A stretch of 64,000 nucleotides of DNA, from contig JAXHMZ010000003.1 in assembly GCA_034521025.1 (NCBI GenBank), positions 79,726-143,725 of the forward strand, in the 5' to 3' direction. Under the pieces are notes generated by a model that searched no databases, was not told the origin of the DNA, and worked only from the letters and a program-made list of their open reading frames with translations. This DNA comes from Candidatus Campbellbacteria bacterium (GTDB lineage Bacteria > Patescibacteriota > Minisyncoccia > Phycocordibacterales > JAXHMZ01). Every line of letters begins with the position of its first letter. The stretch's first letter is position 1. A program made the position numbers and the translations under genes. Shown one piece after another: positions 1-64,000 of this stretch.

Positions 1-359
1 ATTAAACCGCGCATCATAAACTTTTTATGCACAATATGCGCGTAATGTTCAGCGTTGGCAGAAGAGGGGACATCTTGAGCCAATTCCGCTAAATAGCTTC
101 GACCTCCTACTTTGGATAATTGTTTGTTCTCTTCCAATTTATTGGAAAGAGAGAGAAGGTCTATCGGCTCGCCCTTACTAAATAGCTCAAAGATCGCCTG
201 CCAAATTGTTTTATGTTTTTCAACATAAAAACTTTCATCTCTGATTATATCAACCACGTCATGCAATACTTCATTGCGAAGCATAATTGAACCCAAAAGC
301 GCCTTCTCTGACTCGATATTTTGCGGTGGAAGTAAATATTGTTTATCCTGTTCGCTCAT
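1..359 (-). CDS. dnaB: replicative DNA helicase DnaB, N-terminal part (ORF continues past window start)
   Basis: Reverse complement from ATG at 357-359 reads MSEQDKQYLLPPQNIESEKALLGSIML...SKGEPIDLLSL...VGGRSYLAELA with no stop to position 1; matches DnaB N-terminal domain. Confidence 0.8.
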   Translation of the reverse strand, partial: MSEQDKQYLLPPQNIESEKALLGSIMLRNEVLHDVVDIIRDESFYVEKHKTIWQAIFELFSKGEPIDLLSLSNKLEENKQLSKVGGRSYLAELAQDVPSSANAEHYAHIVHKKFMMRGL

Positions 360-447
360 CGTCTTATTCATATCTCTATTCTAGCACGTACTGTTGGTGC
401 CCTGGCTCGAAAAGTTGAAAGAAATGTTTATAAGCTGTGTATATTTA

Positions 448-1860
448 TTAGGAGCTAAATTTAGCGCTTTCTATCTCATAACCATCCTTTGTATCCCTCA
501 CCACAAAGCCCCGCGAGGTTATTTTATCTCGCAGTTCGTCCGCTAATTCGTAATTTTTGGCTTCTTTTGCTTTTTGTCTCTCACGTGCCAGCTCTTCTAT
601 TTCAGGAGGAACATTGTATATCTCTCGAGAGAGTTTGCTTAAGCCCAACCCAAGTATTGAATCAAACAATTCTAGTTCGTATTTTTTCTCACCACGAGGA
701 ATCGTTTCGTCTTTAATAAGCTTCCAAACAACTGCTAGAGCTTCAGCTGAATTAATGTCGTCTTCTAGGGACGCGAAAAATTCTTCCTCATAATTATTAC
801 TTTGAGACTTAGGTGTATCTCTTTCTACTTCTTTTAGCTCCGCGTAAAAATGAACCAACCTTGAAAGAGCTTTAGCAGAAGCTTCTAGTGCCTCGAAACT
901 AAAATTGATAATAGACCTATAATGAGCCTGCAGTAGTAGGTAACGATAGTGCAATGGTTCATATCCACGATCACGTAGGGTTTTCAGCCGTATAAAATTA
1001 CCTTCGGATTTTGCCATCTTTCCTTCCTTCACGTTGACAAACTCGTGGTGTAGCCAGAAGCGAGAAAAAGGTCTGCCGGTAGCGCAAACTGATTGAGCGA
1101 TCTCGTTGGTGTGGTGGACCGGAATATGGTCAATACCGCCGGTGTGTATATCAAGCGTTTCTCCGAGATACTTCATGGCCATTGCCGAGCACTCTATGTG
1201 CCAGCCGGGAAATCCAATACCCCAAGGAGAATCCCATTCTTGCTCGCGTTTTTCTTCAGGCTTTGAAAATTTCCAGAGAGCAAAATCCGTGGAGTTGCGC
1301 TTTTCCGGATTAGCTTCAACCCTGATGCCTTCTTTGAGTCCTTCTACGTCGAGATTAGACAGCTTGCCATAGTCTTCGTATTTGGCGGTATCGAAATAGA
1401 CTCCATCAGAAGTTGTGTAAGTGTAACCCTTTTCCTCTAGCGTTTTGATCAGTTCAATTTGCTCTGAAATATGATCTGTGGCTCGAGGATATTTATAGAC
1501 GTTAGACGTATCTATGTTTAAAGACTGAAGGTCATCTAAAAAAGCTTGAGTGTAGTGCTCTATTATTTCCTCTACACTCTTTTTTTCGCGTTTTGCACCT
1601 TTTTCGATCTTATCTTCGCCCTCATCTCCGTCATCAACCAGATGGCCAACATCGGTTATATTTATAACTTGCTTTACTTCATATCCATTATGTTCCAAGA
1701 GGCGACGAAGAAGATCGGCGTTCACGTAACCTCTCAAGTTACCGATATGAGCATAATCATATACAGTAGGCCCACAATTATACATTGTAACCGTTGGTGG
1801 GTTCAGCGGATAAAATTCTTCTTTTTCTCTTGTATAAGTGTTGTACAGTTTTATAGCCAT
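448..1860 (-). CDS. cysS: cysteinyl-tRNA synthetase
   Basis: 470 aa; class I HIGN motif (HIGNLRGY), KMAKSEGN (KMSKS-like), zinc-binding Cys residues; TAA stop. Confidence 0.95.
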   Translation of the reverse strand: MAIKLYNTYTREKEEFYPLNPPTVTMYNCGPTVYDYAHIGNLRGYVNADLLRRLLEHNGYEVKQVINITDVGHLVDDGDEGEDKIEKGAKREKKSVEEIIEHYTQAFLDDLQSLNIDTSNVYKYPRATDHISEQIELIKTLEEKGYTYTTSDGVYFDTAKYEDYGKLSNLDVEGLKEGIRVEANPEKRNSTDFALWKFSKPEEKREQEWDSPWGIGFPGWHIECSAMAMKYLGETLDIHTGGIDHIPVHHTNEIAQSVCATGRPFSRFWLHHEFVNVKEGKMAKSEGNFIRLKTLRDRGYEPLHYRYLLLQAHYRSIINFSFEALEASAKALSRLVHFYAELKEVERDTPKSQSNNYEEEFFASLEDDINSAEALAVVWKLIKDETIPRGEKKYELELFDSILGLGLSKLSREIYNVPPEIEELARERQKAKEAKNYELADELRDKITSRGFVVRDTKDGYEIESAKFSS

Positions 1861-2834
1861 CTCTTATAGCGGAAGATTACATAGAAAACTAAACCGGTAA
1901 ATGCCATTATAGCAAGGATATACCAAAACCCGTTTGGATCACTTACCAGTGGAGTACTTTCTGTATTCATACCAAATATTCCAGCGACAACTGAGAGGGG
2001 AAAAGTAATGAAAGCCAGAATAGTAAAAGTCTTCATTACTTCGTTCTGCTTTGTTACAAGCAAAGCATCATTGGTTTTTCTAAGTTCGTCGACCAAGCCT
2101 CGGTTAGACTTGGCCTTTTCAACTACTTTATCATATTCAGAATATATAGACTCACTCACATCGCTCGCGTCTTTTTCTAAGAAGCTCGAAAGCGCGACAC
2201 TCAGATCTTCGAGTAAGTTCTTGTGTGTAGCGAGAGTTTGCTCAATAACCAGTAAATTTAGGCTTTCACGAGAAAGTTTTTCTACCGCACTAGCTTCATT
2301 GCCATCAAAAATATGTGCTTCTATCTCAAGCAATTCATCTCTCTGAAATTCGATCTCGTATAAAACAGATCTGTAAAGCTTGCGCACTATTCTATAGAAA
2401 ACACTGGAAACATTTTCTCCCACGTCTTCATTGCTCGTTATTTCTTCTACCTCAAACGTTTTGGCCAGCTTGTGTAATGGATCGATAGTGTCATAATGGT
2501 TCGTTATCAGAAAATCTCCACCGAGAACAAAGTTAACCTCCTGAAGCTTGTCGTCATTATGCGAGTGCTTCAAAGCGGGGAAGTAGAGAGCTACATACAA
2601 CGTTCCGTTAAAGCGCCGCATGTATGGCTTGAAGCTACGAGTACTGAGCTCTTCTCCAAGACGGAAATCCAAATCAAACTCCTCCACTAAAGAATTTATC
2701 TCTTCGTCGCTAGGTATTTCACTATCTACCCAGGTAACACCCTTGTGGCTATATCTATGTAACATTGCCCTAAGTATACAGAGAGACTCGTTTGACCTCA
2801 AGTTGACGCTTTGCGATAATAGTTTGGTATGCAA
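1851..2834 (-). CDS. corA: CorA-family Mg2+/Co2+ transporter
   Basis: 327 aa; C-terminal two-TM region with GMN motif (IFGMNTE); typical CorA length. Confidence 0.85.
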   Translation of the reverse strand: MHTKLLSQSVNLRSNESLCILRAMLHRYSHKGVTWVDSEIPSDEEINSLVEEFDLDFRLGEELSTRSFKPYMRRFNGTLYVALYFPALKHSHNDDKLQEVNFVLGGDFLITNHYDTIDPLHKLAKTFEVEEITSNEDVGENVSSVFYRIVRKLYRSVLYEIEFQRDELLEIEAHIFDGNEASAVEKLSRESLNLLVIEQTLATHKNLLEDLSVALSSFLEKDASDVSESIYSEYDKVVEKAKSNRGLVDELRKTNDALLVTKQNEVMKTFTILAFITFPLSVVAGIFGMNTESTPLVSDPNGFWYILAIMAFTGLVFYVIFRYKRWL

Positions 2835-3110
2835 AATAGCAAATTCAACTTTTGGCCTTCAGCCATAATGATAGCAGTGCTTGTAACTAGCTCTTTTTTT
2901 GTTGGTTTTTTTGTCGGAAATGACCAAACAGACGATATTGAACGCGTAACTGAAGTTGACAACAAGACTTCTTCCGAGACACAAATCGACTTCTCTCCGT
3001 ATTGGAAAGCTTGGAGAATACTGAACGAAAAGCACATAGAAGGTGAAGGGTACAGAAAACGAGAAAAAGCTATGGTCTTCTATAAAGGGCTTAGCCGAAG
3101 CCTACGATGA
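2829..3110 (+). CDS. C-terminal processing protease, N-terminal fragment (signal/TM anchor); out of frame with downstream body
   Basis: 93 aa with N-terminal TM and YWKAWRILNEKHIE (typical Ctp N-region); ends in TGA at 3108-3110 in a different frame from the 3043 ORF. Confidence 0.55.
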   Translation: MQNSKFNFWPSAIMIAVLVTSSFFVGFFVGNDQTDDIERVTEVDNKTSSETQIDFSPYWKAWRILNEKHIEGEGYRKREKAMVFYKGLSRSLR

Positions 3111-4047
3111 TCCATACACTACTTTTTTCCCGCCAAAGGAAGCAAAAGAATTTGAAATGGAGATCAGCGGAAATTTTGAAGGAGTAGGAATGGAAGTGGG
3201 CGTTAAGGATGAAGTATTAACCGTTATAGCACCTCTAAAGGGAACTCCGGCCGAGAAAGCCGGTGTCGAAGCGGGGGATAAAATACTTCAAATAGATGAA
3301 ACACCCACATACAACCTAACGATCGATGAAGCCGTCGATATGATCCGAGGAGAGAAGGGAACCGAGGTCGTACTAACTGTCGCTCGTGAAGGTGAAAGCG
3401 AGACAATTGAGATCCCTATAACACGAGGGGTAATACAAATACCAACCATAGATACAGAACTACGCAATGATGGAGTGTTCGTAATATCACTTTATAATTT
3501 TTCGGGCAATGCTACTTCCGCGTTTGAGGAGGCTCTCAAAGAGTTTGTAGAAACTGATTCTGAAAAACTTATTTTGGACCTGCGCGGCAATCCGGGCGGA
3601 TATCTGCAAGCAGCGGTAGAAATGGCTAGTTACTTCCTAGATAGCGGGGAGGTTGTCGTGCGCGAAACAGGAAGAGGAGGCGAAGAGGTAGAAGTCTATC
3701 GCAGTAAAGGATACGATATTTTTGATCAAGAATTGGATATGGTCGTATTGGTTAACCGTGGCTCTGCATCTGCCTCAGAGATCTTAGCTGGAGCACTTTC
3801 AGAAAACAACGTGGCCACGCTGGTAGGAGAAAAAACTTTCGGCAAAGGATCGGTTCAAGAAGTGGTTGAAATAACACCCGAGACATCGTTAAAGGTTACA
3901 ATCGCAAAGTGGCTAACGCCAAACGGAGTATCCTTCTCAGAGGAAGGTCTTACGCCCGACGTAGAGGTTGAACTGAATTCTGATGAGCTCAACTCAGGAA
4001 ACGACAAACAAATGGAACGCGCTGTTGAATTACTTCTAGAAAATTGA
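3043..4047 (+). CDS. ctp: carboxyl-terminal processing protease (S41 peptidase, PDZ domain)
   Basis: 334 aa; PDZ segment, DLRGNPGGYL and NRGSASASEILAGAL motifs of S41 family; ORF track start is GTG, true N-terminus likely in the 2829 ORF (frameshift). Confidence 0.85.
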   Translation: MKGTENEKKLWSSIKGLAEAYDDPYTTFFPPKEAKEFEMEISGNFEGVGMEVGVKDEVLTVIAPLKGTPAEKAGVEAGDKILQIDETPTYNLTIDEAVDMIRGEKGTEVVLTVAREGESETIEIPITRGVIQIPTIDTELRNDGVFVISLYNFSGNATSAFEEALKEFVETDSEKLILDLRGNPGGYLQAAVEMASYFLDSGEVVVRETGRGGEEVEVYRSKGYDIFDQELDMVVLVNRGSASASEILAGALSENNVATLVGEKTFGKGSVQEVVEITPETSLKVTIAKWLTPNGVSFSEEGLTPDVEVELNSDELNSGNDKQMERAVELLLEN

Positions 4048-4077
4048 TAGTATCGAGACTCATAAGCAAACAGATAT

Positions 4078-4524
4078 ATGAAAGTAATACTATTATCATC
4101 AATACCGAAAGTAGGGAACGTAAATGACATCGTTGACGTTAGTGAGGGGTACGCTATGAACAATCTTATCCCTAAGGGCTTGGCACGTTCTGCCAGTGAT
4201 AAGAATGTTTCGGCGATAGAGAAGCAAATAAAAGAAAATAAAGCCAAAGACGAAGTTCGTAAAAACGAGACCGCCCAAACCATTCGATCTCTCGATAAGG
4301 AGAGCTTCACAGTGAAAGCAAGTGCCAGCGAAAAAGGGACTTTGTTCTCTTCTATTTCCGCAACTGATCTATCTACACAGATCAAGGAGGATAAGGGGAT
4401 TGATATTGACTCATCTTACATTGAACTAGATCAGCCGATAAAAGAAACCGGCGAGCATAAGGTAGAGATAGCTATCGAGGACACGAAAGCTACGATAGTG
4501 GTTAATATAGAACCATCAGAGTAG
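4078..4524 (+). CDS. rplI: 50S ribosomal protein L9
   Basis: 148 aa; MKVILL...NLIPKGLA N-terminal L9 signature. Confidence 0.9.
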   Translation: MKVILLSSIPKVGNVNDIVDVSEGYAMNNLIPKGLARSASDKNVSAIEKQIKENKAKDEVRKNETAQTIRSLDKESFTVKASASEKGTLFSSISATDLSTQIKEDKGIDIDSSYIELDQPIKETGEHKVEIAIEDTKATIVVNIEPSE

Positions 4525-4548
4525 TAAAATATAAAATAATTTGGCAAC

Positions 4549-4582
4549 AAAAAAGCTCTGTGTGACAGAGCTTTTTTGTTTT
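4549..4582. terminator. bidirectional intrinsic terminator between rplI(+) and rpmA(-)
   Basis: perfect hairpin AAAAAAGCTCTGT-GTG-ACAGAGCTTTTTT flanked by A/T tracts on both strands. Confidence 0.7.
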
Positions 4583-4595
4583 TTAATATATTCTA

Positions 4596-4868
4596 TTACA
4601 GAACACTCACCCTCTTTTTGCGAGATGTAGTACCGTTAAAATTACGCTTGCGAACTTCTTCAAAAGAAACCTTTCCGGCTCTACGTGCGTAAATTGTATG
4701 ATCTTTACCCAAAGAGACATTTTGTCCCGGCATTATTTTTGTTCCACGTTGACGCACTATAATAGACCCCTCTTTGGCGCTTTCACCCTCATAGAGTTTG
4801 GTACCTAAATACTGTGGATTTGAGTCAGTGAGGTTTTTTGCCGAACCTCCGGCTTTTCTGTGAGCCAT
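4596..4868 (-). CDS. rpmA: 50S ribosomal protein L27
   Basis: 90 aa; MAHRKAGGS...QRG signature of L27. Confidence 0.95.
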
Positions 4869-4907
4869 AAATAATAATTAGATTTAGGGTATAATTGAAT
4901 TACAGGC

Positions 4908-5336
4908 ATGAGTATACAAAAAAACAGCAATAATAGCAATACTAATGATGAAGAAAACATTGGATCTATTCACACTTCAATAATAGTAATTTTGCTTGTA
5001 CTTTTTGTAAGTTTTTCCGCCTTTGCTTTGGGCAGATTATCTGCTGAAAAAAATAGCAGCAAAGGCCTGGTTGTTGAAACAGTTCCGCCTAATATCTTTA
5101 AAGAAAAGGGAAGTAACAACGGAATAGAAGACGAGAAAGCAAGTCAAGGCGGTTCAGAAGAGGAGGTGGCTGAAGATCGTTTTTTAGTTGGCTCTAAAAA
5201 CTCAGATAAATATCACTTTCCTTGGTGTAGCGGAGCCAAAAGGATCAATGAAGAGAATTTGATCAGTTTCTCTTCATACGAGGAAGCCAAAAACGCTGGT
5301 TACGTAGCGGCACAAAATTGTGATGGGCTTGAATAG
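4908..5336 (+). CDS. membrane-anchored hypothetical protein with C-terminal Ada-like Zn-binding (YHxxxC...N..F.S.EEA..AGY...C) domain
   Basis: 142 aa; N-terminal TM helix, low-complexity linker, C-terminal YHFPWCSGAKRINEENLISFSSYEEAKNAGYVAAQNC resembling the Ada metal-binding domain. Confidence 0.55.
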   Translation: MSIQKNSNNSNTNDEENIGSIHTSIIVILLVLFVSFSAFALGRLSAEKNSSKGLVVETVPPNIFKEKGSNNGIEDEKASQGGSEEEVAEDRFLVGSKNSDKYHFPWCSGAKRINEENLISFSSYEEAKNAGYVAAQNCDGLE

Positions 5337-5370
5337 TTATATGCTACACTGGAGTTAAATTTTCAACTTT

Positions 5371-5964
5371 ATGATCGTTATCGATGTAGAAACCACTGGA
5401 CTCGATCCTAACCGGCATGCCGTTGTCTCATTGGGTGCAGTAGATTTTGAAAATCCGGAGCACACTTTTTATAGTGAATGCCGCGTTTTTGAGGACGCAG
5501 AAATAGACGAACAAGCATTGATAGTAAATGGGTTTTCAAAAGAAGACATTCTAAACCCATCAAAAGAAGAGCCTAAAGTGCTGCTTTTGGCGTTTCGGGA
5601 ATTTGCCAAACTATGCAAAGACGCAACGCTCGCCGGACAGAATCCAGGTTTTGATCTTAGGTTTCTTGAGAAAGCCGCACTGCGCGAACATATTGACTGG
5701 CAATTTGCTCGTCATGCGATTGATTTACATACTCTTTGCTACGCCCATATGCGCATGCATAAAAAACCTATTCCACTAAAAAACAACCACAGTGCACTTA
5801 ATTTAGCGCGCATTTTGGAATATGTAGGACTCAATAATATAGACGTACCACATCACGCATTAGAAGACGCTCGACTGACCGCTGAGTGTATATCTAGGTT
5901 AATATACAACAAACCTCTTTTTAGTGAATTTAAATCTCTCGAAATACCAAATTGGGTAACATAA
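5371..5964 (+). CDS. DEDDh 3-prime-5-prime exonuclease (DnaQ-like)
   Basis: 197 aa; MIVIDVETTGLDP exo I motif, later H..EDA motif. Confidence 0.8.
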   Translation: MIVIDVETTGLDPNRHAVVSLGAVDFENPEHTFYSECRVFEDAEIDEQALIVNGFSKEDILNPSKEEPKVLLLAFREFAKLCKDATLAGQNPGFDLRFLEKAALREHIDWQFARHAIDLHTLCYAHMRMHKKPIPLKNNHSALNLARILEYVGLNNIDVPHHALEDARLTAECISRLIYNKPLFSEFKSLEIPNWVT

Positions 5965-5965
5965 T

Positions 5966-5994
5966 AAAAACAGCACTTATTGTGCTGTTTTTAT
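5966..5994. terminator. bidirectional intrinsic terminator
   Basis: AAAACAGCAC-TTATT-GTGCTGTTTTT hairpin between convergent genes. Confidence 0.65.
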
Positions 5995-6019
5995 GTCTTT
6001 GTCCTTTTAGTTCTTAAGA

Positions 6020-6853
6020 CTATGCTTCCTCTTCAGTCTCTTCTTCGTCTGAATTACCCGATTCTTCTTCCGTCTCTTTTTCGCCGTTCTCGCTTTCTTC
6101 TTCAACTGCTTGGATCTCATCTCCCACAATCTGGATCAGCTGTGAGTAGCTATTGTACTGAACGCTACGACCGTTGAGAAAGAAGGTGGGCGTTCCAGTG
6201 GCACCAAGCCGCTGAGCGGAAGCTAAGTCTTCATCTATGCGTTCCTTAACTTCATCGGAAGAAAATGCATTTTCATATTCTTCCATATCAAGACCAATTT
6301 CTTCGGCGTATCCAGCAAAAATATCTTCTGCATTGTTGGCGCTAGACCATTCGTCTTGATTCTCAAACAGCATATCCTGCATAGCAAAGAATTCACCTTG
6401 TGCGCCCGCTGCTTCGGCTGCGCGCGCCGCAGCGTAGGCATTATCATGTATAGATACCAGTGGCAGGTGTCTGTACACTACACGTACGTCATCACCATAC
6501 TGCTCAATGATATCCTGTACTACCGGATGAGCTTGTCTGCAGCCCGGACATTGAAAATCAGCGTACTCAACCAAAGTCACCTCGGCGTCAGGATTGCCAC
6601 TTATCCACTCGTCTTCAGCAATAGAGATGTCCTGCGTCCCTCCGTTATCTAAAGCGTCGTCTGAGGAGAAAAGATTACCCACAAACAAAACCAAGCCGGC
6701 CCCTAGAAGCGCGATAAAACCCCACACAAAGACATTTTGCATAAACGCATCTTGTTTTTCCTTCTTAGCTTCTTCAGCTTTTCGTTCCAGCTTTTCGGCT
6801 CTTTTTTGGTTTCTGCGTTCTTTTTTTGATAATTGCTCTTCGTTTTCTGGCAT
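6020..6853 (-). CDS. DsbA-like thiol:disulfide oxidoreductase, membrane anchored, acidic C-tail
   Basis: 277 aa; TM helix, CPGC thioredoxin active site, DsbA-like fold region; E-rich C-terminus. Confidence 0.8.
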   Translation of the reverse strand: MPENEEQLSKKERRNQKRAEKLERKAEEAKKEKQDAFMQNVFVWGFIALLGAGLVLFVGNLFSSDDALDNGGTQDISIAEDEWISGNPDAEVTLVEYADFQCPGCRQAHPVVQDIIEQYGDDVRVVYRHLPLVSIHDNAYAAARAAEAAGAQGEFFAMQDMLFENQDEWSSANNAEDIFAGYAEEIGLDMEEYENAFSSDEVKERIDEDLASAQRLGATGTPTFFLNGRSVQYNSYSQLIQIVGDEIQAVEEESENGEKETEEESGNSDEEETEEEA

Positions 6854-6903
6854 ATATTTGTATTAAATCTGTTAGTATTAAACCACTCAGACATAATACC
6901 AAA

Positions 6904-7371
6904 ATGAATAAAAAACGAAACTACTGGCTAATGAAAAGCGAGCCAAACACTTATTCGATAGATGATCTTAAACAAGATAAAGTAACTGCCTGGGATGGCG
7001 TCAGGAATTATCAAGCCCGCAATTTTATGCGTGACGATATGAAAAAAGGTGACCTTGTTTTGTTTTATCACTCAAACGCCAAACCACCTGGAGTAGTCGG
7101 AGTAGGGGAGGTGTCTAGTAAAAGCTATCCAGATCCGACACAATTTGATGAAAATAGCCAATATTTTGATGCTAAGGCAACAAGAGACAAACCGCGATGG
7201 TTTTTGGTCGATATAAAATACAAGAAAAAATTTAAAGAGGTGATCTCGCTAGAATATATTAAATCTTTAAAAAAATTCTCAGATATGGAACTTACAAAGA
7301 AGGGAAGTAGGCTATCGGTCCAGCCGGTCAAAAAGCATCATTTTGACGCACTCGTGAAGAAGGGCCGCTAA
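6904..7371 (+). CDS. EVE (PUA-like) domain protein
   Basis: starts at ATG 6904 (MNKKRNYWLMKSEPNTYSIDDL...); EVE-domain signature WLMKSEP...W.GVRN. Confidence 0.75.
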   Translation: MNKKRNYWLMKSEPNTYSIDDLKQDKVTAWDGVRNYQARNFMRDDMKKGDLVLFYHSNAKPPGVVGVGEVSSKSYPDPTQFDENSQYFDAKATRDKPRWFLVDIKYKKKFKEVISLEYIKSLKKFSDMELTKKGSRLSVQPVKKHHFDALVKKGR

Positions 7372-7469
7372 AGATATTGTGCGACATACAATTTATGTTG
7401 TTTGTGGATATTTAATATATGTTTGCTATACTTCTTCGGGGTAAATAAAGAAACACCGGGAGTGATAAA

Positions 7470-7625
7470 GTGACAAACGAGACGAAAGTCTGCTTTAAAC
7501 ACGGCCGTCTCGAGATCAAGGAAGGCGAGTGGGTGCAACTATCCGAGAAGGAAGAGAAGCTTTATAGAACTCTTGAGAATCTAGGCCTAGAGACAAGAGA
7601 CACAAAGTGCGATAGATGTAAGTAA
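7470..7625 (+). CDS. small hypothetical protein, possible zinc ribbon (51 aa)
   Basis: GTG start after GGGAG; MTNETKVCFKHG...TKCDRCK with CxxH...CxxC; followed by terminator hairpin; below ORF-track size cutoff. Confidence 0.3.
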   Translation: MTNETKVCFKHGRLEIKEGEWVQLSEKEEKLYRTLENLGLETRDTKCDRCK

Positions 7626-7680
7626 AAAATTTCAAAAGAAAAGTTCTTTGTACAAAGTACAAAATTCAGTCTGCACCAAT

Positions 7681-7714
7681 AGCCTCACTTCATAGAAGGG
7701 GGCTATTTTTGTAT
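7681..7714 (+). terminator. intrinsic terminator
   Basis: AATAGCC...GGCTATTTTTG hairpin plus T tract. Confidence 0.55.
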
Positions 7715-7804
7715 TTGATAAACGACGGATTTGATCGGTAGGGAGATAGGTAAAATAAAATATTAGATGTCGTACAATATATCTTTTGCGACATCACATA
7801 ATAA

Positions 7805-7846
7805 AAATATACCTCGGCTAATTTATTCTACCGAGGTATTTTATCG
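7805..7846. terminator. bidirectional intrinsic terminator downstream of 7862..8386(-)
   Basis: ATACCTCGG-loop-CCGAGGTAT with T-rich flanks both sides. Confidence 0.6.
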
Positions 7847-7861
7847 CTTTTATTCAAGTGA

Positions 7862-8386
7862 TCAACAACTGGCCAATTCCTCTATAATACTTTCGGGCAT
7901 TTTACTGAATGAGTTCGGATCTTTTTTCATTTGTATGTACTGGTTTTCAACTCTATAAGCTTGCGCTTCAGCCTGTCCTTCGCAATCGTACCTCTTCCGT
8001 TTTAGAAATTGGGCGTGGTGAACTAATTCGTGAACTAAGTACTTATTACCTGTATCATCCGTATAATCGATTTCCTCTCTTAAAACAATGTAGTTGTACC
8101 TATTCCTATAAGTAAGGCTAATGCTAGACGCTGTGTCTACGTGAGGATCATCGGAGTCAAAGTAAAAAACCGGTATTTGGCTTATATGATACGTAGTATT
8201 CTCGTTAAGCCAAGTGATCAACTCCAACATCACATCTCTGGTTTCTTTGTATTTTTTTGTTTTTGATTGCAAATGTTGTTTGGTTAAAACAGACAACTGT
8301 AGAAGTTTGGGGCCGATCAATTGAAAACAGACCAGAAAAACAATAAATGAGTAGATGAAAACCGCAAACTTTCTCACAGTGAACAC
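7862..8386 (-). CDS. membrane-anchored putative zinc metallopeptidase-like protein (HExxH)
   Basis: 174 aa; N-terminal TM; YLVHELVHHAQF HExxH motif with downstream E/Q-rich helix; GTG start with AAGGAGAA SD. Confidence 0.55.
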   Translation of the reverse strand: MFTVRKFAVFIYSFIVFLVCFQLIGPKLLQLSVLTKQHLQSKTKKYKETRDVMLELITWLNENTTYHISQIPVFYFDSDDPHVDTASSISLTYRNRYNYIVLREEIDYTDDTGNKYLVHELVHHAQFLKRKRYDCEGQAEAQAYRVENQYIQMKKDPNSFSKMPESIIEELASC

Positions 8387-8508
8387 TTCTCCTTCCTTGT
8401 GGTGAACTCAAACTCCCTACCCTTCCCTATGATTAGTTTACAATATAAACTAATTCTGTCAAATTCTGTGAAACTTTATCTCTACTCTTTATTGTTAATT
8501 TAATTAAA

Positions 8509-9798
8509 TTATAGAAATGATAGGGGGTTTAGATAGCCCGTAGGATCAGACAGAGGCAACCTGTAGACCGCTCCGGAGCATCCCCTGCTCGGCATAGTTG
8601 TTACTTGTACTCCGCTAGTAGCATACACCGTAAAGTGAAGATGAGGTCCGGTAGAATATCCCGAATTTCCTGAATATCCTATCACTTCTCCCTTCTTCAC
8701 CGTCTCTCCCTTACTTACAGATATTCGGGATAGATGAGCGTAGAGAGTTGAAAGATTGTTGTTATGTCTCAAGAGGATCCAACGTCCATAAGAAGCTCCT
8801 CTGCAAGTCTGGTCAGTATTACCCGTATCGACAACCACCCCACTCTCCGCGGCTTTTACTCCGGTGCCCATACCAACTCCAAAATCAATTCCGTTGTGAC
8901 CTCCCCCACTATATACCTGCGGGTTAGACGTAGCGAAAGCTGTATTGCCAAAATATTGGGTAATATTGACATTATCTACAGGCCAACCAAGCACACCAGG
9001 CCTTGCCGAGGGAACGGAACCCGGATCTACATTCAAGTTCAACTGGCTTTCTAGCTCCTGTATTTCAGCCTCAAACGCCTGCTTACGCGCCTTTCTTTCC
9101 CTTAGCATTTTTTGATATTCAGATTCTTTATTTTCTGTAACAGCTAGCAGTTGCGATTGTTCTTCTTTGTTTTCTACAACCAAACCGGCTTTGGCTTCTA
9201 GTTCTCCGCGCAAGGCCAATTGCTCCTCGCGCAATTCTTCTTGTTCTTTTCGTTTGTCTTCGAGCTCATTCTGTAATTTTGCCAACTCGTCTATGCTAGC
9301 CGAAACAGATTTCTGAAAAGCAAACAGAGAGTCCATCTCTCCCCAATAGTCCGAGAGATTGTCGTGACGCAGCATGGCTTCCACTAGAGATTTGTCACTT
9401 TCCTGCTGAACGGACTTTAATGTTTTAGAAATAGCATCTTTGTTCAGCTTAATATTATTTTTGACTTTAGATATTTCACCTTGCAATTCCTCGATAGCAT
9501 CCTCAGCCACCGCTATTTTTGACTCCACTAGCTCAATGTCTGCGTTTAATTTTCTTTCTGAGATCCTAAGTGTCTGTATGGTATTTTCAAGTGTTTGCTT
9601 TTCTTTACTAAGTGTATTGATCTCCGATTGGTACTCGGCTATTTCTCGCTCCAATCTTTCTATATTCTCACTACGCTGCTCTATTTTTTCTTTTATTTCT
9701 TCTTCCTCTTGAGCATAAACAGACAAACCTATTGAAGCTAAAAGCACAATAAGAGAAAAGAGTAAATATTTTGAAAATAGATATAGTTTACTTTCCAT
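8509..9798 (-). CDS. M23 family peptidoglycan endopeptidase with long N-terminal coiled coil (EnvC-like architecture)
   Basis: 429 aa; signal/TM, about 230 aa heptad-rich coiled coil, C-terminal LytM/M23 motifs (HNGIDF..., GNSGYSTGPHLHF). Confidence 0.85.
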   Translation of the reverse strand: MESKLYLFSKYLLFSLIVLLASIGLSVYAQEEEEIKEKIEQRSENIERLEREIAEYQSEINTLSKEKQTLENTIQTLRISERKLNADIELVESKIAVAEDAIEELQGEISKVKNNIKLNKDAISKTLKSVQQESDKSLVEAMLRHDNLSDYWGEMDSLFAFQKSVSASIDELAKLQNELEDKRKEQEELREEQLALRGELEAKAGLVVENKEEQSQLLAVTENKESEYQKMLRERKARKQAFEAEIQELESQLNLNVDPGSVPSARPGVLGWPVDNVNITQYFGNTAFATSNPQVYSGGGHNGIDFGVGMGTGVKAAESGVVVDTGNTDQTCRGASYGRWILLRHNNNLSTLYAHLSRISVSKGETVKKGEVIGYSGNSGYSTGPHLHFTVYATSGVQVTTMPSRGCSGAVYRLPLSDPTGYLNPLSFL

Positions 9799-9803
9799 TA
9801 TTA

Positions 9804-11144
9804 TTAGATATTCTTCTTGGCCTTTTTTAGGCGCTCTACTGTCTTCAGTTTACCGAGAACTGAAGCAATAGTAAATGGATCAAGAGACTGCTCTTTACCA
9901 GAAAGAGCTACTCTCATGGGCCAAAGCACCTCTCCTCTTCCCTTTTCTGTAGCATATTCCCATACTGCATTTTTTATAAACTCTGGTTTTTCATAAGAAT
10001 CTAGTGATTCTAATAGATCGATCAATTTATCTAGGTGTGATCTGGTCTGCTCTGAAGGCGTGTCTTTCCAGTTTATTTTTTCTGGGTCTATCTCGGGAGA
10101 GCTCAATAAGTAGTCATACTCCCCTTCTGATGCTAGGCCTATAACATCTTCAAAGACTTCGGTCCTCTCACAAATTGCTTCTCTCAAGCTCTCACTTTCT
10201 TGTATTAATTCATAAAGCCCTTCCGGCAGATCATTTTTTCTTGATTTGAGAAAATTCATTAATTTGGTATCTCTTTCTTCTTTGGAAAGCAATTTTATGT
10301 GCTCTGAATTAAACCAGCGCAACTTTTCAGTTGAAAATATTGCACCGCCTTTTTGTACCCTATTAATATCAAAAAGATCTATCAATTCCTCTGTTTTAAA
10401 CACCTCCTTTTCTCCTCCTGGATTCCACCCCAAAAGAGCTAGGTAGTTCAAAATGGCTTCTGGCAAAAAACCTTGTTTCTGATATTCCGTAATCGAAACT
10501 GTCCCGTAGCGTTTAGACATTTTTGAACGATCTGGGGCTAATATCATCGGAATATGGGCATAAAAAGGACGCTCAACACCCAAAGCTTCAAGAATGAGTA
10601 TTTGCCGCGGAGTATTTGAGATGTGGTCTTCTCCGCGAATAATATGCGTTACGCCCATCTCCTTATCATCAACTACAACCGCCAAATTATACAGGGGCTC
10701 ATTTTCACTTTTGGCTATCACAAAATCACCCAATTCCGTTGTGTCAAAAGAAACTTCTCCCCGTATTATGTCCTCAAATCGAATAGATTTGTTAGGGTTT
10801 TTGAATCGAATGACGCTCTGACGTTCGCCCGAGGGTTCTTCAGACACATAAGCGCATCCGGAATCTATGAGCTTTTTGATGTATTCTTGATATATTTCTG
10901 TGCGTTCTGATTGCTTATATAACTCATCATAATAGATGCCAAGCCATTCAAAGCCGCTCAAAATATCTTCTTCAAATTCTCTCTTAGATCGTTCTGTGTC
11001 CGTGTCCTCAAGACGTAAAATAAATTTGGCACTATTTTTTCTAGCGTAAAGGAAGTTAAATAGCGCGGTGCGCACACTACCTATGTGTAGTGGACCAGTT
11101 GGTGACGGAGCAAACCTAACTACATTTTGTTGTTCTTTGGTCAT
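9804..11144 (-). CDS. gltX: glutamyl-tRNA synthetase
   Basis: 446 aa; PSPTGPLHIGSVRTALFN (HIGH), KMSKR; class I GluRS. Confidence 0.95.
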   Translation of the reverse strand: MTKEQQNVVRFAPSPTGPLHIGSVRTALFNFLYARKNSAKFILRLEDTDTERSKREFEEDILSGFEWLGIYYDELYKQSERTEIYQEYIKKLIDSGCAYVSEEPSGERQSVIRFKNPNKSIRFEDIIRGEVSFDTTELGDFVIAKSENEPLYNLAVVVDDKEMGVTHIIRGEDHISNTPRQILILEALGVERPFYAHIPMILAPDRSKMSKRYGTVSITEYQKQGFLPEAILNYLALLGWNPGGEKEVFKTEELIDLFDINRVQKGGAIFSTEKLRWFNSEHIKLLSKEERDTKLMNFLKSRKNDLPEGLYELIQESESLREAICERTEVFEDVIGLASEGEYDYLLSSPEIDPEKINWKDTPSEQTRSHLDKLIDLLESLDSYEKPEFIKNAVWEYATEKGRGEVLWPMRVALSGKEQSLDPFTIASVLGKLKTVERLKKAKKNI

Positions 11145-11157
11145 AAAAAATATTACT

Positions 11158-12294
11158 TTATTTCTCTTGATGCTTCATTCCAACATCAAATAAGGCGCGA
11201 GCTATTTTATCAGCGGCATTCTTCTTGGCAAATTTTAAAGCTGCTTCTCCCATCTGTTTGCGTATGGAGTCGTTAGAAAATATAGTATTAATTTGGGATA
11301 ACACTATATTTGAAGTTAAGTTATTTTCTTCGATTACAATACCCGCGCCATTATGAGTATAAGCATAAGCGTTAGTTCGCTGATGATCTCCGTTGCTAAC
11401 ACTTATGGGGACAACGATGGACGGTATGCCCCACAGAGCTATTTCGAACAAAGAGGATCCGGCTCTAGTGATCACAAGATCGCTCGCAGCGGCCGCGTGC
11501 CTGAGGCTATTTGCGTCCAAAAATGCTACTGGCTTATAGCGTTCTTTGTGTTCACTGTACTCAAGAATGATCTCTTTGGTACGCTCGATTTCCTCAAAGT
11601 TACTCGGCCCAGTTTGGTGTATTATTTGATATTTTTTAACCATCCTGGGTAATACATTTAAAACTACATCGTTGATACGCTGAGCCCCCTGCGAAGCTCC
11701 CGTGACTAATATGGTCGGAACATCGTTATCTAATTCAAAAAACGACAGACCTTCGTCCTTTGTAGGTAAATCAGTAATATCTTGTCTTACAGGATTGCCG
11801 GTGTAAGCAATTTTTTCTTCTGGGAAAAACTCTGCGGCCTGCTCATAAGAAACCGCCACTTTCTCGGCAAACTTTCCCGCCCACTTGTTAGCCCGTCCGG
11901 GACGAGAATCAGACTCGTGTACAATCACCGGAATTCCAAAGAAGCGAGCGGCAACCAGCACGGGGAAACTAGTATAGCTTCCCTTCGAAAAAACTACGTC
12001 TGGAAATACCCTATACATACGCCAGATAGCTTGTAGTATTCCCCACCCCATTACAAACATATCAAGAAAATTTCGTATCCTGCCATATCCTACCCTTCTT
12101 TTTCCTGCTACCACCTTACGAAATGAAATATCATTATCAAATAATAATTCTTCGTCATACTTCGCAGGGCCAAAATAATACATTTTTGGTTTAATGTATT
12201 TTTCCTCGTAGGCCAATTTGGTTAGGGATTCAGCTACGGCAATTATTGGAAAGAAATGACCTCCCGATCCGCCTCCTGTAAAAACTATTTTCAT
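11158..12294 (-). CDS. murG: undecaprenyldiphospho-muramoylpentapeptide beta-N-acetylglucosaminyltransferase
   Basis: 378 aa; GGGSGGHFFP glycosyltransferase 28 N-terminal signature. Confidence 0.95.
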   Translation of the reverse strand: MKIVFTGGGSGGHFFPIIAVAESLTKLAYEEKYIKPKMYYFGPAKYDEELLFDNDISFRKVVAGKRRVGYGRIRNFLDMFVMGWGILQAIWRMYRVFPDVVFSKGSYTSFPVLVAARFFGIPVIVHESDSRPGRANKWAGKFAEKVAVSYEQAAEFFPEEKIAYTGNPVRQDITDLPTKDEGLSFFELDNDVPTILVTGASQGAQRINDVVLNVLPRMVKKYQIIHQTGPSNFEEIERTKEIILEYSEHKERYKPVAFLDANSLRHAAAASDLVITRAGSSLFEIALWGIPSIVVPISVSNGDHQRTNAYAYTHNGAGIVIEENNLTSNIVLSQINTIFSNDSIRKQMGEAALKFAKKNAADKIARALFDVGMKHQEK

Positions 12295-13406
12295 GAATTT
12301 TGTTTAGAGTATTTTGACACGTTTAAAATTATTCCAACGCTGCCTAAGGCTGTTAACATAGCCGTGCCACCGTGGCTAATGAACACAAGCGGCATACCCG
12401 TAAGCGGTGCCAAACCTATCATAGCTGCGATATTAATAAATGATTGAGACGATATAAGTATAACAAGTCCAAGAACTAACAGTCTAGCGAATAAATCCGG
12501 GGCTCTTATAGCTATAATAAGACCACGATAAGTAAAAAGCGTAACAAGGGCTATGATAATTACTCCCCCTATAAAGCCAAACTCCTCAGCGGCAACGGCA
12601 AAAACGGAGTCGCTTATGGGCTCTGGTAAAAAACTGAATTTTTGAATACTCTGTCCGTAGCCACGCCCAAAAACGCCACCTGACCCAACCGCGATCAGCG
12701 ATTGCTGTATCTGATAGCTTTCATCCATAGTGTTTTCAGAAGGATTTAGGAATGTGTCGATCCTCTCGCGCGCATATGGAAACAGAAAAAGCATAGCGAT
12801 CAGAACAGGTAATAAAATCGTTAAAAGCAGCGCTATATGTTTCGCCCTTGCTCCTGAAGTTATGAACATAGCGAACATAGTTATAGCTATAACTACAAGC
12901 GTTCCGATCTTTGGCTGCAGAATCAAAAGTAACCCAGATATACCAAAGATAATCAAGAGCGGTATAACCGCGTATTTAAAGTTAGCTATATTTTTTTTAT
13001 GTTTTGCGATCAATGCCGCATATAGAATTACGACCGCAATTTTGTACAAATCCGCGGGTTGAAACGACAAGGGACCCAGATATATCCACCTGCTCGACCC
13101 ACCGTGAAGAAAACCTACGTTCGGCAAAAGCACCACTGCCATCAGTATTGTCGAAATTACAAAAATTGGCATTGCCATTCTACGCCAAAATGTATAAGGA
13201 ATGTTTGAAGCAATAATTAAAAAAATAAAACCAGACAACACTCCAATGATCTGTGTTTGCATCACGGAAGAAAAAGTTGCACCGTCGCGCGCGTAGAGAC
13301 CCAGCGCAGCAGACATAAATACAAAAAACCCGAATAGTACTGTCGTTACTACTATAGCCAAAAACCACCTATCAGCTCTTTTTTTGGGTTTCAATGCTTT
13401 ACTCAT
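12291..13406 (-). CDS. ftsW: SEDS-family peptidoglycan glycosyltransferase FtsW
   Basis: 371 aa polytopic membrane protein, FtsW/RodA family, located between mraY and murG. Confidence 0.9.
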   Translation of the reverse strand: MSKALKPKKRADRWFLAIVVTTVLFGFFVFMSAALGLYARDGATFSSVMQTQIIGVLSGFIFLIIASNIPYTFWRRMAMPIFVISTILMAVVLLPNVGFLHGGSSRWIYLGPLSFQPADLYKIAVVILYAALIAKHKKNIANFKYAVIPLLIIFGISGLLLILQPKIGTLVVIAITMFAMFITSGARAKHIALLLTILLPVLIAMLFLFPYARERIDTFLNPSENTMDESYQIQQSLIAVGSGGVFGRGYGQSIQKFSFLPEPISDSVFAVAAEEFGFIGGVIIIALVTLFTYRGLIIAIRAPDLFARLLVLGLVILISSQSFINIAAMIGLAPLTGMPLVFISHGGTAMLTALGSVGIILNVSKYSKQNS

Positions 13407-14473
13407 AAGCCGCCCACCAAAGCAATAACAGTTCCAAAAATAGAGCTAAGAATGGTTATGATCCAAAAGCGCATTGTCACCTTATAGCTCGGCCAACCAA
13501 TCGCTTCAAAATGGTGGTGTATGGGCGCGACGAGAAATATCTTTTTACCTCCTCTCAATTTCTTTGAGACTAACTGTAAAATGACAGAACCGGAAGCTAA
13601 AAATAACGGCAGAGCAATAATGGGCAGAACCAACACTTGATCGGTTAGAAACGCAACTACGGTCAGACATGTCGTGAGACCGATTATTCCAGTTTCTGTC
13701 ATATAAAAACGTGCGGGGGGTATATTAAACCACAAGAAAGCTAAAGTACCCCCGGAAACGACTGCACTAAAAGCTGCTAGGTCGATTTGATTCTGAAAGA
13801 ATGCAATAACTGCATAGGAAAAAAATACCGTGGCTATAATTCCCCCGGCCAATCCATCGATACCATCAATAACTCCACCAGAAAACAAGGCGACCATCAC
13901 TAGTGAGAAAAACGGTATAAACAAAAGCCCCAGACCAAGATCTCCCAAGAATGGTATCGCTATGGACGATACATCGAGTTTAAAAAAGAACCACGAACCG
14001 ATAAGAAGTCCCATCAGAGCGATTAGAGGTATACGTACTCGCAACAGAGACAGACCGCCACCCACATAACCACCAGACGCGGAAACAGTAAGAAGGTCAT
14101 CTAAAAGCCCCAGTAAGGATCCCAAAATAAGAGTCACAAACGGTATCCAGGTTTGATTACGTGACAAAAAATTAAGTTTTTCTGCCAATGTGTCCGGAAA
14201 GATAGCTCCCAAGGTCGCGAAAATAAAAACAGTAACCAATACTGACAACCAAATTATTATGCCTCCCATGCGAGGAGTACCGGTGTCCTTTGTTTTGTGG
14301 AGCTTGTTGAATATAGGCGTATCCCCTCCTGTTATAGAGCCGGTATTACCGGATTTTTTCTTCCACATTTTATTGGCATACAAAAAATCAGAAATGAATG
14401 GCGCCAATATCATACCGATCGAGAAAGCCGCCACCGTGGGAATAAATACTTTTATTACATCAAGAACGATCAT
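13403..14473 (-). CDS. mraY: phospho-N-acetylmuramoyl-pentapeptide transferase
   Basis: 356 aa; MraY family motifs, polytopic. Confidence 0.95.
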   Translation of the reverse strand: MIVLDVIKVFIPTVAAFSIGMILAPFISDFLYANKMWKKKSGNTGSITGGDTPIFNKLHKTKDTGTPRMGGIIIWLSVLVTVFIFATLGAIFPDTLAEKLNFLSRNQTWIPFVTLILGSLLGLLDDLLTVSASGGYVGGGLSLLRVRIPLIALMGLLIGSWFFFKLDVSSIAIPFLGDLGLGLLFIPFFSLVMVALFSGGVIDGIDGLAGGIIATVFFSYAVIAFFQNQIDLAAFSAVVSGGTLAFLWFNIPPARFYMTETGIIGLTTCLTVVAFLTDQVLVLPIIALPLFLASGSVILQLVSKKLRGGKKIFLVAPIHHHFEAIGWPSYKVTMRFWIITILSSIFGTVIALVGGL

Positions 14474-15513
14474 ATGTTTTTATAATATTCTTTAGTCGTC
14501 TGTAATAATTTTTCCACATCACTAAATCGACCTTCATACGTAGAACCGAGTACTACTATCACTACCGGCCTCATAAATCCAGCATCTACAGCCACAGCCA
14601 GGTTACCTCCTGCTTGTTTTGTGTATCCGGTCTTAGAGGCAAGCAATCCCGTAAGAGAGCTAACTGCATCATTAGTATTAGCGACCTCGAGGGTTCTTCC
14701 GCTCTGAGAAGAAACGGAGAGATCAGTATATCGGGTACTAAACATCGTATCCGATGATTCCAAAACCATATGTGAAAATAATTTAGATATATCTTTAGGA
14801 GAAGCCAAGGCGCCGGCTTTAGTTTCGTTATTGAGATCAAGGCCTGTAACATTGTAAAATTCGGCATTTTCCAAGCCAAGCTCTTCCGCTTTTTCGTTTA
14901 CTTTATCAATAAAAATATCTAACGACTCCTTTTCCAAATCCTCGCTAACTTTTACATATTCTCCGGCTGTTTTTGCTATAGCAAAGGCGGCATCATTTGA
15001 GGAACTAACAAGGGCTACATCAGAGATTTCTCTGAAGCTCCACTTTTCACCTAAGCGTAAGTTACTGTCACCTTCAACATCTAATGCGTCTCTGCCGATC
15101 ATCACTACATCATCCTCTGACAAAATGTCTTGGGCAGTGGCAATGGTCATTACTTTTGTGATAGAAGCAATAGGCATTGGAGTCTCTGGATTTTTTTCAA
15201 ACAATACTTCTTCATTATTAAGGTCGTAGACATATATACCTTCTGCCTCTAACTCCAAGTCAGAAAAAACCTCTTCCCTTTCTCGCTCTTCTCGATTTGC
15301 CAAGATCTGAGATTGCATCTTTTGTTCATTTTCTTCGACTAAGTCTTTGTCATTTTCTATAACCGCCGCCTTCTGCTTTTGCATATTATTAACAAAAACC
15401 GAAGAGACTAACACCACGAAAGCAACTACAGTTAGCGTCGCAAACACCGTCATCGTTCGATGGCGATATAATAATTTTTTATAATTATCGAGAAATTTTT
15501 TCATATTAAACAA
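14470..15513 (-). CDS. D-alanyl-D-alanine carboxypeptidase (low-MW PBP, S11-like)
   Basis: 347 aa; N-terminal TM, SITK (SxxK), SSN (SxN) motifs. Confidence 0.85.
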   Translation of the reverse strand: MFNMKKFLDNYKKLLYRHRTMTVFATLTVVAFVVLVSSVFVNNMQKQKAAVIENDKDLVEENEQKMQSQILANREEREREEVFSDLELEAEGIYVYDLNNEEVLFEKNPETPMPIASITKVMTIATAQDILSEDDVVMIGRDALDVEGDSNLRLGEKWSFREISDVALVSSSNDAAFAIAKTAGEYVKVSEDLEKESLDIFIDKVNEKAEELGLENAEFYNVTGLDLNNETKAGALASPKDISKLFSHMVLESSDTMFSTRYTDLSVSSQSGRTLEVANTNDAVSSLTGLLASKTGYTKQAGGNLAVAVDAGFMRPVVIVVLGSTYEGRFSDVEKLLQTTKEYYKNI

Positions 15514-15524
15514 GACAACACCAC

Positions 15525-16055
15525 CTATGAATCTTCTTCATTTTCATTTAAAAAGTTAATTAGAGCTTGACGGTGATTTTTATAGTCCGGCAACGATTCT
15601 TCTGACTCCAGCCCCATAAATTGTAACAGTTTTACAGTAGGATTATACACTACTTTTTCACCTTCTCGTGATTCCCTGATCAAATCTCGAGCCCGTAAAG
15701 TGCGTAATATCTTGCGTGAGTCCACTCCTCGCAACAAATCAATGTTTTTCTTTTCGATTGGCGCCATATATAAGATAACAGAGATAGTATCCATAGCAGC
15801 TTGAGAAAGTGGCGTTGTAAGTTCCTTTTTTTGTAATGCTTCAACTATGGGCGAGATCTCCTTGATCGCAACTAAAGTGACCCGGTCTTTTTCTCGAAGC
15901 AGTTTGATACCTCTATTTTTAAGAGAAAGCTCTAGGTCTGCCAGTGCCTCCTCAACCTCATCTTGGTCTCTTGAAATTAATCGAGAAAGCTCTCCTATTG
16001 TATAGGTTTCTCCTGTTGCAAAAAGTAGTGCTTCTATTATCTCTTCAAGTCTCAT
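15525..16055 (-). CDS. scpB: segregation and condensation protein B
   Basis: 176 aa; winged-helix ScpB family. Confidence 0.9.
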   Translation of the reverse strand: MRLEEIIEALLFATGETYTIGELSRLISRDQDEVEEALADLELSLKNRGIKLLREKDRVTLVAIKEISPIVEALQKKELTTPLSQAAMDTISVILYMAPIEKKNIDLLRGVDSRKILRTLRARDLIRESREGEKVVYNPTVKLLQFMGLESEESLPDYKNHRQALINFLNENEEDS

Positions 16056-16066
16056 AGTTATTTAGC

Positions 16067-16798
16067 TCACGAATAGTTCGGCACTCTTACTTCTTGGTGC
16101 TTTAGTTTAATATCTCCATTCGAAGAAGTTTGCTCCGCCTCGAGGAAACCTTGTTTAACCAATTCCAGAAGAGCTACAAAGTGTACGACCACATCTCTCC
16201 TTGAAGATCTGCCGATACTCGCAAATTCTCTAAAGCTGAGTGCTATATGCTTTTTGATTCTACTAGAAAGACTTTCTAAAACATCTTCTAGGCGCACTGT
16301 CTGCTCCATAGTAACCCTTTCGGGAAGGTTTTTTTGAGGCAAGTGATCTCGTACATTCTTTATCGCTTCCTCCAGAGTTCTCGGCGCAATATTGTCATCC
16401 GGTATAAAATGTTTTTGGCTACTCTGTGGCACTCGACGTCTTAAAAAAACATTTTTTCCGTAAATACCCGCAAGTTGGTTGGACTTTATTCTTATTTTTT
16501 CAAAAGCTTCTAATCGTCGGGTTAGACTTTCTGTGGACTCTTCTTCCTCGGGGGTAAGTTCAAAGTTAGGCAGAAGAGATTTTGATTTTATCAGAAGTAG
16601 CGTAGTTGCAACGGAAATAAAGTCTGCGTCTTCTTTCAACGACCGTTCCTGTTCTCTGATAACGCTAAGAAATTCCTCGGTAATGTCTGCAAGGGCTATG
16701 TCGCTAATGAACACCTTTCTTTTCTGTACCAACTCCAACAAAAGCGGCAAAGGACCCTCGAATGCACCAGTTGAAATAACAAAAGCATTATCACTCAT
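16067..16798 (-). CDS. scpA: segregation and condensation protein A
   Basis: start taken at internal Met (MSDNAFVISTGAFEGPLPLLLELV...), because longer ORF start would lie within upstream terminator hairpin. Confidence 0.85.
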   Translation of the reverse strand: MSDNAFVISTGAFEGPLPLLLELVQKRKVFISDIALADITEEFLSVIREQERSLKEDADFISVATTLLLIKSKSLLPNFELTPEEEESTESLTRRLEAFEKIRIKSNQLAGIYGKNVFLRRRVPQSSQKHFIPDDNIAPRTLEEAIKNVRDHLPQKNLPERVTMEQTVRLEDVLESLSSRIKKHIALSFREFASIGRSSRRDVVVHFVALLELVKQGFLEAEQTSSNGDIKLKHQEVRVPNYS

Positions 16799-16848
16799 AC
16801 ATACACTATAGCTTTTTTTGCCTTTTCTTTCCATCCTGCAAACAAAAA

Positions 16849-16890
16849 GCCGTCTCTTGCAAAAAAGCAAGAAACGGCTTGGCTCTAGTA
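16849..16890 (-). terminator. intrinsic terminator ending the Cys-rich small-protein transcription unit
   Basis: minus strand AAGCCGTTTCTTGC-TTTTTT-GCAAGAGACGGCTT followed by TTTTGTTTG. Confidence 0.65.
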
Positions 16891-17130
16891 AAACTGGTCG
16901 GGGCGCATTTGCCTGAAGCAGGATTCACAGAAAATCTCCTCTTCTTTGCCAACTCCTTTCGTAGAATAGAGAAATTCTCCGACGTTTGAGCAACCCCTCG
17001 TAGCGCAGACAGTCTCTGAGTTACTTGGTTCTCTTTGTATCTCCTTATCACTGCCTTTACCCACTTCACTAAGCAATCGACGGAACCGTCTGTAGTCATT
17101 CAAAGGAAACCTCTCGTGGTATCTCGGCAT
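16885..17130 (-). CDS. small Cys-rich hypothetical protein (zinc-ribbon-like)
   Basis: 81 aa; C-x4-C ... FCESCF; strong SD (ACGGAGGATAA-ATG); ends just before terminator. Confidence 0.5.
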   Translation of the reverse strand: MPRYHERFPLNDYRRFRRLLSEVGKGSDKEIQREPSNSETVCATRGCSNVGEFLYSTKGVGKEEEIFCESCFRQMRPDQFY

Positions 17131-17150
17131 TTATCCTCCGTTAAGGTTAC

Positions 17151-17429
17151 TCAGAACTCAGCGTGTAAGCTCTCATCGGTAAACAAGCCTGATTTTACTG
17201 CGCACTCAATGCAGAAAAAGTGTGCAACGTTAGCTTCTCTGATGAATAGTACGAACTGGCATGCACGGGCGGGCTTATCGTATGGAGAGTCACTTCTTTT
17301 TCCACAGTGAACGCACGGACGGTATTTTACTCCGTCAACTACAACGACCTCATCAAAGTGTCCAGTTCTTTCATTGAAAACCCAGTCGTCACCTTCGTTT
17401 TCTCCGTGGGGTTTAACCATTCTGATCAC
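17151..17429 (-). CDS. small Cys-rich hypothetical protein (zinc-ribbon-like), paralog-like to 16885..17130
   Basis: 92 aa; CVHCG ... FFCIECAV; strong SD (AAGAGGTGAT...ATG). Confidence 0.55.
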   Translation of the reverse strand: MIRMVKPHGENEGDDWVFNERTGHFDEVVVVDGVKYRPCVHCGKRSDSPYDKPARACQFVLFIREANVAHFFCIECAVKSGLFTDESLHAEF

Positions 17430-17488
17430 CTCTTCTTTTTCTGGAACGAACTTCCTACTTGTGATTATACTTATATTTTAGATATTAG

Positions 17489-18940
17489 TCAATGGAAAGA
17501 TTTTGCTTCAGTATCTTTCCTTTTTATAGAGATTCCGAGCTCCTTTAGTTGTTTTTCAGAAATTTCAGACGGCCCCTGCATCACGGAAGTATGCCCGCCT
17601 CTTGTCATAGGAAAGGCCTGAACTTCGCGTAGCGCATCTTCTCCTGAAAGGTTCATTATATTGCGCTCAATCCCTAAGGCGATACCTCCATGGGGCGGAG
17701 TACCGAACTCAAACGCCTCCAGCATATGCCCCACACTTTTTTCTATATAATCGTCATCCATTCCCATCGCTTTGTATGTAGCTCTCAGAACTTCAGGTTT
17801 GTGTGCACGAATACTTCCTCCGCCGGATTCAAAACCATTGCAGACCAAGTCATACTGCGTGGTTAGTATCTCCCCTATTTCATCAATGTCGCGAGGATTT
17901 TCACCGTTATCTACTCGCTCTGCGATCTTTAGCAAAGTTTCAACATGCTCTTCTTTTGGCTGAGAGAAAGGGTTGTGGCTAAAAGTCCAATCGCCATTAT
18001 CTGTTTTTTCGAAGAAAGGAAAATCTACCACCCAAGCATACGAAAGTATGCCTTTCTCTTTTTCTTCTTCTGTGCGCAGATCAAATTTGTCGTCACCAAA
18101 CCTATCGAGAGCTTCTTTGTAGCTTATGCGTGGGAATGGCTTTTCTTTTATAGAATATCCCATACTTTCAACTGTCTTTGTCATCATCTCTTCGACCAGT
18201 TCAATTACCTGATCTCTCGCCACGAATGACAATTCAATGTCAATTTGGGAATGTTCAAAGCCGCGATCAGCGCGAAGATCTTCGTCACGGATAGCGCGCG
18301 CTATTTGAAAGTATTTTTCAAACCCAGCGGTCATAAGTAGTTGTTTGTACTGTTGCGGTGACTGCGGCAAAGCGTAAAATTTACCTAAATGCAACCTCGA
18401 CGGCACCACAAAGTCTCTCGATCCCTCCGGTGTAGACTCGGTTAAAATTGGAGTTTCTATTTCGGTAAATTTTTGGCCAAATAGATATTCGCGACATTTT
18501 TGTACAAACTGACTGCGCAACCTTATATTCCTTTGCATCCTCTCGGATCGCAGATCCAAATAACGGTATTTCAAGCGTAAATTTTCGTCGATGTCCGACG
18601 TGTCTTCTGTTACATCAAAAGGAAGTTCTTTGGCTTTGCTTATTACTTCTATGTCTAGTAATTCAAGCTCTATTGAGCCGTTTAGGTCCTCCGTTCGCAT
18701 TTTTTCTGGACGCTCTTTAACTTTACCGCGAACCTCTACTGTCCACTGGTGTTTGACCTCCTTAGACTTTTCCACAGCCTCAGGATTTCCCGAATGAGCA
18801 ACCGCCTGCACAGTTCCGGTTGCGTCCTTAAAATCAAAAAATACGATCTTTCCTTGGTCGCGCTTCACCCAAACAAAGCCGTTAATAAAAACCTCCTCTC
18901 CCACATAGTCTTTTAGGTCTTCTATATATTTTCTTTCCAT
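17489..18940 (-). CDS. aspS: aspartyl-tRNA synthetase (short bacterial form lacking the GAD insertion domain; probably non-discriminating)
   Basis: 483 aa; OB-fold N-domain, class II motifs incl. QSPQQYKQLLM...FRDEDLRADRG (AspRS motif 2 type). Confidence 0.9.
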   Translation of the reverse strand: MERKYIEDLKDYVGEEVFINGFVWVKRDQGKIVFFDFKDATGTVQAVAHSGNPEAVEKSKEVKHQWTVEVRGKVKERPEKMRTEDLNGSIELELLDIEVISKAKELPFDVTEDTSDIDENLRLKYRYLDLRSERMQRNIRLRSQFVQKCREYLFGQKFTEIETPILTESTPEGSRDFVVPSRLHLGKFYALPQSPQQYKQLLMTAGFEKYFQIARAIRDEDLRADRGFEHSQIDIELSFVARDQVIELVEEMMTKTVESMGYSIKEKPFPRISYKEALDRFGDDKFDLRTEEEKEKGILSYAWVVDFPFFEKTDNGDWTFSHNPFSQPKEEHVETLLKIAERVDNGENPRDIDEIGEILTTQYDLVCNGFESGGGSIRAHKPEVLRATYKAMGMDDDYIEKSVGHMLEAFEFGTPPHGGIALGIERNIMNLSGEDALREVQAFPMTRGGHTSVMQGPSEISEKQLKELGISIKRKDTEAKSFH

Positions 18941-18961
18941 AGATATTTAATGTTGAATTTT

Positions 18962-19188
18962 AAAGCAAAAATCCGCCCCTTGATACAAACCGATGCTTTC
19001 GTTTTATATCCAAGGGCGGATTTTCCGCGGTACCACCTTGACTTCTCGCTCATTACAGCTGTTTCGGGCTTACCCGGAAGGATCTACTCTCACGCTTGCT
19101 AGTGATTTCTACCTTCAAGCTCGGTTAGAGTCAGCTAACCTCAAACGCTTATGCTCTCTTTAGCTTATGAGATTTTTGCGAAATACGC
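18962..19188 (-). promoter_or_regulatory. T-box riboswitch leader upstream of aspS
   Basis: minus strand contains AGAGAG, conserved T-box sequence AGGTGGTACCGCGG (plus 19025-19039) immediately 5-prime of a strong terminator hairpin AATCCGCCCTTGG...CCAAGGGGCGGATTTTTG; a GAC (Asp) triplet in a stem I loop. Confidence 0.7.
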
Positions 19189-19190
19189 AA

Positions 19191-19751
19191 CTACCCGCGA
19201 AGTACTTGCTGCGCAAATGACTTGACCGTCGCTCTAGAATCAGCGGCCTCGAACTCTTCAAGGATCTCTTCTGAGACGTTGATCCCTTCGAGAGCCCCGC
19301 GGGTGTTTTCACGAAGGTTTATATGACCCGGATTTATTTCAAGCGCTTCGAAGTACAGCTCGAGAGCTTTCTTGTACACCTCCTCATCGTCGGTTTCTCG
19401 CGCTCTTTTGTGGAGTGCAAGAGCGTAGTTGTATATAAGGGAAAAGTGCGTATTGTTTAGCTCGTACGCTTTCTCATAATAATCTATCGCCTCACTCACC
19501 CTGTCTCGTCCGACCAAAAGAAGAGCAAGATTAAAGAGCGCCTGAAAATTGTTCTCATCGAGAGCTATACACTCCCTGAGCGCCTCCTCCGCTTCTGCTT
19601 CATCTCCATGATTGATGTAATACATTCCAAGCAACAGCTTTCCAAGCGGCGAATCGTTCTCCGTAAGCGCAGGAATGTGTTCTTCAAATGTGTTTGTATC
19701 TGCGTGCGCGAACGCTTCAAAAGCACGCAACACTATATCGTTTGTTTCCAT
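19191..19751 (-). CDS. TPR repeat protein
   Basis: 186 aa; multiple 34-aa TPR-like repeats (A..Y..A..P). Confidence 0.75.
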   Translation of the reverse strand: METNDIVLRAFEAFAHADTNTFEEHIPALTENDSPLGKLLLGMYYINHGDEAEAEEALRECIALDENNFQALFNLALLLVGRDRVSEAIDYYEKAYELNNTHFSLIYNYALALHKRARETDDEEVYKKALELYFEALEINPGHINLRENTRGALEGINVSEEILEEFEAADSRATVKSFAQQVLRG

Positions 19752-19778
19752 GTTTCTCTAGCGTTATTATATACTCGA

Positions 19779-19806
19779 AATATATAATGATTTTATAATT
19801 TGTCAA
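19779..19806 (-). promoter_or_regulatory. sigma70-like promoter for TPR gene
   Basis: minus strand TTGACA-16-TATATT about 30 nt upstream of ATG. Confidence 0.4.
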
Positions 19807-19822
19807 TGACCAAAATCAGTCA

Positions 19823-19860
19823 ACCTGCCAGGTTGACTGATTTTTGTGCTACCCCGGTTA
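19823..19860. terminator. bidirectional intrinsic terminator at GC-island boundary
   Basis: AAAATCAGTCAACCTG-CC-AGGTTGACTGATTTTTG perfect 16-bp stem. Confidence 0.65.
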
Positions 19861-19988
19861 ATACTTCCAACCCGGTTTTGAATATAAATCACCCCGAACC
19901 AAAGGTCCGGGGTGTATGAAGAAAGGTCAACGTGCGACCACGACAATCGTCCTCCAGAAGGTGACAAACTCACTCTTCCACGTCAACT

Positions 19989-20402
19989 TCACCTCTTGGC
20001 TCGGTCGGCTACTAGCTTTTCCCAAAGGTCCTCGATATCGACCTCTGGAAGCAAGCCACTCAAAGCGGAGAAACGCCTGCTGGCGCCTCGGGCCTTGGCT
20101 ATATCACGATGCACGCGATCATGGAAGCCTACGTCCGTCGACACGAACGAAAGTAGTACCCCATAAGCCGCAGTCCATCCATCGGATTCCTCGTCGTACG
20201 TATCGAGTGCCTTGAGCGCTTCATCGATACGGTCGGCGTCTTCCGGTGGGAAGATCTCACGAGCAAACCTGCTGATGTCGCCAGGACCGCCGGCAAAGAG
20301 TGCGGGCCGTTCATCAAAGATGCAACGGAGGAAGATCAGTAATTGAAGCTGGAAGAGCTCAAGGTCTGAGTCTAGAGTGAGCTCTGGTGTTTCGGACGAC
20401 AT
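19989..20402 (-). CDS. hypothetical acidic protein (GC-rich island)
   Basis: 137 aa; own promoter and strong AGGAGG SD; approx 55% GC vs about 40% background. Confidence 0.5.
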   Translation of the reverse strand: MSSETPELTLDSDLELFQLQLLIFLRCIFDERPALFAGGPGDISRFAREIFPPEDADRIDEALKALDTYDEESDGWTAAYGVLLSFVSTDVGFHDRVHRDIAKARGASRRFSALSGLLPEVDIEDLWEKLVADRAKR

Positions 20403-20575
20403 GTATTCCTCCTATTTGAATTGAGGCTTCGCTACTCAACACCTCTTCGCCCAATGCGAGTGTGCCGTAGCAGAAAACTCTTCAACAGATTCGAGAAACT
20501 TAGGGCAATTCCCTAAAGTGAAGGACTTTCTGCTACGGCAGACACAGCGTTTCGAAGTTCGATTGATCTAAGTGT

Positions 20576-20604
20576 ATTATGCTATTATTTATTATTTTTG
20601 TCAA
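20576..20604 (-). promoter_or_regulatory. sigma70-like promoter for 19989..20402
   Basis: minus strand TTGACA-17-CATAAT; about 170-nt structured leader follows. Confidence 0.45.
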
Positions 20605-20638
20605 TGCTGTCCTGCGAGCTAGTAAGTGAGGTTAGATG

Positions 20639-21097
20639 TCAATCGTTCAAGCCGATCTGGAGATCATAGAGCTCGCGGTAAGTGCCGTTCTCTTTTTCAA
20701 TAAGTTCACCGTGCGTACCCTGCTCGACGATCGTGCCGGCCTTGAGTACAAGAATCTGGTCTGAGCGACGCACGGTTGAGAGTCGATGTGCAACGATGAT
20801 CGTGGTACGCCCCTCCATAAGTTCCTCAAGTGTCTCGGTCAGATCATGCTCGGTCTTCGCATCAAGCGCGGATGTGGGCTCGTCAAGGATAAGTATCGCC
20901 GGATCTTGTAGATACGCGCGCGCGATCGCCACACGTTGTTTTTGGCCGACCGAGAGCTTCACCCCTCGCTCGCCGACCAGCGTGTTATATCCGTCAGGAA
21001 ATCGCTGTATAAACTCATCCCCGTGCGCATATTTCGCTGCTTGCTCTACCTCTTCGCGCGTCACGTCCGGAGAGCCATACGCGATATTGTAGTGCAC
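20639..21097 (-). CDS. ABC exporter, C-terminal part of NBD (fragment after frameshift)
   Basis: 152 aa; YNIAYG..., LSGGQKQR signature, Walker B ILILDEPTSALD, H-loop. Confidence 0.8.
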   Translation of the reverse strand: MHYNIAYGSPDVTREEVEQAAKYAHGDEFIQRFPDGYNTLVGERGVKLSVGQKQRVAIARAYLQDPAILILDEPTSALDAKTEHDLTETLEELMEGRTTIIVAHRLSTVRRSDQILVLKAGTIVEQGTHGELIEKENGTYRELYDLQIGLND

Positions 21098-22311
21098 TGT
21101 ACTGAGTTAAAGAGTGCGATCTCTTGTGATACCACTCCGATCTGGCGACGCACGTTTTCAAGATCGATAGATCTCGTGTCTATTCCGTCAATAGCAACAG
21201 AGCCGGAGGTTGGGAAATAGAATCCCGCCACCAGATCAATGATCGTACTCTTCCCCTCACCGGAGCGCCCCACAAGTGCCGTTCTCGTGCCAGCCGGTAT
21301 AGTAAACGAAACATCAGTCAGTACTTCATTCTCTGTGTCATACGCAAATGAAGCATGGTCGAATACGATCTCGCCTCGCAAGGTCGGCGTCCCCGCTCCC
21401 TCCGGATGATAGATCTCTTGTGGCTCTTCAAAGATCTTTTCAGCCTCCAGAAGATTTGTCACATAATTCTGAAGCCATTGCCACATATCGTTGAATTCTA
21501 TGAATGGGCCATAGAGGAGGCCTGCATACGCATTAAAAGCAACAAGTTCACCAACGGAAATGACTCCCTGCGTTACAAAAATAATACCTAGAACGTAGAT
21601 CGCTATTTGCGTAATCAACACCAGCACTCGCTGAAAGAAGCTCATTCGCTCCCAGATACCGCGTATATGAAGAAATGTTCCCAATAGAGGTCCAGTAAAA
21701 TTATGTGCGATGGTATTCCCTTCCCGGTTTTCGTATGCGGCAATTTTTACCTCTCGCACTTGTGATATGACATTATAAACAGTACCGTGAGCTTCACGCT
21801 GATATTGGTGATATGAGCGCTCCAGTGGGGCGAGCGGAGCAAGCGTCGATCGGGCAACGACCACGTACATTGCTACGGAAACCACAAGTATCAGAGCAAG
21901 CCATACATTAATAAAGAATGCGAACGAAAATGCCGCCACGAGAGTCAGAAGTTTCGGCGCGATCTGAAGAATGTCCTGCGTCACGCTTTGCATCGTAAAC
22001 GCACCCATATTCATATTCTCCATCACTGAACCGAACCGCTGCTCTTTGTGAAATGACAGCGGAAGACGCAACAAATGATTATACCCCCGCACGCGAAAAC
22101 TGATCGACATACGCTCAGCGAGCGAGAGCGACCTGATCGAGAGCGCCCAGTCAACCGCGTACGTGACGAGCTGTATGACACACCACAGCGCAAGGATCAC
22201 AAATACGAACATCACTTCACGGCGAAAGTCCGACGGTAGATCGGCGATCGTCGTCGATGATGCGACCGGTGGTGATTGAATAAGCGCGTCCCAAGCGCGA
22301 AGTACGCCCAA
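21061..22311 (-). CDS. ABC exporter, TMD plus Walker A part (fragment before frameshift), MsbA/multidrug-exporter type
   Basis: 416 aa; 6-TM exporter domain then GRSGEGKST Walker A; TTG start; overlaps downstream fragment in another frame. Confidence 0.8.
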   Translation of the reverse strand: MGVLRAWDALIQSPPVASSTTIADLPSDFRREVMFVFVILALWCVIQLVTYAVDWALSIRSLSLAERMSISFRVRGYNHLLRLPLSFHKEQRFGSVMENMNMGAFTMQSVTQDILQIAPKLLTLVAAFSFAFFINVWLALILVVSVAMYVVVARSTLAPLAPLERSYHQYQREAHGTVYNVISQVREVKIAAYENREGNTIAHNFTGPLLGTFLHIRGIWERMSFFQRVLVLITQIAIYVLGIIFVTQGVISVGELVAFNAYAGLLYGPFIEFNDMWQWLQNYVTNLLEAEKIFEEPQEIYHPEGAGTPTLRGEIVFDHASFAYDTENEVLTDVSFTIPAGTRTALVGRSGEGKSTIIDLVAGFYFPTSGSVAIDGIDTRSIDLENVRRQIGVVSQEIALFNSVQCTTISRMALRT

Positions 22312-22435
22312 GAATCGGCAGAACTCACCGCACAGGTGTGTCGCGCATATAACGACCGATCAGGCGAACCCCTTGAATAATGGTTCGTCGATCTGTGGCA
22401 TTGTGTTCATGTGAATCGGCCACGATCCTTTTGGT

Positions 22436-23149
22436 TTACTCAGTCACCCCTATCGCACGACGTACTTCCGTCATTTTCTGTTCTGCCTGCTCGCTCGCCT
22501 TTTTCGCCCCAAGAGTGAGAACGTCGCTCACGTATGCTCGGTCTTTCAGGAGTTCGTTATATCGTTCACGAAGAGGTGCAAAATATTCTAATAATTTCAG
22601 AGCTAGCATCTTTTTTGAATCTCCATAACCGATTGAACCCTCGCGGTACTTACTCTCCAGATCTTCGATCTCTTCTTTTGACGATACAAGTTTATGAAGA
22701 TAATAAACGGTATCGGAATCAGGATCTAAGGGCTCACCAAGTGGCGTCGAGTCGGTCTGAATCGACATCACCGCGTCGCGAAGCTCATCGTCAGAACCAA
22801 AAAGCGGTATAACATTGTCATAGCTCTTGCTCATTTTGCGTCCGTCAATACCCGGGATCGTCTCAACGTCAGAGAGTATATGCGGCTCTGGGAGTTTAAA
22901 CGTCTCGCCATATGCGCGGTTGAACGCGTCCGCAGTGTCCCTCGCGATCTCGAGATGCTGTTTTTGGTCTTTGCCGACCGGAACTATATCAGCATCGTAA
23001 ATCAGAATATCGGCTGCCATTAACATAGGATAGTTAAACGTCCCTGCGTTTATTTCCTCCCCTTTTTCTTGCGCGTCTTTGTATGCGTGTGCCCGTTTAA
23101 GGTAAGAGATAGATGTAAGGCATTCAAATATCCAAGCGAGCTCTGTCAC
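22436..23149 (-). CDS. trpS: tryptophanyl-tRNA synthetase, C-terminal 237 aa (fragment)
   Basis: ELAWIF..., GKDQKQHLE, KMSKS; class I TrpRS. Confidence 0.85.
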   Translation of the reverse strand: MTELAWIFECLTSISYLKRAHAYKDAQEKGEEINAGTFNYPMLMAADILIYDADIVPVGKDQKQHLEIARDTADAFNRAYGETFKLPEPHILSDVETIPGIDGRKMSKSYDNVIPLFGSDDELRDAVMSIQTDSTPLGEPLDPDSDTVYYLHKLVSSKEEIEDLESKYREGSIGYGDSKKMLALKLLEYFAPLRERYNELLKDRAYVSDVLTLGAKKASEQAEQKMTEVRRAIGVTE

Positions 23150-23168
23150 CTCAGGAACGTCAGATTGT

Positions 23169-23411
23169 TTAAAAAGGGTTACTCTGTCCTTGGATCGAGT
23201 CCAACTGCAAGATACGCCGCCGCCACGTCAAAAGAGCTCTCCTTGCGAGCTTATCGGAACCACGAACGGTGGTTAGTGCGTGAAGGTCGGCAATAAAGAC
23301 AAGTGCATCATACTTGTCCTGCAGTTCTACAAACTGACGCATAGCACCAAAGTAATTACCTATGTGCAAACGCCCGGTCGACTTTATTCCTGAAAGAAGT
23401 GTTTTGCTCAT
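23169..23411 (-). CDS. trpS: tryptophanyl-tRNA synthetase, N-terminal 80 aa (fragment)
   Basis: MSKTLLSGIKSTGRLHIGNYFGAMRQFVELQ (HIGN motif); reading frame lost after ...HALTTVRGSDKLAR. Confidence 0.8.
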   Translation of the reverse strand: MSKTLLSGIKSTGRLHIGNYFGAMRQFVELQDKYDALVFIADLHALTTVRGSDKLARRALLTWRRRILQLDSIQGQSNPF

Positions 23412-23463
23412 TAGCTACAATAGTATCAAATTTACCTGCCGGAGTGGAGACAAATAATGTTTT

Positions 23464-24441
23464 TTATTTTTGCTCTTCACTTTGTTTACCTTGCTCCTCC
23501 TCTAGATCATCGAGGATTTTTTGGATGTCACCAGCCATAATACCCTCTATATTAGACCAACTTTTCTTGATCCTATGGTCGGTTACTCTATCCTGTGGAA
23601 AGTTATACGTACGTATCTTCTCCGAGCGATCCGCTGTGCCGATTTGATTTGCTCGGCTGTCGGCATGTTTCTTTTCTTCTTCCTCGCGGCGCAACTCCTC
23701 AAGGCGCGCCGTAAGGATCGATATCGCTTTTTCTCGGTTTTTTAGCTGACTCCGTTCGGCACGTGAAGAGACGACAATACCTGTTGGTTTGTGTGTAAGG
23801 CGTACAGCGGTCTCTACCTTGTTTACATTCTGGCCACCTGGTCCACCGGCGCGCGAAAAAGCGACTTCGAGATCCGACTCATCAATCTCAACCTGTGCTC
23901 TTTTCCGAATCGGCAGTATAGCAACCGAGGCAGTAGAGGTGTGTATTCGTCCCTGCTTTTCCGTCGCGGGGACACGCTGGACGCGATGCACACCGGTCTC
24001 GAACCGAAGCTGCCGATAGACGTCTTTGCCATGGATCTCAAACGACGCTTCTTTATATCCGCCCATCTCTGCGCGTGAGTCGTCGACCAAATTTATCGTC
24101 CATCCTTGATTGTCCGCGTGGGTCAGATACATCTGCGCAAGTTCTTCCGCAAACAACGCAGCTTCTTCACCGCCAGCTCCAGCTCGCACCTCAAGAACGA
24201 TCTCGCTGGGAAATTCTTCATCCTGTTCCTCTTCTTTGAGTATATCGTCCATTCGAGATAGAAGGTCTTCTTTCTGTGTGGCAATAGTGGACAAATCATC
24301 TTTAGCAAGCTCTAGTAGATCAGGGTCACTCCCTGCGCTTTCTTTCGTCTCGCGCTCACTTGTTTCCAAACGTTCATATTCTTCAGCCAAATATTTCGTT
24401 TTCTCGCTTTCTTTGTATTTAGTTAGGTCAGTATTTTCCAT
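23464..24441 (-). CDS. prfA: peptide chain release factor 1
   Basis: 325 aa; PAT tripeptide (RVQRVPATE) and GGQ motif. Confidence 0.9.
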
Positions 24442-24487
24442 TTTATTTTGTATCTACAAAACAACCGATTATACTCTTAAATTACTT

Positions 24488-24523
24488 TTAATTAAAAAGT
24501 CGGCTATTGAAGAACCGACCTTA
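24488..24523 (-). terminator. intrinsic terminator downstream of rpmE
   Basis: minus strand AAGGTCGG-loop-CCGACTTTTTAATTAAAAG. Confidence 0.5.
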
Positions 24524-24533
24524 AAAATTATAT

Positions 24534-24803
24534 TTATTTGCCCGAGGCCTTTTCTTTTGCGGCTTCTTGTCGGCGTCGGAATTTATCAACTCGACCGGCA
24601 GTATCCATAACTCTCTCTTGGCCAGTAAAGAACGGATGCGAGGCACTAGAGATCTCTACCCGATACAGAGGATATTCTTTGCCATCACTCCATTTAGCTG
24701 TTTCTTCAGTATTTACGGTCGAAAGTATCAACCACTGATCCTTAGTTGAGGAGTCTTCGAAAATGACGTGTCGTACGTTTTCTGGGTGAATGTCTTTTTT
24801 CAT
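24534..24803 (-). CDS. rpmE: 50S ribosomal protein L31 (type B, no CxxC)
   Basis: start at MKKDIHPE (internal Met of longer ORF); L31 signature, lacks Zn-binding cysteines. Confidence 0.8.
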
Positions 24804-24851
24804 AACAAAATGGATACTACCACAGACTTTCGCAGCCCGCAATATTTATAC

Positions 24852-26186
24852 TTATAGTGATTCTAGGGTGTCGATCTGCGACTGTAAGCGCGAGGCAATA
24901 TTCATTACACTGTTGGCATAATTCACACCGCGAGTTTGCCAACCTCCTCCGGCGTAGTAGCGAGCCGCAGCTTCCCACTCGGCATCATATGTTCTTGCCG
25001 CAGCTCCCAGATCCTTGAGGAATAGCGACGAAGCCGTAAAGGCGTCACGAGGATTCCAAGGGTTAGAAGGAGAAACTCCTGTTACTGAAGATACACGGCT
25101 CTGGTACATCTCCCAAGTGGATGGGATAAATTGTGAAGGCCCCATGGCTCCTCCCCATCCAATGTTTCCTATAGGACAAGACAACGGCTGAGTGTTAGGG
25201 TCTAGGCCCAAACGATCCATAATACGCAGGTAAGGCGCATGATCTCTGTCCGGCTTCATAATTTCCTTCCAAGTTCTGTTTGGGGTTGAAGGCAAGTTAC
25301 AACGACCAACATTCTGCCCCAGGTTTGATTCTTGAGTTATTATCGCGAGTAGAAACGCAGGACGAACACCTGTCCCTTCCTCGGCTATACGAGCGTAATC
25401 TAACGCCTGTCCAAAGTTAATGTCGCCTGTATCTCTAAGTGAAAATAGAGCTGAACGTATTTCAGAAGCTCTCGCCTGACGCTCCGCAACTATCTCCTCA
25501 TAAGTTTGCTCTTTCTCCTTGCTTGCCGATAAAAGCTGCTCTTTTTGCTGTTGAGACACCTGGATCTTTTCTTTGCTCTTCTCTATTTGATAAGTAATAT
25601 TTTCCTGCTCATTCTTTACCATTTCCAACTTAGCCTTTTGTTCTGCAGCTGCCTCTTGATATTCAGCGATTCTTTCCAAGTCCTCCAATATACGCTGTTT
25701 AAGCGTTCTCAAGGAGTCCGAATCTTTAAAAAAGTCGGATAGATTTTCGTTAGCTAGAAAAACCTCGATCATAGAGCTATCGTCTACTTCCCTCATTTTT
25801 TGCAGCAACCTAGACAAAGACTCTTTTTCCCTTAAGGTCTTATCTTCTAGCTCAGATATAGTTTCCGCCTTTACTTGTATATCGTTAGATAATTGATTGA
25901 TCCGGAGCCTGCTAGCCTCTAACTGCAGTTGGGTTTCTCTAATTTGGGCATCAAGGACCGCAATTTCCTCTTGAATAGACGCAGATTGAGATCGTTGTTC
26001 CTGGAGCTCTTTCTTTTGCGAAGCTATTTCTTTGAGAACTTTTTCTAGTTCTGCCTGCAATTCACGCTCACGCTCGATCTTATCTGAATCAGTTTCTTGC
26101 GCTGAAACAGGCACCGCTGTAAACACCAGAGTTACTGTAATAGCTATTAATATGTATATGGGAACTTTCGCGAGCTTTAAACTCAT
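24852..26186 (-). CDS. secreted coiled-coil protein with C-terminal lytic transglycosylase (SLT/MltB-like) domain
   Basis: 444 aa; signal peptide, about 230 aa coiled coil, C-terminal TQESN...GAMGPSQFIPSTW motifs. Confidence 0.7.
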   Translation of the reverse strand: MSLKLAKVPIYILIAITVTLVFTAVPVSAQETDSDKIERERELQAELEKVLKEIASQKKELQEQRSQSASIQEEIAVLDAQIRETQLQLEASRLRINQLSNDIQVKAETISELEDKTLREKESLSRLLQKMREVDDSSMIEVFLANENLSDFFKDSDSLRTLKQRILEDLERIAEYQEAAAEQKAKLEMVKNEQENITYQIEKSKEKIQVSQQQKEQLLSASKEKEQTYEEIVAERQARASEIRSALFSLRDTGDINFGQALDYARIAEEGTGVRPAFLLAIITQESNLGQNVGRCNLPSTPNRTWKEIMKPDRDHAPYLRIMDRLGLDPNTQPLSCPIGNIGWGGAMGPSQFIPSTWEMYQSRVSSVTGVSPSNPWNPRDAFTASSLFLKDLGAAARTYDAEWEAAARYYAGGGWQTRGVNYANSVMNIASRLQSQIDTLESL

Positions 26187-26220
26187 ATGGTTTTATTACA
26201 AGTCAATTCTATCATGTATT

Positions 26221-26252
26221 TAAAAACGCTTCCAAGGGGTGGAAGCGTTTTT
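26221..26252. terminator. bidirectional intrinsic terminator downstream of rplY
   Basis: AAAAACGCTTCC-AAGGGG-TGGAAGCGTTTTT. Confidence 0.65.
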
Positions 26253-26282
26253 AAATAGAAGTCTAAATAGAGAGAAGTTTGG

Positions 26283-26951
26283 TTACTCTGACTCTTCTTC
26301 TGATCCTTCAGAATCTTCTGAGGAAGATTCCTCTGTATCCTCTTCACCTACTCGTTCGATGTCATCAATGCTGGCAGGCTCTTCTGTTTCTTCAGGCTCT
26401 TCTTCTCGCGGTTCTTCGGCAAATACAACTGTTTCGTCTGGATTTGTCATTAACTCTACTTCTTCCGGAAGCTTAAGATCTCGAGCGTATATAACTGACT
26501 CAAAATCATTGAGCTCAGAAACGTCAACATTTATTTCATGGGGAATATCTGTAGGCAAGACTTTAATATCAAGTTCATGCAGTACCTTGATCAATGTACC
26601 TCCCAGACTCTTAACAGCTGGAGATTCGCCAACGAACTCGATAGGAACAGAAACTTCGACTTTCTTAGTTTTGTCGATAACATAAAAATCAACGTGTTCG
26701 ACAAACTGCGTAACCGGATGCGTTTGAATGTCTTGGATAAGAACATCTTTTTCTATGTCATCCCCTTTGAGGGTTACGACAGAGGATTCGCCTTCTTTAC
26801 TGAGAAGACTATCAAATTCGCTTCGAGAAAGAGTTATGGCCTCTGAGTTATCTTTGGGACCATAAAATACAGCAGGAATCTTTCCTTGACTCCGAAGCTC
26901 TTTTAATTTTTTACCGCGCTCGGTACGCTTTTCTACAGAAATTGTTGACAT
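26283..26951 (-). CDS. rplY: 50S ribosomal protein L25/general stress protein Ctc with acidic C-terminal tail
   Basis: 222 aa; N-terminal L25 beta-barrel (EKRTERGKKLKELRSQGKIPAVFYG), Ctc C-domain, E/S-rich tail. Confidence 0.85.
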   Translation of the reverse strand: MSTISVEKRTERGKKLKELRSQGKIPAVFYGPKDNSEAITLSRSEFDSLLSKEGESSVVTLKGDDIEKDVLIQDIQTHPVTQFVEHVDFYVIDKTKKVEVSVPIEFVGESPAVKSLGGTLIKVLHELDIKVLPTDIPHEINVDVSELNDFESVIYARDLKLPEEVELMTNPDETVVFAEEPREEEPEETEEPASIDDIERVGEEDTEESSSEDSEGSEEESE

Positions 26952-27113
26952 ACAAACGCCATTATAGGGATTTATGCCAAAAAAGCAACAGTATTTCAGT
27001 AACTTTTGAACTCATCTTTTGCTGGAAATGTTTGCATTACTTTAGTTTTCAAGATTCAAAGGGATCACTATTCTTGGTATACTAAAGACATACAAGTTAA
27101 TACCAGAACTATT

Positions 27114-28130
27114 ATGGAAGAAGAACCCAAAGCTCTTGATTTTGTTGCAGTAGGCGACATCGTTACCGACTCTTTTATAGACCTAAAAGACGTACGTATA
27201 GATAAAGAGAAAGACGAGGGAGATCATGGATATGATGAAATTTGTTTCCGTTTTGGCGATAAGATCCCCTATGAAGACGTCGAGGTGGTACCAGCAGTAG
27301 GCAATTCGCCTAACGCGGCAGTATCCGCTTCACGCCTCGGCCTTAATACAGGCCTTATCACAAACGTTGGAGATGATATTTATGGTAAACAGGATCTAGA
27401 ACAACTCAGATCGGAATCTATTGACCTTTCGAATGTAGAAGTACATGAAGGAGAAAGGTCAAATCTGCATTACGTTTTGCAATTTGGCGCTGAGCGCACG
27501 ATCTTGGTTAATCATCAACAATACAACTATAAATTCCCCGAATTAGATCCGGCGCCAAAATATCTTTACCTTTCATCCTTGGCTGAAAACTCTCTACCGT
27601 ATCACGAAGAAATTGCTGATTACTTGGAAAAACATTCTGAAACGAAACTTGCTTTTCAGCCGGGTACATTTCAAATGAAGTTGGGTTATGAAAAGCTAAA
27701 GCGCTTGTACGAACTTTCGGAATTGTTTTTCTGCAACAAACAAGAGGCTCAAAGAATCCTGGAAACTAAAGAGGATGATATAAAAGAACTCGCGAAAATT
27801 ATGCACGAACATGGTCCCAATATTGCCGTAATTACAGATGGAGTTAACGGTGCTTACGCTTTCGACGGAAATGAGATGTGGCATATGCCCATGTATCCGG
27901 ATCCTAAGCCGCCAATTGACAGAACTGGCGCCGGAGATTCTTTTTCTTCAACCTTTACTGCCGCAATGGCAACGGGCAAATCGATCCCTGAAGCATTGGA
28001 ATGGGGGCCGGTTAATTCGATGGCGGTGGTGCAAGACATAGGAGCGCAAGCTGGTCTTTTATCCAGAGAAAAACTACTCGAACATCTAGAGAACAGACCC
28101 GAAGATTATCAGCCAAGTAAGCTTGAGTAA
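27114..28130 (+). CDS. PfkB/ribokinase-family carbohydrate kinase
   Basis: start at MEEEPKALDFVAVGDIV; C-terminal DRTGAGDSF anion-hole motif. Confidence 0.8.
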   Translation: MEEEPKALDFVAVGDIVTDSFIDLKDVRIDKEKDEGDHGYDEICFRFGDKIPYEDVEVVPAVGNSPNAAVSASRLGLNTGLITNVGDDIYGKQDLEQLRSESIDLSNVEVHEGERSNLHYVLQFGAERTILVNHQQYNYKFPELDPAPKYLYLSSLAENSLPYHEEIADYLEKHSETKLAFQPGTFQMKLGYEKLKRLYELSELFFCNKQEAQRILETKEDDIKELAKIMHEHGPNIAVITDGVNGAYAFDGNEMWHMPMYPDPKPPIDRTGAGDSFSSTFTAAMATGKSIPEALEWGPVNSMAVVQDIGAQAGLLSREKLLEHLENRPEDYQPSKLE

Positions 28131-28142
28131 AACAGAAACAAT

Positions 28143-28180
28143 AAAATAACCGGCTCATGCCGGTTATTTTATTGTTTTCT
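28143..28180. terminator. bidirectional intrinsic terminator
   Basis: ATAACCGGC-TCATG-CCGGTTATTTTATTGTTTT. Confidence 0.65.
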
Positions 28181-29164
28181 TGAGATAACCTTCCTTACCG
28201 CTTCTTTAATAGAGCCGACATCCATACCATAATGCTCGATCAATTCTTCTGGTTCTCCCGATTGTCCAAATCTATCAAATACTCCGACAAACTCTTGAGG
28301 AGAAGGGTGGCGCTGCGATAAGAATTCCGAGATCGCAGAACCTAGACCTCCCGCAACTTGGTGTTCTTCTACAGACACGACAGCGTTAGTTCTTTCGGCA
28401 AAACTGAGAATTGTTTCTTCGTCCAAGGGCTTTACGGTATGGACATTTACAACAGCAACTCTAATCCCCTCTTCTTCCAATTCATGTGCGGCAAACAAAG
28501 CATTGTAGGTCAAAGGACCGCAGGTAAAAATAGTAACCTCGGCTTCGTCAGGATCAAATAGTACATTCGCTTTTCCAAATTCAAACGGCGAATCGTGTGT
28601 GGTAAACAAGGGCGTTTTCTCCCGCGTGAGACGAATATACACCGGGGAGTTGGTTTCATAGGCCACGTGGGTTGCCTTCCTGGCTTCCTCAGCATCAGCT
28701 GGTACTATGACCTTCATATTGGGCTGAACACGCATAAGAGCAATGTCTTCAAGCGCTTGATGTGTTGCGCCGTCTGGCCCCACAGAGACGCCAGAATGAG
28801 CTCCGACGATCTTAACTGGTACGTTATTAAGCGAGATCGTTGTACGAATTTGTTCATTATTTCGCCCGGGACTGAACGCCGCGTATGAGGCAATATAAGG
28901 TATCTTTCCATAATTAGCTAAACCGGACGCTAGAGCAGCCATATTCTGCTCTGCTACTCCGGCTTCTATATAGCGATCCGGAAATTTCTGCCTGAATTTC
29001 TCGGTGCGCGTTGACCCAGCCAGATCAGCACAAACAGCCACCACGCTTTCGTCACGATCGCCCACTTCCGCCAAGCCGTCTCCAAAACCGTTACGAGTTG
29101 GTACTTGCTCGATCTCCTCTATGTTGAAAATGTTCTCAACCAATTTTTGTTCTTCTCTTATCAT
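28169..29164 (-). CDS. transketolase, C-terminal (pyrimidine-binding) subunit
   Basis: 331 aa; Tkt Pyr and C-terminal domains. Confidence 0.9.
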   Translation of the reverse strand: MIREEQKLVENIFNIEEIEQVPTRNGFGDGLAEVGDRDESVVAVCADLAGSTRTEKFRQKFPDRYIEAGVAEQNMAALASGLANYGKIPYIASYAAFSPGRNNEQIRTTISLNNVPVKIVGAHSGVSVGPDGATHQALEDIALMRVQPNMKVIVPADAEEARKATHVAYETNSPVYIRLTREKTPLFTTHDSPFEFGKANVLFDPDEAEVTIFTCGPLTYNALFAAHELEEEGIRVAVVNVHTVKPLDEETILSFAERTNAVVSVEEHQVAGGLGSAISEFLSQRHPSPQEFVGVFDRFGQSGEPEELIEHYGMDVGSIKEAVRKVISRKQ

Positions 29165-29173
29165 AGTTCAAAG

Positions 29174-29449
29174 TTATATTGCGTATCCTTTACCTCTCAT
29201 ACAAGTCTTAAAAGAGAATTCATAATATTCGGCGGCATTTACGTCCTCAGGGAGTGTCTCGGTCGCAGAAAGAGAATCCGCATGGCACTTACGCACGTCC
29301 TCCCTTTCGGCAAAAGCCGTGGTCATTTGCAGGAAAATAAAGATCAAAACAGAAGCCACAAAAATAATTCCTAAAACCAAAGGACTTAGATAAATAGGAT
29401 TCTTCCTATCTGCCTTGATCAATTGTCTTATTCCAAACATCATAAACAT
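29174..29449 (-). CDS. small membrane protein encoded between the two transketolase subunit genes
   Basis: 91 aa; one TM helix; tightly packed (3-10 nt spacers) within tkt operon. Confidence 0.45.
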   Translation of the reverse strand: MFMMFGIRQLIKADRKNPIYLSPLVLGIIFVASVLIFIFLQMTTAFAEREDVRKCHADSLSATETLPEDVNAAEYYEFSFKTCMRGKGYAI

Positions 29450-29452
29450 AAG

Positions 29453-30292
29453 TTAAATATTAATCTCTCGTAGCTCCTCTAAGAACTTCTCAGATTCTTC
29501 CTTGGACGGAGGCTTGCCGTGCCATTCGTGGTCAAACTCCATACTCTTAATGCCTTTGCCCGGGATGGTGTGCGCAAGAACCATAGTAGGTCTCTCATAA
29601 ATTGCCTTGGCTTGCTCTATCGCGTTAACAAACTCTTCTATGTTATGCCCGTCTACCTCAATAACGTGCCAATTAAATGATTCAAACTTTTCTCTCAGAG
29701 GCTCAAGAGGCATTACCTCTTCGGTCATGCCGTTTATTTGGATATTATTTCTATCGATCACTCCGGTTAAGTTAGAAAGCGCGTTAGCTCCCGCAAACAT
29801 AGCTGCTTCCCATGTATTTCCCGCTTGCAATTCTCCGTCCGACATCAAACAGTAGGTTCGGAAATTTTTTTTATCCATTCTGGCTGCATATGCGATCCCC
29901 GAAGCCTGTGAAAGGCCCGAACCAAGAGGGCCCGAAGTACTCTCAAGTGAGAGCATTTTTTCTCGTTCAGGGTGACCCTGCAATCTTGAACCTAATTTTC
30001 TCAAAGTGTTAACTTCTTCCAAAGGAAAATATCCGGCGTGCGCCATAGCAGCATACCTAACCGGTACTATATGCCCGTTAGAAAGAATTAAGCGATCACG
30101 ATCCTCCCACTCGGGGTCTTCGGGTCTGTGATTTAAAATATGAAAATAAAACGAGGTAAATATGTCAGTCATACCCAACGGACCAGCAGTATGGCCAGAA
30201 CCGGCTTCAGTCAGCATTTCAATTATGGTCTGCCTGATCTCGTTTGCCTTTTTTTCTAAAGAATGAACTTTTTCATCTGAAAGGTGTGGCAT
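29453..30292 (-). CDS. transketolase, N-terminal (TPP-binding) subunit
   Basis: 279 aa; GHTAGPLGM..., TPP-binding GDG...N motif. Confidence 0.9.
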   Translation of the reverse strand: MPHLSDEKVHSLEKKANEIRQTIIEMLTEAGSGHTAGPLGMTDIFTSFYFHILNHRPEDPEWEDRDRLILSNGHIVPVRYAAMAHAGYFPLEEVNTLRKLGSRLQGHPEREKMLSLESTSGPLGSGLSQASGIAYAARMDKKNFRTYCLMSDGELQAGNTWEAAMFAGANALSNLTGVIDRNNIQINGMTEEVMPLEPLREKFESFNWHVIEVDGHNIEEFVNAIEQAKAIYERPTMVLAHTIPGKGIKSMEFDHEWHGKPPSKEESEKFLEELREINI

Positions 30293-30307
30293 TTTGAAAA
30301 GATATTA

Positions 30308-30994
30308 TTACTTATTAGCCAAATTTCGCATTGCATCAAAGGCCTCTTTTGGTGATTCTGCTCCCAAAATAGCTGAGCCGGAAATGAGTCGTCTCGCTCC
30401 AGCATCACTTAACCTCTCCACGGTATCTAGGCTAACTCCACCATCTACACTTATAAGTATATCAGGAAAAATTTCCCGGACTTTCTTTATTTTGTGGACA
30501 ACATTTTGGGAGAACGGCTCTCCCTGATATCCAATATTCTCTATGCCCATGCATTGCACAAAACCAATTTTGTCTATATATGGCGCAAGATCTTGAGGCT
30601 CGTCATCGATCTGTATAGCTATTCCACATTCCACCTGAAATTCACTGAGTTTATCTAAAATATCTTCCAGTTTATTCGTACTTTGATAGTGTATGACCAT
30701 TCGGGAAAATCCGGCATTTATCCAATCATCTATCACATCTTCTGGATTGCTGACCATCAGATCAGCCTCAAACTGAATCTCTTTCCAAAAAGGCATGCCT
30801 TCTTCTCCAGCTAGGATCTTTTCAAATGTCTCTGGTTCGCCATAAGGCCAAGATAATCTTGGTACGAATTCACCATCACAAATATCTATTTGCACAAACG
30901 AAGATAGGCCATGTACCAAAGCCAGATCTTCACGTAGCTCTTGATAGTCTTCGGGTAAAACGGCTGGAATAATTTCAGTCATGTTCGTTTTCAA
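30308..30994 (-). CDS. rpe: ribulose-phosphate 3-epimerase-like
   Basis: 228 aa; TIM-barrel Rpe family (DICDGEFVP..., C-terminal DGG...GSAI). Confidence 0.75.
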   Translation of the reverse strand: MKTNMTEIIPAVLPEDYQELREDLALVHGLSSFVQIDICDGEFVPRLSWPYGEPETFEKILAGEEGMPFWKEIQFEADLMVSNPEDVIDDWINAGFSRMVIHYQSTNKLEDILDKLSEFQVECGIAIQIDDEPQDLAPYIDKIGFVQCMGIENIGYQGEPFSQNVVHKIKKVREIFPDILISVDGGVSLDTVERLSDAGARRLISGSAILGAESPKEAFDAMRNLANK

Positions 30995-31466
30995 TTTTTG
31001 TTATTTTCTCTATCCTGCGTTTATGTCTATCTTCGCCTGAAAAAGGTTCATCAAGCCAAATTTCTACTATACGCTTTGCTTCTTCAATAGTGATAAACCT
31101 AGCTCCCAAGGAAATGATATTTGCGTCATTGTGCTCACGTGAAAGGGTTACTATTTTCCCTTTATCTTCTCCGCCATAGAACACAGCTGCTCTAACCCCC
31201 TTGAACTTATTTGCAACAATAGCCTCTCCTTGTCCGGAGCCACCAAAAATTACCGCTCTATTAGTATCAGGTTCCTTCGAAACCTCTTCTGCTGCCTTGC
31301 TGATAAAATCAGGATAGTCATCATCTGGATTTAGCTCGTATGCTCCACAGTCCTCTACCTCATAGCCCAATGAACTCAGGTGGCTCTTTACCTCTTCCTT
31401 TGTTTTAAATCCCGCGTGATCCGTGGCCAAAAATATTTTCATAATCAAGCTTTTATTCGCGTCCAT
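30975..31466 (-). CDS. rpiB: ribose-5-phosphate isomerase B (RpiB/LacAB family)
   Basis: 163 aa; MKIFLATDHAGF..., GGSGQGEAIVANK. Confidence 0.9.
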   Translation of the reverse strand: MDANKSLIMKIFLATDHAGFKTKEEVKSHLSSLGYEVEDCGAYELNPDDDYPDFISKAAEEVSKEPDTNRAVIFGGSGQGEAIVANKFKGVRAAVFYGGEDKGKIVTLSREHNDANIISLGARFITIEEAKRIVEIWLDEPFSGEDRHKRRIEKITKIENEHD

Positions 31467-31523
31467 TCTAACACAAAAGACTCCTTAATATATACTAACT
31501 AGGTCTAAACTCAGGAGAATTAT

Positions 31524-33173
31524 CTAGTGATCTATATGCTCCATAGCATAGTCGAGGTCGGCGTTTATCTTTTTGCCCGGATTAAAGATATTGTTAGGAT
31601 CGAAAATATTTTTAGTCTCTACAAACAGATCATAGACCTTTTTTCCATACATCTGCTCCAGATAAGGCGACCTTATTAAACCGTCGTTATGCTCCGCCGT
31701 CATGGTTCCTCCGTATTCAAAAGTTAGATTATTCACCTTATCTAGCACTACAGGAATTTTGTCGCGTTCTGTCTTTTTAGAAAGATCCATAAGAGGAATT
31801 ATGTGAAAATTACCCTCACCTGCGTGCCCGGCCAAGGTGGCTTTAATACCGTGTTTTTTTAATATGCCAAACACTTTGGGAAGAAATTCGGGTAAAAATT
31901 CTGGTTTGACACAAAAATCGTCAACAAATGGAGCCGTGCGTTTATCGCTCACCTCTTTTCGCAAAAGCGAGAAACTTTCGCGGCGCATGGTCCAATACTT
32001 TTCCGCCTCTTCTTCCGTATCCAGCTCCCTCATAATAATTTTATTATGCTCTTCGAGTGACTCTTTGAGATCGTTTATTTTTTGATCTAGCTCTTCTTCT
32101 GTATCTTCGGCAAACTCGATCAACATTGTTAACTTGGGCAAACCGAGCATTCTTAAACCAATTAGCGCCTCGGGCCAGAACTTAAGCGCAAAAGGTAAAA
32201 ACGAAGAGCCGGCTTTCTTTGCAATTTGCGGCATAAATCTCAAACCAAGCTTGAGAGTCGCATCATCAAACGTTTCTATGGACTCCGGGTCGAGAGGCAA
32301 TAATTTGTTCACCACTTCCGGCACCTCATCCCAAGAGTTAAAAAACAGTACAGTCAAACGTCGCTTGGGCTTTTCATGTACCAACCTCAGCCGTGTCTCA
32401 GCCCAAATACCTAAAGTACCTTGGGACCCGCCGAAAAGTTGCGTGAGATCAAATGTACCTTGTTCCCTATCGTACACATCCCAAAGGTTATAGCCCGCCG
32501 AATTCTTTGCCACATCAGGCTTAGCGGCTTTGACTATATCGTAGTTATCTTCCAGCAAAGAATGCATACGTCTATAAACCTCTCCCTCAAAGTTGTCCTG
32601 AGACTTTTTCTGCTCCAGCTCCTCCATATTGAGTTTCCTGAGAACGTACTCGTTACCGTCTGAAAACACAGCTTTGATCTCTTGGATAAAGTCGTTCATT
32701 TTACCATAGCGCAGTGTTTTTTCTCCGGCACAATTATTAGCTACCATGCCACCAAGAGCCGCAATGCTTTTAGACGCCGGATAACAAGGCAGTGACAGAT
32801 CTTCAGGTAAAATAACTTTTTCAAAGTCTCTATAAAAAACTCCGGGTTGAACTCGTGCAAACATTTCTTCGGGATTTACCTCCCAGACGTGATTCATATA
32901 TTTTGTAAATGACACTGAAATTGATTCAGTCAATGGACCTCCTGTCATATCTGTTCCGCCCGCTCTTCCTGTTAAAGAAATACCTGGTATCTCTTCACGC
33001 TTTTTATTTATAAAGTGTACTAATTCTTTTATGTCGTGGACATCCTTGGGAAAAACAACTACTTTAGGACGAACACCAAAGAGTGAAGCGTCATAAGAAT
33101 ACTCTTCCAGAGTATCGTCGGTAACATCCACGTCCCCTTTTATAGACTCTCTTAGCTCGTGCTGTATAGCCAT
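31524..33173 (-). CDS. FAD-linked oxidase (GlcD/D-lactate dehydrogenase-like)
   Basis: FAD-binding PCMH domain (RAGGTDMTGG) and C-terminal FAD-oxidase domain; start at internal Met MAIQHEL. Confidence 0.75.
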   Translation of the reverse strand: MAIQHELRESIKGDVDVTDDTLEEYSYDASLFGVRPKVVVFPKDVHDIKELVHFINKKREEIPGISLTGRAGGTDMTGGPLTESISVSFTKYMNHVWEVNPEEMFARVQPGVFYRDFEKVILPEDLSLPCYPASKSIAALGGMVANNCAGEKTLRYGKMNDFIQEIKAVFSDGNEYVLRKLNMEELEQKKSQDNFEGEVYRRMHSLLEDNYDIVKAAKPDVAKNSAGYNLWDVYDREQGTFDLTQLFGGSQGTLGIWAETRLRLVHEKPKRRLTVLFFNSWDEVPEVVNKLLPLDPESIETFDDATLKLGLRFMPQIAKKAGSSFLPFALKFWPEALIGLRMLGLPKLTMLIEFAEDTEEELDQKINDLKESLEEHNKIIMRELDTEEEAEKYWTMRRESFSLLRKEVSDKRTAPFVDDFCVKPEFLPEFLPKVFGILKKHGIKATLAGHAGEGNFHIIPLMDLSKKTERDKIPVVLDKVNNLTFEYGGTMTAEHNDGLIRSPYLEQMYGKKVYDLFVETKNIFDPNNIFNPGKKINADLDYAMEHIDH

Positions 33174-33180
33174 AGATATT

Positions 33181-34218
33181 TTAATTATCCAAAAACTGAC
33201 CTGCTTTAACAACGTGCTCAACTAAAGAATACGTATACCCCATTTCGTTATCGTACCAAGCCAGTACTTTTACAAGATTGCCGCCTACTACACGAGTAAA
33301 TGTGAGATCTGCAATAGAAGCTTTTTCCGATCCGACTATATCTGAAGACACAATAGGTTCATAGGTCGCTCCAAACGTCTTCATCCAGCGTGGTTCCTGA
33401 GATGCATTCATAAGAATTTCATTCACTTCTTCTTTTGATGTGTCTCGCTTGGAGATAAAAGTAATATCTGCCACCGATCCGGCTATCACCGGAACACGAA
33501 GGGCTATGCCGTCAAATTTTCCTTCCAAATCCGGAATTACTTTAGTTGTAGCTATAGCTGCGCCAGTTGTGGTAGGTATAATATTTTGCGCCGCCGCCCG
33601 ACCCTTCCGCCAGTCTTTATTGGGACCATCTACGAGTGACTGTGAAGCTGTATAAGCGTGCACAGTATTCAAAAGAGCCTTTTCTATACCAATTGACTCG
33701 TTAAGTATAGCAACCAAAGGCGAGCCGGAGTTTGTTGTGCAAGATGCGTTGGAAGTAATTTGCTTTCCCGCGAAATCTTCTTCGTTTATTCCCATAAGAA
33801 CGGTGCCTCCGGATATACCCTCTACTTCCTCACCTTTGATCGGCGCAGATACAACTACGCGCTTAGCCCCCGCGTCAAGATGTTGTTTGGACTTCTCATA
33901 AGTTCTAAAGATGCCAGTGGATTCCACCACCACATCAACATCATAATCCCCCCAAGGTATTTCTTTGGGATCTCGTATGGAAAAGAATTTTGCTCTACGG
34001 CCATCGGAGACCAAGCTCTTTGCGTCTCCGTCTTCCTCAATATTAACCTCCTTCAACGGAGAAGTTTGCGCGGTATCATATTTCAAAAGATAAGCTAGAT
34101 TTTCCGGATCTCCGAGATCGTTAATGGCCACAACCTCGATATCATCTCGCGTATGCGCTACCTTATAAAAACTTCTACCGATCCTACCGAAACCGTTTAT
34201 TCCAACTCTAATAGACAT
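33181..34218 (-). CDS. gap: glyceraldehyde-3-phosphate dehydrogenase
   Basis: start at MSIRVGINGFGRIGR; SCTTN active site. Confidence 0.95.
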   Translation of the reverse strand: MSIRVGINGFGRIGRSFYKVAHTRDDIEVVAINDLGDPENLAYLLKYDTAQTSPLKEVNIEEDGDAKSLVSDGRRAKFFSIRDPKEIPWGDYDVDVVVESTGIFRTYEKSKQHLDAGAKRVVVSAPIKGEEVEGISGGTVLMGINEEDFAGKQITSNASCTTNSGSPLVAILNESIGIEKALLNTVHAYTASQSLVDGPNKDWRKGRAAAQNIIPTTTGAAIATTKVIPDLEGKFDGIALRVPVIAGSVADITFISKRDTSKEEVNEILMNASQEPRWMKTFGATYEPIVSSDIVGSEKASIADLTFTRVVGGNLVKVLAWYDNEMGYTYSLVEHVVKAGQFLDN

Positions 34219-34370
34219 AAATAAAAATAGTGAAAACGAGCCACCTTGTAACTCCCTTAGTATATCAGAGATTCTCTTACACCTATCCACAAAAAGAAGT
34301 AGATCACTAAAAAACGCCCGCAACAAAGTGTGAGCATTTAAGAGAATAAGGCAATTAGATGTGAAGTGAA

Positions 34371-35783
34371 TTATTTTAATTTCTTTTTGAAAATCTCTGC
34401 CAAAACTTGTGGATTAGCTGACCCTTTTGTTTTTTTCATTCCTTGCCCTATAAAAAACTGAAATACATTCTCATTGCCTGACTTGTAATCAGTAACAACT
34501 TCTGGATTCTCCGCTATGACCTCTTCAACGACTTTTTCTAATGCACTCTCATCGCTCTGCTGCAAGAGATTTGCTTCTTCAGCTAGTTTTTTGGGTGATT
34601 CGTCCTTATCAAAAAGCAAAACCAGTGTATCTTTCGCGCCTCTACTAGAAAGCTCTCCTGAATCGATCATATTAATAAGCTCGACAAAGAGCTCAGCTCT
34701 AGGTAGTTGTATCTCCGAGTCATTTGATCTTATGCCCTGAAGGTCGGAGGTTATATAATTCGCGGCTAATTTTAACTTAGCGGCACTCCCATTTAATAAA
34801 TTCGATACCTCATCAAAAAAGTCACCTAATTGAAAATCTAAGATCAACGTTTCGACATCTTCCTCCTTAATACCCAGATCGATCAGACGTTTCCTTTTTT
34901 CATTCGGAAGTTCTGGTATTTCAGAAAGTAAGCTATTTTTGGAAAATTCTTCTAGTTGCGAAATCTTTAATTTAGGAAGATCCGGCTCGGGGAAATACCT
35001 ATAGTCTTGTGACGATTCCTTTTTTCTCTGAGTGTATGTCTCTTGTTTGTTTTCGTCCCAGCCTCGTGTTTCCTGCTCAACTGTCTCGCCGTTTTCTAAT
35101 ATTTCTATCTGACGTTCTATTTCAAAGGCAATCGCCTTCTCTACAGAACGAAATGAATTTAAATTCTTTACTTCGGTTTTGGTACCAAAATCCTCTGATT
35201 TTGATACCGAAATATTAGCTTCAACGCGCATCTCTCCTCTTTCCATATTTGCCTCAGAGATATCCAGAGTGCGAAGAAGCAACTGCAATTCTCGGGCAAA
35301 ATCCGCAGCTTTTTTACCGCTTTTTATAACGGGCTCTGTTACTAATTCCATAAGAGGCACTCCCGCGCGATTATAATCAACCAGGGAATAATCTCCTTTG
35401 TCATGTGTAGACTTGGCAGTATCCTCTTCTAAGTGAATACGGGTTATGTCAACTTCACATAATCTCCCGCCGGTAACTAGGGGGTATTCATATTGTGAAA
35501 TTTGGTACCCCTTAGGGATGTCCGGATAGAAATAGTTCTTCCTATCGAATTCTGTAAAATCAGCGAGGTTGCCATTCAAAGCGACTCCTACCTTAAGAAC
35601 ATTTTTTACCGCTTCCTTATTGATCTTAGGAAGCGTCCCTGGGTGTGCCATGCAAATTGGGCAGATCCGAGAGTTGGGCTCACTTGTGTGTGGAGCGTTT
35701 TCGCAACCACAGAACATTTTTGACTTGGTCTTCAGCTCCGCGTGAATTTCAAGCCCTATTGTGGGTTTATAGTCGTCTTTCAT
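34371..35783 (-). CDS. gatB: Asp-tRNA(Asn)/Glu-tRNA(Gln) amidotransferase subunit B
   Basis: 470 aa; GatB N- and C-terminal (YqeY-like) domains. Confidence 0.95.
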   Translation of the reverse strand: MKDDYKPTIGLEIHAELKTKSKMFCGCENAPHTSEPNSRICPICMAHPGTLPKINKEAVKNVLKVGVALNGNLADFTEFDRKNYFYPDIPKGYQISQYEYPLVTGGRLCEVDITRIHLEEDTAKSTHDKGDYSLVDYNRAGVPLMELVTEPVIKSGKKAADFARELQLLLRTLDISEANMERGEMRVEANISVSKSEDFGTKTEVKNLNSFRSVEKAIAFEIERQIEILENGETVEQETRGWDENKQETYTQRKKESSQDYRYFPEPDLPKLKISQLEEFSKNSLLSEIPELPNEKRKRLIDLGIKEEDVETLILDFQLGDFFDEVSNLLNGSAAKLKLAANYITSDLQGIRSNDSEIQLPRAELFVELINMIDSGELSSRGAKDTLVLLFDKDESPKKLAEEANLLQQSDESALEKVVEEVIAENPEVVTDYKSGNENVFQFFIGQGMKKTKGSANPQVLAEIFKKKLK

Positions 35784-35857
35784 GGTTGCAATACTAGCAT
35801 AGGCTCAAGCCAAAAGAAAAAGAATAGATGTAACCTCGCTGCGCAAAGGTGAGTAGT

Positions 35858-35897
35858 AAAAAATCACCCCCGATCGCGCAGTGCACGATCGGGGGTG
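35858..35897 (-). terminator. intrinsic terminator downstream of lipoprotein gene
   Basis: minus strand CACCCCCGATCG-9nt-CGATCGGGGGTG then TTTTT. Confidence 0.65.
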
Positions 35898-35909
35898 TGA
35901 TCGGGAGGG

Positions 35910-36650
35910 TTAGCCCTTACAAGGAATCACCATCCGTGCATACTCGTGCACAGTCACGGTCTCGCTTGTCCAGCGAGCTTCAACGTGTCCGAAACGACCA
36001 CACCGGCCGACCGGACGACCAAAGCTCAATGAAGTGAACCCGGTCATCAACATTCCATCCGCAGGGGTGAAGTTGACAGTATTGGTGATACCGTTCTGGA
36101 CCACCTCCTGCACACCCAAACCATGCGAACTGATGTCGGTAAGAACAAATGAACCCTCAGACAAGTGCAGTTCAGACACGTGCAGTTCTGCACTGTCAAA
36201 GCTTACCAGCGAATCATCCATGTATGTGTCATCGAACACCAGCGGAAATGACAGGAACAAGGTAAGCATTTCAGGCGAGTCCACGTAAACGTTGCTCACC
36301 ACTCCACCTGAAGCATCAATGGTCACGCTCTCATCCGAGAAAAGACTAACGTCCCTCGTGACGCTTATCGAGCCAGACTCGGTGAACGTGAAAACTCGCA
36401 CGCTGTAGTCTCCCGGTGGAAACGTAAATACCTGAAACCGATCGACGAAATTATTCATCGTATCGACTGGTTCGCCGTCTTCGTTGTAGATGACCAAGCT
36501 ATTGATAGCCTCGCCATCAGGCGTAGAGCTTACCACCTGAACCTCGAGATCGAGAAAGTCTCCCGATCCTTCCGGCGCTTCGACGACCGAAGAGCAAGCG
36601 CTGATAACGAAGGCGACCAGTACCAGCAAGAAACCTGTAAAGTTCTTCAC
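35910..36650 (-). CDS. hypothetical lipoprotein (GC-shifted, own promoter/terminator)
   Basis: 246 aa; lipobox LVAFVISAC; GTG start with GGGAGG SD; about 50% GC. Confidence 0.55.
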   Translation of the reverse strand: MKNFTGFLLVLVAFVISACSSVVEAPEGSGDFLDLEVQVVSSTPDGEAINSLVIYNEDGEPVDTMNNFVDRFQVFTFPPGDYSVRVFTFTESGSISVTRDVSLFSDESVTIDASGGVVSNVYVDSPEMLTLFLSFPLVFDDTYMDDSLVSFDSAELHVSELHLSEGSFVLTDISSHGLGVQEVVQNGITNTVNFTPADGMLMTGFTSLSFGRPVGRCGRFGHVEARWTSETVTVHEYARMVIPCKG

Positions 36651-36708
36651 TTTTCCTCCCTTTCGAAGAACGTCACTTTTGCCCTATGCAAAAGTATTAC
36701 TGGCATGT

Positions 36709-36737
36709 AATATACATTACTTTAGTATATTTGTCAA
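36709..36737 (-). promoter_or_regulatory. sigma70-like promoter for lipoprotein gene
   Basis: minus strand TTGACA-17-TATATT about 50 nt upstream of start. Confidence 0.5.
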
Positions 36738-36801
36738 TAGTGGCTGTAGTTCGTAGTTGAACATTCTAATTCTTTTGTTTCACTTTTTATTATTACCTAG
36801 T

Positions 36802-37785
36802 TCACTTATTTTTCTTTTCTTCCAGCTCTTTTGCTAAAAAATCAGCGAATTTTTTAACACTTGCATCATCAAGAACAGAAATTTCACGCACTGTTTTTTC
36901 GGTATGAGCTATGAGTTCTTCTCTTTTTTTATTAAGCGTATCTTGGTCCACTTCATCTGATTTGGTAAGTAAAATAATTTCGTGTTTATCGAGCAATTTT
37001 TCATCAAAATTTTTCAGCTCGTTTCGTACAGAATCATAAACTTCAACCACATTTTCATTTTCTAGAGAGACACAGTGAACTAACATTTTTGTACGACTGA
37101 TATGGCGCAAAAATTTATGTCCAAGCCCCTTACCTTGTGATGCCCCTTCTATAAGGCCTGGAATATCAGCGATTATAAATTCATAAAAAGTACCCAGGTG
37201 CGGTTCAAGAGTCGTGAAGTTATAGTTTCCTACTTCAGATTTTGCGTTTGTAAGAGTATTCAAAAGAGTAGACTTGCCGGCATTTGGAAGGCCCACAAAA
37301 CCCACATCAGCAATAAGTCGAAGTTCAATGAAAAAGCGCGAATGTTCACCCGGTTTTCCGTTGGTTTGCTCCATCGGATTTATGTTGGTAGAGCTTTTAA
37401 AATGAGTATTGCCCAAGCCGCCTTTCCCTCCCTTTAGAACAACCATTTCCTGACCTTCTTCTAAAAGTTCAAACTGTGCTCCATCCAACTCGCGAGTCAA
37501 AACTGTACCAATTGGCAATTCTACTATCAGATCACTGCCGTTTTTGCCGGTTTGGTTTTTACTGCGACCACTATCGCCTTTTTCAGCCTCCAAATTAGGA
37601 GAGTGGGTATAACGTGTAAGAACGGAAAGGTCTTTAACTGCCCGGATGACGACATCGCCGCCACGACCACCGTCTCCTCCCGACGGACCAGAAAATTCTT
37701 TCCCTTTGAGATGGAGCCAGCGAACTACACCATCTCCACCATCTCCGGCGCTTAGATCTAAAGTAATTTCATCTACAAATGTCAT
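36802..37785 (-). CDS. obg: GTPase Obg
   Basis: 327 aa; glycine-rich Obg fold N-domain (GDGGDG...GGRGG), G1-G4 motifs. Confidence 0.9.
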   Translation of the reverse strand: MTFVDEITLDLSAGDGGDGVVRWLHLKGKEFSGPSGGDGGRGGDVVIRAVKDLSVLTRYTHSPNLEAEKGDSGRSKNQTGKNGSDLIVELPIGTVLTRELDGAQFELLEEGQEMVVLKGGKGGLGNTHFKSSTNINPMEQTNGKPGEHSRFFIELRLIADVGFVGLPNAGKSTLLNTLTNAKSEVGNYNFTTLEPHLGTFYEFIIADIPGLIEGASQGKGLGHKFLRHISRTKMLVHCVSLENENVVEVYDSVRNELKNFDEKLLDKHEIILLTKSDEVDQDTLNKKREELIAHTEKTVREISVLDDASVKKFADFLAKELEEKKNK

Positions 37786-37790
37786 ATCAA

Positions 37791-38711
37791 TTATTCAGTT
37801 TCAAGGGCTTTATTAGCTAATTCAAAAACGCCTTCTTTTGAACTAGCTACTCCAATAAAGCGCTTATTGTGTACAAAAAAAGCGTCTTCTACACCGGAAG
37901 CGTTGACTAAATCGCCATCTCTTTTACCAGCCCATTCCTCTGGTAATAGTTTCCTAGCGTCAAAGGGAGTAGAAATAGATTTCGGCACTGATACTATTTC
38001 CCAATTACCATTCTCTGAATCCGGTTTAATTACAAACAATATTTGCGGATTATCTTCAACAAACTCCATATAAGGGTAGCTCTTTTCTAAAAATAAAATG
38101 CGCTCATCGTTGATAGAAGAATTTTTGTATGCATCCTCAACAATGGCGAATGCTTCGAGTCTGGCTTTAGCCTGCGCAATTTCTCTATCGAGCACAAGCT
38201 CTGCAATATCGAGAGCCCTAAAGAATGCTTCATTTTTAGTATAATCTGGCGCTTCTTTCCAAGTGGGGCGTAGACCATAAAAAGCCGACTGCAGGTTGTA
38301 CCTAAAAGAAATATCTACATCAGTCTCACCCCAAATATCTACTCCGTTGTCTAAAGCGTCTATGGTTTCAGCAAGTCTTTCGTCTACAGCTTTTGCCACT
38401 TCCTCACTTCCGCATACCGCGCCGCCAAATTTTTTCCAAACTAGCCCAAAAGCGGCAAAAGGTATGCCATTCTCCCTTTCACCTGCGCCTCCTTTTTGAT
38501 GGTGATCAAACCGATTAGATCCTGGATCATAAACGCCCCCAACGTCAGCAACAAAATCTGCTTGTTCAATTATGTCCTTATCCCGAGTACGTATTATTTC
38601 TATATCAGTTTGATCAACACCTTCGGACAACAAGTATTTTTTTAATGTGGCCGCGGCAAATAGATCGTCCGCGTGAAATGTACTATTGTGTACTACGATC
38701 GTTTTAGACAT
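37791..38711 (-). CDS. MYG1/UPF0160 family metal-dependent hydrolase
   Basis: 306 aa; HNSTFHADDLFA N-terminal signature. Confidence 0.75.
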   Translation of the reverse strand: MSKTIVVHNSTFHADDLFAAATLKKYLLSEGVDQTDIEIIRTRDKDIIEQADFVADVGGVYDPGSNRFDHHQKGGAGERENGIPFAAFGLVWKKFGGAVCGSEEVAKAVDERLAETIDALDNGVDIWGETDVDISFRYNLQSAFYGLRPTWKEAPDYTKNEAFFRALDIAELVLDREIAQAKARLEAFAIVEDAYKNSSINDERILFLEKSYPYMEFVEDNPQILFVIKPDSENGNWEIVSVPKSISTPFDARKLLPEEWAGKRDGDLVNASGVEDAFFVHNKRFIGVASSKEGVFELANKALETE

Positions 38712-39060
38712 TTTTCCCTTTAGAATTACTTCCCAACTCTACCGTTGAAGCTAACAATGACACGATGACCGCTCCAAATACAGCAGCCCAAAAGCCATCA
38801 ACCATAAATCCGCTCACAAACACAGCTACAAAATAGAAGAAGAATCCATTTAACACAAAAGAGAAAAGCCCTAAGGTTAAAATATTTATAGGCAGAGTAA
38901 GAACATAAAGTATGGGCTTAAGGGTTACGTTAAATATTCCCAATACAAAAGCAGAAACCACCGCTACCCAAAAACCGTCAATTTCCACTCCGGGCAAAAG
39001 CTCGGAAACTAACATCAGCGAAAGTGCCGTTATAAGCCATTTTAAAAGTAATCTATCCAT
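38704..39060 (-). CDS. phage-holin-family-4-like small membrane protein
   Basis: 118 aa, 4 TM; LKWLITALSLMLVSELLPGVEIDGFW...VSGFMVDGFWAA repeats match PF04020-type pattern. Confidence 0.65.
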   Translation of the reverse strand: MDRLLLKWLITALSLMLVSELLPGVEIDGFWVAVVSAFVLGIFNVTLKPILYVLTLPINILTLGLFSFVLNGFFFYFVAVFVSGFMVDGFWAAVFGAVIVSLLASTVELGSNSKGKNV

Positions 39061-39078
39061 ATTTTTCTATAATTAATT

Positions 39079-41628
39079 TTATGAAGTTTTAGGGTCGCTT
39101 TCGATCATTCTCCACCCTGAATTTAGCATTTCTTTAGCTTTTTTATACTTCATCTCTTTAACAACATTTCCGTCGGTTATTTTTACAATATCATTACGAC
39201 CAATTTTATCTTCTTCTGTTCTCTGTATAGGCGTAGAGGGGGATTCGCCTTGTCTCTCACTGGACCGTTTCGCCATCTCTAGCCGACTCCTAACTTGCTC
39301 GGCTTCCGCCTTAAACGCGTCAGGATCTATGTTCGGCAAAGCTCCGATAACACGGCTCTTAAGAGTTTCATTCAATTCGCGGAATAGCCGCAATGCTTCC
39401 TTCTTATACTCTACTAACGGGTCATGCTGACCGTATGCCCTCAGATTAACACTGGAGCGCAAATAGTCCATCTGGTCCAAGTGATCCATCCATAGCTTGT
39501 CTAGGGTTTGAAGATAAAGTCGCTTCATAACATTCCAGAAAGTTTCCTCTCCTAGCGCTTCTTCTTTTTCGTCGATAAGATCAGCCACTTTCTTATCCCC
39601 TTCCGCCAACTCAAATATGAGATCCTCTATATCGTCAATGTCACCTGTGAGCACCTTTAGTCTTTTCTCATAGATAGCGCTACGTTGCCGATTAAGAACA
39701 TCATCATACTCAAGAGTACGTTTCCTGGAATCAAAATTGAATCCTTCTATTTTTTCCTGCGCGCTCTCGAGTGAGCGAGTGATCATTTTGTGTTCAATGG
39801 GCTCGTCTTCCTTCACTCCCAATCTGCCCATCATTGAATTTATAGGGCCAGAAGCAAAAACCCGCATAAGTGAATCCTCCAGAGATACATAAAACTGAGT
39901 TTCGCCTGGATCACCCTGCCTTCCAGCACGACCTCGCAATTGATTATCAATACGCCTAGCCTCATGCCGTTCCGTACCGAGAACAAAAAGCCCGCCGAGC
40001 TCTAATATCTCTTGTCTTTCCTCCTCTGTTGCGCTTGGACCACCAAGTTTGATATCTACTCCTCTACCGGCCATATTGGTAGCAATGGTAACTCGCCCCT
40101 TTTTACCCGCTTCTGATATAATCTCTCCTTCTCGTGCATGGTTTTTGGCGTTGAGCACCTCATGCGGAACCCCCTCCTTTTTCAAGAAACTCGAAAGAAG
40201 TTCGTTTTTGTCAACTGAGACAGTACCTACCAATACCGGCTGTCCTTTTTTGTGTAGCTCTTTAAGTTTTCTGGCTACAGCTTTGAATTTTCCCTGCTCG
40301 GTCTTAAATATTTGATCGTTCCTGTCAATGCGCGCTATTGGTTTATTGGTCGGAATTACGACCGTATCCAATCCATACGTTTTATAAAATTCTTCCGAGG
40401 AAGTTTCGGCGGTACCGGTCATGCCGGATAGCTTGTCATACAATCTAAAGAAATTTTGATAGGTAACAGAAGCAACTGTCTTTGATTCTTTCTGAATAGC
40501 GACCCCTTCTTTTGCTTCGATCGCTTGATGAAGTCCGGCGCTATAACGCCTCCCCGGTTGCAACCTACCAGTGAATTCATCAACAATAATTACCGATCCA
40601 TCTCTGACCATATACTTATCATCTCTTTTAAATAATGCTTTAGCCCGAACAGCTGTTTCCAGATGATGAACGTATTTTATTCCTCTTTCAGTATAAATAT
40701 TTTCTACACCCAACGCTTCTTCGGCTTTCGATATTCCTGATTCAGTTAAGGAAATAGCGCCTAATTTCTCATCCACTGTATAGTCTTCGTCTTCCTTCAG
40801 TCTGCCTGCTATAGTAGCGAACGTCTGATATAGGTCCTCTGATTCCGCGGCGGGAGCTGAAATTATCAAAGGGGTGCGCGCTTCGTCTATCAATATAGAA
40901 TCCACCTCGTCAATAATGGCAAAGGGGTGTTCTTTTTGCCGTATTTGTTCCGGGACGTATTCCAAATTATCGCGCAGATAGTCAAAACCAAACTCACTGT
41001 TCGTGCCATAGGTAATATCAGTTTCGTACGCCTCACGTCGAGAGATCGGGCGTAAAAATTCATCTACTACTTTATGACTTCCTTCTTCGTCACGTTCTTC
41101 ATCCAACTCCTCGGTATTCTTTACCTGTTCTTGGTCGTATATAAAGGAAATATTGGAGGAGTTTATGGCACTTACGGAAATACCCAGAAAATCATATATT
41201 TCTCCCATCCACACAGCGTCACGTCGAGCTAGATAGTCATTAACAGTAACTATATGCACCCCTTTTCCGTTAAGCGCGTTCAAATATGCTGGCAAGGTTG
41301 CCACTAGAGTTTTCCCTTCACCAGTGCGCATCTCAGCAATTTTCCCTTGATGAATTACTATTCCGCCGATCAACTGAACGTCAAAATGCCTTTCTCCGTG
41401 TACCCGCTTAGATACTTCACGTACCACCGCGAATGCCTCAGGTAAAATATCATCCAGAGTCTTACCGTCAGCTAAGGCCTTTTTAAATTCTGCCGTTTTC
41501 CCCTGAAGATCAGCGTCAGACAATGAAGAAATTTCTTCTTCCAGGTCATTTATCTTTTTTACAGTAGGCTGAAGGGCTTTTATGGCCCGTTTGTGCTCAT
41601 CTCCGAATATCTTCTTGAGTAGCTTCAT
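39079..41628 (-). CDS. secA: preprotein translocase ATPase SecA
   Basis: 849 aa; DEAD-like motor, full length. Confidence 0.97.
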   Translation of the reverse strand: MKLLKKIFGDEHKRAIKALQPTVKKINDLEEEISSLSDADLQGKTAEFKKALADGKTLDDILPEAFAVVREVSKRVHGERHFDVQLIGGIVIHQGKIAEMRTGEGKTLVATLPAYLNALNGKGVHIVTVNDYLARRDAVWMGEIYDFLGISVSAINSSNISFIYDQEQVKNTEELDEERDEEGSHKVVDEFLRPISRREAYETDITYGTNSEFGFDYLRDNLEYVPEQIRQKEHPFAIIDEVDSILIDEARTPLIISAPAAESEDLYQTFATIAGRLKEDEDYTVDEKLGAISLTESGISKAEEALGVENIYTERGIKYVHHLETAVRAKALFKRDDKYMVRDGSVIIVDEFTGRLQPGRRYSAGLHQAIEAKEGVAIQKESKTVASVTYQNFFRLYDKLSGMTGTAETSSEEFYKTYGLDTVVIPTNKPIARIDRNDQIFKTEQGKFKAVARKLKELHKKGQPVLVGTVSVDKNELLSSFLKKEGVPHEVLNAKNHAREGEIISEAGKKGRVTIATNMAGRGVDIKLGGPSATEEERQEILELGGLFVLGTERHEARRIDNQLRGRAGRQGDPGETQFYVSLEDSLMRVFASGPINSMMGRLGVKEDEPIEHKMITRSLESAQEKIEGFNFDSRKRTLEYDDVLNRQRSAIYEKRLKVLTGDIDDIEDLIFELAEGDKKVADLIDEKEEALGEETFWNVMKRLYLQTLDKLWMDHLDQMDYLRSSVNLRAYGQHDPLVEYKKEALRLFRELNETLKSRVIGALPNIDPDAFKAEAEQVRSRLEMAKRSSERQGESPSTPIQRTEEDKIGRNDIVKITDGNVVKEMKYKKAKEMLNSGWRMIESDPKTS

Positions 41629-41713
41629 ACAAAGGGAATGTTATCAAATACAAAGCATTTTTAACAGCTACAAATTAAATATAGGGGGTTTAATAAAATA
41701 AAAATCTAAAGGA

Positions 41714-42745
41714 TCAGTCAAAATTTCCGATAAATTTAGCTTCGGCTTCTATTTCTATACCAGTTTTATCAAACACACATTTCTTTATCTCGCGAGTGAG
41801 GTCTCTAATATCATTGGCGGTTCCGTCATATGGATTAATAATAACCAAAGCATGTCTCTCGTACACCTTAACGCCTCCAACAGACGATCCTTTCATTTGG
41901 CAAATCTTTTCTATGATCCATGCCAGTGGGATCTTAACTTTCCCTGTTTTTGTCTCAAAGCCCGGCAGATCATCATAGTTCCTCCTAATATTTTCAAATT
42001 GCCTTTTTGGTATTTCAGGATTTTTAAAAAAGGAACCGACCGTAGGAAGTTCCCTCCAATCCGGAAGCTTCTTTCTTCTAATTTTTACCACTAATTCACG
42101 AACATCCTCCGGCGTTAGTTGTGAAAAATCTATTTTTTCCTTTTCGATTTCAAGTTGAATATCTTTGTAATCCAAATTTAGATTCCCGTTCTTCTGTAGC
42201 TCCAAAGTAACTTTCGTAATAATAAAGTTATTTGTTTGTTTGAATAAACTGTTGCGGTAAGAAAAATTACACTCCTCTTTTTGAAATACCTTATTCTTTT
42301 GTTCGCTAATATCAAAAGCCTCTACGGAGACAACGTTATCTTTCAGCTCGGATCCATAAGCGCCGATATTTTGGACAGGCGCTGCACCCACAGTACCCGG
42401 AATAAGTGATAGATTTTCTAATCCATATAACTCCCTTTCGGCACTTCTCTCGACCAACCTGTCCCAATTTTCGCCCGCTCCAGCTGTAACTTGAACATTA
42501 TTTTGATTATCTGTAAAAGAAATTCCCCTGATATCATTTTTTATAACCAACCCCTCAAAACCCTTATCCGAGACAATTATGTTGGATCCGCCCCCTAGCA
42601 CAAAAATTGGCAAGTTCTCTTTTTTAGCCCAACGCACCGCCTCGGCGACTTCATCTATATTAGATACCGAAGTAAAAAAGCGGGCATTTCCACCCACTTT
42701 CATAGTAGTCATATTTTTCAGCAAGACGCTCTTTTTTATATCCAT
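41714..42745 (-). CDS. murB: UDP-N-acetylenolpyruvoylglucosamine reductase
   Basis: start at MDIKKSVLLKNMTTMKVGGNA; FAD-binding and C-terminal MurB domains. Confidence 0.85.
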   Translation of the reverse strand: MDIKKSVLLKNMTTMKVGGNARFFTSVSNIDEVAEAVRWAKKENLPIFVLGGGSNIIVSDKGFEGLVIKNDIRGISFTDNQNNVQVTAGAGENWDRLVERSAERELYGLENLSLIPGTVGAAPVQNIGAYGSELKDNVVSVEAFDISEQKNKVFQKEECNFSYRNSLFKQTNNFIITKVTLELQKNGNLNLDYKDIQLEIEKEKIDFSQLTPEDVRELVVKIRRKKLPDWRELPTVGSFFKNPEIPKRQFENIRRNYDDLPGFETKTGKVKIPLAWIIEKICQMKGSSVGGVKVYERHALVIINPYDGTANDIRDLTREIKKCVFDKTGIEIEAEAKFIGNFD

Positions 42746-42862
42746 AGTTACAACTAGAGGTGACCGGCGGGTACGAGCTCCAAATGTCAAAATCTGAGTG
42801 CAGCCGCCGGCCACCTCTGGCTATAACCACACGTAAAGTATAACAAACATTTTTTGAATTTC

Positions 42863-42899
42863 ACAAGCAAAAACACAAAATCCCCCGGAAGGGGATTTT
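42863..42899 (-). terminator. intrinsic terminator downstream of LTD protein gene
   Basis: minus strand AAATCCCC-TTCCG-GGGGATTTTGTGTTTTTGCTTG. Confidence 0.6.
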
Positions 42900-42978
42900 G
42901 TGTTGACATTTGCAGGAGCTCGCCTGCACTCGGAGTTAATCCTAACAATATTGTTCTACTTTGTCAACTTTAGTATCT

Positions 42979-44169
42979 TCAAACGGCCAACTTTTCAATC
43001 ATTAGCTCGAGTTCTCCTAGTATCTCTTCGTACTTCCCCATCGGTTCTTTTTTATAATTCACAAACTCATCGACAACTTCACCATTGCCATCCAAAAGAA
43101 ACACCGGTTTTGTGCCAACTTTTCCCTCTAGACTTACCGACATAATTTCTTCTGGAAGAATATGAGTACCTTTAGCGAAAGTAATTGCCCTGTCTTCCTT
43201 TTCGATCCTCCAATCCGATACGTCCAATTCATACGGACTTTCGTTTCTTACTTCCACCCACTCTTCGGTAGCATCGTTTAAAGCTAAGCTATTAGTTTCT
43301 ACAACTTCTATTTTTACTCTATCGCGGTAAGTATTGTTATCATGCTCTACCAAAAGGATGACGCTGTAAAAACCGGGCCTGTCATACGAATGCCTAACTA
43401 CATCGCCTCTGTCACCTTTTCCGTCACCAAAAGCCCAAATTAGATCTCGGCCCCCGACCTTCTCACCTCCTTCGAATTTGGCTCTGCCGATAAAACGAAC
43501 ATCCTCGCCCACAAAAGCCCTTTTATTTTCTCCGGCGCTCAAATAAAGATCTTCGTCCTCAAATGGCCATTCACTTTCTAGGTTACTGAACGAGTCCTCG
43601 CTATCTGAATCTTTTGTATCTTCCGACGCGCCTTCTTCCTCATTTGGCGGCTCAAAAACAGTGGTTGTATTTTCTTCACCGGGAGTTGGCAGTCCTTCTA
43701 TCCAGTCCGCATTCTCTTGTTTTTGCAAGGAAGCTCCATTTCCACCGGCTCCCCACTCAGAGTCATACTGAACACTATCAATAATATTTCCGGAGGCATC
43801 TTTGAAGGCAATTAACTCCCCGGTGTTATTTAATGAAAAGACGCTGTCGAAAACAGCGCCTTCATATTGGGGGAAATCCTGGAGGAATTTATCAGGGTCA
43901 TCTGCTAATACCGCGTGAGAATTCGCGCTCAGATCAGTGCTGCCTAAAAAGTTCTCAATTCTGTGATTGGTGTCGTTCTCAAAGAAACCGAGCTCAGTTA
44001 TATTTACCGATTGAGCACTCCCGTTATATATTTCTACCCACTCAAAACCACTGTCTGTTCCTTTTCTGTCGTAAAAAATTTCCGTTATTTCAATTTGCGC
44101 GAAAGCAAAGCTTGGAAGCGCGTAGCTACTCAATAAAATAGCGATAAATATAAGTTGTTTTTTATTCAT
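42979..44169 (-). CDS. secreted lamin-tail-domain (LTD) protein
   Basis: 396 aa; signal peptide; IEITEIFYDRKGTDSGFEWVEIYNGS LTD signature, second LTD-like segment (EEWVEVRNES) near C-terminus. Confidence 0.7.
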   Translation of the reverse strand: MNKKQLIFIAILLSSYALPSFAFAQIEITEIFYDRKGTDSGFEWVEIYNGSAQSVNITELGFFENDTNHRIENFLGSTDLSANSHAVLADDPDKFLQDFPQYEGAVFDSVFSLNNTGELIAFKDASGNIIDSVQYDSEWGAGGNGASLQKQENADWIEGLPTPGEENTTTVFEPPNEEEGASEDTKDSDSEDSFSNLESEWPFEDEDLYLSAGENKRAFVGEDVRFIGRAKFEGGEKVGGRDLIWAFGDGKGDRGDVVRHSYDRPGFYSVILLVEHDNNTYRDRVKIEVVETNSLALNDATEEWVEVRNESPYELDVSDWRIEKEDRAITFAKGTHILPEEIMSVSLEGKVGTKPVFLLDGNGEVVDEFVNYKKEPMGKYEEILGELELMIEKLAV

Positions 44170-45922
44170 TGTTGTAGTCCTCGTCTACGCGTAGGATCTT
44201 TTTTAATTTATTCTTTGGGATTTCATTTGTTTTTTCTAAAGATTCAGAATTGTTATTAGTAAAGCTATCTCTATTATCTCGCAATGGTTTCTGTTCTGAT
44301 TTTTTCTCTTTGTCTTTAGTCTCTTTTGGTGGTCTGATCTTTTCTTTATTACCAACTTGATCGCTTTTCATCTTCTCATCGATCGCCGGAGAAGCTGGTT
44401 CGGGAGCGCCGGTCAGATTCTTTAAAGCTTCGCGTAAGCTGTTTCGGTGATTCTCATCGCCGACCTTTGGCTTGTCATTGTTTTTTGTCTCTTTAGGTGT
44501 TTCTTCTCGGGGCGCTTTCTCTTTTTGTGTTGTCTCTTTTTTGTAATTCGGCTTTTTGTCTTGCCTAGGGGCTTTTCCCTTGTCGATTCTCTCAGAATGA
44601 GAAGATTCTGTTTTTTCTTGACTCTTCTTAATTGTGGATTCAACGTCAGATCTCGGTGTTCCAAAGTTTTTGCGACTATGCGCTATAGCGACGTCACGAT
44701 ATGAAATACGAGGCTCCTCTATGGGTGGCATCGTAGTAGCAGAAAAAGGAGTTGAAGAAATACCATCTACCATCAACTTAAGATAGACCTGAGCAAAGCC
44801 AAGGTTGACCATATCCTCAGCGGTAAACTGCGGAGCAAACTCCTTTTCTAGAATTTCCGCGTCGTAAGCTCCAACCCTGAACGAGATCATAGTCCCAACG
44901 TTACCAAAAACGGCCGCGCGCACCTCCTCAGACATCTGTTCAATATACTGGTGAGCTATAGTTAAATTGAGTTTGTATTTGCGGGCCTCGGAAAGAATGT
45001 TAGCGAAACTTTCATTGGCAAAGGATTGAAATTCATCTACGTAAAGATAAAAATTGGGCAACGTACTCATTATCTCGGGTGAGCTGTCGGCACGCGACAT
45101 AGCAGCAAGGTATATTTTTGTTATCAGCATCGACCCTAACAGGTTGGCGTTTTGCTCTCCGACCAACCCCTTTGAAAGGTTGATAATTATGATCTTTCGT
45201 TTGTCCATTATGTCACGAATATCAAACGACGATTTTGGCTGTCCGATGATATTGCGTATCAGTGGATTGGAGGTAAATTGTCCTACCTTGTTTTGAATAG
45301 CAGGAGTAGCTTCTTGCGCGTAGCGATCCGTGTAACTGGCAAATTCTTCTTCCCAGAATGATTTAACAAGCGGATCCTGAACGTAATCAACTACCTTTTT
45401 GCGGAAATCTTTATCGGTATACATTCTATTAATATCGAGCATTGTCGTTCCGGGATACTCAAGAAGCGCCAAGATCGTATTTCCGAGTATGTATTCCATC
45501 CGAGAGCTCCACGCGTCAATCCAGATCTTTTTGAATGCGCTCATTAATCCGTCTAATACCAAGTGGCGTTTATCTTCACCTACATCCTCCATCACATTAA
45601 ATGAGATGGGATGATCCACGTCGAAAGGAGCGAAGTAAAGAACGTCATCTACCCGTTCCTCAGGTATATACTCTAATAATTTCTCCGCTGTTGAACCGTG
45701 AGGATCCAGAAAGGCAATCCCATTACCTCTTTGGATATCCTGGATAGCCATGTTTTCAAGCAGGGTGGATTTACCCATTCCAGTCTTACCGATCACGTAA
45801 ACATGTCGCGTGCGATCTTTTGCCTTAATACCGAACTCTACATCTTTATTCCGGTGATCCGTTCGGGCAAAGTAGGTTACTCTTTCGTTATCCATAATTA
45901 AAGATATTGTAACAGAAAACAA
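44162..45922 (-). CDS. TraG/TraD/VirD4-family (type IV coupling-protein-like) ATPase with K/E-rich C-terminal tail
   Basis: 586 aa; Walker A VIGKTGMGKST, Walker B YLYVDEFQSF, C-terminal RKYKLNLTIAHQ (TraG-D_C-like); no N-terminal TM. Confidence 0.6.
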   Translation of the reverse strand: MFSVTISLIMDNERVTYFARTDHRNKDVEFGIKAKDRTRHVYVIGKTGMGKSTLLENMAIQDIQRGNGIAFLDPHGSTAEKLLEYIPEERVDDVLYFAPFDVDHPISFNVMEDVGEDKRHLVLDGLMSAFKKIWIDAWSSRMEYILGNTILALLEYPGTTMLDINRMYTDKDFRKKVVDYVQDPLVKSFWEEEFASYTDRYAQEATPAIQNKVGQFTSNPLIRNIIGQPKSSFDIRDIMDKRKIIIINLSKGLVGEQNANLLGSMLITKIYLAAMSRADSSPEIMSTLPNFYLYVDEFQSFANESFANILSEARKYKLNLTIAHQYIEQMSEEVRAAVFGNVGTMISFRVGAYDAEILEKEFAPQFTAEDMVNLGFAQVYLKLMVDGISSTPFSATTMPPIEEPRISYRDVAIAHSRKNFGTPRSDVESTIKKSQEKTESSHSERIDKGKAPRQDKKPNYKKETTQKEKAPREETPKETKNNDKPKVGDENHRNSLREALKNLTGAPEPASPAIDEKMKSDQVGNKEKIRPPKETKDKEKKSEQKPLRDNRDSFTNNNSESLEKTNEIPKNKLKKILRVDEDYNNE

Positions 45923-45948
45923 AAATTCATAAATGTAAAATACGTTAT

Positions 45949-47307
45949 CTATTCGCTTTTTTGCTCAAGAGCCTCTAGCGTATAAACGTTTCCTGGGTCC
46001 CAAAGCATCCAAGAATCCAGTCCTGCCGCATATGTAGCCTCTATTTGCGCTCTTACATCCTCGGCATCATAGTCTCCTCCGTAATCAAAGTCCTGTAACC
46101 ACGGTCGAATTTTATCGGCTTCATAGGATTCTTTTGTATACAGGGTCTTTTTACATTCCGGCGGCAGTGGCTTCTCTTCAGTATCCGTACTACCTTCAGC
46201 TGACTCCGATTCTTCATTTTCCTCAACTTCGCACTTAATTACCTCTGAGTCCAAGGTTTTAATAATGCTGGAGTCAGCAACGGCTCTCTCCACCGCCGAG
46301 TCCATTACATACTTTATGAGCGGACCGGGTACCTCATTGGGGTTACTCCAACCATTGAATCCGGTCGGATAATGAGAGGGATAAACCATCGGAGATACGT
46401 AGTCAAAGTACGGAAGAGTTTTCTCCAGAACTTGACCAATTGACATATCATCAAAGTTGGTAGTTGTCATACCAAAAATATCAACCGAAGTGACAACGTT
46501 GGGAATTTCTTCTTCCAGAGTTTCGTCCAAGTACTTAAAAAATGTCTCCAAAGTATTGGCCTTGCTTGCAGTCCCTGTATGTGGGAATTGGATATCTTGC
46601 AAATTGCCATCAGTTGGATAACGGACATAATCAAAGTTAAGCTCATCAAAGCCGATATAATATGACTCCTTAGCTATTTCAACTGTGTGCTCCCAGGCCT
46701 CGCGAGCACCGACATCAATAAAAGCTAAACCTTTATCGTCTCTCCATACTGAACCGTCAGATGCCTTCTGAACCGCCCACTGAGGATTCTTCTCGACGTA
46801 ATAAGGATCTTGAAAAACCGTTATTCTACCAATGACATACACATCCTTTTCATGAAGTTTGGATATAAATCCTTCCATATCTTTTGCTCCACAGCGGCTG
46901 TTTTCCCAGAGCCCTAAAAGATCTTTGTTCTCAGGAACGAACGAGAGTGTTCCAGTGTAGTCCTTGATATCAATAACTATAGAATTTATCTCTGTAGTAT
47001 CAACGATCTCTATAAATCTTTCCCTGAATGATGGAGTACCTGCCGCGCAACTTGTCATATATACAGCCCTAACAGACTCCGGAGTTTCAATATGCCTTGT
47101 ATCAGACTCGTCTTTTTCTTCTTTATTATTCAACAGATCTCCCAATTTGTTAGCCACTCCCTCACCGGATCGATGTTCTATCTTGTAAGCAAAGAGTGAA
47201 GAATGATCAGCCAGTGCATACAAAAAAGCTCCCAAGCTGATCACTAAGACCATAACGGCAACTAGTAATTTTATCACTTTCCTTTTTTTTCTTCGTTTTC
47301 TGGCCAT
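45949..47307 (-). CDS. membrane-anchored putative glycoside-hydrolase-like TIM-barrel protein (DUF4015-like)
   Basis: 452 aa; N-terminal basic stretch plus TM; family assignment tentative. Confidence 0.45.
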   Translation of the reverse strand: MARKRRKKRKVIKLLVAVMVLVISLGAFLYALADHSSLFAYKIEHRSGEGVANKLGDLLNNKEEKDESDTRHIETPESVRAVYMTSCAAGTPSFRERFIEIVDTTEINSIVIDIKDYTGTLSFVPENKDLLGLWENSRCGAKDMEGFISKLHEKDVYVIGRITVFQDPYYVEKNPQWAVQKASDGSVWRDDKGLAFIDVGAREAWEHTVEIAKESYYIGFDELNFDYVRYPTDGNLQDIQFPHTGTASKANTLETFFKYLDETLEEEIPNVVTSVDIFGMTTTNFDDMSIGQVLEKTLPYFDYVSPMVYPSHYPTGFNGWSNPNEVPGPLIKYVMDSAVERAVADSSIIKTLDSEVIKCEVEENEESESAEGSTDTEEKPLPPECKKTLYTKESYEADKIRPWLQDFDYGGDYDAEDVRAQIEATYAAGLDSWMLWDPGNVYTLEALEQKSE

Positions 47308-47313
47308 ACAAAA

Positions 47314-47631
47314 TTAATCTCCGCCCTCCATTGCCATTTCATTTGAACTGCTTCCATCGCTAACGCTAATTTTTCTTTCTTCTTCCGCAGAGGGGGATTT
47401 TTTAGCCTGCTTTTCCGTCGCTTTTTCTCCCTGTCTTTTTTTGCGTTCAATTTTCGCAAGAGCATGTACATACCCGGAGTAAAGAGAATATACCGAAATA
47501 CCTAAAATAAAAGTGCCTAAAACAGCAATAAAAGCATCATTCCAAGAATTCGGAAATCCCAAAAACGGTAGTAAGGTTAAGAACAGCGACAGAACTGCAA
47601 TAGCGGCTAATGCGTAAAAAGAAACCAACAT
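47314..47631 (-). CDS. small membrane protein
   Basis: 105 aa; 2-3 TM helices, charged C-tail. Confidence 0.4.
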   Translation of the reverse strand: MLVSFYALAAIAVLSLFLTLLPFLGFPNSWNDAFIAVLGTFILGISVYSLYSGYVHALAKIERKKRQGEKATEKQAKKSPSAEEERKISVSDGSSSNEMAMEGGD

Positions 47632-47645
47632 GTCTCAAGTATACA

Positions 47646-48326
47646 CTATTTTCTACCGCCAATCATGAGGATAATTTCCCCTTTTATATTTTCTCTTTCA
47701 GAAAAAGTGAGCAAAACTTCTTCGGGGCTACCTCCTACGATTTCTTCAAAATACTTGGTTAATTCACGCAAAACGACAACCTTATATGTACTATCCAAAA
47801 TATCAGATAATTTTTTTAAGGTTTTGATAAGTCTATGCGGTGATTCGTATATTACTACGGTGCGCTTGGACTCACTGATCTCTTGAAATAAAGTTTCCCT
47901 CCCCTTTTTATGAGGCAAAAAGCCTAGAAAAAGAAATTCACTCACGGGTAGTCCGGCTACACTAAGAGCAGCTGTTAGCGAACTCGGTCCCGGGATCGGC
48001 TGTATTTTTACTTCCGGAAGTTGCTCGCGTACTTTTGCCACTAATTGCGCACCCGGATCAGACACTGCTGGTGTACCCGCGTCTGTCACCAAAGCAACGT
48101 TTCTACCATCTTTTAAAACCTCTAACACTCTATCGATCTTTTTGTTTTCCGTGCGAGCGTTTAAGCTTTCCGCTGAAGTCTCAATGTCAAAGTTAGCCGT
48201 AAGCTTTCGCGTAACGCGAGTATCTTCACAAAAGATCAGATCCACTTGCCTCAGAGTGGAAACGGCTCTGAATGTAATATCTTCTAAATTGCCTATCGGA
48301 GTTGCTACTATATAGAGATTTCCCAT
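47646..48326 (-). CDS. rsmI: 16S rRNA (cytidine1402-2-prime-O)-methyltransferase
   Basis: 226 aa; MGNLYIVATPIGNLEDIT tetrapyrrole-methylase fold. Confidence 0.9.
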   Translation of the reverse strand: MGNLYIVATPIGNLEDITFRAVSTLRQVDLIFCEDTRVTRKLTANFDIETSAESLNARTENKKIDRVLEVLKDGRNVALVTDAGTPAVSDPGAQLVAKVREQLPEVKIQPIPGPSSLTAALSVAGLPVSEFLFLGFLPHKKGRETLFQEISESKRTVVIYESPHRLIKTLKKLSDILDSTYKVVVLRELTKYFEEIVGGSPEEVLLTFSERENIKGEIILMIGGRK

Positions 48327-48330
48327 AAAA

Positions 48331-49617
48331 CTACAATAAGCTTTCTGCTACCTTGTATACATCGCCGGCGCCAATCGTCATAACAACGTCATTCTCTTTG
48401 GCGTCTTTGATTATATGATCCTTTGCCTCTTCAAAAGAATCAAGATACGTAACATTTTCGTGATGTTTTTCTATTTCTTTAACCAGATCTTTACTACTCA
48501 CGGATCCATCGTCTTTTTCACGAGCCTTATAAATAGGAAGTATCAAAACCTGGTCGGCATCTTCAAAAGCAAGAGAAAAATCTTTTAAAAACGACTTGGT
48601 GCGGCTAAAAAGGTGCGGTTGGAATACCGCTATTATATTTTTTCCGGCAAATTTTTCCTTAGCCGCGCTGAGTGTAGCTTTAATTTCAGTAGGATGGTGA
48701 GCATAGTCATCATATATTAAAACCCCATTATCGCTTTTGCCTTTTTCTTCAAATCGGCGCCAGGTTCCCGAGAAGTCTCTGAGAGCTTGCATAGATTCCT
48801 GTCTTTCAGCACCCAATTCGCGAACGATCGTTAATGCCACAGCCGCATTTTTGCGGTTATGCTCTCCCGGTAGCGAAATATTAATTTCATTCAGTACTTC
48901 TCTGTAATCAACAACACGCGCCTCCACTCCTTCTGTCGCTTTTGCGGCATTTTCATCTTCTGAATCAACGATTATTACACCATCCTTGCTGACCTTCTTT
49001 GCGAGTTCACTAAACGCCCTTATCACATCATTAACGTCTTTATAATAATCGAGATGGTCGGCTTCTATATTGGTAATAGCCAAAATATATGGCTGAAGAT
49101 GACTAAAAGATTCTCTGTATTCACAAGCTTCTACTAAAAACAGATCGCTATTGCCGGAAACATAATTTGATTTATGGCTTTTCAAAAGACTACCGACGAC
49201 AACCGTAGGCTCAAGTCCTCCGGCTATCATAGCTTCGGCGGTCATAGCTGTAGTAGTTGTTTTTCCGTGAGTCCCTGAGATAGCTATTGTCCTATGAGAA
49301 CGTGAAAGATAGCCAAGAATTTCGGGATAGCTAAATACTTTGATCCGCAACTCACGAGCTAGCTCTAATTCCGGATTGTCATCAGGCACGGCTATGGTGT
49401 AGACAACCATATCCGCGTCTTTTGGTACATTCTCTTTTTCTTGACTGTAAAAAATTTTCGCCCCGAGCAATTCTAGTTCTTCGGTTACTCTGTTTTTAGA
49501 CAAATCAGATCCGCTAACCACAGAACCACGCTCAAGAAACATTCTAGCTATTGCTGAAACTCCAATACCGCCGATGCCGATAAAATGTATTTTGTGCTTG
49601 AGTTCAACTTCGTTCAT
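48331..49617 (-). CDS. murC: UDP-N-acetylmuramate--L-alanine ligase
   Basis: 428 aa; IHFIGIGGIGVS N-terminal, Mur ligase central and C domains. Confidence 0.9.
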   Translation of the reverse strand: MNEVELKHKIHFIGIGGIGVSAIARMFLERGSVVSGSDLSKNRVTEELELLGAKIFYSQEKENVPKDADMVVYTIAVPDDNPELELARELRIKVFSYPEILGYLSRSHRTIAISGTHGKTTTTAMTAEAMIAGGLEPTVVVGSLLKSHKSNYVSGNSDLFLVEACEYRESFSHLQPYILAITNIEADHLDYYKDVNDVIRAFSELAKKVSKDGVIIVDSEDENAAKATEGVEARVVDYREVLNEINISLPGEHNRKNAAVALTIVRELGAERQESMQALRDFSGTWRRFEEKGKSDNGVLIYDDYAHHPTEIKATLSAAKEKFAGKNIIAVFQPHLFSRTKSFLKDFSLAFEDADQVLILPIYKAREKDDGSVSSKDLVKEIEKHHENVTYLDSFEEAKDHIIKDAKENDVVMTIGAGDVYKVAESLL

Positions 49618-50077
49618 ATTTTTTGTGAAATTCTACTATTTCTTCGAGCATTTTATTTCTATCAACCTTTACTTTATCGAGCTCTTCGATAGATACCCAT
49701 TTGATCTCTCTGACCTCCGTAGGGTCTATTATACATTGTTTAGATTCAGATACCGCATAGAAGTGGTGCACAGTAACATTTTTATGAGGCCTAGAATCTT
49801 TTGAAGTGGCAAAAAGCGAAACAGTATTGAGATTCAAACCAACCTCTTCTTTAACTTCCCTTCTTAAGCCTTCTTCCAACTCTTCGTTTTTTCCAACAAA
49901 TCCACCGGGAAAAGTCCAGACATCATTTCCGTAATTCTGCTTGATCAATAACAACTCATCTCGATAGAAAATGCATCCCGTAGCCGCCGACCTCTCTCGC
50001 CTGTCGAAAAAGAGCCAGATCAATAACAACCTATGCAATACACCAATAGGTACAACTCTTTTTAGAAATTTTTCCAA
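49604..50077 (-). CDS. NUDIX hydrolase
   Basis: 157 aa; Nudix box GGFVGKNEELEEGLRREVKEEVGL. Confidence 0.8.
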   Translation of the reverse strand: MEKFLKRVVPIGVLHRLLLIWLFFDRRERSAATGCIFYRDELLLIKQNYGNDVWTFPGGFVGKNEELEEGLRREVKEEVGLNLNTVSLFATSKDSRPHKNVTVHHFYAVSESKQCIIDPTEVREIKWVSIEELDKVKVDRNKMLEEIVEFHKKYERS

Positions 50078-50082
50078 AAACT

Positions 50083-51432
50083 TTATAGCTTATTGATAAT
50101 CTCCCTAAACTGCTCACCCCGATCAAATTCATTTTTAAACATTCCAAATGAGGCGAATCCCGGAGAAAGAACTACGGCTGTACCCGAGTCAGCCAAGGAA
50201 AGAGCGGCCTCTACGGCTTCTTTCATAGAAGAAACGGGTTGAACGTTTTCAAATTTGCTTGCCGCAAGATCTGCTTGTAAACGCTCCGTTCCCTTTCCCG
50301 ATAACAACACTATCTCTGAGGCGTTGTCTTTTATGCTCTCGGCAAATTCTTTTATATCAAGCCCCTTATCCGAACCGCCGGCTATTAATATGATCTCGTA
50401 TTCATCCTTAAGCGAATCAAGCGCCGCAATGGCCGCTTCAGGAGTAGTGGCGGTCGTATCGTTAAAAAACGTTATTTCTTCTTTTACTCTTATCTTTTCC
50501 AGTCGCCCGGAGACGCCAACAAATTCGACTATATGTCCCTTCGCGACCTTTTCATCAACTCCGAGAGCATACAGTGCTTCTAAGGCGAGTCTCGCGTTAA
50601 ATCGATTATGGTCTCCGGCAATTGATAGCTCGGGAACTTCTCTAAGGTCATCCTTCGAACAAACTCGAACGTTTTTGTGCGGCGCCGGCAAATTGTATTT
50701 TTTCATATACTCATAAGCGCTGCTCCCGATTATAAGAATATCGTCTGTTTTTTGGTTTGCGTATATGGCTGACTTATCAAAAAAATATGCTTCCATATCG
50801 TTCTTGTAGTAATCCATATGGTCCGGCATAAAGGTAGTAAAAACAGAGATGTGGGGAGAAATGCCACGACTGCGAAATCCTTGCAATTGCCAACTGTCTA
50901 ATTCAAGTACGGCTATATCCCCTTCTTCCGCTTGGTTTAAGTAAGCAAGTGTTGAGACACCCTGTAAGTTTCCGCCGAGAAAGATATTCTTTGAAATGTG
51001 GCCTGCGCTCTTTTCTGATTCAAGTGCTCTAAATATCATTTGCGCCACTGTCGTTTTCCCTCTGGTTCCGGTAACACCTACCACTTTTGCTCCTGAAAGA
51101 TCAGCAAAAAGCGCAGTGGACATCTCAACTGGGATATCGTTTTTTCTCGCCTCCTCTATATACGGAGAATCAAGAGGCACCCCGGCCCCCTTGATAATAA
51201 GATCTTTGCTTTGAAAATCCTCAAACCTATGACCACTTAATACAAACTTTATATTATTAAAACCCTGAAGACGCTTTAAGGACGGCGCCAATTCTTCTTC
51301 AGTTTTAATATCCGTAACAGTCAGATCGGCTCCCTTTTGAGCCAAAAATTCAACATCTCCAACCCCACGCCCAAGCAAACCCAGCCCCATCACTGTTATT
51401 TTCTTGTCTTTAAAGTAGTCTTTTTTATCCAT
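50083..51432 (-). CDS. murD: UDP-N-acetylmuramoylalanine--D-glutamate ligase
   Basis: 449 aa; KKITVMGLGLLGRG N-terminal, Mur ligase domains. Confidence 0.9.
   Translation of the reverse strand: MDKKDYFKDKKITVMGLGLLGRGVGDVEFLAQKGADLTVTDIKTEEELAPSLKRLQGFNNIKFVLSGHRFEDFQSKDLIIKGAGVPLDSPYIEEARKNDIPVEMSTALFADLSGAKVVGVTGTRGKTTVAQMIFRALESEKSAGHISKNIFLGGNLQGVSTLAYLNQAEEGDIAVLELDSWQLQGFRSRGISPHISVFTTFMPDHMDYYKNDMEAYFFDKSAIYANQKTDDILIIGSSAYEYMKKYNLPAPHKNVRVCSKDDLREVPELSIAGDHNRFNARLALEALYALGVDEKVAKGHIVEFVGVSGRLEKIRVKEEITFFNDTTATTPEAAIAALDSLKDEYEIILIAGGSDKGLDIKEFAESIKDNASEIVLLSGKGTERLQADLAASKFENVQPVSSMKEAVEAALSLADSGTAVVLSPGFASFGMFKNEFDRGEQFREIINKL
51383..51425. repeat. 43-nt direct repeat copy 1 (murD start codon region)
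   Basis: near-identical to 51572-51614. Confidence 0.85.
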
Positions 51433-51571
51433 GGTATTAATTGTAAGAGATTATTCGCAAGCTGGGTTTAAGAAAGGGGTCGGGAAAACATTTGTTTTCC
51501 CGCGTCGGAGAGCAGTGTAGCAAAGCGAAACGTTGAGAACCGAGGGTTCTCAAGGAGCCAAGCGACGCCAA

Positions 51572-51614
51572 GCCCCATCACTGTTATTTTCTTGTCTTTA
51601 AAGTAGTCTTTGTT
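51572..51614. repeat. 43-nt direct repeat copy 2 (decoy murD start: MNNNKDYFKDKKITVMGLG then diverges, stop at 51468)
   Basis: agccccatcactgttattttcttgtctttaaagtagtcttt repeated 189 nt apart. Confidence 0.85.
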
Positions 51615-51702
51615 GTTATTCATGATGCTGGTTATATGAGACAGTTCTCGGATATTTCTCTTTTCCCGAAGTTTCTTATGCCTTAATAGTATCAAATAAA
51701 TG

Positions 51703-51738
51703 TAAAAGCCGAGACATATAGAACGTCTCGGCTTTTGA
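51703..51738. terminator. bidirectional intrinsic terminator downstream of the two-gene cassette
   Basis: AAAAGCCGAGAC-9nt-GTCTCGGCTTTT. Confidence 0.65.
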
Positions 51739-51748
51739 GAGGCAGTTG

Positions 51749-52036
51749 CTACTCAAACTCAGGAATACCTTCTATTTCGTGATACACACTGAGATCAATG
51801 AATCTCCTCTCTCTTTGGCGTCCGAATGGATCTCTCAGAAAAACAACTTCGTGTACATATCCATTGCCCGGCAAAAGCTCACAAGAAAGTCGGCTTCTGC
51901 CAGTTGTAATCACTTGTATGCGCGAATCAGCATTGCACACAAAGCATCTATCTCTCTCCATCAATGAACTACAGAATAGATTGAAGTCTATTCGTGTCGG
52001 TCTTGAACGAAGATCCGGGTGCGAAGTCGGCATCAT
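51749..52036 (-). CDS. hypothetical 95-aa protein (second gene of cassette)
   Basis: ATGATG start overlapping upstream stop (ATGA), GGGGAGG SD; 3 Cys in N-half; possible toxin-antitoxin partner. Confidence 0.45.
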   Translation of the reverse strand: MMPTSHPDLRSRPTRIDFNLFCSSLMERDRCFVCNADSRIQVITTGRSRLSCELLPGNGYVHEVVFLRDPFGRQRERRFIDLSVYHEIEGIPEFE

Positions 52037-52608
52037 GCGACCTCCCCTGTATAGGGCGCAAGCGCGTTCTGAAGCTTTTCAGAAAGCAAGTCTTTTGTTT
52101 TAGCCGATACGGATCTGTGTACGCGGTAGAGGAAAAACCCACCTCCAACTTGCCATTCGTCTCCATTGATTTTCTTAACCCTCTGAAGACCAAGTACTTC
52201 GATCGGATGTACCGTTAATTTGTTGCCGGAAACTTCGTTCCAAGCGAGTGCATCAGACAAATTCAAATCTAGGTAAACATCACGCTCTTTAAGCTTTTTG
52301 GTAATCTTACTTACCGCCTTACTACGCTGTCCTTGAATGATGCGCTCAAAATCATCTGGATAGTAAGCTCTTGTAAGTCCAAGACCTTTAAATCCAAATT
52401 TCGCAGTTTTGCTGCGCATCAGATCCTGAAGAGCTCGCTCTTCTTCACGTACGTGTCGATCGACACGATCGAGTCCTATGAACAAAAAAAGTGCAGCGAT
52501 TTTCACACGCGGATCGTATGCAACATCGTCGTGTAGTGTAACAGTATCCTTTTTCGAGAGTTTATAGTCGCATACTGCAATTGCCAACCCGGGAAACTGC
52601 TCTGACAT
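52033..52608 (-). CDS. hypothetical 191-aa protein (first gene of cassette)
   Basis: strong AGGAGG SD, own promoter-like TTGAAT-17-TAAGTT; no recognisable motifs. Confidence 0.5.
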   Translation of the reverse strand: MSEQFPGLAIAVCDYKLSKKDTVTLHDDVAYDPRVKIAALFLFIGLDRVDRHVREEERALQDLMRSKTAKFGFKGLGLTRAYYPDDFERIIQGQRSKAVSKITKKLKERDVYLDLNLSDALAWNEVSGNKLTVHPIEVLGLQRVKKINGDEWQVGGGFFLYRVHRSVSAKTKDLLSEKLQNALAPYTGEVA

Positions 52609-52838
52609 GCCTTACCTCCTAATGTACGTTTCTTTCCTGAACTTAGCACAACACTAGTTTTTATTCAAGTCAATAATAAGGGTGCCTCTTTCCAAATTTA
52701 CTCTAAAGGTATATTATCAAGTAACAAATTCAAAACAAGTCAATACCTATAAAAGTATTCTTGAACAACTGAAATGTAAATTTTTTCAATCCGATTCGTC
52801 TTAACAATTAAGAATTCATTAAAGCCACCATAATAAAT

Positions 52839-53132
52839 ATGACAAAAATTTCTAGCGCAATAATAAACGGTATCACAGGGATTATATTACTGATCCTATC
52901 CCTGCGTCTGGTTTTACGTCTATTTGGCGCAAACCCAAACGTTGAATTCACTCAATTTACTTATAACGTAAGTGCTTTTTTTCTCGAGCCATTCCAAGGT
53001 ATATTTCCTACGGCCAGCCTAGAGGGTGCAACGTTTGAAATTTCTACCCTATTTGCAATTATTGTTTATGCACTAGTCGGCTCGCTATTAACCGCCATAC
53101 TTGACTCACTCTCAGATAGAAATAAGGCGTAG
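52839..53132 (+). CDS. YggT-family membrane protein
   Basis: 97 aa; 2 TM, YggT/Ycf19 signature LRLVLRLFGANP. Confidence 0.7.
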   Translation: MTKISSAIINGITGIILLILSLRLVLRLFGANPNVEFTQFTYNVSAFFLEPFQGIFPTASLEGATFEISTLFAIIVYALVGSLLTAILDSLSDRNKA

Positions 53133-53151
53133 GTTCATTCTTGATATTTAA

Positions 53152-54132
53152 CTATTTAATGTATTCCTGATTGATCTTTACCGAAAGATAGCTCAACCCC
53201 AAGAACGCAAAGCCCAAAACAACGAGAGACAAAGGCCAGCCCAAAGAGTTCGCAAAGTATTGCTCTGTTATATAAGCCAGATGCAACAAGAGAAAAATAG
53301 TACTAAAGATCAAAACAATACGACTCTTAATCACGGCTGATAGAAATAGCCCGCCCACAACTAGTGGGAAATACAGCAACTGCCACAAAAAGTAATCATA
53401 TGCCTGCAAGAAGGCAGCTCCCAAGAACATCAAACTGCCAAAGAATAAAAGTAGACCAGTTAAGCGCCTGTTCCAAGTGGCTTGAAATTTTTGCGACAAA
53501 ACCAAATACCCTATCCCGACAGCCATAGACAGATATTGATACGCCCACCTTATCTCATACTCGCTCTCAAAGATATTATCAACTGTAGCGTGGAGCCACA
53601 GATATAAAGTTGAAGTACCATTCAAAATAGCAAAAAAGGTTAATACCGCACTCTTGTGCGCCAGACTTAATAGTCCGTAAGAGATCCCAAGAACAGCAAA
53701 AGCGATAACTCGCAACCATATACTTTCAAGACCTAATTCAGCAAAAGTCGTAAAGATACCGATCGGTATCAAAACGCCTCCAAGAAAATGAAAGGCCGCG
53801 CCAACGTCTTCCCCACGCTCTCTTTTCAAGAGAACTGAACCTAGAGTCCCTAGTAGAAAGCCTAATCCCAAAGTAATCACAACTCTAGCAACGGAACCAA
53901 TATCTTCCCAAATTTGAACCACAAATAAAGCAAGACCTGTTATAACGATCGCCGCTCCTAAAATAGAAGCGATCCTTGTTAGGGAAAACCCTCCATCACT
54001 TCTCCCTTCGGACATCTCTGAGTCCTCCTCTACTTCCGCGCTCTTTGCCATAAGACTCTCTAGTTCGCTACGACTCACCTCACCCGAGTGCAATTTTTCG
54101 GAAAGTTCGTTGAGTAGATCTTCCTTGTACAT
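53152..54132 (-). CDS. polytopic membrane protein with N-terminal soluble helical segment (DUF2157-like)
   Basis: 326 aa; about 50 aa cytoplasmic head then about 8 TM. Confidence 0.55.
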   Translation of the reverse strand: MYKEDLLNELSEKLHSGEVSRSELESLMAKSAEVEEDSEMSEGRSDGGFSLTRIASILGAAIVITGLALFVVQIWEDIGSVARVVITLGLGFLLGTLGSVLLKRERGEDVGAAFHFLGGVLIPIGIFTTFAELGLESIWLRVIAFAVLGISYGLLSLAHKSAVLTFFAILNGTSTLYLWLHATVDNIFESEYEIRWAYQYLSMAVGIGYLVLSQKFQATWNRRLTGLLLFFGSLMFLGAAFLQAYDYFLWQLLYFPLVVGGLFLSAVIKSRIVLIFSTIFLLLHLAYITEQYFANSLGWPLSLVVLGFAFLGLSYLSVKINQEYIK

Positions 54133-54155
54133 ATATTTAAAATTCTTAGTTTATA

Positions 54156-54722
54156 CTATTCAGCTAAAATCCAACCCATAAATCGAAATCCGTCACCATA
54201 ATATCCTCTGTAGTTGGCATTAACATTGATGAGGTTTTGTTTTTGCCTCCTCCCTCCTTTCGTCAAATAGTAACCGCTGGAAGAGTTCGAATCATAAAAC
54301 AAAAAGAACGAAACGCCACCGTCATATTCAGGTCCAGAAAAAGAAACACCATCGGGAGCAGTTAATAGACTACTCAGCTCATACGAGCGTGCTTCTTCAA
54401 AGGCGATCTCTCTGCTTTCGTTAGTGCTTGTGTTGTGCATGAAAAAGCGAACCTGAAAGCCTTCTTCATCTTGCGGTTCATCAAGTTCGTTGTCGCTAAT
54501 TCTCTTGTTAACTATTGAAAAGCGTTCATCTAAATATTCATCACAGCTTAAAGTTCCCGGTTCGTGGCGTGTGTTATTTTCACAGGTTGCATATACAAAA
54601 TTATAGTCACTACTCAAAGAAAAATATGGTAAATATGTAGTCAAAAAGATCACCAACACAAGAAGTAAGGGCAACAACAAAGCCAGAACAATAACTGTGT
54701 TTCCTTTAAAAAATTCTTTCAT
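54156..54722 (-). CDS. membrane-anchored/secreted hypothetical protein
   Basis: 188 aa; N-terminal TM/signal; no recognisable motifs. Confidence 0.5.
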   Translation of the reverse strand: MKEFFKGNTVIVLALLLPLLLVLVIFLTTYLPYFSLSSDYNFVYATCENNTRHEPGTLSCDEYLDERFSIVNKRISDNELDEPQDEEGFQVRFFMHNTSTNESREIAFEEARSYELSSLLTAPDGVSFSGPEYDGGVSFFLFYDSNSSSGYYLTKGGRRQKQNLINVNANYRGYYGDGFRFMGWILAE

Positions 54723-54795
54723 ATTAAATATTTACAAGTGTACACAAATAATACTTAGTTTGTGCACATTTGTAAACGCGCAAAACTAGAGCACA

Positions 54796-55190
54796 GGAGG
54801 AATCTCCGCTCTATCTAATAGGCTTCTTTTCAATGTGCGCGAGTCCTCGGCTCAAAGCTTCCGGGCTCGTCATTATCAGGTAAACGCGCCCTTAGAAGCA
54901 TTTACCGCTCTATTTGAATTTGAGTTTTTTAAAGGGTGCGCGATCCAAGACTCGAACTTGGGACCTCGTCATTATCAGGTGATCGCGACCTTAGGAGCAA
55001 TCACCGCTCTATCCAATAGGCTTCTTTTCAATGTGCGCGATCCAAGACTCGAACTTGGGACCTCGTCATTATCAGTGACGCGCTCTAACCATCTGAGCTA
55101 ATCGCGCACATTGAAAAGAAACAATACATCTGAGCTAATCGCGCACTCTTTAAAAAACTTTCCTGCGACTGAGTAAATCGCGCGCAAAAA
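54796..55190. repeat. array of tRNA-Ile-derived partial copies and about 48-nt direct repeats
   Basis: 3-prime half of tRNA-Ile (anticodon loop to acceptor end) repeated at 54937-54978 and in degenerate form at 54866-54896; aggag(g/c)aatc(t/a)ccgctctatc(t/c)aataggcttcttttcaatgtgcgcga at 54796-54843 and 54992-55039; tRNA 5-prime fragments ctgagctaatcgcgcac at 55092-55108 and 55131-55147. Confidence 0.8.
55034..55107 (-). tRNA. tRNA-Ile (anticodon GAU), CCA not encoded
   Basis: manual fold: acceptor GCGCGAT/ATCGCGC, D arm GCTC-AGATGGTTA-GAGC, anticodon arm CGTCA-CTGATAA-TGACG, T arm CCAAG-TTCGAGT-CTTGG, discriminator A. Confidence 0.85.
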
Positions 55191-55303
55191 ATGAAAAGCA
55201 TTTAATAAATTGCACCGAATACAAGTAAAAATATATCAGTTTTCAGCCCTAAAAACAAGAAAGCCCCGAAGCTAATTAAAGCTTGGGGCTCTTTGAAAAG
55301 GAA

Positions 55304-55432
55304 CTAGATGATTCCAACAGCTACGAACACAGCGACAGACAGTGCCGCGACTGCGACAAGAGACATCAAAAAGGCCTTCTTGTTCTTGTCTTCCCTGTTC
55401 ATTTGTTCTTCTAATTCGAACTTTTCTTTCAT
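55304..55432 (-). CDS. small membrane peptide (42 aa)
   Basis: MKEKFELEEQMNREDKNKKAFLMSLVAVAALSVAVFVAVGII; strong SD GAAGGAGGTAAATA-ATG; followed by hairpin terminator. Confidence 0.4.
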   Translation of the reverse strand: MKEKFELEEQMNREDKNKKAFLMSLVAVAALSVAVFVAVGII

Positions 55433-55671
55433 TATTTACCTCCTTCAAGGTAGAAGTGAAGAGACAGTACAAGCATAACGATTACCAAGAATGTCCAGGT
55501 AAAGAGTACGCTTGTAATCGCCGCAAGAAGTGTTTTGTTAAGTACGACGAAATCAGACAGATCGCCGGACAAAAACACAACCACACCGATAAGAATCTCG
55601 AACAGTAGGATAAGCACTGGAATCATTTTCAAGGTGTCCGAAAAACTTCCGGGATTTTTGCTGTAGCCCAT
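55432..55671 (-). CDS. small membrane protein (79 aa, 2 TM)
   Basis: strong SD AAAAGGAGGCCTATC-ATG; own TTGACA-16-TATAGT promoter. Confidence 0.5.
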   Translation of the reverse strand: MGYSKNPGSFSDTLKMIPVLILLFEILIGVVVFLSGDLSDFVVLNKTLLAAITSVLFTWTFLVIVMLVLSLHFYLEGGK

Positions 55672-55694
55672 GATAGGCCTCCTTTTCTTTTTTT

Positions 55695-55722
55695 ACTATA
55701 CCAGTAATCCTGCTTTTGTCAA
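55695..55722 (-). promoter_or_regulatory. sigma70-like promoter for small membrane-protein genes located between 16S and tRNA-Ile
   Basis: minus strand TTGACA-16-TATAGT 25 nt upstream of SD. Confidence 0.5.
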
Positions 55723-55917
55723 TACTTAGTACTCATAACCTATAAAGCCGCCCCTTGCGAGGCGGCTTGTTATTTTCTGCACAATTTCTTTTGCTTCATT
55801 CATCTCGGTGTCGCTGTTTCCGAGAATAGCGGAAAGATTTTGGATTGTTCTTTCAAACACACGCGCGATAAACGCACGTATCGACTCGATAAATCTGAAA
55901 ATTCAGATAAATCAAAA

Positions 55918-57405
<1,488 letters not shown>

Positions 57406-57624
57406 TGCAGGTCGCCCTGCACTTATGAATGAAGCAAAAGAAGCTATGCAGAATCTTTTGCTTTCAACCGCGCAATTATAGAAATATATAGTTGCGCGTT
57501 CCGAATACTTTTCAGTATCCGGTGGACTTGTTTGCTGTGTGATTATTCAATTTTCAAAGTCCTATCATATATTGTATCGCGCAAATCCGCGAAACAAAAG
57601 TCCACCAATTCGTGGACACCCTCA

Positions 57625-57652
57625 AGTATACTGAGATTGAGCTCGAAGTCAA
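57625..57652 (-). promoter_or_regulatory. candidate rRNA promoter
   Basis: minus strand TTGACT-16-TATACT about 215 nt upstream of 16S 5-prime end. Confidence 0.4.
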
Positions 57653-57684
57653 GTAGGTATATAGAAGATTTTATGAGCATAGGA

Positions 57685-58446
57685 TTATCCCCTTCCCTCC
57701 TTTTGATGTAGTGTTTTAACCACATTCTCAACGACTTCTTTCATTTCTCTAAAATCTTTGTAGTTCCACCATTCTTCACGCTCCTCACCAAACAAAACAT
57801 TGCTTACACTAAACACAATAAGATATGGTTCTTTCACATACGATGTACTATCCTCTACTCTAACTAGATACGTTGTAGTTAAATAAGAAGCATCACCCAC
57901 GCCCGTTTTATATATTGGGTCGCCATTGTCAGTATATCCGAATTCATTAGCTATACATTCTTTATACTCATTTACCGCATAGTCTATTTTATACCAACGA
58001 TCTGAAAGTCCTTCGTATACAACACCACCGCCCAAACCTCCGCTATTATAGATGTCACGACTTAATCTATGGACTCTGACAGTAAAGGCATTGTAAGGTC
58101 TATCTTTTTTATCTCTTTTCAATATCACGCGATGGTAAGAACTGTGGTCGCTGTTTACAGTCTCAAATTCCGCACTTGACGGAATTTGTACATTATAAGA
58201 ATTACCCAATGATACGAGACGGCTTTCATCGCTGACATCAGAGCCGTTGTCAGCAATACTTTCTTCTGAGTTAAAGCAGTAATTCTTCTTGCCGTCGTCA
58301 TCTCCTGCTTCTTCTTTATTAGATTCAGCAACCTCTTTTTCAGCAGAAGGAGTAGGCGGTTTATCGTCATTATGAGATCCCGCAAAAAACGCTAAGGTCC
58401 CAACCACAACAAGAGTAACTAATAAAACCGGCAAAAAATATTTCAT
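57685..58446 (-). CDS. secreted hypothetical protein
   Basis: 253 aa; N-terminal signal/TM; no recognisable domain. Confidence 0.5.
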   Translation of the reverse strand: MKYFLPVLLVTLVVVGTLAFFAGSHNDDKPPTPSAEKEVAESNKEEAGDDDGKKNYCFNSEESIADNGSDVSDESRLVSLGNSYNVQIPSSAEFETVNSDHSSYHRVILKRDKKDRPYNAFTVRVHRLSRDIYNSGGLGGGVVYEGLSDRWYKIDYAVNEYKECIANEFGYTDNGDPIYKTGVGDASYLTTTYLVRVEDSTSYVKEPYLIVFSVSNVLFGEEREEWWNYKDFREMKEVVENVVKTLHQKEGRG

Positions 58447-58635
58447 GAACGAAAAATACCATTATAATAAAGTACTGTCAAGGTAAATCGGGAGCTCTTT
58501 GTTGTTTCCGTGATTCGTTCGATTGCGTCATTCTAAGAGTCTTACCAAAGATCTGATTAATTGATATAGACGTTGAGGTCAAGTAATTGAACCCCGGAAT
58601 TTTCCGGGGTTCTTGTGAATCTGACTCTTAGCTGT

Positions 58636-58842
58636 CTACAGCCTGCTTTCGGCGATCTGTTCCGGACGTATCTCTTCATTGTTTACAAGCGAAAAACAAA
58701 TACGCCCCACAAATTCACCTCCCAAAACAATTTCAACAGTTACAGCCGCTCCGATTATGTCAACCTCTCCTAGGTAAAATCCTTCAAGCAACGTACGATC
58801 ATTCAATCTGACAGGGGGAGCTTTTTCTAAAAACATAACCAC
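58636..58842 (-). CDS. small TOBE/Mop-like (molybdate-binding-domain-like) protein
   Basis: 68 aa; pattern R.N.L.G...VDIIGAAVTVEIVLGGEFVGRI resembles Mop domain; weak. Confidence 0.35.
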   Translation of the reverse strand: MVMFLEKAPPVRLNDRTLLEGFYLGEVDIIGAAVTVEIVLGGEFVGRICFSLVNNEEIRPEQIAESRL

Positions 58843-58909
58843 TCCTCTCTAAGGAGAGATTCTCACCTGCCCATCTATTTGTCAAATCTATAAACGTTTT
58901 GGTTTATTT

Positions 58910-59500
58910 CTAGTTAGAGCCCTGCGAGTCAAATATCTCGCCAAGAGGAGTACCGTTTACAAATATCTCAGCGCTTTCTACAGTAGAAAATTGAAGTACG
59001 GTTTGTCTGATCTGTTCTTCAAAACGAGGATCGTCACAAACTCCACCCACACTTACATCGCCTTCTATATACACAGTAGCGACTCCGTCTTTAACTGACG
59101 CGCTTTCAACGCCCAAATCGGAATTATCAAGCGCATTATAGTATCCTTCATACTCATCTCCTGTAATTGAAAACAATTCGCCCAAAGCTGCTCTTAGCAC
59201 TCCGGCTGTAGGCTCTATGTCACGACTAATTGCGACCATCTCGTCACCACAACCAATTCCTTCGCCTTCAACTGCCGCTTCAACGTCAACCAAAAAGATA
59301 TCTACAGAGTCTGACAAACTCTCATCTTCGTCCTCCGGGTCGTCCGTGTCGTTATCTACCACGCTATCTTCTTGTTCTTCGGAATTGTTAACACCATTTA
59401 CCGGCGTGTCTGTGTCTTGGCTCAAATTAGCTATAACAAACACTAGAAGCGCGATTGCCACTATTCCTATAATGATTGTAATTATTTTATTCATATTCAA
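58910..59500 (-). CDS. secreted hypothetical protein with acidic region
   Basis: 196 aa; signal/TM anchor, D/E-rich linker, C-terminal domain with two Cys. Confidence 0.5.
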   Translation of the reverse strand: MNMNKIITIIIGIVAIALLVFVIANLSQDTDTPVNGVNNSEEQEDSVVDNDTDDPEDEDESLSDSVDIFLVDVEAAVEGEGIGCGDEMVAISRDIEPTAGVLRAALGELFSITGDEYEGYYNALDNSDLGVESASVKDGVATVYIEGDVSVGGVCDDPRFEEQIRQTVLQFSTVESAEIFVNGTPLGEIFDSQGSN

Positions 59501-59511
59501 AGCTATGGTTA

Positions 59512-60423
59512 TTATTTCTGCTTACGATTGTAACGCCATCTTTCGATCGTTATCAATAGCGGACTGGCAAAAAAGATAGAAGAATAGGTCCCGGCTATTA
59601 CACCAACCAAAAGGGTAAGTGCAAAAATTTGTGTGGTTGAGCCGCCAAATACATAAAGGGATAGAAGCGCCAAGCTCGTAGTAAGAGAAGTATTTATCGA
59701 ACGAGTGATCGTCTGGTCTATTGAATGTCCGATCGTTGTTTCAAAGTCTTCCTCGTTATTCTTCTCTTCATTTCGACGCAAGTTTTCCCTAATGCGATCA
59801 AAGACAACGATCGTATCGTTTACCGAGTAACCCAAAATAGTCAAAAGCGCTACCACAAAAAGCGAATCTACTTCGGCGCCAGCCACCACACCAAGTATAG
59901 TAAACACACCGGTCGTGACTGTTATGTCATGAATTAAGGTGGCTATTGTAGCACCTCCGTACATCCAAGACGAAATAGGTTTTGAGACATGCCGGAAGGC
60001 AAAAGCCACGAACAGAACAATAAGCACAACCACTATACTTATCGCAATTATAGATTTTTGCCGTAATTCAGACCCGATAGTCGGACCAACCGAACTTTCT
60101 CTGTCGATAGTAACTCCCTCAATCGATGTAAGAGCGTTCGTAACGCCCGCGTGTATATCCTCGTCCAAGAAAGGCGTGCGAATCACAAATCCACTATCAC
60201 CGAACTCTTGGACCATCGCTCTGTCTTCAGGCAAATTCTCCGAGACAGCCTCCGTTATCGTCTCCTTTTCTACCTCATTACCCTCCACCGATACTTCTAT
60301 TATAGAACCACCTGTAAATTCAACGCTAAATCTCAATCCAAAGATCAAAACGGAAAGCAATGAAAGGACTACCAGTGTAAGGCCAATTCCTAGAAAAATT
60401 TTTCTGTTGCGTGCTATAAACAT
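59512..60423 (-). CDS. secF: protein-export membrane protein SecF
   Basis: 303 aa; VEFTGG motif, 6 TM, SecD/SecF C-terminal domain. Confidence 0.85.
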   Translation of the reverse strand: MFIARNRKIFLGIGLTLVVLSLLSVLIFGLRFSVEFTGGSIIEVSVEGNEVEKETITEAVSENLPEDRAMVQEFGDSGFVIRTPFLDEDIHAGVTNALTSIEGVTIDRESSVGPTIGSELRQKSIIAISIVVVLIVLFVAFAFRHVSKPISSWMYGGATIATLIHDITVTTGVFTILGVVAGAEVDSLFVVALLTILGYSVNDTIVVFDRIRENLRRNEEKNNEEDFETTIGHSIDQTITRSINTSLTTSLALLSLYVFGGSTTQIFALTLLVGVIAGTYSSIFFASPLLITIERWRYNRKQK

Positions 60424-60458
60424 ATTATTTTGAAAATCCTGAAGCGAACATTTTACGT

Positions 60459-60992
60459 TTAGACTCGCTGTGCTTTTCTGAAGAAACGGCGTAAAGGAAT
60501 GTCTTTGTAACTACCAAGAGCTGAGATCATAGAGACCAGAACACCAATACCGAACACAAGAGCAAACCCCTGTACGATCGAGCTTCCAAAGTAGAAGAGC
60601 ACAACCGCCGAGATCAAAGAAGACAAATTAGCGTCTCGAACTGCCGGCCATGCTCTGTCAAAGCCATCCTGAATCGCACCTAAGCTCCCCTTTCCACTCT
60701 GAAGCTCTTCTTTGATGCGTTCAAAAATGATCACGTTGGCATCCACCGCCATACCCACGGAAAGTATGAAAGCGGCAATTCCGGAAGCGGTTAAAGTTAC
60801 AGGAATGAGTTTGAAAAGCGAAAGCATGACCAATGTATAGAACACAAGAGCAACCGCCGCTACTATCCCGGGTAACCTATACCACACGATCATAAATCCG
60901 AGTATCAGAGCAAACCCTATAATACCCGCGGAAACTCCGTCATCCAGAACCTGTTGGCCGAGAATTGGCCCCACGGAATTAGTAGAAACCAA
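60459..60992 (-). CDS. secD: SecD, C-terminal TM domain (fragment 3 of 3)
   Basis: 177 aa; SecD/F TM bundle; TTG start of ORF track; in frame +1 relative to middle fragment. Confidence 0.8.
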   Translation of the reverse strand: MVSTNSVGPILGQQVLDDGVSAGIIGFALILGFMIVWYRLPGIVAAVALVFYTLVMLSLFKLIPVTLTASGIAAFILSVGMAVDANVIIFERIKEELQSGKGSLGAIQDGFDRAWPAVRDANLSSLISAVVLFYFGSSIVQGFALVFGIGVLVSMISALGSYKDIPLRRFFRKAQRV

Positions 60993-61026
60993 CTCAATCG
61001 GAACCGGAAGCGCTCCAAAACTCAGA

Positions 61027-61551
61027 TCACGCGCGCAACTTTCTCGCTTCTTCGGGAGTAAACTGCCCGGAGATCACCGCCTCGCCGGTTGGTATCTCCT
61101 CTCTTATGACAGGAGTTGAGATAACTTCTCCATCAAGAAATATTGCCAAAACCTCCCCGACGTTATCACGAGTGATCTCAGCGAAAAGATCCCTTCCTTC
61201 ACTATTAAACCTAATGTTAACTATAGGCTCACCGGTTGTCTGGTCGAACTGAACAGAAGCACTTTTGACGTAGCGTCCTGTGAGTTCGGTCTTCTCGTAA
61301 AGATCCTCGGGTGATAATTCAAGCTCGGCTGTGGTTCCGTTTTGGCTTCCTTCAGAGCTCTCGCCTTCAGTTGTCTCTCCCTCGGAGTTACCTTCATTTA
61401 TATTAAGGCCTTCCAGTTGAGACTGATCAATTTCAAGTTCGCTTTCGTCTTTTCTCAACCGAAATTCCAAAACCGGAGTTTCGCCTATCATAGCGATAGC
61501 TTCATTGATATCCGTCACTCCGGGCAAGTTCAACAATGAGCCTGTTCTCAC
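61027..61551 (-). CDS. secD: SecD, periplasmic domain (fragment 2 of 3)
   Basis: 174 aa; LPGVTDINEA..., LAIFLDGEVISTPVI...ISGQFTPEEARKLRA typical SecD P1 head/base. Confidence 0.8.
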   Translation of the reverse strand: MRTGSLLNLPGVTDINEAIAMIGETPVLEFRLRKDESELEIDQSQLEGLNINEGNSEGETTEGESSEGSQNGTTAELELSPEDLYEKTELTGRYVKSASVQFDQTTGEPIVNIRFNSEGRDLFAEITRDNVGEVLAIFLDGEVISTPVIREEIPTGEAVISGQFTPEEARKLRA

Positions 61552-61864
61552 CTCCGGCTAATCCTCCCTTCTCCACTTGTACACGTGGCTCGGAAACACC
61601 AAAAAGATTGACACGACGCTCAATAACGTCGCGCAGTGCCGACATAGAGGCCTCTACTTCTTCCGGAGCTACCTCGGATGTATCCGCGTTATATATAAGT
61701 TGCGTTCCGCCGGATAGATCAAGTCCGTATTTGAAAGCAAATCCCGAAAAGCGAGAATCTTCTTTTTCAGAAAGCACAACAAAGGCCCCCAGGAGTATTC
61801 CGATCAGTACTATCACTACAGATACAATTCTCGCGTTTCTCATCATAGCGGCTACATTATACAT
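61502..61864 (-). CDS. secD: SecD, N-terminal TM1 and start of periplasmic domain (fragment 1 of 3)
   Basis: 120 aa; TM helix then GLDLSGGTQLIY and GGENRLIVEL. Confidence 0.8.
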   Translation of the reverse strand: MYNVAAMMRNARIVSVVIVLIGILLGAFVVLSEKEDSRFSGFAFKYGLDLSGGTQLIYNADTSEVAPEEVEASMSALRDVIERRVNLFGVSEPRVQVEKGGLAGGENRLIVELARSDGYQ

Positions 61865-62432
61865 TTGTTTTATCGTCTGACAAGGTGTCCTTATTATATC
61901 TCCTTAAATATTTTAGAAACTTGTCATGAAAGAGTTCTCTGTACACGTAGGCAAATAGAGCGCCGATTATAAATCCGGCAATTATATCAACAGGCCAGTG
62001 GACTCCAGCAACTACCCGCGCTATTGCTATCAAAACAGCGATGGCGAACAAAAAGCCACCCAATTTTTTGTTGTAGTACAAAGCAGCAATTGCGAGCGCT
62101 CCATAGGTAGCCGCGTGCCCTGACGGAAACGCGTCCGCCCCACCGTGCTCAAATAGAACCGTTATTTCATCAAAAAACAACGGCGGGCGCTCTGTCAGAA
62201 ATAGTCTTTTTAAAACTTGCGTATATACAAAGGCCGCGGTTGCCGGAGCGAAAATAGCGATAAAAGGATAGACAAATTTTCTCCCTTCTATGTACAACAA
62301 ATACAGCAGTACGCCGATCGCAAGCGTTAATCCGGCTCCTTCAGAAAGAAACAGAAAAATAGCGTCAAGGATCTCGCCCTTCCCCGCAAGAGTATTAAGT
62401 AATAAGAATAGTTGTATATTTAGCTCACTCAT
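61857..62432 (-). CDS. PAP2-family phosphatase (undecaprenyl-diphosphatase-like)
   Basis: 191 aa; KRLFLTERP, PSGHAATY, ARVVAGVHWPVD motifs. Confidence 0.8.
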   Translation of the reverse strand: MSELNIQLFLLLNTLAGKGEILDAIFLFLSEGAGLTLAIGVLLYLLYIEGRKFVYPFIAIFAPATAAFVYTQVLKRLFLTERPPLFFDEITVLFEHGGADAFPSGHAATYGALAIAALYYNKKLGGFLFAIAVLIAIARVVAGVHWPVDIIAGFIIGALFAYVYRELFHDKFLKYLRRYNKDTLSDDKTNV

Positions 62433-62722
62433 TGCCCTTTATTATTCTCTTCAATAGACTTGGCAACATTTTCAAAAAGCTTGATTACCGTTATCGGACC
62501 GACTCCTCCCGGCACAGGTGTAACCAAAGAAGCTTTTTCATAGACCTGCCTATCTACATCCCCTGACACTTCACCGGCAGACTCACTGGTCCCGGCATCT
62601 ATCAATACAACTCCCTCTTTGACCATATCCTTATCAATGAGACCAGCCTTGCCGACTCCGGTAACGATCAGATCAAACTCTCTGAGGCGATTCAGGTCCG
62701 AGTCGACTGTCAAACATCTCAA
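62429..62722 (-). CDS. folD: FolD, C-terminal part (fragment)
   Basis: 97 aa; LIVTGVGKAGLI, TPVPGGVGPITV. Confidence 0.8.
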   Translation of the reverse strand: MRCLTVDSDLNRLREFDLIVTGVGKAGLIDKDMVKEGVVLIDAGTSESAGEVSGDVDRQVYEKASLVTPVPGGVGPITVIKLFENVAKSIEENNKGQ

Positions 62723-63255
62723 ATGCTGCGCCTTTGTTCTCCAGCAAAAGAGAAGACTGGCTTCCCTACCAAATTTCCATAACCAACAATGGCTATTTTT
62801 TTATCTAGAAGGTCTATATTATTGCGCGACAAGATCTCTTCCACCGCTGCTGCTACCGGTGGCACGAACACATTTTCATTTTTCCGGTAAAGCTCGAGCG
62901 CGTTCGGAGAAAGACAGTCAATATCTTTTTCCTTTGGCACAATATCCAAAAATGTTTCCCGATTAAAGTACGAAGGCAGAGGCAGCTGCACCACTACCCC
63001 GTCAGATCTTCCGACTACGAGAGACTGTAGGATCTTTTCAGCAACTGATTCTATAGTGTTTTCGGGTAATTCATGAATATGAAGATCAACTCCAATTCTC
63101 TTTGCCACTCGTCTTTTGATGTTCAAAAAAGACCTGGTGGAAGGATCCTCACCAAAACTAAGAAAATCAATGTGCGGTTCTTTGTCGTACGCGGCGAAAG
63201 TTTTCTTTAGTTTACTCTCTATATCTCGCGCGATTTTTCTACCATCTACTATCAT
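62719..63255 (-). CDS. folD: FolD (methylenetetrahydrofolate dehydrogenase/cyclohydrolase), N-terminal and NAD(P) part (fragment)
   Basis: 178 aa; MIVDGRKIA..., IAIVGYGNLVGKPV. Confidence 0.85.
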   Translation of the reverse strand: MIVDGRKIARDIESKLKKTFAAYDKEPHIDFLSFGEDPSTRSFLNIKRRVAKRIGVDLHIHELPENTIESVAEKILQSLVVGRSDGVVVQLPLPSYFNRETFLDIVPKEKDIDCLSPNALELYRKNENVFVPPVAAAVEEILSRNNIDLLDKKIAIVGYGNLVGKPVFSFAGEQRRSI

Positions 63256-63335
63256 ATAAGAATATCTGCTATCTTATTGCCTATTTCCCTAAAATCACTC
63301 TCGTCCTTTCCTCTGGTAGTTTCCGCCGCGGTTCC

Positions 63336-64000
63336 TCAGCCGAATTCCGGAAGGCTCTGCGGACTTCTTTCATCAAAAGGTATAGTGTTTTTGTTCGTAA
63401 CGATTCCTTCCACCTCCAATTTCTCCGCTGCCTCATCACCCGAAACTCCTTTTCCTTCCTGCCAAGTATCAACGAGCAAGAGGTGCGTGTCTGTGCCTCC
63501 TGAAACCAAACGCAATCCTCTTTCGCTTAGCGTGTCCGCGAGTGCCTTTGCGTTTTTAGCCACGTCTTCGGCGTAAGTCTTGAATTCAGGCTTTAGTGCT
63601 TCAGTAAAGGCTACTGCCATAGCCGCTATCTTATTCATATGAGGCCCGCCTTGGATCCCGGGGAAAACCGCTTTGTCTATTTTCGCGGCATATTCCGGAG
63701 AAGAAAATATTATCGCGCCACGCGGACCGCGAAGAGTTTTGTGGGTGGTGGTCATCACGGTATCGGCAACCGAAAAAGGCGATTGATGAACACCACCTAC
63801 GACCAATCCGGCAATATGTGAAATGTCCGCGTGCAGATAAGCCCCGACAGAATCGGCTATCTCTCGCAACTTCCTAAAATCTACCTCGCGCGGATAAGCG
63901 GTAAAACCGGCAACTATCATCTTGGGTTTCGTCTCTACAGCGATCTTTTTTAGCTCGTCATAATCGATCATCTCTGTATCTCGCGATACTCCGAATTTCT
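63336..64000 (-). CDS. glyA: serine hydroxymethyltransferase, C-terminal about two-thirds (5-prime end beyond window)
   Basis: TTTHKTLRGPRG (PLP lysine region); frame stays open upstream to window edge (…KFGVSRDTEMIDYDEL…). Confidence 0.9.
   Translation of the reverse strand, partial: KFGVSRDTEMIDYDELKKIAVETKPKMIVAGFTAYPREVDFRKLREIADSVGAYLHADISHIAGLVVGGVHQSPFSVADTVMTTTHKTLRGPRGAIIFSSPEYAAKIDKAVFPGIQGGPHMNKIAAMAVAFTEALKPEFKTYAEDVAKNAKALADTLSERGLRLVSGGTDTHLLLVDTWQEGKGVSGDEAAEKLEVEGIVTNKNTIPFDERSPQSLPEFG

Follow-up and report, generated by a model that had tools for sequence, protein, structure and literature searches.

In the 64,000-nucleotide stretch of DNA analyzed here (the window), the leader of aspS is very probably a functional, tRNA-Asp-sensing T-box attenuator that acts on transcription and carries a minimal tRNA-decoding arm. 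T-box riboswitches are the classic example of tRNA recognition by an mRNA: by default transcription terminates, and uncharged tRNA rescues it by pairing its NCCA end with a UGGN bulge. The T-box leader spans positions 19149-18962 on the minus strand, just upstream of aspS. The original prediction that a T-box leader controls this gene is borne out by homology to Rfam family RF00230 (sub-threshold), by an independent covariance model (R1), by covariation in all helices, and by the agreement between codon and gene.

Locus and anatomy of the aspS leader

The aspS gene (17489-18940, minus strand) encodes a bacterial-type AspRS of 483 aa (NCBIfam NF001750, 548.9 bits; TIGR00459, 472.7 bits). Pfam matches in this protein comprised the class II core (tRNA-synt_2) and the OB fold only, and no GAD insertion domain was detected; the same short form of AspRS recurs throughout the 80 related loci. 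A TPR-repeat gene (19191-19751) lies upstream on the same strand, leaving the 250-nt minus-strand spacer that had been described (18941-19190). The palindrome UUGCGUAUUUCGCAA (19176-19190, minus strand) is located directly 3' of the TPR-gene stop codon and just 5' of the leader, and a promoter scan found no sigma-70-like promoter between the TPR gene and stem I. In the closest-locus comparison the window AspRS showed 64% identity to a protein from a Parcubacteria-group MAG, and the best 80 loci in the species-representative genome collection were all AspRS genes, and the titles of most name Patescibacteria lineages; judged by these similarities, the source of the window is a Patescibacteria (CPR) genome. 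The window also contains a 16S rRNA gene (55916-57404, minus strand; 1489 nt, 1360.7 bits), followed by a tRNA-Ile(GAU) gene (55033-55107, minus strand) with A73 and no encoded CCA. Other genes connected with tRNA charging were cysS (448-1860), gltX (9804-11144) and gatB (34371-35783), all on the minus strand, the last of which had already been reported for the window. Neither the Rfam scan nor the core search nor the R1 search returned a T-box leader at any of these three genes, and T-box control in the window is thus limited to aspS. The proposed comparison with other synthetase leaders of the genome could be carried through for those within the window, where cysS and gltX lack a T-box and aspS alone has one.

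Stem I is ultrashort (32 nt; 19118-19149, minus strand) and consists, according to the RF00230 alignment and covariation, of an AGC/GCU basal helix, a K-turn, a 6-bp GGUUAG/CUAACC helix and an apical loop. Read from 19149 to 19118, its segments are AGC, GUUU, GA, GGUUAG, CU-GAC-U, CUAACC, GA and GCU. The K-turn, with a GUUU bulge and tandem GA/GA, is predicted from its sequence pattern, which is kept in all 16 aligned leaders, with covarying helices on either side. The specifier loop CUGACU (19129-19134, minus strand) holds the Asp codon GAC at 19132-19130, complementary to the anticodon GUC. A GAC had been reported in a loop of the stem I region, and its position in the window is indeed a hairpin loop, the apical loop of stem I. 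The base 3' of the codon is U in the window leader; A is conserved there in 15 of the 18 leaders of the family. Both the RF00230 alignment and a hand parse show the window stem I to lack an AG bulge, a distal loop and interdigitated T-loops, the parts that make up the tRNA-elbow platform. An AGAGAG string, initially read as a stem I element, is present within 19161-19150. It falls outside stem I, on the 5' side of the K-turn and basal helix and some 20 nt ahead of the codon, and orthologous leaders do not conserve it; its assignment as the stem I AG bulge was therefore rejected.

Stem II with its S-turn follows at 19077-19116 (minus strand), with an outer helix GAAGG/CCUUC and an internal loop (5' side UAGAAA, 3' side GAGUAGAU) that was aligned to the GAA...AGUA motif of RF00230. 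The adjoining segment (19057-19076, minus strand) was parsed by hand, with support from covariation, as a stem IIA/B H-type pseudoknot composed of CGG, GUA, AGC, CCG, AAACA and GCU. Between the pseudoknot and the T-box there is a purine-rich linker, GUAAUGAGCGAGAAGUC (19040-19056, minus strand), and no real stem III: 2 nt in the window stand against 19 RF00230 positions, and a stem III is present in some relatives only (e.g. L016, L049, L174).

The T-box/antiterminator element (19012-19039, minus strand) reads, in order, AAGG, UGGUACC, GCGGA, AAA, UCCGC and CCUU, where AAGG/CCUU form helix A1, GCGGA/UCCGC form helix A2, and UGGUACC is a 7-nt bulge (19035-19029). The T-box sequence AGGUGGUACCGCGG occupies 19038-19025 on the minus strand and includes an exact match to the core GGUGGUACCGCG at 19037-19026. 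As had been proposed, it is positioned against the 5' arm of the terminator, AAUCCGCCCUUG, which doubles as the 3' strand of the antiterminator. In the MFE fold, the intrinsic terminator (18962-19024, minus strand) is a GC-rich hairpin, AAAAUCCGCCCUUGG...CAAGGGGCGGAUU, followed by UUUUU at 18971-18967. The long hairpin with its U-run at 19024-18962 thus stands as described earlier, except that its 3' arm reads ...UAUCAAGGGGCGGAUUUUUG and not CCAAGGGG.

Alternative terminator and antiterminator folds had likewise been anticipated, and both were found: the two structures share UCCGCCCUU and are consequently mutually exclusive, with energies of -32.5 kcal/mol for the terminator versus -6.8 (explicit structure) to -7.7 kcal/mol for the antiterminator. 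All 16 leaders combine a terminator of -12 to -34 kcal/mol with an antiterminator of -5 to -15 kcal/mol and a U-run. Since the U-run of the window leader ends 26 nt before the AUG of aspS and the terminator hairpin covers no Shine-Dalgarno-like sequence, the expression platform is assigned to transcription. Among metagenome loci (L081-L200), which were collected with one search pattern and whose sequences are related, the distance from T-box to U-tract had a median of 65 nt in short-stem-I leaders (n=9) versus 52 nt in canonical ones (n=70; Mann-Whitney p 6.7e-6). Longer terminators could, speculatively, lengthen the decision window and buy time.

Model matches, covariation and relatives

A standard Rfam scan of the whole window with curated thresholds reported only the 16S rRNA and the tRNA-Ile, and no T-box. 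The search with RF00230 that had been suggested succeeded only in permissive form: over 451 nt around the spacer, the model aligned end-to-end to 19154-19009 with an E-value of 5.8e-6 and 33.9 bits, far below the gathering threshold of 93 bits. Matched elements included the K-turn, the stem II GAA/AGUA motif, stem IIA and GGUGGUACCGCG...CGCCC. The low score arises because 80 stem I and 19 stem III positions of the model are replaced by 12 and 2 nt, respectively. Nine orthologous aspS leaders scored between 24 and 53 bits, all sub-threshold, and at the curated Rfam threshold none of eight short-stem-I metagenome leaders was reported, compared to four of seven canonical controls. The short-stem-I class is thus invisible to routine annotation, and the same threshold also loses some canonical leaders.

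The hand-made leader alignment described below was fitted to the proposed structure, and the covariance model R1 was therefore built as an independent test, with ten related leaders as seed and the window left out. Searched against the 64 kb with filters off, R1 gave a full-length match to the window leader at 19149-19012 (44.1 bits, rough E-value 7e-15) as the sole significant match, the runner-up reaching 8.9 bits. Non-seed members were recognized at 36.3 (L198), 33.5 (L099), 32.6 (L028), 30.6 (L192), 28.8 (L026) and 26.7 bits (L053). Because R1 also aligns canonical T-boxes via the common core, at 17-33 bits, leaders were assigned to the class on the anatomy of stem I rather than on their score. 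The 12-nt T-box core by itself is weak, as a match with at most one mismatch occurred in 52 of 100 shuffles; the MFE z-score of the window leader was -4.0.

For covariation, 16 leaders were segmented by hand, checked against the sequences and held in register with N padding (alignment A2). A whole-leader MAFFT alignment (A1) had been dropped, as it aligned stem I and the T-box and scrambled the IIA/B and stem III region. Standard pairs made up 98.7% of 372 cells in A2, pseudoknot included, a percentage inflated by the fitting to the proposed structure; when the 3' partners were slid by 1-3 columns, 39-54% remained paired. Compensatory double changes were observed at 23 of 33 pairs (87 cells); the slid controls gave 1-9 such pairs and the shuffles 14.2 +/- 1.9, with none of 500 shuffles reaching the observed number. 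All seven helices, including the pseudoknot, are supported: the basal and upper helices of stem I covary in the 16 leaders, the outer helix of stem II carries compensatory changes at five of five pairs, the fully paired pseudoknot at three of four (IIA) and five of six pairs (IIB), and antiterminator helices A1 and A2 covary as well. The two leaders L174 and L190 show such a change in IIB, GGUAA/UUACC in one pairing and AGUAA/UUACU in the other.

An equivalent leader was found at the same place in nine of approximately 75 aspS loci from Patescibacteria species representatives with enough upstream sequence (GTDB loci L005, L016, L022, L023, L026, L028, L049, L053 and L069), whereas about 65 of the 75 have no T-box. 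The core in the nine reads GGUGG(C/U)ACCG(C/U)G and is located 75-150 nt before the start codon. Across 586 kb of window and loci, T-box cores were confined to these aspS leaders. A scan of metagenomes with a pattern made up of the T-box core, the 3' antiterminator strand and the terminator 3' arm yielded 120 loci. Most are canonical leaders with a long stem I and stem from gut assemblies; nine follow the short design, and all nine come from environmental sources. Five of these precede aspS-like ORFs (L095, L184, L192, L198, L103), two precede ileS-like ORFs (L174, L190) and one precedes proS (L118; TIGR00408, 593 bits); in L099 the contig ends and leaves no downstream ORF. AspRS or neighboring genes of L095, L099, L103, L184 and L198 encode proteins 55-66% identical to those of named Patescibacteria loci, while comparison of L118, L174 and L190 with the collected loci gave no taxonomic placement. 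Six further loci (L085, L087, L122, L179, L180, L197) matched a regular expression for a K-turn plus short hairpin, at sites 5' of canonical leaders, and were rejected on visual inspection, since they carry the AGAGA and GGUGNGA elements of stem I.

The family shares a plan for stem I: a basal helix of 2-4 bp, a K-turn with a bulge of 3-4 nt and GA opposite GA (UA/AA in three leaders), an upper helix of 3-6 bp, and an apical loop of 6-9 nt in which two to three bases precede the codon. This design is kept among leaders whose AspRS share 47-64% identity with the window AspRS.

Several members deviate downstream of stem I, and three of them (L028, L026, L053) have lost the stem II domain with its IIA/B pseudoknot. 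In L028 (2829-2915) only 29 nt separate the ultrashort stem I from the T-box, and neither stem II nor a pseudoknot is present; members of this kind seem to lack both elements and would be the smallest natural T-boxes. Other inserts replace IIA/B in L026 (2825-2951) and L053 (2755-2896), and L053 carries an insertion of about 32 nt atop antiterminator helix A2. In the proS locus L118 (2418-2670 and 3064-4509), the leader has a second, near-duplicate hairpin with the loop CUAAGAA directly after stem I, and an ORF of approximately 90 aa and about 400 nt separate its terminator from proS. The ileS leaders L174 (394-600) and L190 (6111-6330) have long AU-rich terminators with U-runs and lie on environmental contigs of 32-34% GC. 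Related leaders in L120 (7528-7714, minus strand) and L128 (1861-2047, minus strand) show an apical loop UCGCAA (GCA, possibly Ala) and an internal hairpin with a U-run (CUCCUCCGUAAAUGGAGGAUUUUUU) before the T-box; their downstream ORFs had no NCBIfam match.

Codon specificity, mechanism and alternative readings

The codon in the apical loop tracks the downstream gene across aspS, ileS and proS. GAC is the codon of the window leader and of ten more, all but L099 followed by a confirmed aspS. AAC occurs in five leaders upstream of aspS, namely L005 (2775-2914), L016 (49-192), L095 (13720-13889), L192 (2493-2626, minus strand) and L198 (about 8190-8403), with the apical loops AUAACA, CCAACA, GUAACG, UUAACAA and UUAACAC. 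AUC is present in the two ileS leaders (AUAUCA in L174, CAAUCU in L190) and CCG in the proS leader L118 (CUCCGAA). An AAC codon upstream of aspS makes sense if such AspRS also charge tRNA-Asn for GatCAB, and the AAC leaders suggest that aspS in these loci responds to tRNA-Asn charging, as expected of a non-discriminating AspRS feeding GatCAB. The earlier suggestion that the window AspRS may be non-discriminating would agree with the Asn codon of these five relatives, and gatB is present in the window as well.

The antiterminator bulge varies in its last base. UGGC is found in eight of the ten window and GTDB aspS leaders; the window leader has UGGU instead, as do those of ileS and proS. In bacteria, G73 is the established discriminator base of tRNA-Asp and tRNA-Asn, and the single tRNA-Asn recovered among the loci ends in G. 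The bulge base appears to fit the expected discriminators, that is UGGC with G73 for aspS and UGGU with A73, as in the window tRNA-Ile, for ileS. No tRNA-Asp gene was found in the window or in 88 loci, and the UGGU of the window leader would imply either a G-U wobble with the expected G73 or an unusual tRNA-Asp.

We infer tRNA binding, charge sensing and attenuation from what the computation shows: conserved and covarying elements of sequence and structure, two exclusive folds, and the concordance of codon and gene. Stem I of the nascent leader would fold into its K-turn and 6-bp helix and present the apical GAC to the GUC anticodon of tRNA-Asp. By analogy with the solved ileS T-box-tRNA complexes (PMC7583486), the stem II S-turn and the IIA/B pseudoknot may dock on the codon-anticodon helix and supply the affinity that otherwise comes from the distal platform. 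If the tRNA is uncharged, its 3' NCCA would pair with the UGGU bulge and stabilize the weak antiterminator (approximately -7 kcal/mol), permitting read-through into aspS; with aminoacylated tRNA or no tRNA, the terminator (approximately -32 kcal/mol) would form and transcription would end in the U-tract, 26 nt short of the start codon. Since fast tRNA capture by transcriptional T-boxes is held to depend on the distal stem I platform (PMC7583486), function without this platform is not guaranteed.

A leader that has lost its distal stem I might instead be a decayed, non-functional remnant of a canonical T-box, in which only a constitutive terminator or attenuator is left between the TPR gene and aspS. 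The RF00230 score of just 33.9 bits with 80 stem I positions missing, the roughly 65 of 75 related aspS loci that dispense with the element, and the departure of the window leader from two bases that are mostly conserved (U 3' of the codon, UGGU for UGGC) are what such decay might leave behind. A relic, however, would not be expected to keep a K-turn, an S-turn, a pseudoknot and a codon under selection, and the truncated design persists where AspRS identity is 47-64%, with compensatory changes in all helices and an apical codon that changes in step with the gene (aspS, ileS, proS). We consider decay very unlikely on these grounds. A chance resemblance, in which an ordinary terminator of the TPR gene happens to lie beside a GGUGGUACCGCG-like string, could draw on the fact that the 12-nt core is not rare at one mismatch and that the hairpin could end transcripts of the same-strand upstream gene. 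It is barely credible given the full-length match to two independent covariance models, the conservation of the leader at orthologous positions in other genomes and covariation far above the slid-partner and shuffle controls, and is effectively refuted.

The decoding module, with its short stem I, stem II and IIA/B, has parts matching those of the ultrashort translational class, and one could envisage that tRNA binding governs access of the ribosome rather than transcription. The competing helix, however, is a GC-rich hairpin of approximately -32 kcal/mol directly followed by UUUUU, i.e. a standard intrinsic terminator, which stops 26 nt short of the AUG and masks no Shine-Dalgarno-like sequence, and hairpin and U-run are present in 16 of 16 relatives; translational control of this kind is accordingly regarded as highly improbable. 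For the transcriptional tRNA-Asp attenuator, the broader question is whether it belongs to a group of its own. We lean slightly towards the view that a distinct, undescribed class of transcriptional T-boxes exists in Patescibacteria, and perhaps in further uncultured lineages, with an ultrashort stem I, no elbow contact and several synthetase genes under control (aspS with Asp or Asn codons, ileS, proS).

Should this class be confirmed, the distal stem I platform would not be required for co-transcriptional tRNA sensing. A family that combines an ultrashort stem I with an intrinsic terminator and has at least four specificities offers a direct test of the kinetic argument for a long stem I, and a compact engineering scaffold. 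The findings further suggest that control of tRNA charging by RNA survives in reduced CPR genomes, hidden by curated Rfam thresholds, and the aspS leaders with an Asn codon speak for a regulated indirect Asn-tRNA pathway in their hosts.

Comparison with known T-boxes

With canonical transcriptional T-boxes (RF00230; e.g. Bacillus tyrS and glyQS) the window leader shares the K-turn, the specifier codon, the stem II S-turn, the IIA/B pseudoknot, an antiterminator with a UGGN bulge opposed by a more stable intrinsic terminator, and an aminoacyl-tRNA synthetase gene downstream. In contrast to these, its stem I measures 32 nt and not the canonical length of approximately 90-100 nt, the specifier is found in the apical rather than an internal loop, the AG bulge, distal loop and interdigitated T-loop platform are missing, and stem III is essentially absent. 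The hosts differ as well, Patescibacteria for the window leader and Firmicutes and allies for canonical T-boxes. The literature searched contained no paper that pairs a T-box with Patescibacteria, Parcubacteria, Saccharibacteria or the candidate phyla radiation (CPR), in keeping with the earlier remark that a T-box in a CPR-like genome is notable.

For the coupling of an AspRS to tRNA-Asn there is a parallel in Clostridium acetobutylicum, where an Asn-specific T-box reportedly controls ND-AspRS/GatCAB. This precedent for Asn T-box control of AspRS is attributed to Saad et al. 2012 (J Biol Chem), cited in PMC4206432. The leaders described here resemble it in that an AspRS of the indirect Asn-tRNA pathway would be coupled to tRNA charging, with AAC in five relatives; unlike the clostridial T-box, which has the canonical long stem I and belongs to a Firmicute, the window leader reads GAC and not AAC.

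An ultrashort stem I has been regarded as peculiar to translational ileS leaders of Actinobacteria (PMC7583486, PMC11297988, bioRxiv 10.1101/2023.02.28.530422), and translational T-boxes are said to have the shorter stem I (PMC11297988). According to PMC7583486 and bioRxiv 10.1101/2023.02.28.530422, the ultrashort (US) stem I class comprises actinobacterial ileS leaders (Mycobacterium, Nocardia) and is traced to Sherwood et al. 2015; the leaders are described there as responding to tRNA-Ile, as using a Shine-Dalgarno sequestrator and as occurring mostly in Actinobacteria. The class is defined as translational, with all members regulating ileS (bioRxiv 10.1101/2023.02.28.530422), and stem II and IIA/B are said to compensate in these RNAs for the absent elbow platform (PMC7583486). 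The class II model of TBDB was searched only in Actinobacteria and among class I matches with a truncated stem I (PMC7778990).

The window leader is like these US ileS leaders in its short stem I, its terminal-loop specifier, the absence of an elbow platform and the retention of stem II and IIA/B. It is unlike them in having an intrinsic terminator in place of the Shine-Dalgarno sequestrator/antisequestrator, and in reading Asp upstream of aspS, with relatives that read Asn, Ile and Pro and also have terminators. This includes the ileS leaders L174 and L190, whose U-run terminators set them apart from the translational actinobacterial ileS leaders. The leader departs from canonical T-boxes in two marks, the distal stem I and the Rfam threshold, and from the ultrashort class in two others, the translational platform and ileS. 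Compared by way of secondary descriptions of the ultrashort class, what appears to be new here is the joining of an ultrashort stem I, so far described only for translational ileS switches of Actinobacteria, to a transcription terminator.

Follow-up and report, generated by a model that had tools for sequence, protein, structure and literature searches.

The junction between trpS, which encodes tryptophanyl-tRNA synthetase, and aspS in the metagenome-assembled genome of a Campbellbacteria-like Paceibacterium carries a block of GC-rich DNA, raising the question of whether this block is a foreign island or a variant of an ordinary locus. The sequence-only reading of the 64-kb window, the whole stretch of DNA analyzed here, had described a sharply bounded, horizontally acquired island encoding an MsbA-type exporter with an immunity-like partner. 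At face value this would be a foreign export and immunity module within the reduced genome of a minimal CPR bacterium, but what the evidence shows is more ordinary.

Sliding GC and tetranucleotide profiles confirmed that the region 19860–22435 deviates from its surroundings. Its GC content is 50.7%, compared with 42.4% across the rest of the window, a shift that is weaker and wider than the approximately 55% versus 40% initially proposed. The region is the highest-GC 2.6-kb stretch of the window (about 3.4 SD over the mean), shows the maximum tetranucleotide distance (z of about 4) and, with rRNA excluded, has the minimum normalized tetranucleotide correlation. The deviant block as a whole spans approximately 19191–23411 and comprises a TPR gene, a 137-aa open reading frame (ORF137), an ABC transporter gene and trpS. 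The proposed sharp boundary applies to the low-coordinate edge, where GC rises from 0.43 to 0.54 at about 19850 in 300-nt windows, and not to the high-coordinate edge, which is gradual, with 47% GC in trpS (22436–23411, minus strand) and 48% in RF1. Judged against gene-specific GC offsets in relatives, four genes are deviant, namely trpS (+0.044, versus −0.03 to +0.02 in relatives), the ABC gene (+0.082), ORF137 (+0.128) and the TPR gene (+0.051), and RF1 falls at the top of its normal range. In L001, L074, L088 and L089, the GC content of the ABC gene matches that of the host (offsets −0.03 to +0.02).

The ABC gene (20639–22423, minus strand) encodes an ABCB-type half-transporter that is full length and disrupted in the record, as judged from its domain matches and collinearity with an ortholog. 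It starts at GTG 22423, 13 nt past the trpS stop, and is collinear with the intact 597-aa ortholog P0002 of L001 at 72% nucleotide and 76–79% amino acid identity. An N-terminal truncation, as a 416-aa open reading frame might imply, was rejected, since the N-terminus is in frame from this GTG. The fused TMD–NBD architecture assigned earlier is indeed present in one polypeptide, with 79.4 bits for PF00664 (cut-off 28) and 64.8 and 44.5 bits for PF00005 on two fragments. Conceptual translation recovers the Walker A (GRSGEGKST), Q-loop (VSQE), signature (LSVGQKQR), Walker B (ILILDEPTSALD) and H-loop (AHRLST) motifs.

The label "MsbA-type" holds only loosely. The protein shares its overall architecture and fold class with the lipid A flippase MsbA, and MsbA models are among its top NCBIfam matches. 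However, the intact ortholog reaches only 380.9 bits against TIGR02203 (cut-off 602) and 287.4 bits against NF008381 (cut-off 867), far under both curated cut-offs, and the NCBIfam model of the NdvA glucan exporter scores marginally above the MsbA models while likewise staying under its own cut-off. Parcubacteria are not known as lipid A producers. Among solved structures, ABCB proteins and Sav1866 are nearest, with sequence-match scores of 479 bits for ABCB19 and 306 bits for Sav1866. Like Sav1866 (PDB 2hyd), TM287/288 and eukaryotic ABCB1/ABCB19, the protein has an N-terminal six-helix PF00664 TMD fused to a C-terminal PF00005 NBD, a length of about 600 aa and the full set of ATPase motifs. 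Unlike these systems, it is encoded by a single gene in a CPR genome, presumably acting as a homodimer, carries three Arg residues in TM1, and is broken by a stop and two frameshifts. If intact, it would act as a generic efflux pump, ATP-driven and of type IV (ABCB/Sav1866-like), for lipids or small hydrophobic compounds.

The surroundings of the ABC gene are shared with relatives. The gene order SLT-L31-RF1-trpS-(leader)-aspS-scpA-scpB-S11-mraY is kept in L082–L087, with trpS directly abutting the aspS leader. The island, whose absence from related genomes the earlier reading had suggested checking, is missing in the closest backbone relatives. L001 (79% identity) and two distant genomes, L074 and L089 (45–46%), have the ABC gene in the slot between trpS and aspS; the gene is missing at the locus in L082–L084, L002–L004 and others. 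The trpS|aspS junction is a recurrent variable slot holding a lineage-typical ABC exporter. All named best matches of the ABC protein belong to Paceibacteria/Parcubacteria, and with both matches and synteny inside the same lineage the idea that the ABC gene itself is a foreign island gene falls. Furthermore, it has diverged in proportion to AspRS and TrpRS, and any transfer must therefore have come from a close relative, not from a distant donor.

At the low-coordinate side, the native edge of the junction is formed by a putative T-box leader of aspS that includes a terminator (18941–19180, minus strand). It scores 33.9 bits against RF00230 (E = 6e-5), under the gathering score of 93, and its AAGGTGGTACCGCGG core, the conserved GAC in a short stem-I loop and the terminator are all kept in six relatives. 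For specialists, a putative, reduced T-box leader of a patescibacterial aspS may be more useful than the island.

ORF137 (19989–20402, minus strand; NCBI hypothetical protein U5L75_01210) is an orphan with 28 acidic and 16 basic residues. The description of an acidic 137-aa frame with its own promoter and Shine-Dalgarno (SD) sequence proved accurate: a sigma-70-like TTGACA-17-CATAAT promoter (20576–20604, minus strand) matches the consensus at 11 of 12 positions, and a perfect AGGAGG (20408–20413, minus strand) lies 5 nt before the ATG. The leader of about 170 nt contains a long imperfect hairpin (20460–20543, minus strand) that is unique in the window, has no Rfam match at E <= 1 and has a fold z-score of −1.9, which is not significant. 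Downstream of the gene, a terminator-like hairpin (19890–19914, minus strand) combines an 11-bp stem with a U-rich tail. A word-indexed search of 5.8 billion proteins returned only ORF137 itself, and an exhaustive HMMER search of 1.84 billion representatives returned itself and two spurious matches to repetitive proteins. No family was found in Pfam, NCBIfam, PHROG or PADLOC, and a 28-mer from ORF137 was absent in JGI metagenomes. The single-sequence AlphaFold2 model is all-helical with an uninformative pLDDT of 51, and Foldseek found no match to it in the PDB under E = 0.2. An open frame of this length arises in 5% of shuffles, making length alone marginally significant, and ORF137 may not be expressed or may not even be a real gene. 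As modeled, it would be a small acidic, helical cytoplasmic protein with no functional tie to the exporter.

The proposed pairing of exporter and immunity-like partner must be weighed together with the wider view of an island from a distant donor, in which an MsbA-type exporter and its cognate immunity-like partner form one export module. The GC and tetranucleotide deviation, the foreign-looking SD of ORF137 and the lack of the block in several relatives all speak for such an origin, and the proximity of an ABC exporter to a small acidic protein resembles peptide and bacteriocin exporters with immunity proteins (TIGR01193, NHLM). In contrast to those systems, the ABC protein contains no C39 peptidase domain in Pfam or NCBIfam, there is no precursor peptide gene, and the small protein does not recur with the exporter. 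More specifically, ORF137 is absent beside the ABC gene in L001, L074, L088 and L089, and this lack of any co-occurrence elsewhere leaves the idea of an export-plus-immunity pair without support. Each gene forms a transcription unit of its own, ORF137 having its own promoter and a 236-nt spacer to the ABC gene, and ORF137 has no homolog in any database searched. The ABC protein also scores under the bacteriocin-exporter cut-off (262.8 bits against TIGR01193, cut-off 523.85) as well as those for MsbA, its named best matches are all from the same class, its synteny is conserved, and the island has no integrase, tRNA or flanking direct repeats. The distant-donor export module is already largely refuted, and we consider it very improbable.

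The SD sequence of ORF137 nevertheless calls for an explanation. The 3' end of the 16S rRNA lacks CCUCC, so that the anti-SD is missing, and an SD-like core of any kind precedes only 8 of 52 genes; for these reasons the AGGAGG of ORF137 is anomalous for this genome. About half of Parcubacteria are known to have lost it (PMC9297842), referring to the anti-SD. The combination of high GC and a perfect AGGAGG in an anti-SD-less genome suggests that ORF137 came from an SD-using donor. A broader version, in which ORF137 and two further SD-led, family-less genes (35910–36650 and 52033–52608) were acquired recently from SD-using sources, for example a host bacterium or a phage, is doubtful in our view. 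If true, these three genes would trace the movement of genes across phyla into an episymbiont, and they would be candidates for new host-interaction proteins. SD-led orphan genes in an anti-SD-less genome are, as an observation of their own, perhaps more useful to specialists than the island.

ORF137 belongs to a segment that is itself an addition. The alignment with L001 runs to the ABC stop and restarts at 19173, defining a 1.47-kb insertion relative to L001 (approximately 19174–20643) with the TPR gene and ORF137. No homology to the inserted DNA was found by tblastx and blastn in 81 related loci or in the rest of the window. The TPR gene (19191–19751, minus strand) encodes a 186-aa acidic TPR-repeat protein, has its own promoter (19806–19779) and no SD, and close relatives of its product were absent in JGI metagenomes. 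With a predicted promoter each, the TPR gene and ORF137 are independent transcription units. Next to the TPR promoter lies a perfect 16-nt inverted repeat flanked by an A-run and a T-run; this is the bidirectional terminator with a perfect 16-bp stem reported earlier, located at 19812–19844 rather than 19823–19860. Compared with a classical genomic island, the locus shows deviant composition and patchy distribution, and it has neither an integrase, transposase or mobility domain in the island ORFs, nor meaningful flanking direct repeats, nor a tRNA target, the sole tRNA of the window being at 55033. It more closely resembles small genomic islets or homologous-recombination mosaics at conserved junctions ("flexible genomic islands" exchanged by way of the core genes beside them), in which a deviant segment lies between conserved core genes, content varies among relatives and mobility genes are absent. 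It differs from them in that the segment takes in a core gene, trpS, and in that the likely donor is a sister lineage and not a distant taxon.

Evidence for such a sister lineage comes from conflicting gene trees. The TrpRS tree joins the window with P0124 at 100% bootstrap, and in the L001/P0124 lineage, the relative of the trpS allele, the locus has 50% GC. The ScpA tree joins the window with L082 and L083 to the exclusion of L001 (100%), and AspRS gives the same grouping with L082 and L083 at 73%. This conflict is one between neighbor-joining trees of three genes, with partial L001 sequences for ScpA and TrpRS. The T-box leader is 75% identical to that of L001 and 63–68% identical to those of L082–L085, while the AspRS N-terminus shows the opposite. 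That gene-sized exchange occurs in this group is indicated at the sequence level by aspS of L082 and L083, whose products are 95% identical compared with 56–74% for neighboring genes.

A purely vertical history would take trpS-ABC-aspS as ancestral, with loss of the ABC gene in L082–L087 and others and a GC excess due to a local mutational or selective peculiarity, without any transfer. The presence of the ABC gene in the same slot in L001, L074 and L089 and its divergence in step with AspRS and TrpRS fit this history, and the TrpRS tree, in which the window and P0124 form the sister of the L082 group, has a shape that a species tree could also take. Identities between the window and L001 (0.74 for AspRS, 0.77 for TrpRS, 0.41 for ScpA) are not far from those of the pair L002–L003 (0.74, 0.70 and 0.48), so part of the conflict could stem from unequal rates or from a replacement on the side of L001. 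However, the ABC gene is host-like in GC in every other genome and about 8 points higher here, with a GC3 of 0.52–0.60 versus a genomic 0.31–0.43, and a pseudogene or relaxed gene is expected to drift AT-ward, not to remain GC-rich. As the ScpA and AspRS trees also place the window with L082/L083 and not with L001, we regard a purely vertical history as unlikely. A recent transfer from L001 itself was rejected as well, because the window and L001 differ to saturation at synonymous sites; the actual donor is therefore unsampled.

The record of the ABC gene is not an uninterrupted reading frame. Relative to the ortholog, tblastn places an in-frame TGA at codon 33 (22325–22327, minus strand) within the TM1 region, beside the three Arg substitutions. 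One frameshift lies right after the conserved TGRIIDD, with one nucleotide (22249, minus strand) where the ortholog has a codon, and another between LFN(S) and TVHYNIAYG, with 2 extra nucleotides (21104–21105, minus strand). The last is the frameshift that the sequence-only reading had correctly spotted at the LFNS/TVHYNIAYG junction; the other two lesions had escaped it. A DNA alignment implying four or five frameshifts in the N-terminal part was discarded, since tblastn gives one frame with one stop. Two frameshifts each also occur in trpS (both 1-nt, near 23241 and 23187), secD and folD (the four in these two genes near 61535, 61035, 62745 and 62705), giving nine lesions in four genes, all at conserved motifs in locally GC-rich DNA. 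The ABC coding sequence is under normal purifying selection, with AspRS-like differences of 0.17/0.09/0.56 over the three codon positions, and a relative-rate test counted 21 window-derived and 24 L001-derived changes.

Because equivalent lesions occur in trpS, secD and folD and purifying selection on the ABC gene is normal, the lesions are probably consensus or polishing errors. Real inactivation is the less probable, though still appreciable, possibility; a broken single-copy trpS would be hard to square with viability, and no second trpS was found in the window or was identifiable among database matches. That the clustered frameshifts are real and tolerated through some recoding is hardly credible. 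No motif common to the lesion sites stood out that would point to methylation as their cause, and searches for proteins identical to ORF137 or to the 416-aa ABC fragment matched no independent assembly of the same organism.

Should the lesions be errors, whatever process of poor quality caused them could also have yielded a chimeric consensus. Under a chimera reading, the trpS-ABC(-ORF137-TPR) tract and the patches in secD and folD, all GC-rich, would derive from a co-occurring, GC-richer relative of lower coverage or from cross-mapped polishing reads, and island and lesions alike would be artefacts of a metagenome-assembled genome, not features of one genome. The lesions are confined to four genes, three of which are housekeeping genes, and within them to highly conserved stretches that are GC-rich locally; some 25 kb of backbone for which relatives are available is intact. 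This fits such an origin, as does a tract that is L001-like between flanks that are L082-like by phylogeny. However, tract and inferred native counterparts would share only about 65–75% nucleotide identity, a divergence too great for the assembly graph to collapse or for reads to cross-map over kilobases. The junctions are biologically sensible, one 13 nt past the trpS stop and the other where the T-box leader starts, the insertion would require two chimeric joins, and long stretches between lesions translate cleanly. A chimera thus appears fairly unlikely.

We give about an even chance to a two-layer mosaic at the trpS|aspS junction. The first layer would consist of trpS, the gene for the ABCB-type homodimeric half-transporter and probably the aspS T-box leader. 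Its allele appears closest to the 50%-GC L001/P0124 lineage, and the backbone (aspS coding sequence and scpA) closest to 43–47%-GC relatives without the ABC gene. In our reading, the trpS-ABC allele came by recombination from a sister lineage richer in GC, because the gene trees conflict, the ABC gene and its synteny are typical of Paceibacteria, and the closer relatives have no ABC gene. Most likely, homologous recombination anchored in the conserved flanks replaced trpS with DNA from this lineage and brought in the ABC gene, and the recombined tract would not yet have ameliorated; no recombination junction could be pinned down. The 1.47-kb insertion with the TPR gene and ORF137 would form the second layer. 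What stands of the proposed horizontal acquisition is the deviant composition, the anomalous AGGAGG and the lack of the block in the closest backbone relatives, set against Paceibacteria matches of the ABC protein and a synteny that recurs.

Overall, the island is ordinary: mostly a lineage-typical ABC exporter beside a small orphan gene. The locus is also a warning about this assembly, since its frameshifts cluster in conserved, GC-rich housekeeping parts, and apparent pseudogenes in it need reads before biological interpretation. For the biology of the group, the locus would provide a small, concrete case of gene-sized recombination among CPR lineages, with an ABC exporter allele that was probably exchanged between related Paceibacteria.

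Nearly all genes of the window lie on the minus strand, where the gene order reads SLT-domain protein, L31, RF1, trpS, ABC exporter, ORF137 (a 137-aa acidic ORF), TPR protein, aspS, small protein, scpA, scpB, peptidase S11 and mraY. Within this array, the stretch 19860-22435 has a GC content of 50.7% against 42.4% in the remainder of the window. It is the most GC-rich 2.6-kb stretch present (about 3.4 SD over the mean), its tetranucleotide distance to the window average is maximal (z about 4), and its composition-normalised tetranucleotide correlation is the lowest, the 16S rRNA gene excepted. The GC step is sharp at about 19850, while the opposite edge is less so (trpS 47%, RF1 48% GC). Gene-specific GC offsets were controlled for by comparison with relatives; on this basis RF1 (+0.056; usually +0.01 to +0.05) falls just at the normal upper edge. 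Deviant offsets were found for trpS (+0.044 vs -0.03 to +0.02 in relatives), the ABC gene (+0.082 vs -0.03 to about +0.01), ORF137 (+0.128) and the TPR gene (+0.051), so that the compositional block covers about 19191-23411. The sequence-only reading is therefore partly confirmed: the GC-rich island exists, but it is broader than the interval proposed, and its contrast is smaller than 55 against 40%.

The ABC gene product is a TMD-NBD half-transporter (PF00664 and PF00005). The gene spans its full length on the minus strand, from GTG at 22423 to TGA at 20639, with three interruptions: codon 33 is an in-frame TGA (22325-22327), a surplus nucleotide follows immediately after the conserved TGRIIDD motif (22249), and two surplus nucleotides (21104-21105) account for the frameshift noticed earlier at the LFNS/TVHY junction. 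In conceptual translation the ATPase motifs are complete. Among solved structures, ABCB proteins, Sav1866 and TM287/288 come closest, and none of the NCBIfam equivalog cut-offs is reached (MsbA, 381 vs 602; glucan exporter, 388 vs 733; bacteriocin exporter, 263 vs 524). The label "MsbA-type" thus holds as a fold class, not as an MsbA equivalog.

The best database match is P0002, an intact 597-aa ortholog (79% identical) encoded on the 5-kb contig L001. This contig reads trpS-ABC-aspS-small ORF-scpA and aligns collinearly with the window (about 72% nucleotide identity). Among the top 120 matches, all named ones are Paceibacteria/Parcubacteria proteins (44-47% identity). The same family also lies between trpS and aspS in two distant genomes, as trpS-ABC-aspS in L074 and as trpS-glyoxalase-MIP-cupredoxin-ABC-peptidase M3-aspS in L089, where ABC identity (0.45-0.46) tracks that of AspRS (0.48-0.53) and TrpRS (0.56-0.59). 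In the other ABC-carrying genomes compared, the GC content of the gene equals that of the host. These Paceibacteria matches and the shared synteny speak against a distant source for the ABC gene. Nonetheless, the gene is patchy in distribution and compositionally deviant in the window. No ABC gene follows trpS in L082-L087, the nearest relatives by backbone genes (TrpRS 66-69%, AspRS 75-77%, ScpA 58-59%), or in many GTDB representatives, where the aspS leader comes next. The cargo of the trpS/aspS junction varies in other Paceibacteria, with a five-gene set in L089 (L089:3243-11291) and ABC alone in L074 (L074:7229-11443), which suggests that the junction is a recurrent insertion site or variable slot.

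Neighbor-joining trees of three genes, based on partial sequences, are in conflict: TrpRS of the window groups with P0124, from a relative of L001 (100% bootstrap), with the L082-L086 group as sister, whereas ScpA (100%) and AspRS (73%) place the window with the Logan contigs L082 and L083 to the exclusion of L001. The spread of identities between the window and L001 has a counterpart in one other genome pair, so the conflict may partly reflect rate variation. For the putative aspS T-box leader, identity is 75% with L001 vs 63-68% with L082-L085, and AspRS residues 1-80 show the reverse preference (0.61 for L001 vs about 0.70 for L082-L085). GC content is about 50% throughout the L001 locus and 43-47% in L082-L087. 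The simplest reading, we infer, is that a GC-richer sister lineage would have donated trpS-ABC-(leader) by homologous recombination. Since synonymous sites are saturated relative to L001, the actual donor is unsampled. Gene-sized recombination among L082/L083/L085-type Paceibacteria is suggested by the AspRS sequences of L082 (L082:11205-12641) and L083 (L083:3141-4586), which are 95% identical vs 71% for TrpRS, 74% for RF1 and 56% for ScpA in the flanking genes. The L31 proteins of L083 and L085 are 97% identical.

An insertion of 1.47 kb relative to L001 (about 19174-20643) separates the ABC stop codon from the aspS leader in the window and contains the TPR gene (19191-19751, minus strand) and ORF137 (19989-20402, minus strand). 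No nucleotide or translated similarity to this insertion was found among 81 related loci or in the remaining window. ORF137 (locus tag U5L75_01210) and a 416-aa ABC fragment match NCBI proteins of the Candidatus Campbellbacteria bacterium MAG, on a 149,257-nt contig. No homologs of ORF137 were found in 5.8 billion proteins or when 1.84 billion representatives were scanned exhaustively with HMMER, and no family matched in four HMM libraries; two weak HMMER matches were repetitive sequences and were dismissed. Its single-sequence structure model is all-helical and of low confidence (pLDDT 51), and no fold match was found for it. An open frame of this length arises in 5% of shuffles, and the argument for ORF137 being a gene draws on its promoter, its Shine-Dalgarno (SD) sequence and the two terminators downstream of it. 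Both the promoter, TTGACA-17-CATAAT at 20604-20576, and the AGGAGG motif 5 nt ahead of the ATG are present as first described. The perfect inverted repeat with 16-nt arms and A and T runs is likewise real but lies at 19812-19844, and a second terminator-like hairpin is located at 19890-19914. The ORF137 leader of about 170 nt holds a 25-nt imperfect inverted repeat (20460-20543; 84% complementary, 34-nt spacer). The repeat occurs nowhere else in the window, corresponds to no Rfam family and has a fold energy not significant against shuffles (z = -1.9). In L001, L074, L088 and L089 the ABC gene has no ORF137 beside it, and here ORF137 has a promoter to itself, set off from the ABC gene by a 236-nt spacer; it is thus not a conserved exporter partner, and the proposed module of an exporter with an immunity-like partner is therefore unsupported.

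The 3' end of the 16S rRNA (55916-55975, minus strand) reads ...GGTCGTGGAATATTT / ...GGTCGTGGAATATTTAA and contains no CCUCC anti-SD, which has been lost in about half of Parcubacteria (PMC9297842). An SD-like core of any kind precedes 8 of 52 genes. Given its perfect AGGAGG at ideal spacing and its GC content of 55.6% in a host without anti-SD, ORF137 probably derives from an SD-using source. The proposal of a horizontal origin holds up only when recast as intra-lineage allele exchange for trpS-ABC together with an orphan cassette of probably SD-using origin. Two further family-less genes have a strong SD, one at 35910-36650 (minus strand; GGGAGG), which is GC-rich (51.6% GC, GC3 0.595) with a lipoprotein-like N-terminus, and one at 52033-52608 (minus strand; AGGAGG). 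The three genes share no mutual similarity, and these two may be foreign acquisitions as well.

A putative T-box leader lies 5' of aspS in the window (18941-19180, minus strand) and is conserved among close relatives (L001:2480-2700, L082:10970-11204, L083:2879-3140, L085:7300-7622). It scores 33.9 bits against Rfam RF00230 (E = 6e-5), below the gathering score of 93. Stem I is very short, and its hairpin loop carries a conserved GAC (Asp) codon; the AAGGTGGTACCGCGG core is present, as is a terminator with its arms at 18968-18993 and 18999-19024. A T-box-like core precedes aspS in 8 of 74 GTDB Patescibacteria loci; no account of T-boxes in Parcubacteria or Patescibacteria was found in the literature searched.

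Lesions are not confined to the ABC gene. Two 1-nt frameshifts 55 nt apart interrupt trpS (22436-23411) near 23241 and 23187, both at CAAGGA, where one more A (CAAAGGA) would mend the frame; secD (60459-61864) is split at about 61535 and 61035, and folD (62429-63255) at about 62745 and 62705. In total, four genes, of which three have housekeeping roles, carry nine lesions, while the backbone genes that can be compared with L082, about 25 kb of sequence, are all uninterrupted. The lesions fall in strongly conserved motifs (GLDP, VELPG, GALP, VGKP, TGRIID, LFNxT) and in locally GC-rich DNA (68th-99th percentile among 200-nt windows). Differences between the ABC coding sequence and L001 per codon position are 0.17/0.09/0.56, with AspRS alike, and a relative-rate test (21 window-derived vs 24 L001-derived changes) shows no acceleration. 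Because broken trpS, secD and folD are unlikely in a viable minimal genome, we lean towards consensus or polishing errors rather than true inactivation. A second assembly of the same organism was sought as a check, and none was found. If real, the frameshifts in trpS, secD and folD would be remarkable.

As a whole, the locus is probably a small recombination mosaic or islet of a familiar type, carrying a generic ABCB-type exporter, and the mosaic itself is of low general interest. The putative reduced aspS T-box, the SD-led orphan genes in a host without anti-SD, and the clustered frameshifts may separately be worth attention.

Follow-up and report, generated by a model that had tools for sequence, protein, structure and literature searches.

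What a coupling-protein-like ATPase does at the end of a cell-wall operon is the question raised by this locus. A large part of all bacterial diversity falls to the Patescibacteria, whose hosts supply them with nucleotides, lipids and amino acids. In the 64-kb window (the whole stretch of DNA that was analysed, from a Campbellbacteria genome), murD, a NUDIX hydrolase gene, murC and rsmI run along the minus strand, followed by four genes and a strong terminator. All four co-directional open reading frames listed in the earlier note are present on this strand, and its domain calls hold for the small membrane protein, the membrane-anchored DUF4015 TIM-barrel protein, the TraD/VirD4-like ATPase with a K/E-rich tail and no TMD, and the secreted lamin-tail domain (LTD) protein. 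The features of the operon are:

50083-51432, minus strand: murD (Pfam)
49604-50077, minus strand: NUDIX hydrolase (Pfam)
48331-49617, minus strand: murC (Pfam)
47646-48326, minus strand: rsmI/TP_methylase (Pfam)
47314..47631, minus strand: small 2-TM hairpin membrane protein (mini-protein), 105 aa
47560-47628, minus strand: mini-protein TM1, hydrophobic helix
47542-47568, minus strand: conserved mini-protein loop, PFLGFPNSW
47467-47535, minus strand: mini-protein TM2, hydrophobic helix
45949..47307, minus strand: membrane-anchored DUF4015 (PF13200) TIM-barrel protein, putative glycan hydrolase, 452 aa
~47206-47274, minus strand: N-terminal K/R stretch and TM helix of the DUF4015 protein
~45973-47076, minus strand: predicted extracytoplasmic barrel of the DUF4015 protein
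44162..45922, minus strand: VirD4/TrwB-type coupling-protein-like ATPase without a TMD, 586 aa from TTG
45764-45790, minus strand: ATPase Walker A, GKTGMGKST
~45206-45577, minus strand: ATPase all-alpha domain
45026-45046, minus strand: ATPase Walker B, LYVDEFQ
44165-44605, minus strand: disordered K/E tail of the ATPase
44192-44224, minus strand: conserved C-terminal motif of the ATPase, EIPKNKLKKIL
42979..44169, minus strand: secreted LTD-PKD-LTD protein, 396 aa
44098-44169, minus strand: signal peptide of the LTD protein
43765-44106, minus strand: first LTD
43324-43536, minus strand: PKD domain
C-terminal part of the same gene, minus strand: second LTD stretch
42872..42904, minus strand: intrinsic terminator closing the operon, 15-bp stem, 3-nt loop, T-rich tail

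From rsmI through the DUF4015 gene, intergenic gaps measure 4-14 nt. The ATPase gene begins 26 nt after DUF4015 if TTG is its start and 53 nt after it if ATG is, and the start codon of the LTD gene shares an 8-nt overlap with the stop region of the ATPase gene. The cluster ends, as previously proposed, in a terminator (15-bp stem and T run at 42904-42872); downstream of it lies murB, preceded by promoter-like sites. Terminator-like sites also stand 5' of murD, at 51533-51553 and 51704-51736. The GC content of the cluster equals that of its flanks.

The likelier start of the ATPase is the ATG at 45895, giving 577 aa, as this agrees with the NCBI protein (P0001) and with the N-termini of the orthologues; the 586 aa reported earlier describe a reading frame that does exist from the TTG, but probably not the length of the protein. 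Both Walker motifs are invariant in 45 family sequences, as befits a P-loop of the FtsK-HerA superfamily, and so are many residues of the all-alpha domain. TM segments and N-terminal extensions are absent from all 45 members, so the N-terminal TMD of T4CPs is missing throughout, and all of them end in E[IV][PS]E[DE]xL[RK]K[IL]L. The tail that carries this peptide is 148 aa long and K/E/N/P-rich, and has a slightly positive net charge. In Pfam, TrwB_AAD_bind (PF10412) passes its 20.5-bit cutoff with 29.6 bits, and DUF87 narrowly passes its 23.2-bit cutoff with 26.7; the TraG-D_C-like C-domain claimed earlier reaches 20.8 bits, under Pfam's 22-bit cutoff, and is not supported. TraD/VirD4-like models of NCBIfam give partial, sub-threshold matches only, the model of the Ced DNA-translocating ATPase, CedD, matches weakly over residues 25-86, far below threshold, and PADLOC returns partial HerA and mad8 matches.

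The AF2 model of the ATPase contains a confident core (residues 1-440), with all-alpha helices at ~107-230. The best Foldseek matches are DotL (6sz9), Cag-beta (8dol) and TrwB (1gl7), with E about 3e-11 and TM 0.5-0.6; HerA and VirB4 structures rank below the T4CPs, and FtsK does not appear among the top 50. The model thus shows the T4CP fold, in which an all-alpha domain interrupts the P-loop nucleotide-binding domain, and this predicted fold makes the ATPase a coupling protein of the VirD4/TrwB type. An Embleya plasmid has homologues with 28% identity in a genuine conjugation cluster (PrgI-VirB4-T4CP-relaxase-NlpC/P60).

Genes for VirB4, VirB6, a relaxase or other T4SS components are absent from the 64-kb window and from within 7 kb at 80 related loci, so the genetic linkage to virB4 or a relaxase that marks a T4CP is not seen there. 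As no T4SS gene lies near the ATPase, a T4SS link is something we can only infer. The view that CPR genomes repeatedly carry stand-alone T4CP-like ATPases is borne out by relatives of this ATPase in at least 590 genomes and by Quinonero-Coronel et al. 2025 (PMC12102498), which reports 5,713 VirD4-type homologues in 2,918 Patescibacteria genomes, only 148 of them near virB4, and describes orphan T4CP homologues as possibly 'exapted for other functions'. The ATPase studied here almost certainly belongs to these 5,713. That paper states that in S. epibionticum the sole genetically tested Patescibacteria T4CP homologue is non-essential for epibiotic growth and that the T4SS is essential. Within the available part of it, no description was found of the rsmI, mini-protein, DUF4015, ATPase, (LTD/GT) context; neither the lack of a TMD nor the C-terminal motif, the core identity of 75% or a split into short and long forms is brought up there.

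The 2-TM mini-protein is proposed as the membrane anchor of the ATPase. After TM2 it continues into a charged, K/E-rich tail that is presumably cytoplasmic. Its family is uniformly small: the 270 matches all measure 60-143 aa, and none of them contains a Pfam domain or is fused to another protein, the ATPase included. A family HMM places the mini-protein upstream of the ATPase in 55 of the 63 evaluable loci. These include nine in which ORF clustering gave no DUF4015; in one of the nine (L012) DUF4015 does turn up by tblastn, and in five the mini-protein directly abuts the ATPase. In a further locus (L084) the mini-protein stays with DUF4015 though no ATPase adjoins, so it may belong to DUF4015 and not to the ATPase.

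The DUF4015 protein matches the full-length PF13200 model over residues 81-342 (E=2.7e-86), and its AF2 model (pLDDT 90) consists of an N-terminal TM helix and a TIM barrel. A PDB match to 4s1a, the uncharacterised Cthe_0052, has E=1.5e-46. Foldseek likewise ranks 4s1a first, followed by Cwp19 (5oq3, E=7e-12) and the C-domain of PgaB (4p7o/4f9j). Cwp19 is a peptidoglycan lytic transglycosylase (PMC6016235). Judged by the predicted structure, Cwp19 and PgaB are the closest characterised neighbours of the barrel. In 53 of the 63 evaluable loci, a same-strand DUF4015 gene precedes the ATPase gene.

The secreted LTD protein, whose N-terminus reads MNKKQLIFIAILLSSYALPSFAFA, carries two LTD stretches (PF00932, E=2.5e-20), separated by a PKD_4 domain (E=4e-9) whose PDB matches are PKD domains of collagenases. 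The description of a secreted protein with two lamin-tail domains is therefore right as far as it went; the intervening PKD had gone unmentioned. The same LTD/PKD/LTD architecture is found 3' of the ATPase in L085 and L086. This gene is the least constant member of the cluster, present downstream of the ATPase in about 21-33 of 80 loci, and is often replaced by, or precedes, glycosyltransferase genes. Its restriction to a minority of loci speaks against a T4CP module, as does the lack of a mini-protein-ATPase fusion. In the nuclease ExeM, the LTD is dispensable for DNA degradation and its role is unresolved (PMC6085458). For a connection of LTD proteins or orphan ATPases with DNA uptake or host interaction, as the earlier note had it, no evidence was found.

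Across the synteny sample (80 loci, 63 evaluable, all close relatives from one class), the gene order rsmI, 2-TM mini-protein, DUF4015, ATPase is fixed, and the same order is recovered when the mini-protein serves as the starting query. The order thus recurs in many other genomes and was not peculiar to this one. Dozens of independent genomes share the arrangement, which puts it far beyond chance; as these genomes represent one class, it could reflect compact-genome inheritance rather than function. In 25 of 53 loci, DUF4015 is separated from the ATPase by unrelated genes (a pilin-like gene, an LD-transpeptidase, an R-M methylase), and the gene 3' of the ATPase differs by locus (LTD, GT4 glycosyltransferases, a Wzy_C protein, others). 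Many related loci have mur/rsmI upstream, and the wider neighbourhood in relatives holds alr, mur genes, LD-transpeptidase/DD-carboxypeptidase, a GT4 cluster and a Wzy_C protein, that is, an envelope super-operon. Together with the likeness of DUF4015 to Cwp19/PgaB, this makes co-transcription with cell-wall genes, formerly called unexplained, less mysterious. Median identity is 75% for the ATPase core, compared with 63% for SecA, 53% for RsmI, 46-47% for MurC/MurD and 46% for DUF4015; by this comparison of sequences, the ATPase is under very strong purifying selection. The 75% extends to the all-alpha substrate-binding domain, which is atypical of an effector-recognising T4CP and counts against one.

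Taken together, these data lead us to favour, tentatively and as somewhat short of probable, a vertically inherited, Paceibacteria-wide cell-envelope module around a domesticated orphan T4CP. The ATPase would form a hexameric motor on the cytoplasmic membrane, to which the adjacent mini-protein may recruit it, by analogy with TraI, thought to anchor TraJ in pIP501. The disordered tail and conserved C-terminal peptide could dock partner proteins. The cargo of the motor would be a conserved macromolecule, either nucleic acid or protein, delivered to a channel in the membrane. For this channel the best candidate would be the MPF-FATA-like T4SS that Paceibacteria encode at another chromosomal site, near dnaA. 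On the outer side, the DUF4015 enzyme may cut wall glycan locally, in a role like that of VirB1/TraG, and this would account for the place of the module among the mur genes. The variable LTD-PKD-LTD protein could be a surface-binding or adhesin-like accessory.

The same arrangement could arise if the four genes were functionally independent and had remained neighbours through vertical inheritance of a compact ancestral envelope/housekeeping operon in Paceibacteria, DUF4015 and the mini-protein remodelling the wall, the LTD protein serving at the surface and the ATPase having an unrelated cytoplasmic job. The close kinship of all 80 loci is consistent with this, as are the mini-protein-DUF4015 pair without an ATPase in L084, the insertions ahead of the ATPase and the variable gene behind it. 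We nevertheless consider it rather unlikely: where DUF4015 is missing, the mini-protein still adjoins the ATPase on its upstream side, the LTD gene overlaps that of the ATPase, with tight adjacency in many genomes, and the order is kept though neighbouring proteins have diverged to 30-50% identity. 

Descent from an integrated conjugative or mobile element or a prophage would fit the presence of T4CP homologues on plasmids and in some Bacillus phages and a strong phrog_5156 match, but it is extremely improbable and is refuted by the conserved housekeeping context: GC content equals that of the flanks, there is no integrase, relaxase or repeat, dozens of genomes have the cluster at the identical chromosomal position, and among 2.9 million viral contigs only 4 give a match, the best of them being host DNA beside an integrated element.

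Identity with a soluble FtsK/SftA-like translocase that segregates chromosomes at the septum, co-expressed with division and cell-wall genes, would suit the mur (dcw-like) location, the FtsK-HerA superfamily membership and the housekeeping-level conservation. It is very unlikely and largely refuted, as Pfam gives no match to FtsK_SpoIIIE (PF01580), PF17854 or the alpha- or gamma-domain, Foldseek puts T4CPs first, the T4CP-typical all-alpha domain is present, and L042 encodes a complete FtsK (4TM, alpha, motor, gamma) about 2 kb from the ATPase orthologue. The housekeeping assignment that could have overturned the original proposal is thus not what was found. Another possibility is that the ATPase works inward, as a Ced/ComB-like translocase importing host or environmental DNA or RNA for nucleotide salvage, with the LTD protein capturing nucleic acid at the surface and DUF4015 opening the wall. 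DNA binding by T4CPs is non-specific, and DNA pumps are among their relatives (PMC7434980); LTDs are found in extracellular nucleases such as ExeM (PMC6085458); and among Patescibacteria, which lack nucleotide synthesis, one representative consumes the RNA of its host and shows T4SS-like tubes at the interface (bioRxiv 10.64898/2026.06.21.733656). The weak CedD match in the P-loop region, the small positive charge of the tail and the extreme conservation of the ATPase, which fits a universal substrate, point the same way. Import is nonetheless unlikely: genes for a channel protein (ComEC, CedA or VirB6) or a nuclease are missing from the module, the ExeM LTD can be dispensed with, most loci lack the LTD gene, and the CedD match is short and far below threshold. 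More doubtful again is a combined form, in which a domesticated T4CP within a near-essential Paceibacteria envelope machine would power host RNA/DNA import, alone or through a T4SS run in reverse, with the mini-protein as anchor, DUF4015 as cutter and the LTD protein for capture.

For the favoured envelope module, the sampled Paceibacteria-type genomes offer one orphan T4CP without a membrane domain, conserved beyond SecA and set in a cell-wall operon beside a mini-membrane protein and a Cwp19/PgaB-like enzyme, with a conserved C-terminal peptide for putative docking. These features supply concrete, testable partners and constructs for finding the cargo of the motor. If the motor turns out to be an importer or a core envelope machine, it would represent a new use of conjugation hardware.

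Like the orphan Patescibacteria T4CPs described in PMC12102498, the ATPase lies far from virB4 and has no relaxase. It shares the nucleotide-binding and all-alpha domains and Walker A and B with TrwB (R388), Cag-beta and DotL, at only about 12-17% identity and, unlike them, without an N-terminal TMD. A disordered C-terminal extension serves partner docking in DotL and TraD, and the ATPase also has a disordered tail; this tail is lysine-rich and of mixed charge, whereas T4CP C-terminal domains are enriched in Glu/Asp (PMC7434980). With FtsK/SpoIIIE and HerA it has the P-loop superfamily and, presumably, hexameric ring-motor logic in common; it appears to lack a HerA barrel, no NurA-like neighbour is present at the loci, and HerA ranks lower in the fold search. 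The DUF4015 barrel resembles C. difficile Cwp19 and the PgaB C-terminal domain in being extracytoplasmic. Both of these act on envelope glycans, the PgaB domain by binding and cleaving the polysaccharide PNAG, but identity is only 9-13% and the Pfam families differ; the only DUF4015 crystal structure, 4s1a, is of an uncharacterised protein, and glycan activity of DUF4015 is putative.

The closest parallel to the arrangement as a whole may be pIP501 of Enterococcus. A subfamily of T4CPs lacking the TMD is recognised, in which TraJ is anchored by TraI and the wall hydrolase TraG is encoded in the same operon (PMC7434980, PMC13037476). The module differs in having no VirB4, VirB6, VirB8 or relaxase in its operon, in its chromosomal housekeeping location and vertical inheritance, in its hydrolase (a DUF4015 TIM barrel instead of an SLT+CHAP enzyme) and in an ATPase conservation far above that of plasmid T4CPs. 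As in two-partner T4CPs, a small membrane-protein gene lies near the TMD-less ATPase, although in the window DUF4015 intervenes and the mini-protein is a putative counterpart of TraI. Both systems combine a TMD-less VirD4-like ATPase and a small membrane protein encoded close upstream with a wall-degrading enzyme, a putative one in the module, and a surface protein, and the monoderm (MPF-FATA) ancestry of pIP501 is the one reported for the T4SS of Patescibacteria.

The genes from murD to the LTD gene form an unbroken co-directional run on the minus strand.

Features of the operon region. Genes are from the ORF listing, with Pfam assignments for all except the mini-protein.
51704-51736 and 51533-51553: terminator-like sites 5' of murD
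50083-51432, minus strand: murD
49604-50077, minus strand: NUDIX hydrolase gene, between murD and murC
48331-49617, minus strand: murC
47646-48326, minus strand: rsmI
47314-47631, minus strand: mini-protein, 105 aa
45949-47307, minus strand: DUF4015 protein, 452 aa (DUF4015, E=2.7e-86)
44162-45922, minus strand: ATPase, 586 aa (TrwB_AAD_bind, DUF87)
42979-44169, minus strand: LTD protein, 396 aa (LTD, E=2.5e-20)
42904-42872, minus strand: terminator downstream of the LTD gene, 15-bp stem and T run

Intergenic gaps are 4-14 nt from rsmI to the DUF4015 gene and 26-53 nt 5' of the ATPase gene, and the LTD gene overlaps that of the ATPase by 8 nt. Because the run ends in a terminator and terminator-like sites precede murD, it is one operon of ~8.5 kb. 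Beyond the terminator lie promoter-like sites and murB, then secA. The NUDIX gene overlaps murC by 14 nt, and the same insertion between murD and murC occurs in L001, L018, L035, L064 and L080 among the related loci (L-numbers denote loci of relatives around ATPase or mini-protein matches). The ORF listing and synteny confirm that the cluster described in the earlier note is real and conserved across relatives, and Pfam bears out the domain calls made there, with matches to DUF4015, LTD and, for the ATPase, TrwB_AAD_bind and DUF87. The identity of the module parts is well supported.

Synteny was assessed by tblastn with the proteins of the window and by de novo ORF clustering across 80 loci. 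Of the 63 loci with enough upstream sequence, 53 have DUF4015 upstream of the ATPase and co-oriented with it; it immediately adjoins the ATPase in 23 and lies within 3 kb in 25. Genes inserted between the two include those for a type IV pilin-like protein, an LD-transpeptidase/DD-carboxypeptidase and, at one locus, an R-M methylase. The pilin-like insert (140-165 aa, N_methyl motif) is found in L023, L032, L040, L041, L043, L057 and L058; that of L029, L048 and L065 is a fused LD-transpeptidase/DD-carboxypeptidase. At many loci rsmI, murC and murD follow further upstream. The ATPase is followed by tandem GT4 glycosyltransferases in 50/71 loci and by the LTD family in ~21-33; elsewhere the downstream gene encodes a methyltransferase or else a Wzy_C/TPR membrane protein ahead of murB-secA. 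No VirB4-sized or T4SS-like genes were found within the window or the 80 loci.

The ATPase exceeds the Pfam thresholds for TrwB_AAD_bind and DUF87 and falls slightly under that for TraG-D_C. An identical protein is in NCBI as a 577-aa Candidatus Campbellbacteria MAG entry; this length and the N-termini of orthologues indicate that translation starts at the ATG at 45895. Sequence-only PDB searches reached just the P-loop of TrwB, making structure prediction necessary. From 45 family members, AlphaFold2 gave a model that is confident for residues 1-440 and contains a RecA-like nucleotide-binding domain with a helical domain inserted at ~residues 107-230. In Foldseek searches against the PDB, the top ranks are held by the coupling proteins DotL (6sz9), Cag-beta (8dol) and TrwB (1gl7), with E ~3e-11 and TM 0.5-0.6; HerA and VirB4 structures rank after them, and FtsK is not among the top 50 matches. 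Relatives at 28% identity reside on an Embleya plasmid within a PrgI-VirB4-T4CP-relaxase-NlpC/P60 cluster. The ATPase family therefore has its origin in true coupling proteins of monoderm conjugation systems.

None of the 45 family members carries a hydrophobic segment or N-terminal extension, and all 45 end in a disordered mixed-charge tail of 130-290 aa, with two short conserved helices and the C-terminal end E[IV][PS]E[DE]xL[RK]K[IL]L. Such an anatomy is that of an established subfamily, 'T4CP lacking TMD'; for its prototype, TraJ of pIP501, a small membrane protein, TraI, is believed to provide the anchor (PMC7434980, PMC13037476). Many relatives at 50-57% identity, not in the window, are long forms of 750-1130 aa (homologous proteins P0421, P0427, P0430, P0444, P0453 and others). 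Ahead of the T4CP module they carry one N-terminal TM helix plus a ~370-aa conserved domain, the architecture also of phrog_5156. This ~370-aa domain has no Pfam match, and no split-off copy of it was found in the window or the 80 loci. Patescibacteria may thus have both an anchored and an unanchored T4CP paralogue.

The mini-protein is a genuine family with a 2-TM hairpin, a conserved loop (PFLGFPxxW) and a charged tail that varies. The profile search returned 270 members, all of 60-143 aa, and a Rosetta-stone search found no fusion to the ATPase or DUF4015 among them (0/270). By HMM, a copy lies upstream of the ATPase in 55/63 loci; in 45 loci no more than 150 nt separate it from DUF4015. 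Nine loci that lack DUF4015 by ORF clustering still hold the mini-protein, as detected with an HMM built without them; in one, L012, DUF4015 was recovered by tblastn, and in five (L014, L018, L028, L038 and L062) the mini-protein directly adjoins the ATPase. Two lineages were reached from mini-protein matches: an independent one, sampled as two near-identical contigs, with the order alr-murD-murC-mini-DUF4015-T4CP-LTD/PKD/LTD; and one with rsmI-mini-DUF4015-CtpA, from which the ATPase is absent. Since it adjoins the ATPase without DUF4015 and pairs with DUF4015 without the ATPase, the mini-protein is linked to both neighbours. Many tails share a short 'F-V-E'-like motif (SFVQS, VFVES, AFVEH) ~30-40 residues past TM2 (alignment A2), which may be a docking peptide; the mini-protein of the window has no clear copy.

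The predicted DUF4015 model (pLDDT 90) consists of a K/R stretch, an N-terminal membrane helix and a TIM barrel. Leaving aside 4s1a, a crystal structure of an uncharacterised DUF4015 protein, the model most resembles the C-terminal domain of PgaB and Cwp19 of C. difficile, a peptidoglycan lytic transglycosylase (PMC6016235); generic barrels of the GH31, GH13 and GH18 types come next, with the cortex-lytic SleL. We infer that DUF4015 cuts wall glycan, which fits its mur, alr and PBP context. A literature search found no functional study of DUF4015, its sole mention being a fusion to YkyA domains in Firmicutes. DUF4015 is not the sole candidate wall hydrolase of the genome, as the window also encodes:

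8509-9798, minus strand: Peptidase_M23 protein
24852-26186, minus strand: SLT-domain transglycosylase-like protein

Besides its signal peptide, the LTD protein contains two LTD stretches (Pfam) flanking a PKD domain; it has no anchor motif. The earlier note had connected CPR LTD proteins with DNA uptake; our literature search gave no such link, and ExeM does not need its LTD to degrade extracellular DNA (PMC6085458).

The ATPase matches more than 8,000 clusters at the 90% identity level (58-78% identity), of which all source-named ones are Patescibacteria or unclassified 'bacterium' MAGs. At the 50% level, 22,729 representatives match at E<=1e-3 and 6,268 at E<=1e-30, and at least 590 species-level genomes carry a relative. 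Across the 80 best ATPase loci, the ATPase core has a median identity of 75% (range 70-84%), compared with 63% for SecA, 53% for RsmI, 46-47% for MurC/MurD, 46% for DUF4015, 42% for MurB, 30% for LTD and 29% for the mini-protein. The Walker motifs do not vary, nor do many all-alpha domain residues.

The FtsK-like reading of the ATPase and the mobile-element reading of the cluster are effectively excluded. Against FtsK, and less firmly against HerA, stand Pfam, the fold search and the coexistence of FtsK in L042, a related MAG in which full-length FtsK (4TM, alpha, motor, gamma; 5585-7909, minus strand) lies ~2 kb downstream of the ATPase. Defence-system libraries gave only partial matches, to mad8 and HerA, with no system context. 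Against a mobile-element or phage origin stand the even GC content across the cluster region, the retention of the locus across genomes and the near absence of the family from viral contigs (4 loci match), the top viral match being host flank beside a serine-recombinase/methylase/ResIII island. On that IMG/VR 'viral' contig (L087, 8982-14618), the ATPase gene is chromosomal flank, and a serine recombinase, an N6/N4 DNA methylase and a ResIII helicase follow immediately 3', which suggests that an integrated element inserted beside the ATPase 3' end.

The reading that best fits the anatomy of the module is a two-partner, TMD-less coupling ATPase. The mini-protein would recruit it to the membrane, where it would pass a conserved substrate to a channel encoded elsewhere; expressed alongside it are a putative wall-cutting enzyme and, in certain lineages, an LTD protein of the surface. 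The main rival holds that the module neighbours are unrelated and kept together only by inheritance in a compact genome. More speculatively, the ATPase may drive the import of nucleic acids from hosts, in keeping with how extremely conserved it is and with these bacteria being nucleotide auxotrophs.

Other features of the window include:

55916-57404, minus strand: complete 16S rRNA gene
55034-55107, minus strand: tRNA-Ile(GAT), after a ~800-nt spacer, with protein-coding ORFs beyond
21061-22311: ABC transporter ORF, its ATPase domain matching Pfam model positions 1-75 of 137 and no further

No 23S or 5S rRNA was detected in the 64-kb window, and the rRNA genes of this genome appear unlinked. 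The ABC transporter ORF lies inside a GC patch at 20001-24000 (0.49-0.50 vs ~0.41 elsewhere); a split or frameshifted gene, or an acquired segment, could account for these features.

A survey of Patescibacteria (Quinonero-Coronel et al., PMC12102498), in the sections drawn on here, counts 5,713 VirD4-type homologues in 2,918 of 3,035 genomes, only 148 of them near virB4, which in Paceibacteria is usually close to dnaA/dnaN. Those sections report few VirB1 homologues and no detected adhesins; in S. epibionticum the T4SS is essential and the T4CP homologue is not, and the authors suggest that the T4CP was possibly exapted. The same sections contain no description of the mini-protein, of the lack of a TMD or of the conserved setting in an envelope operon. 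The gene class, orphan T4CP, is already known; this analysis adds that the module has a fixed architecture with a candidate anchor and that its DUF4015 is Cwp19/PgaB-like, along with the ranking of conservation and the C-terminal motif of the ATPase.
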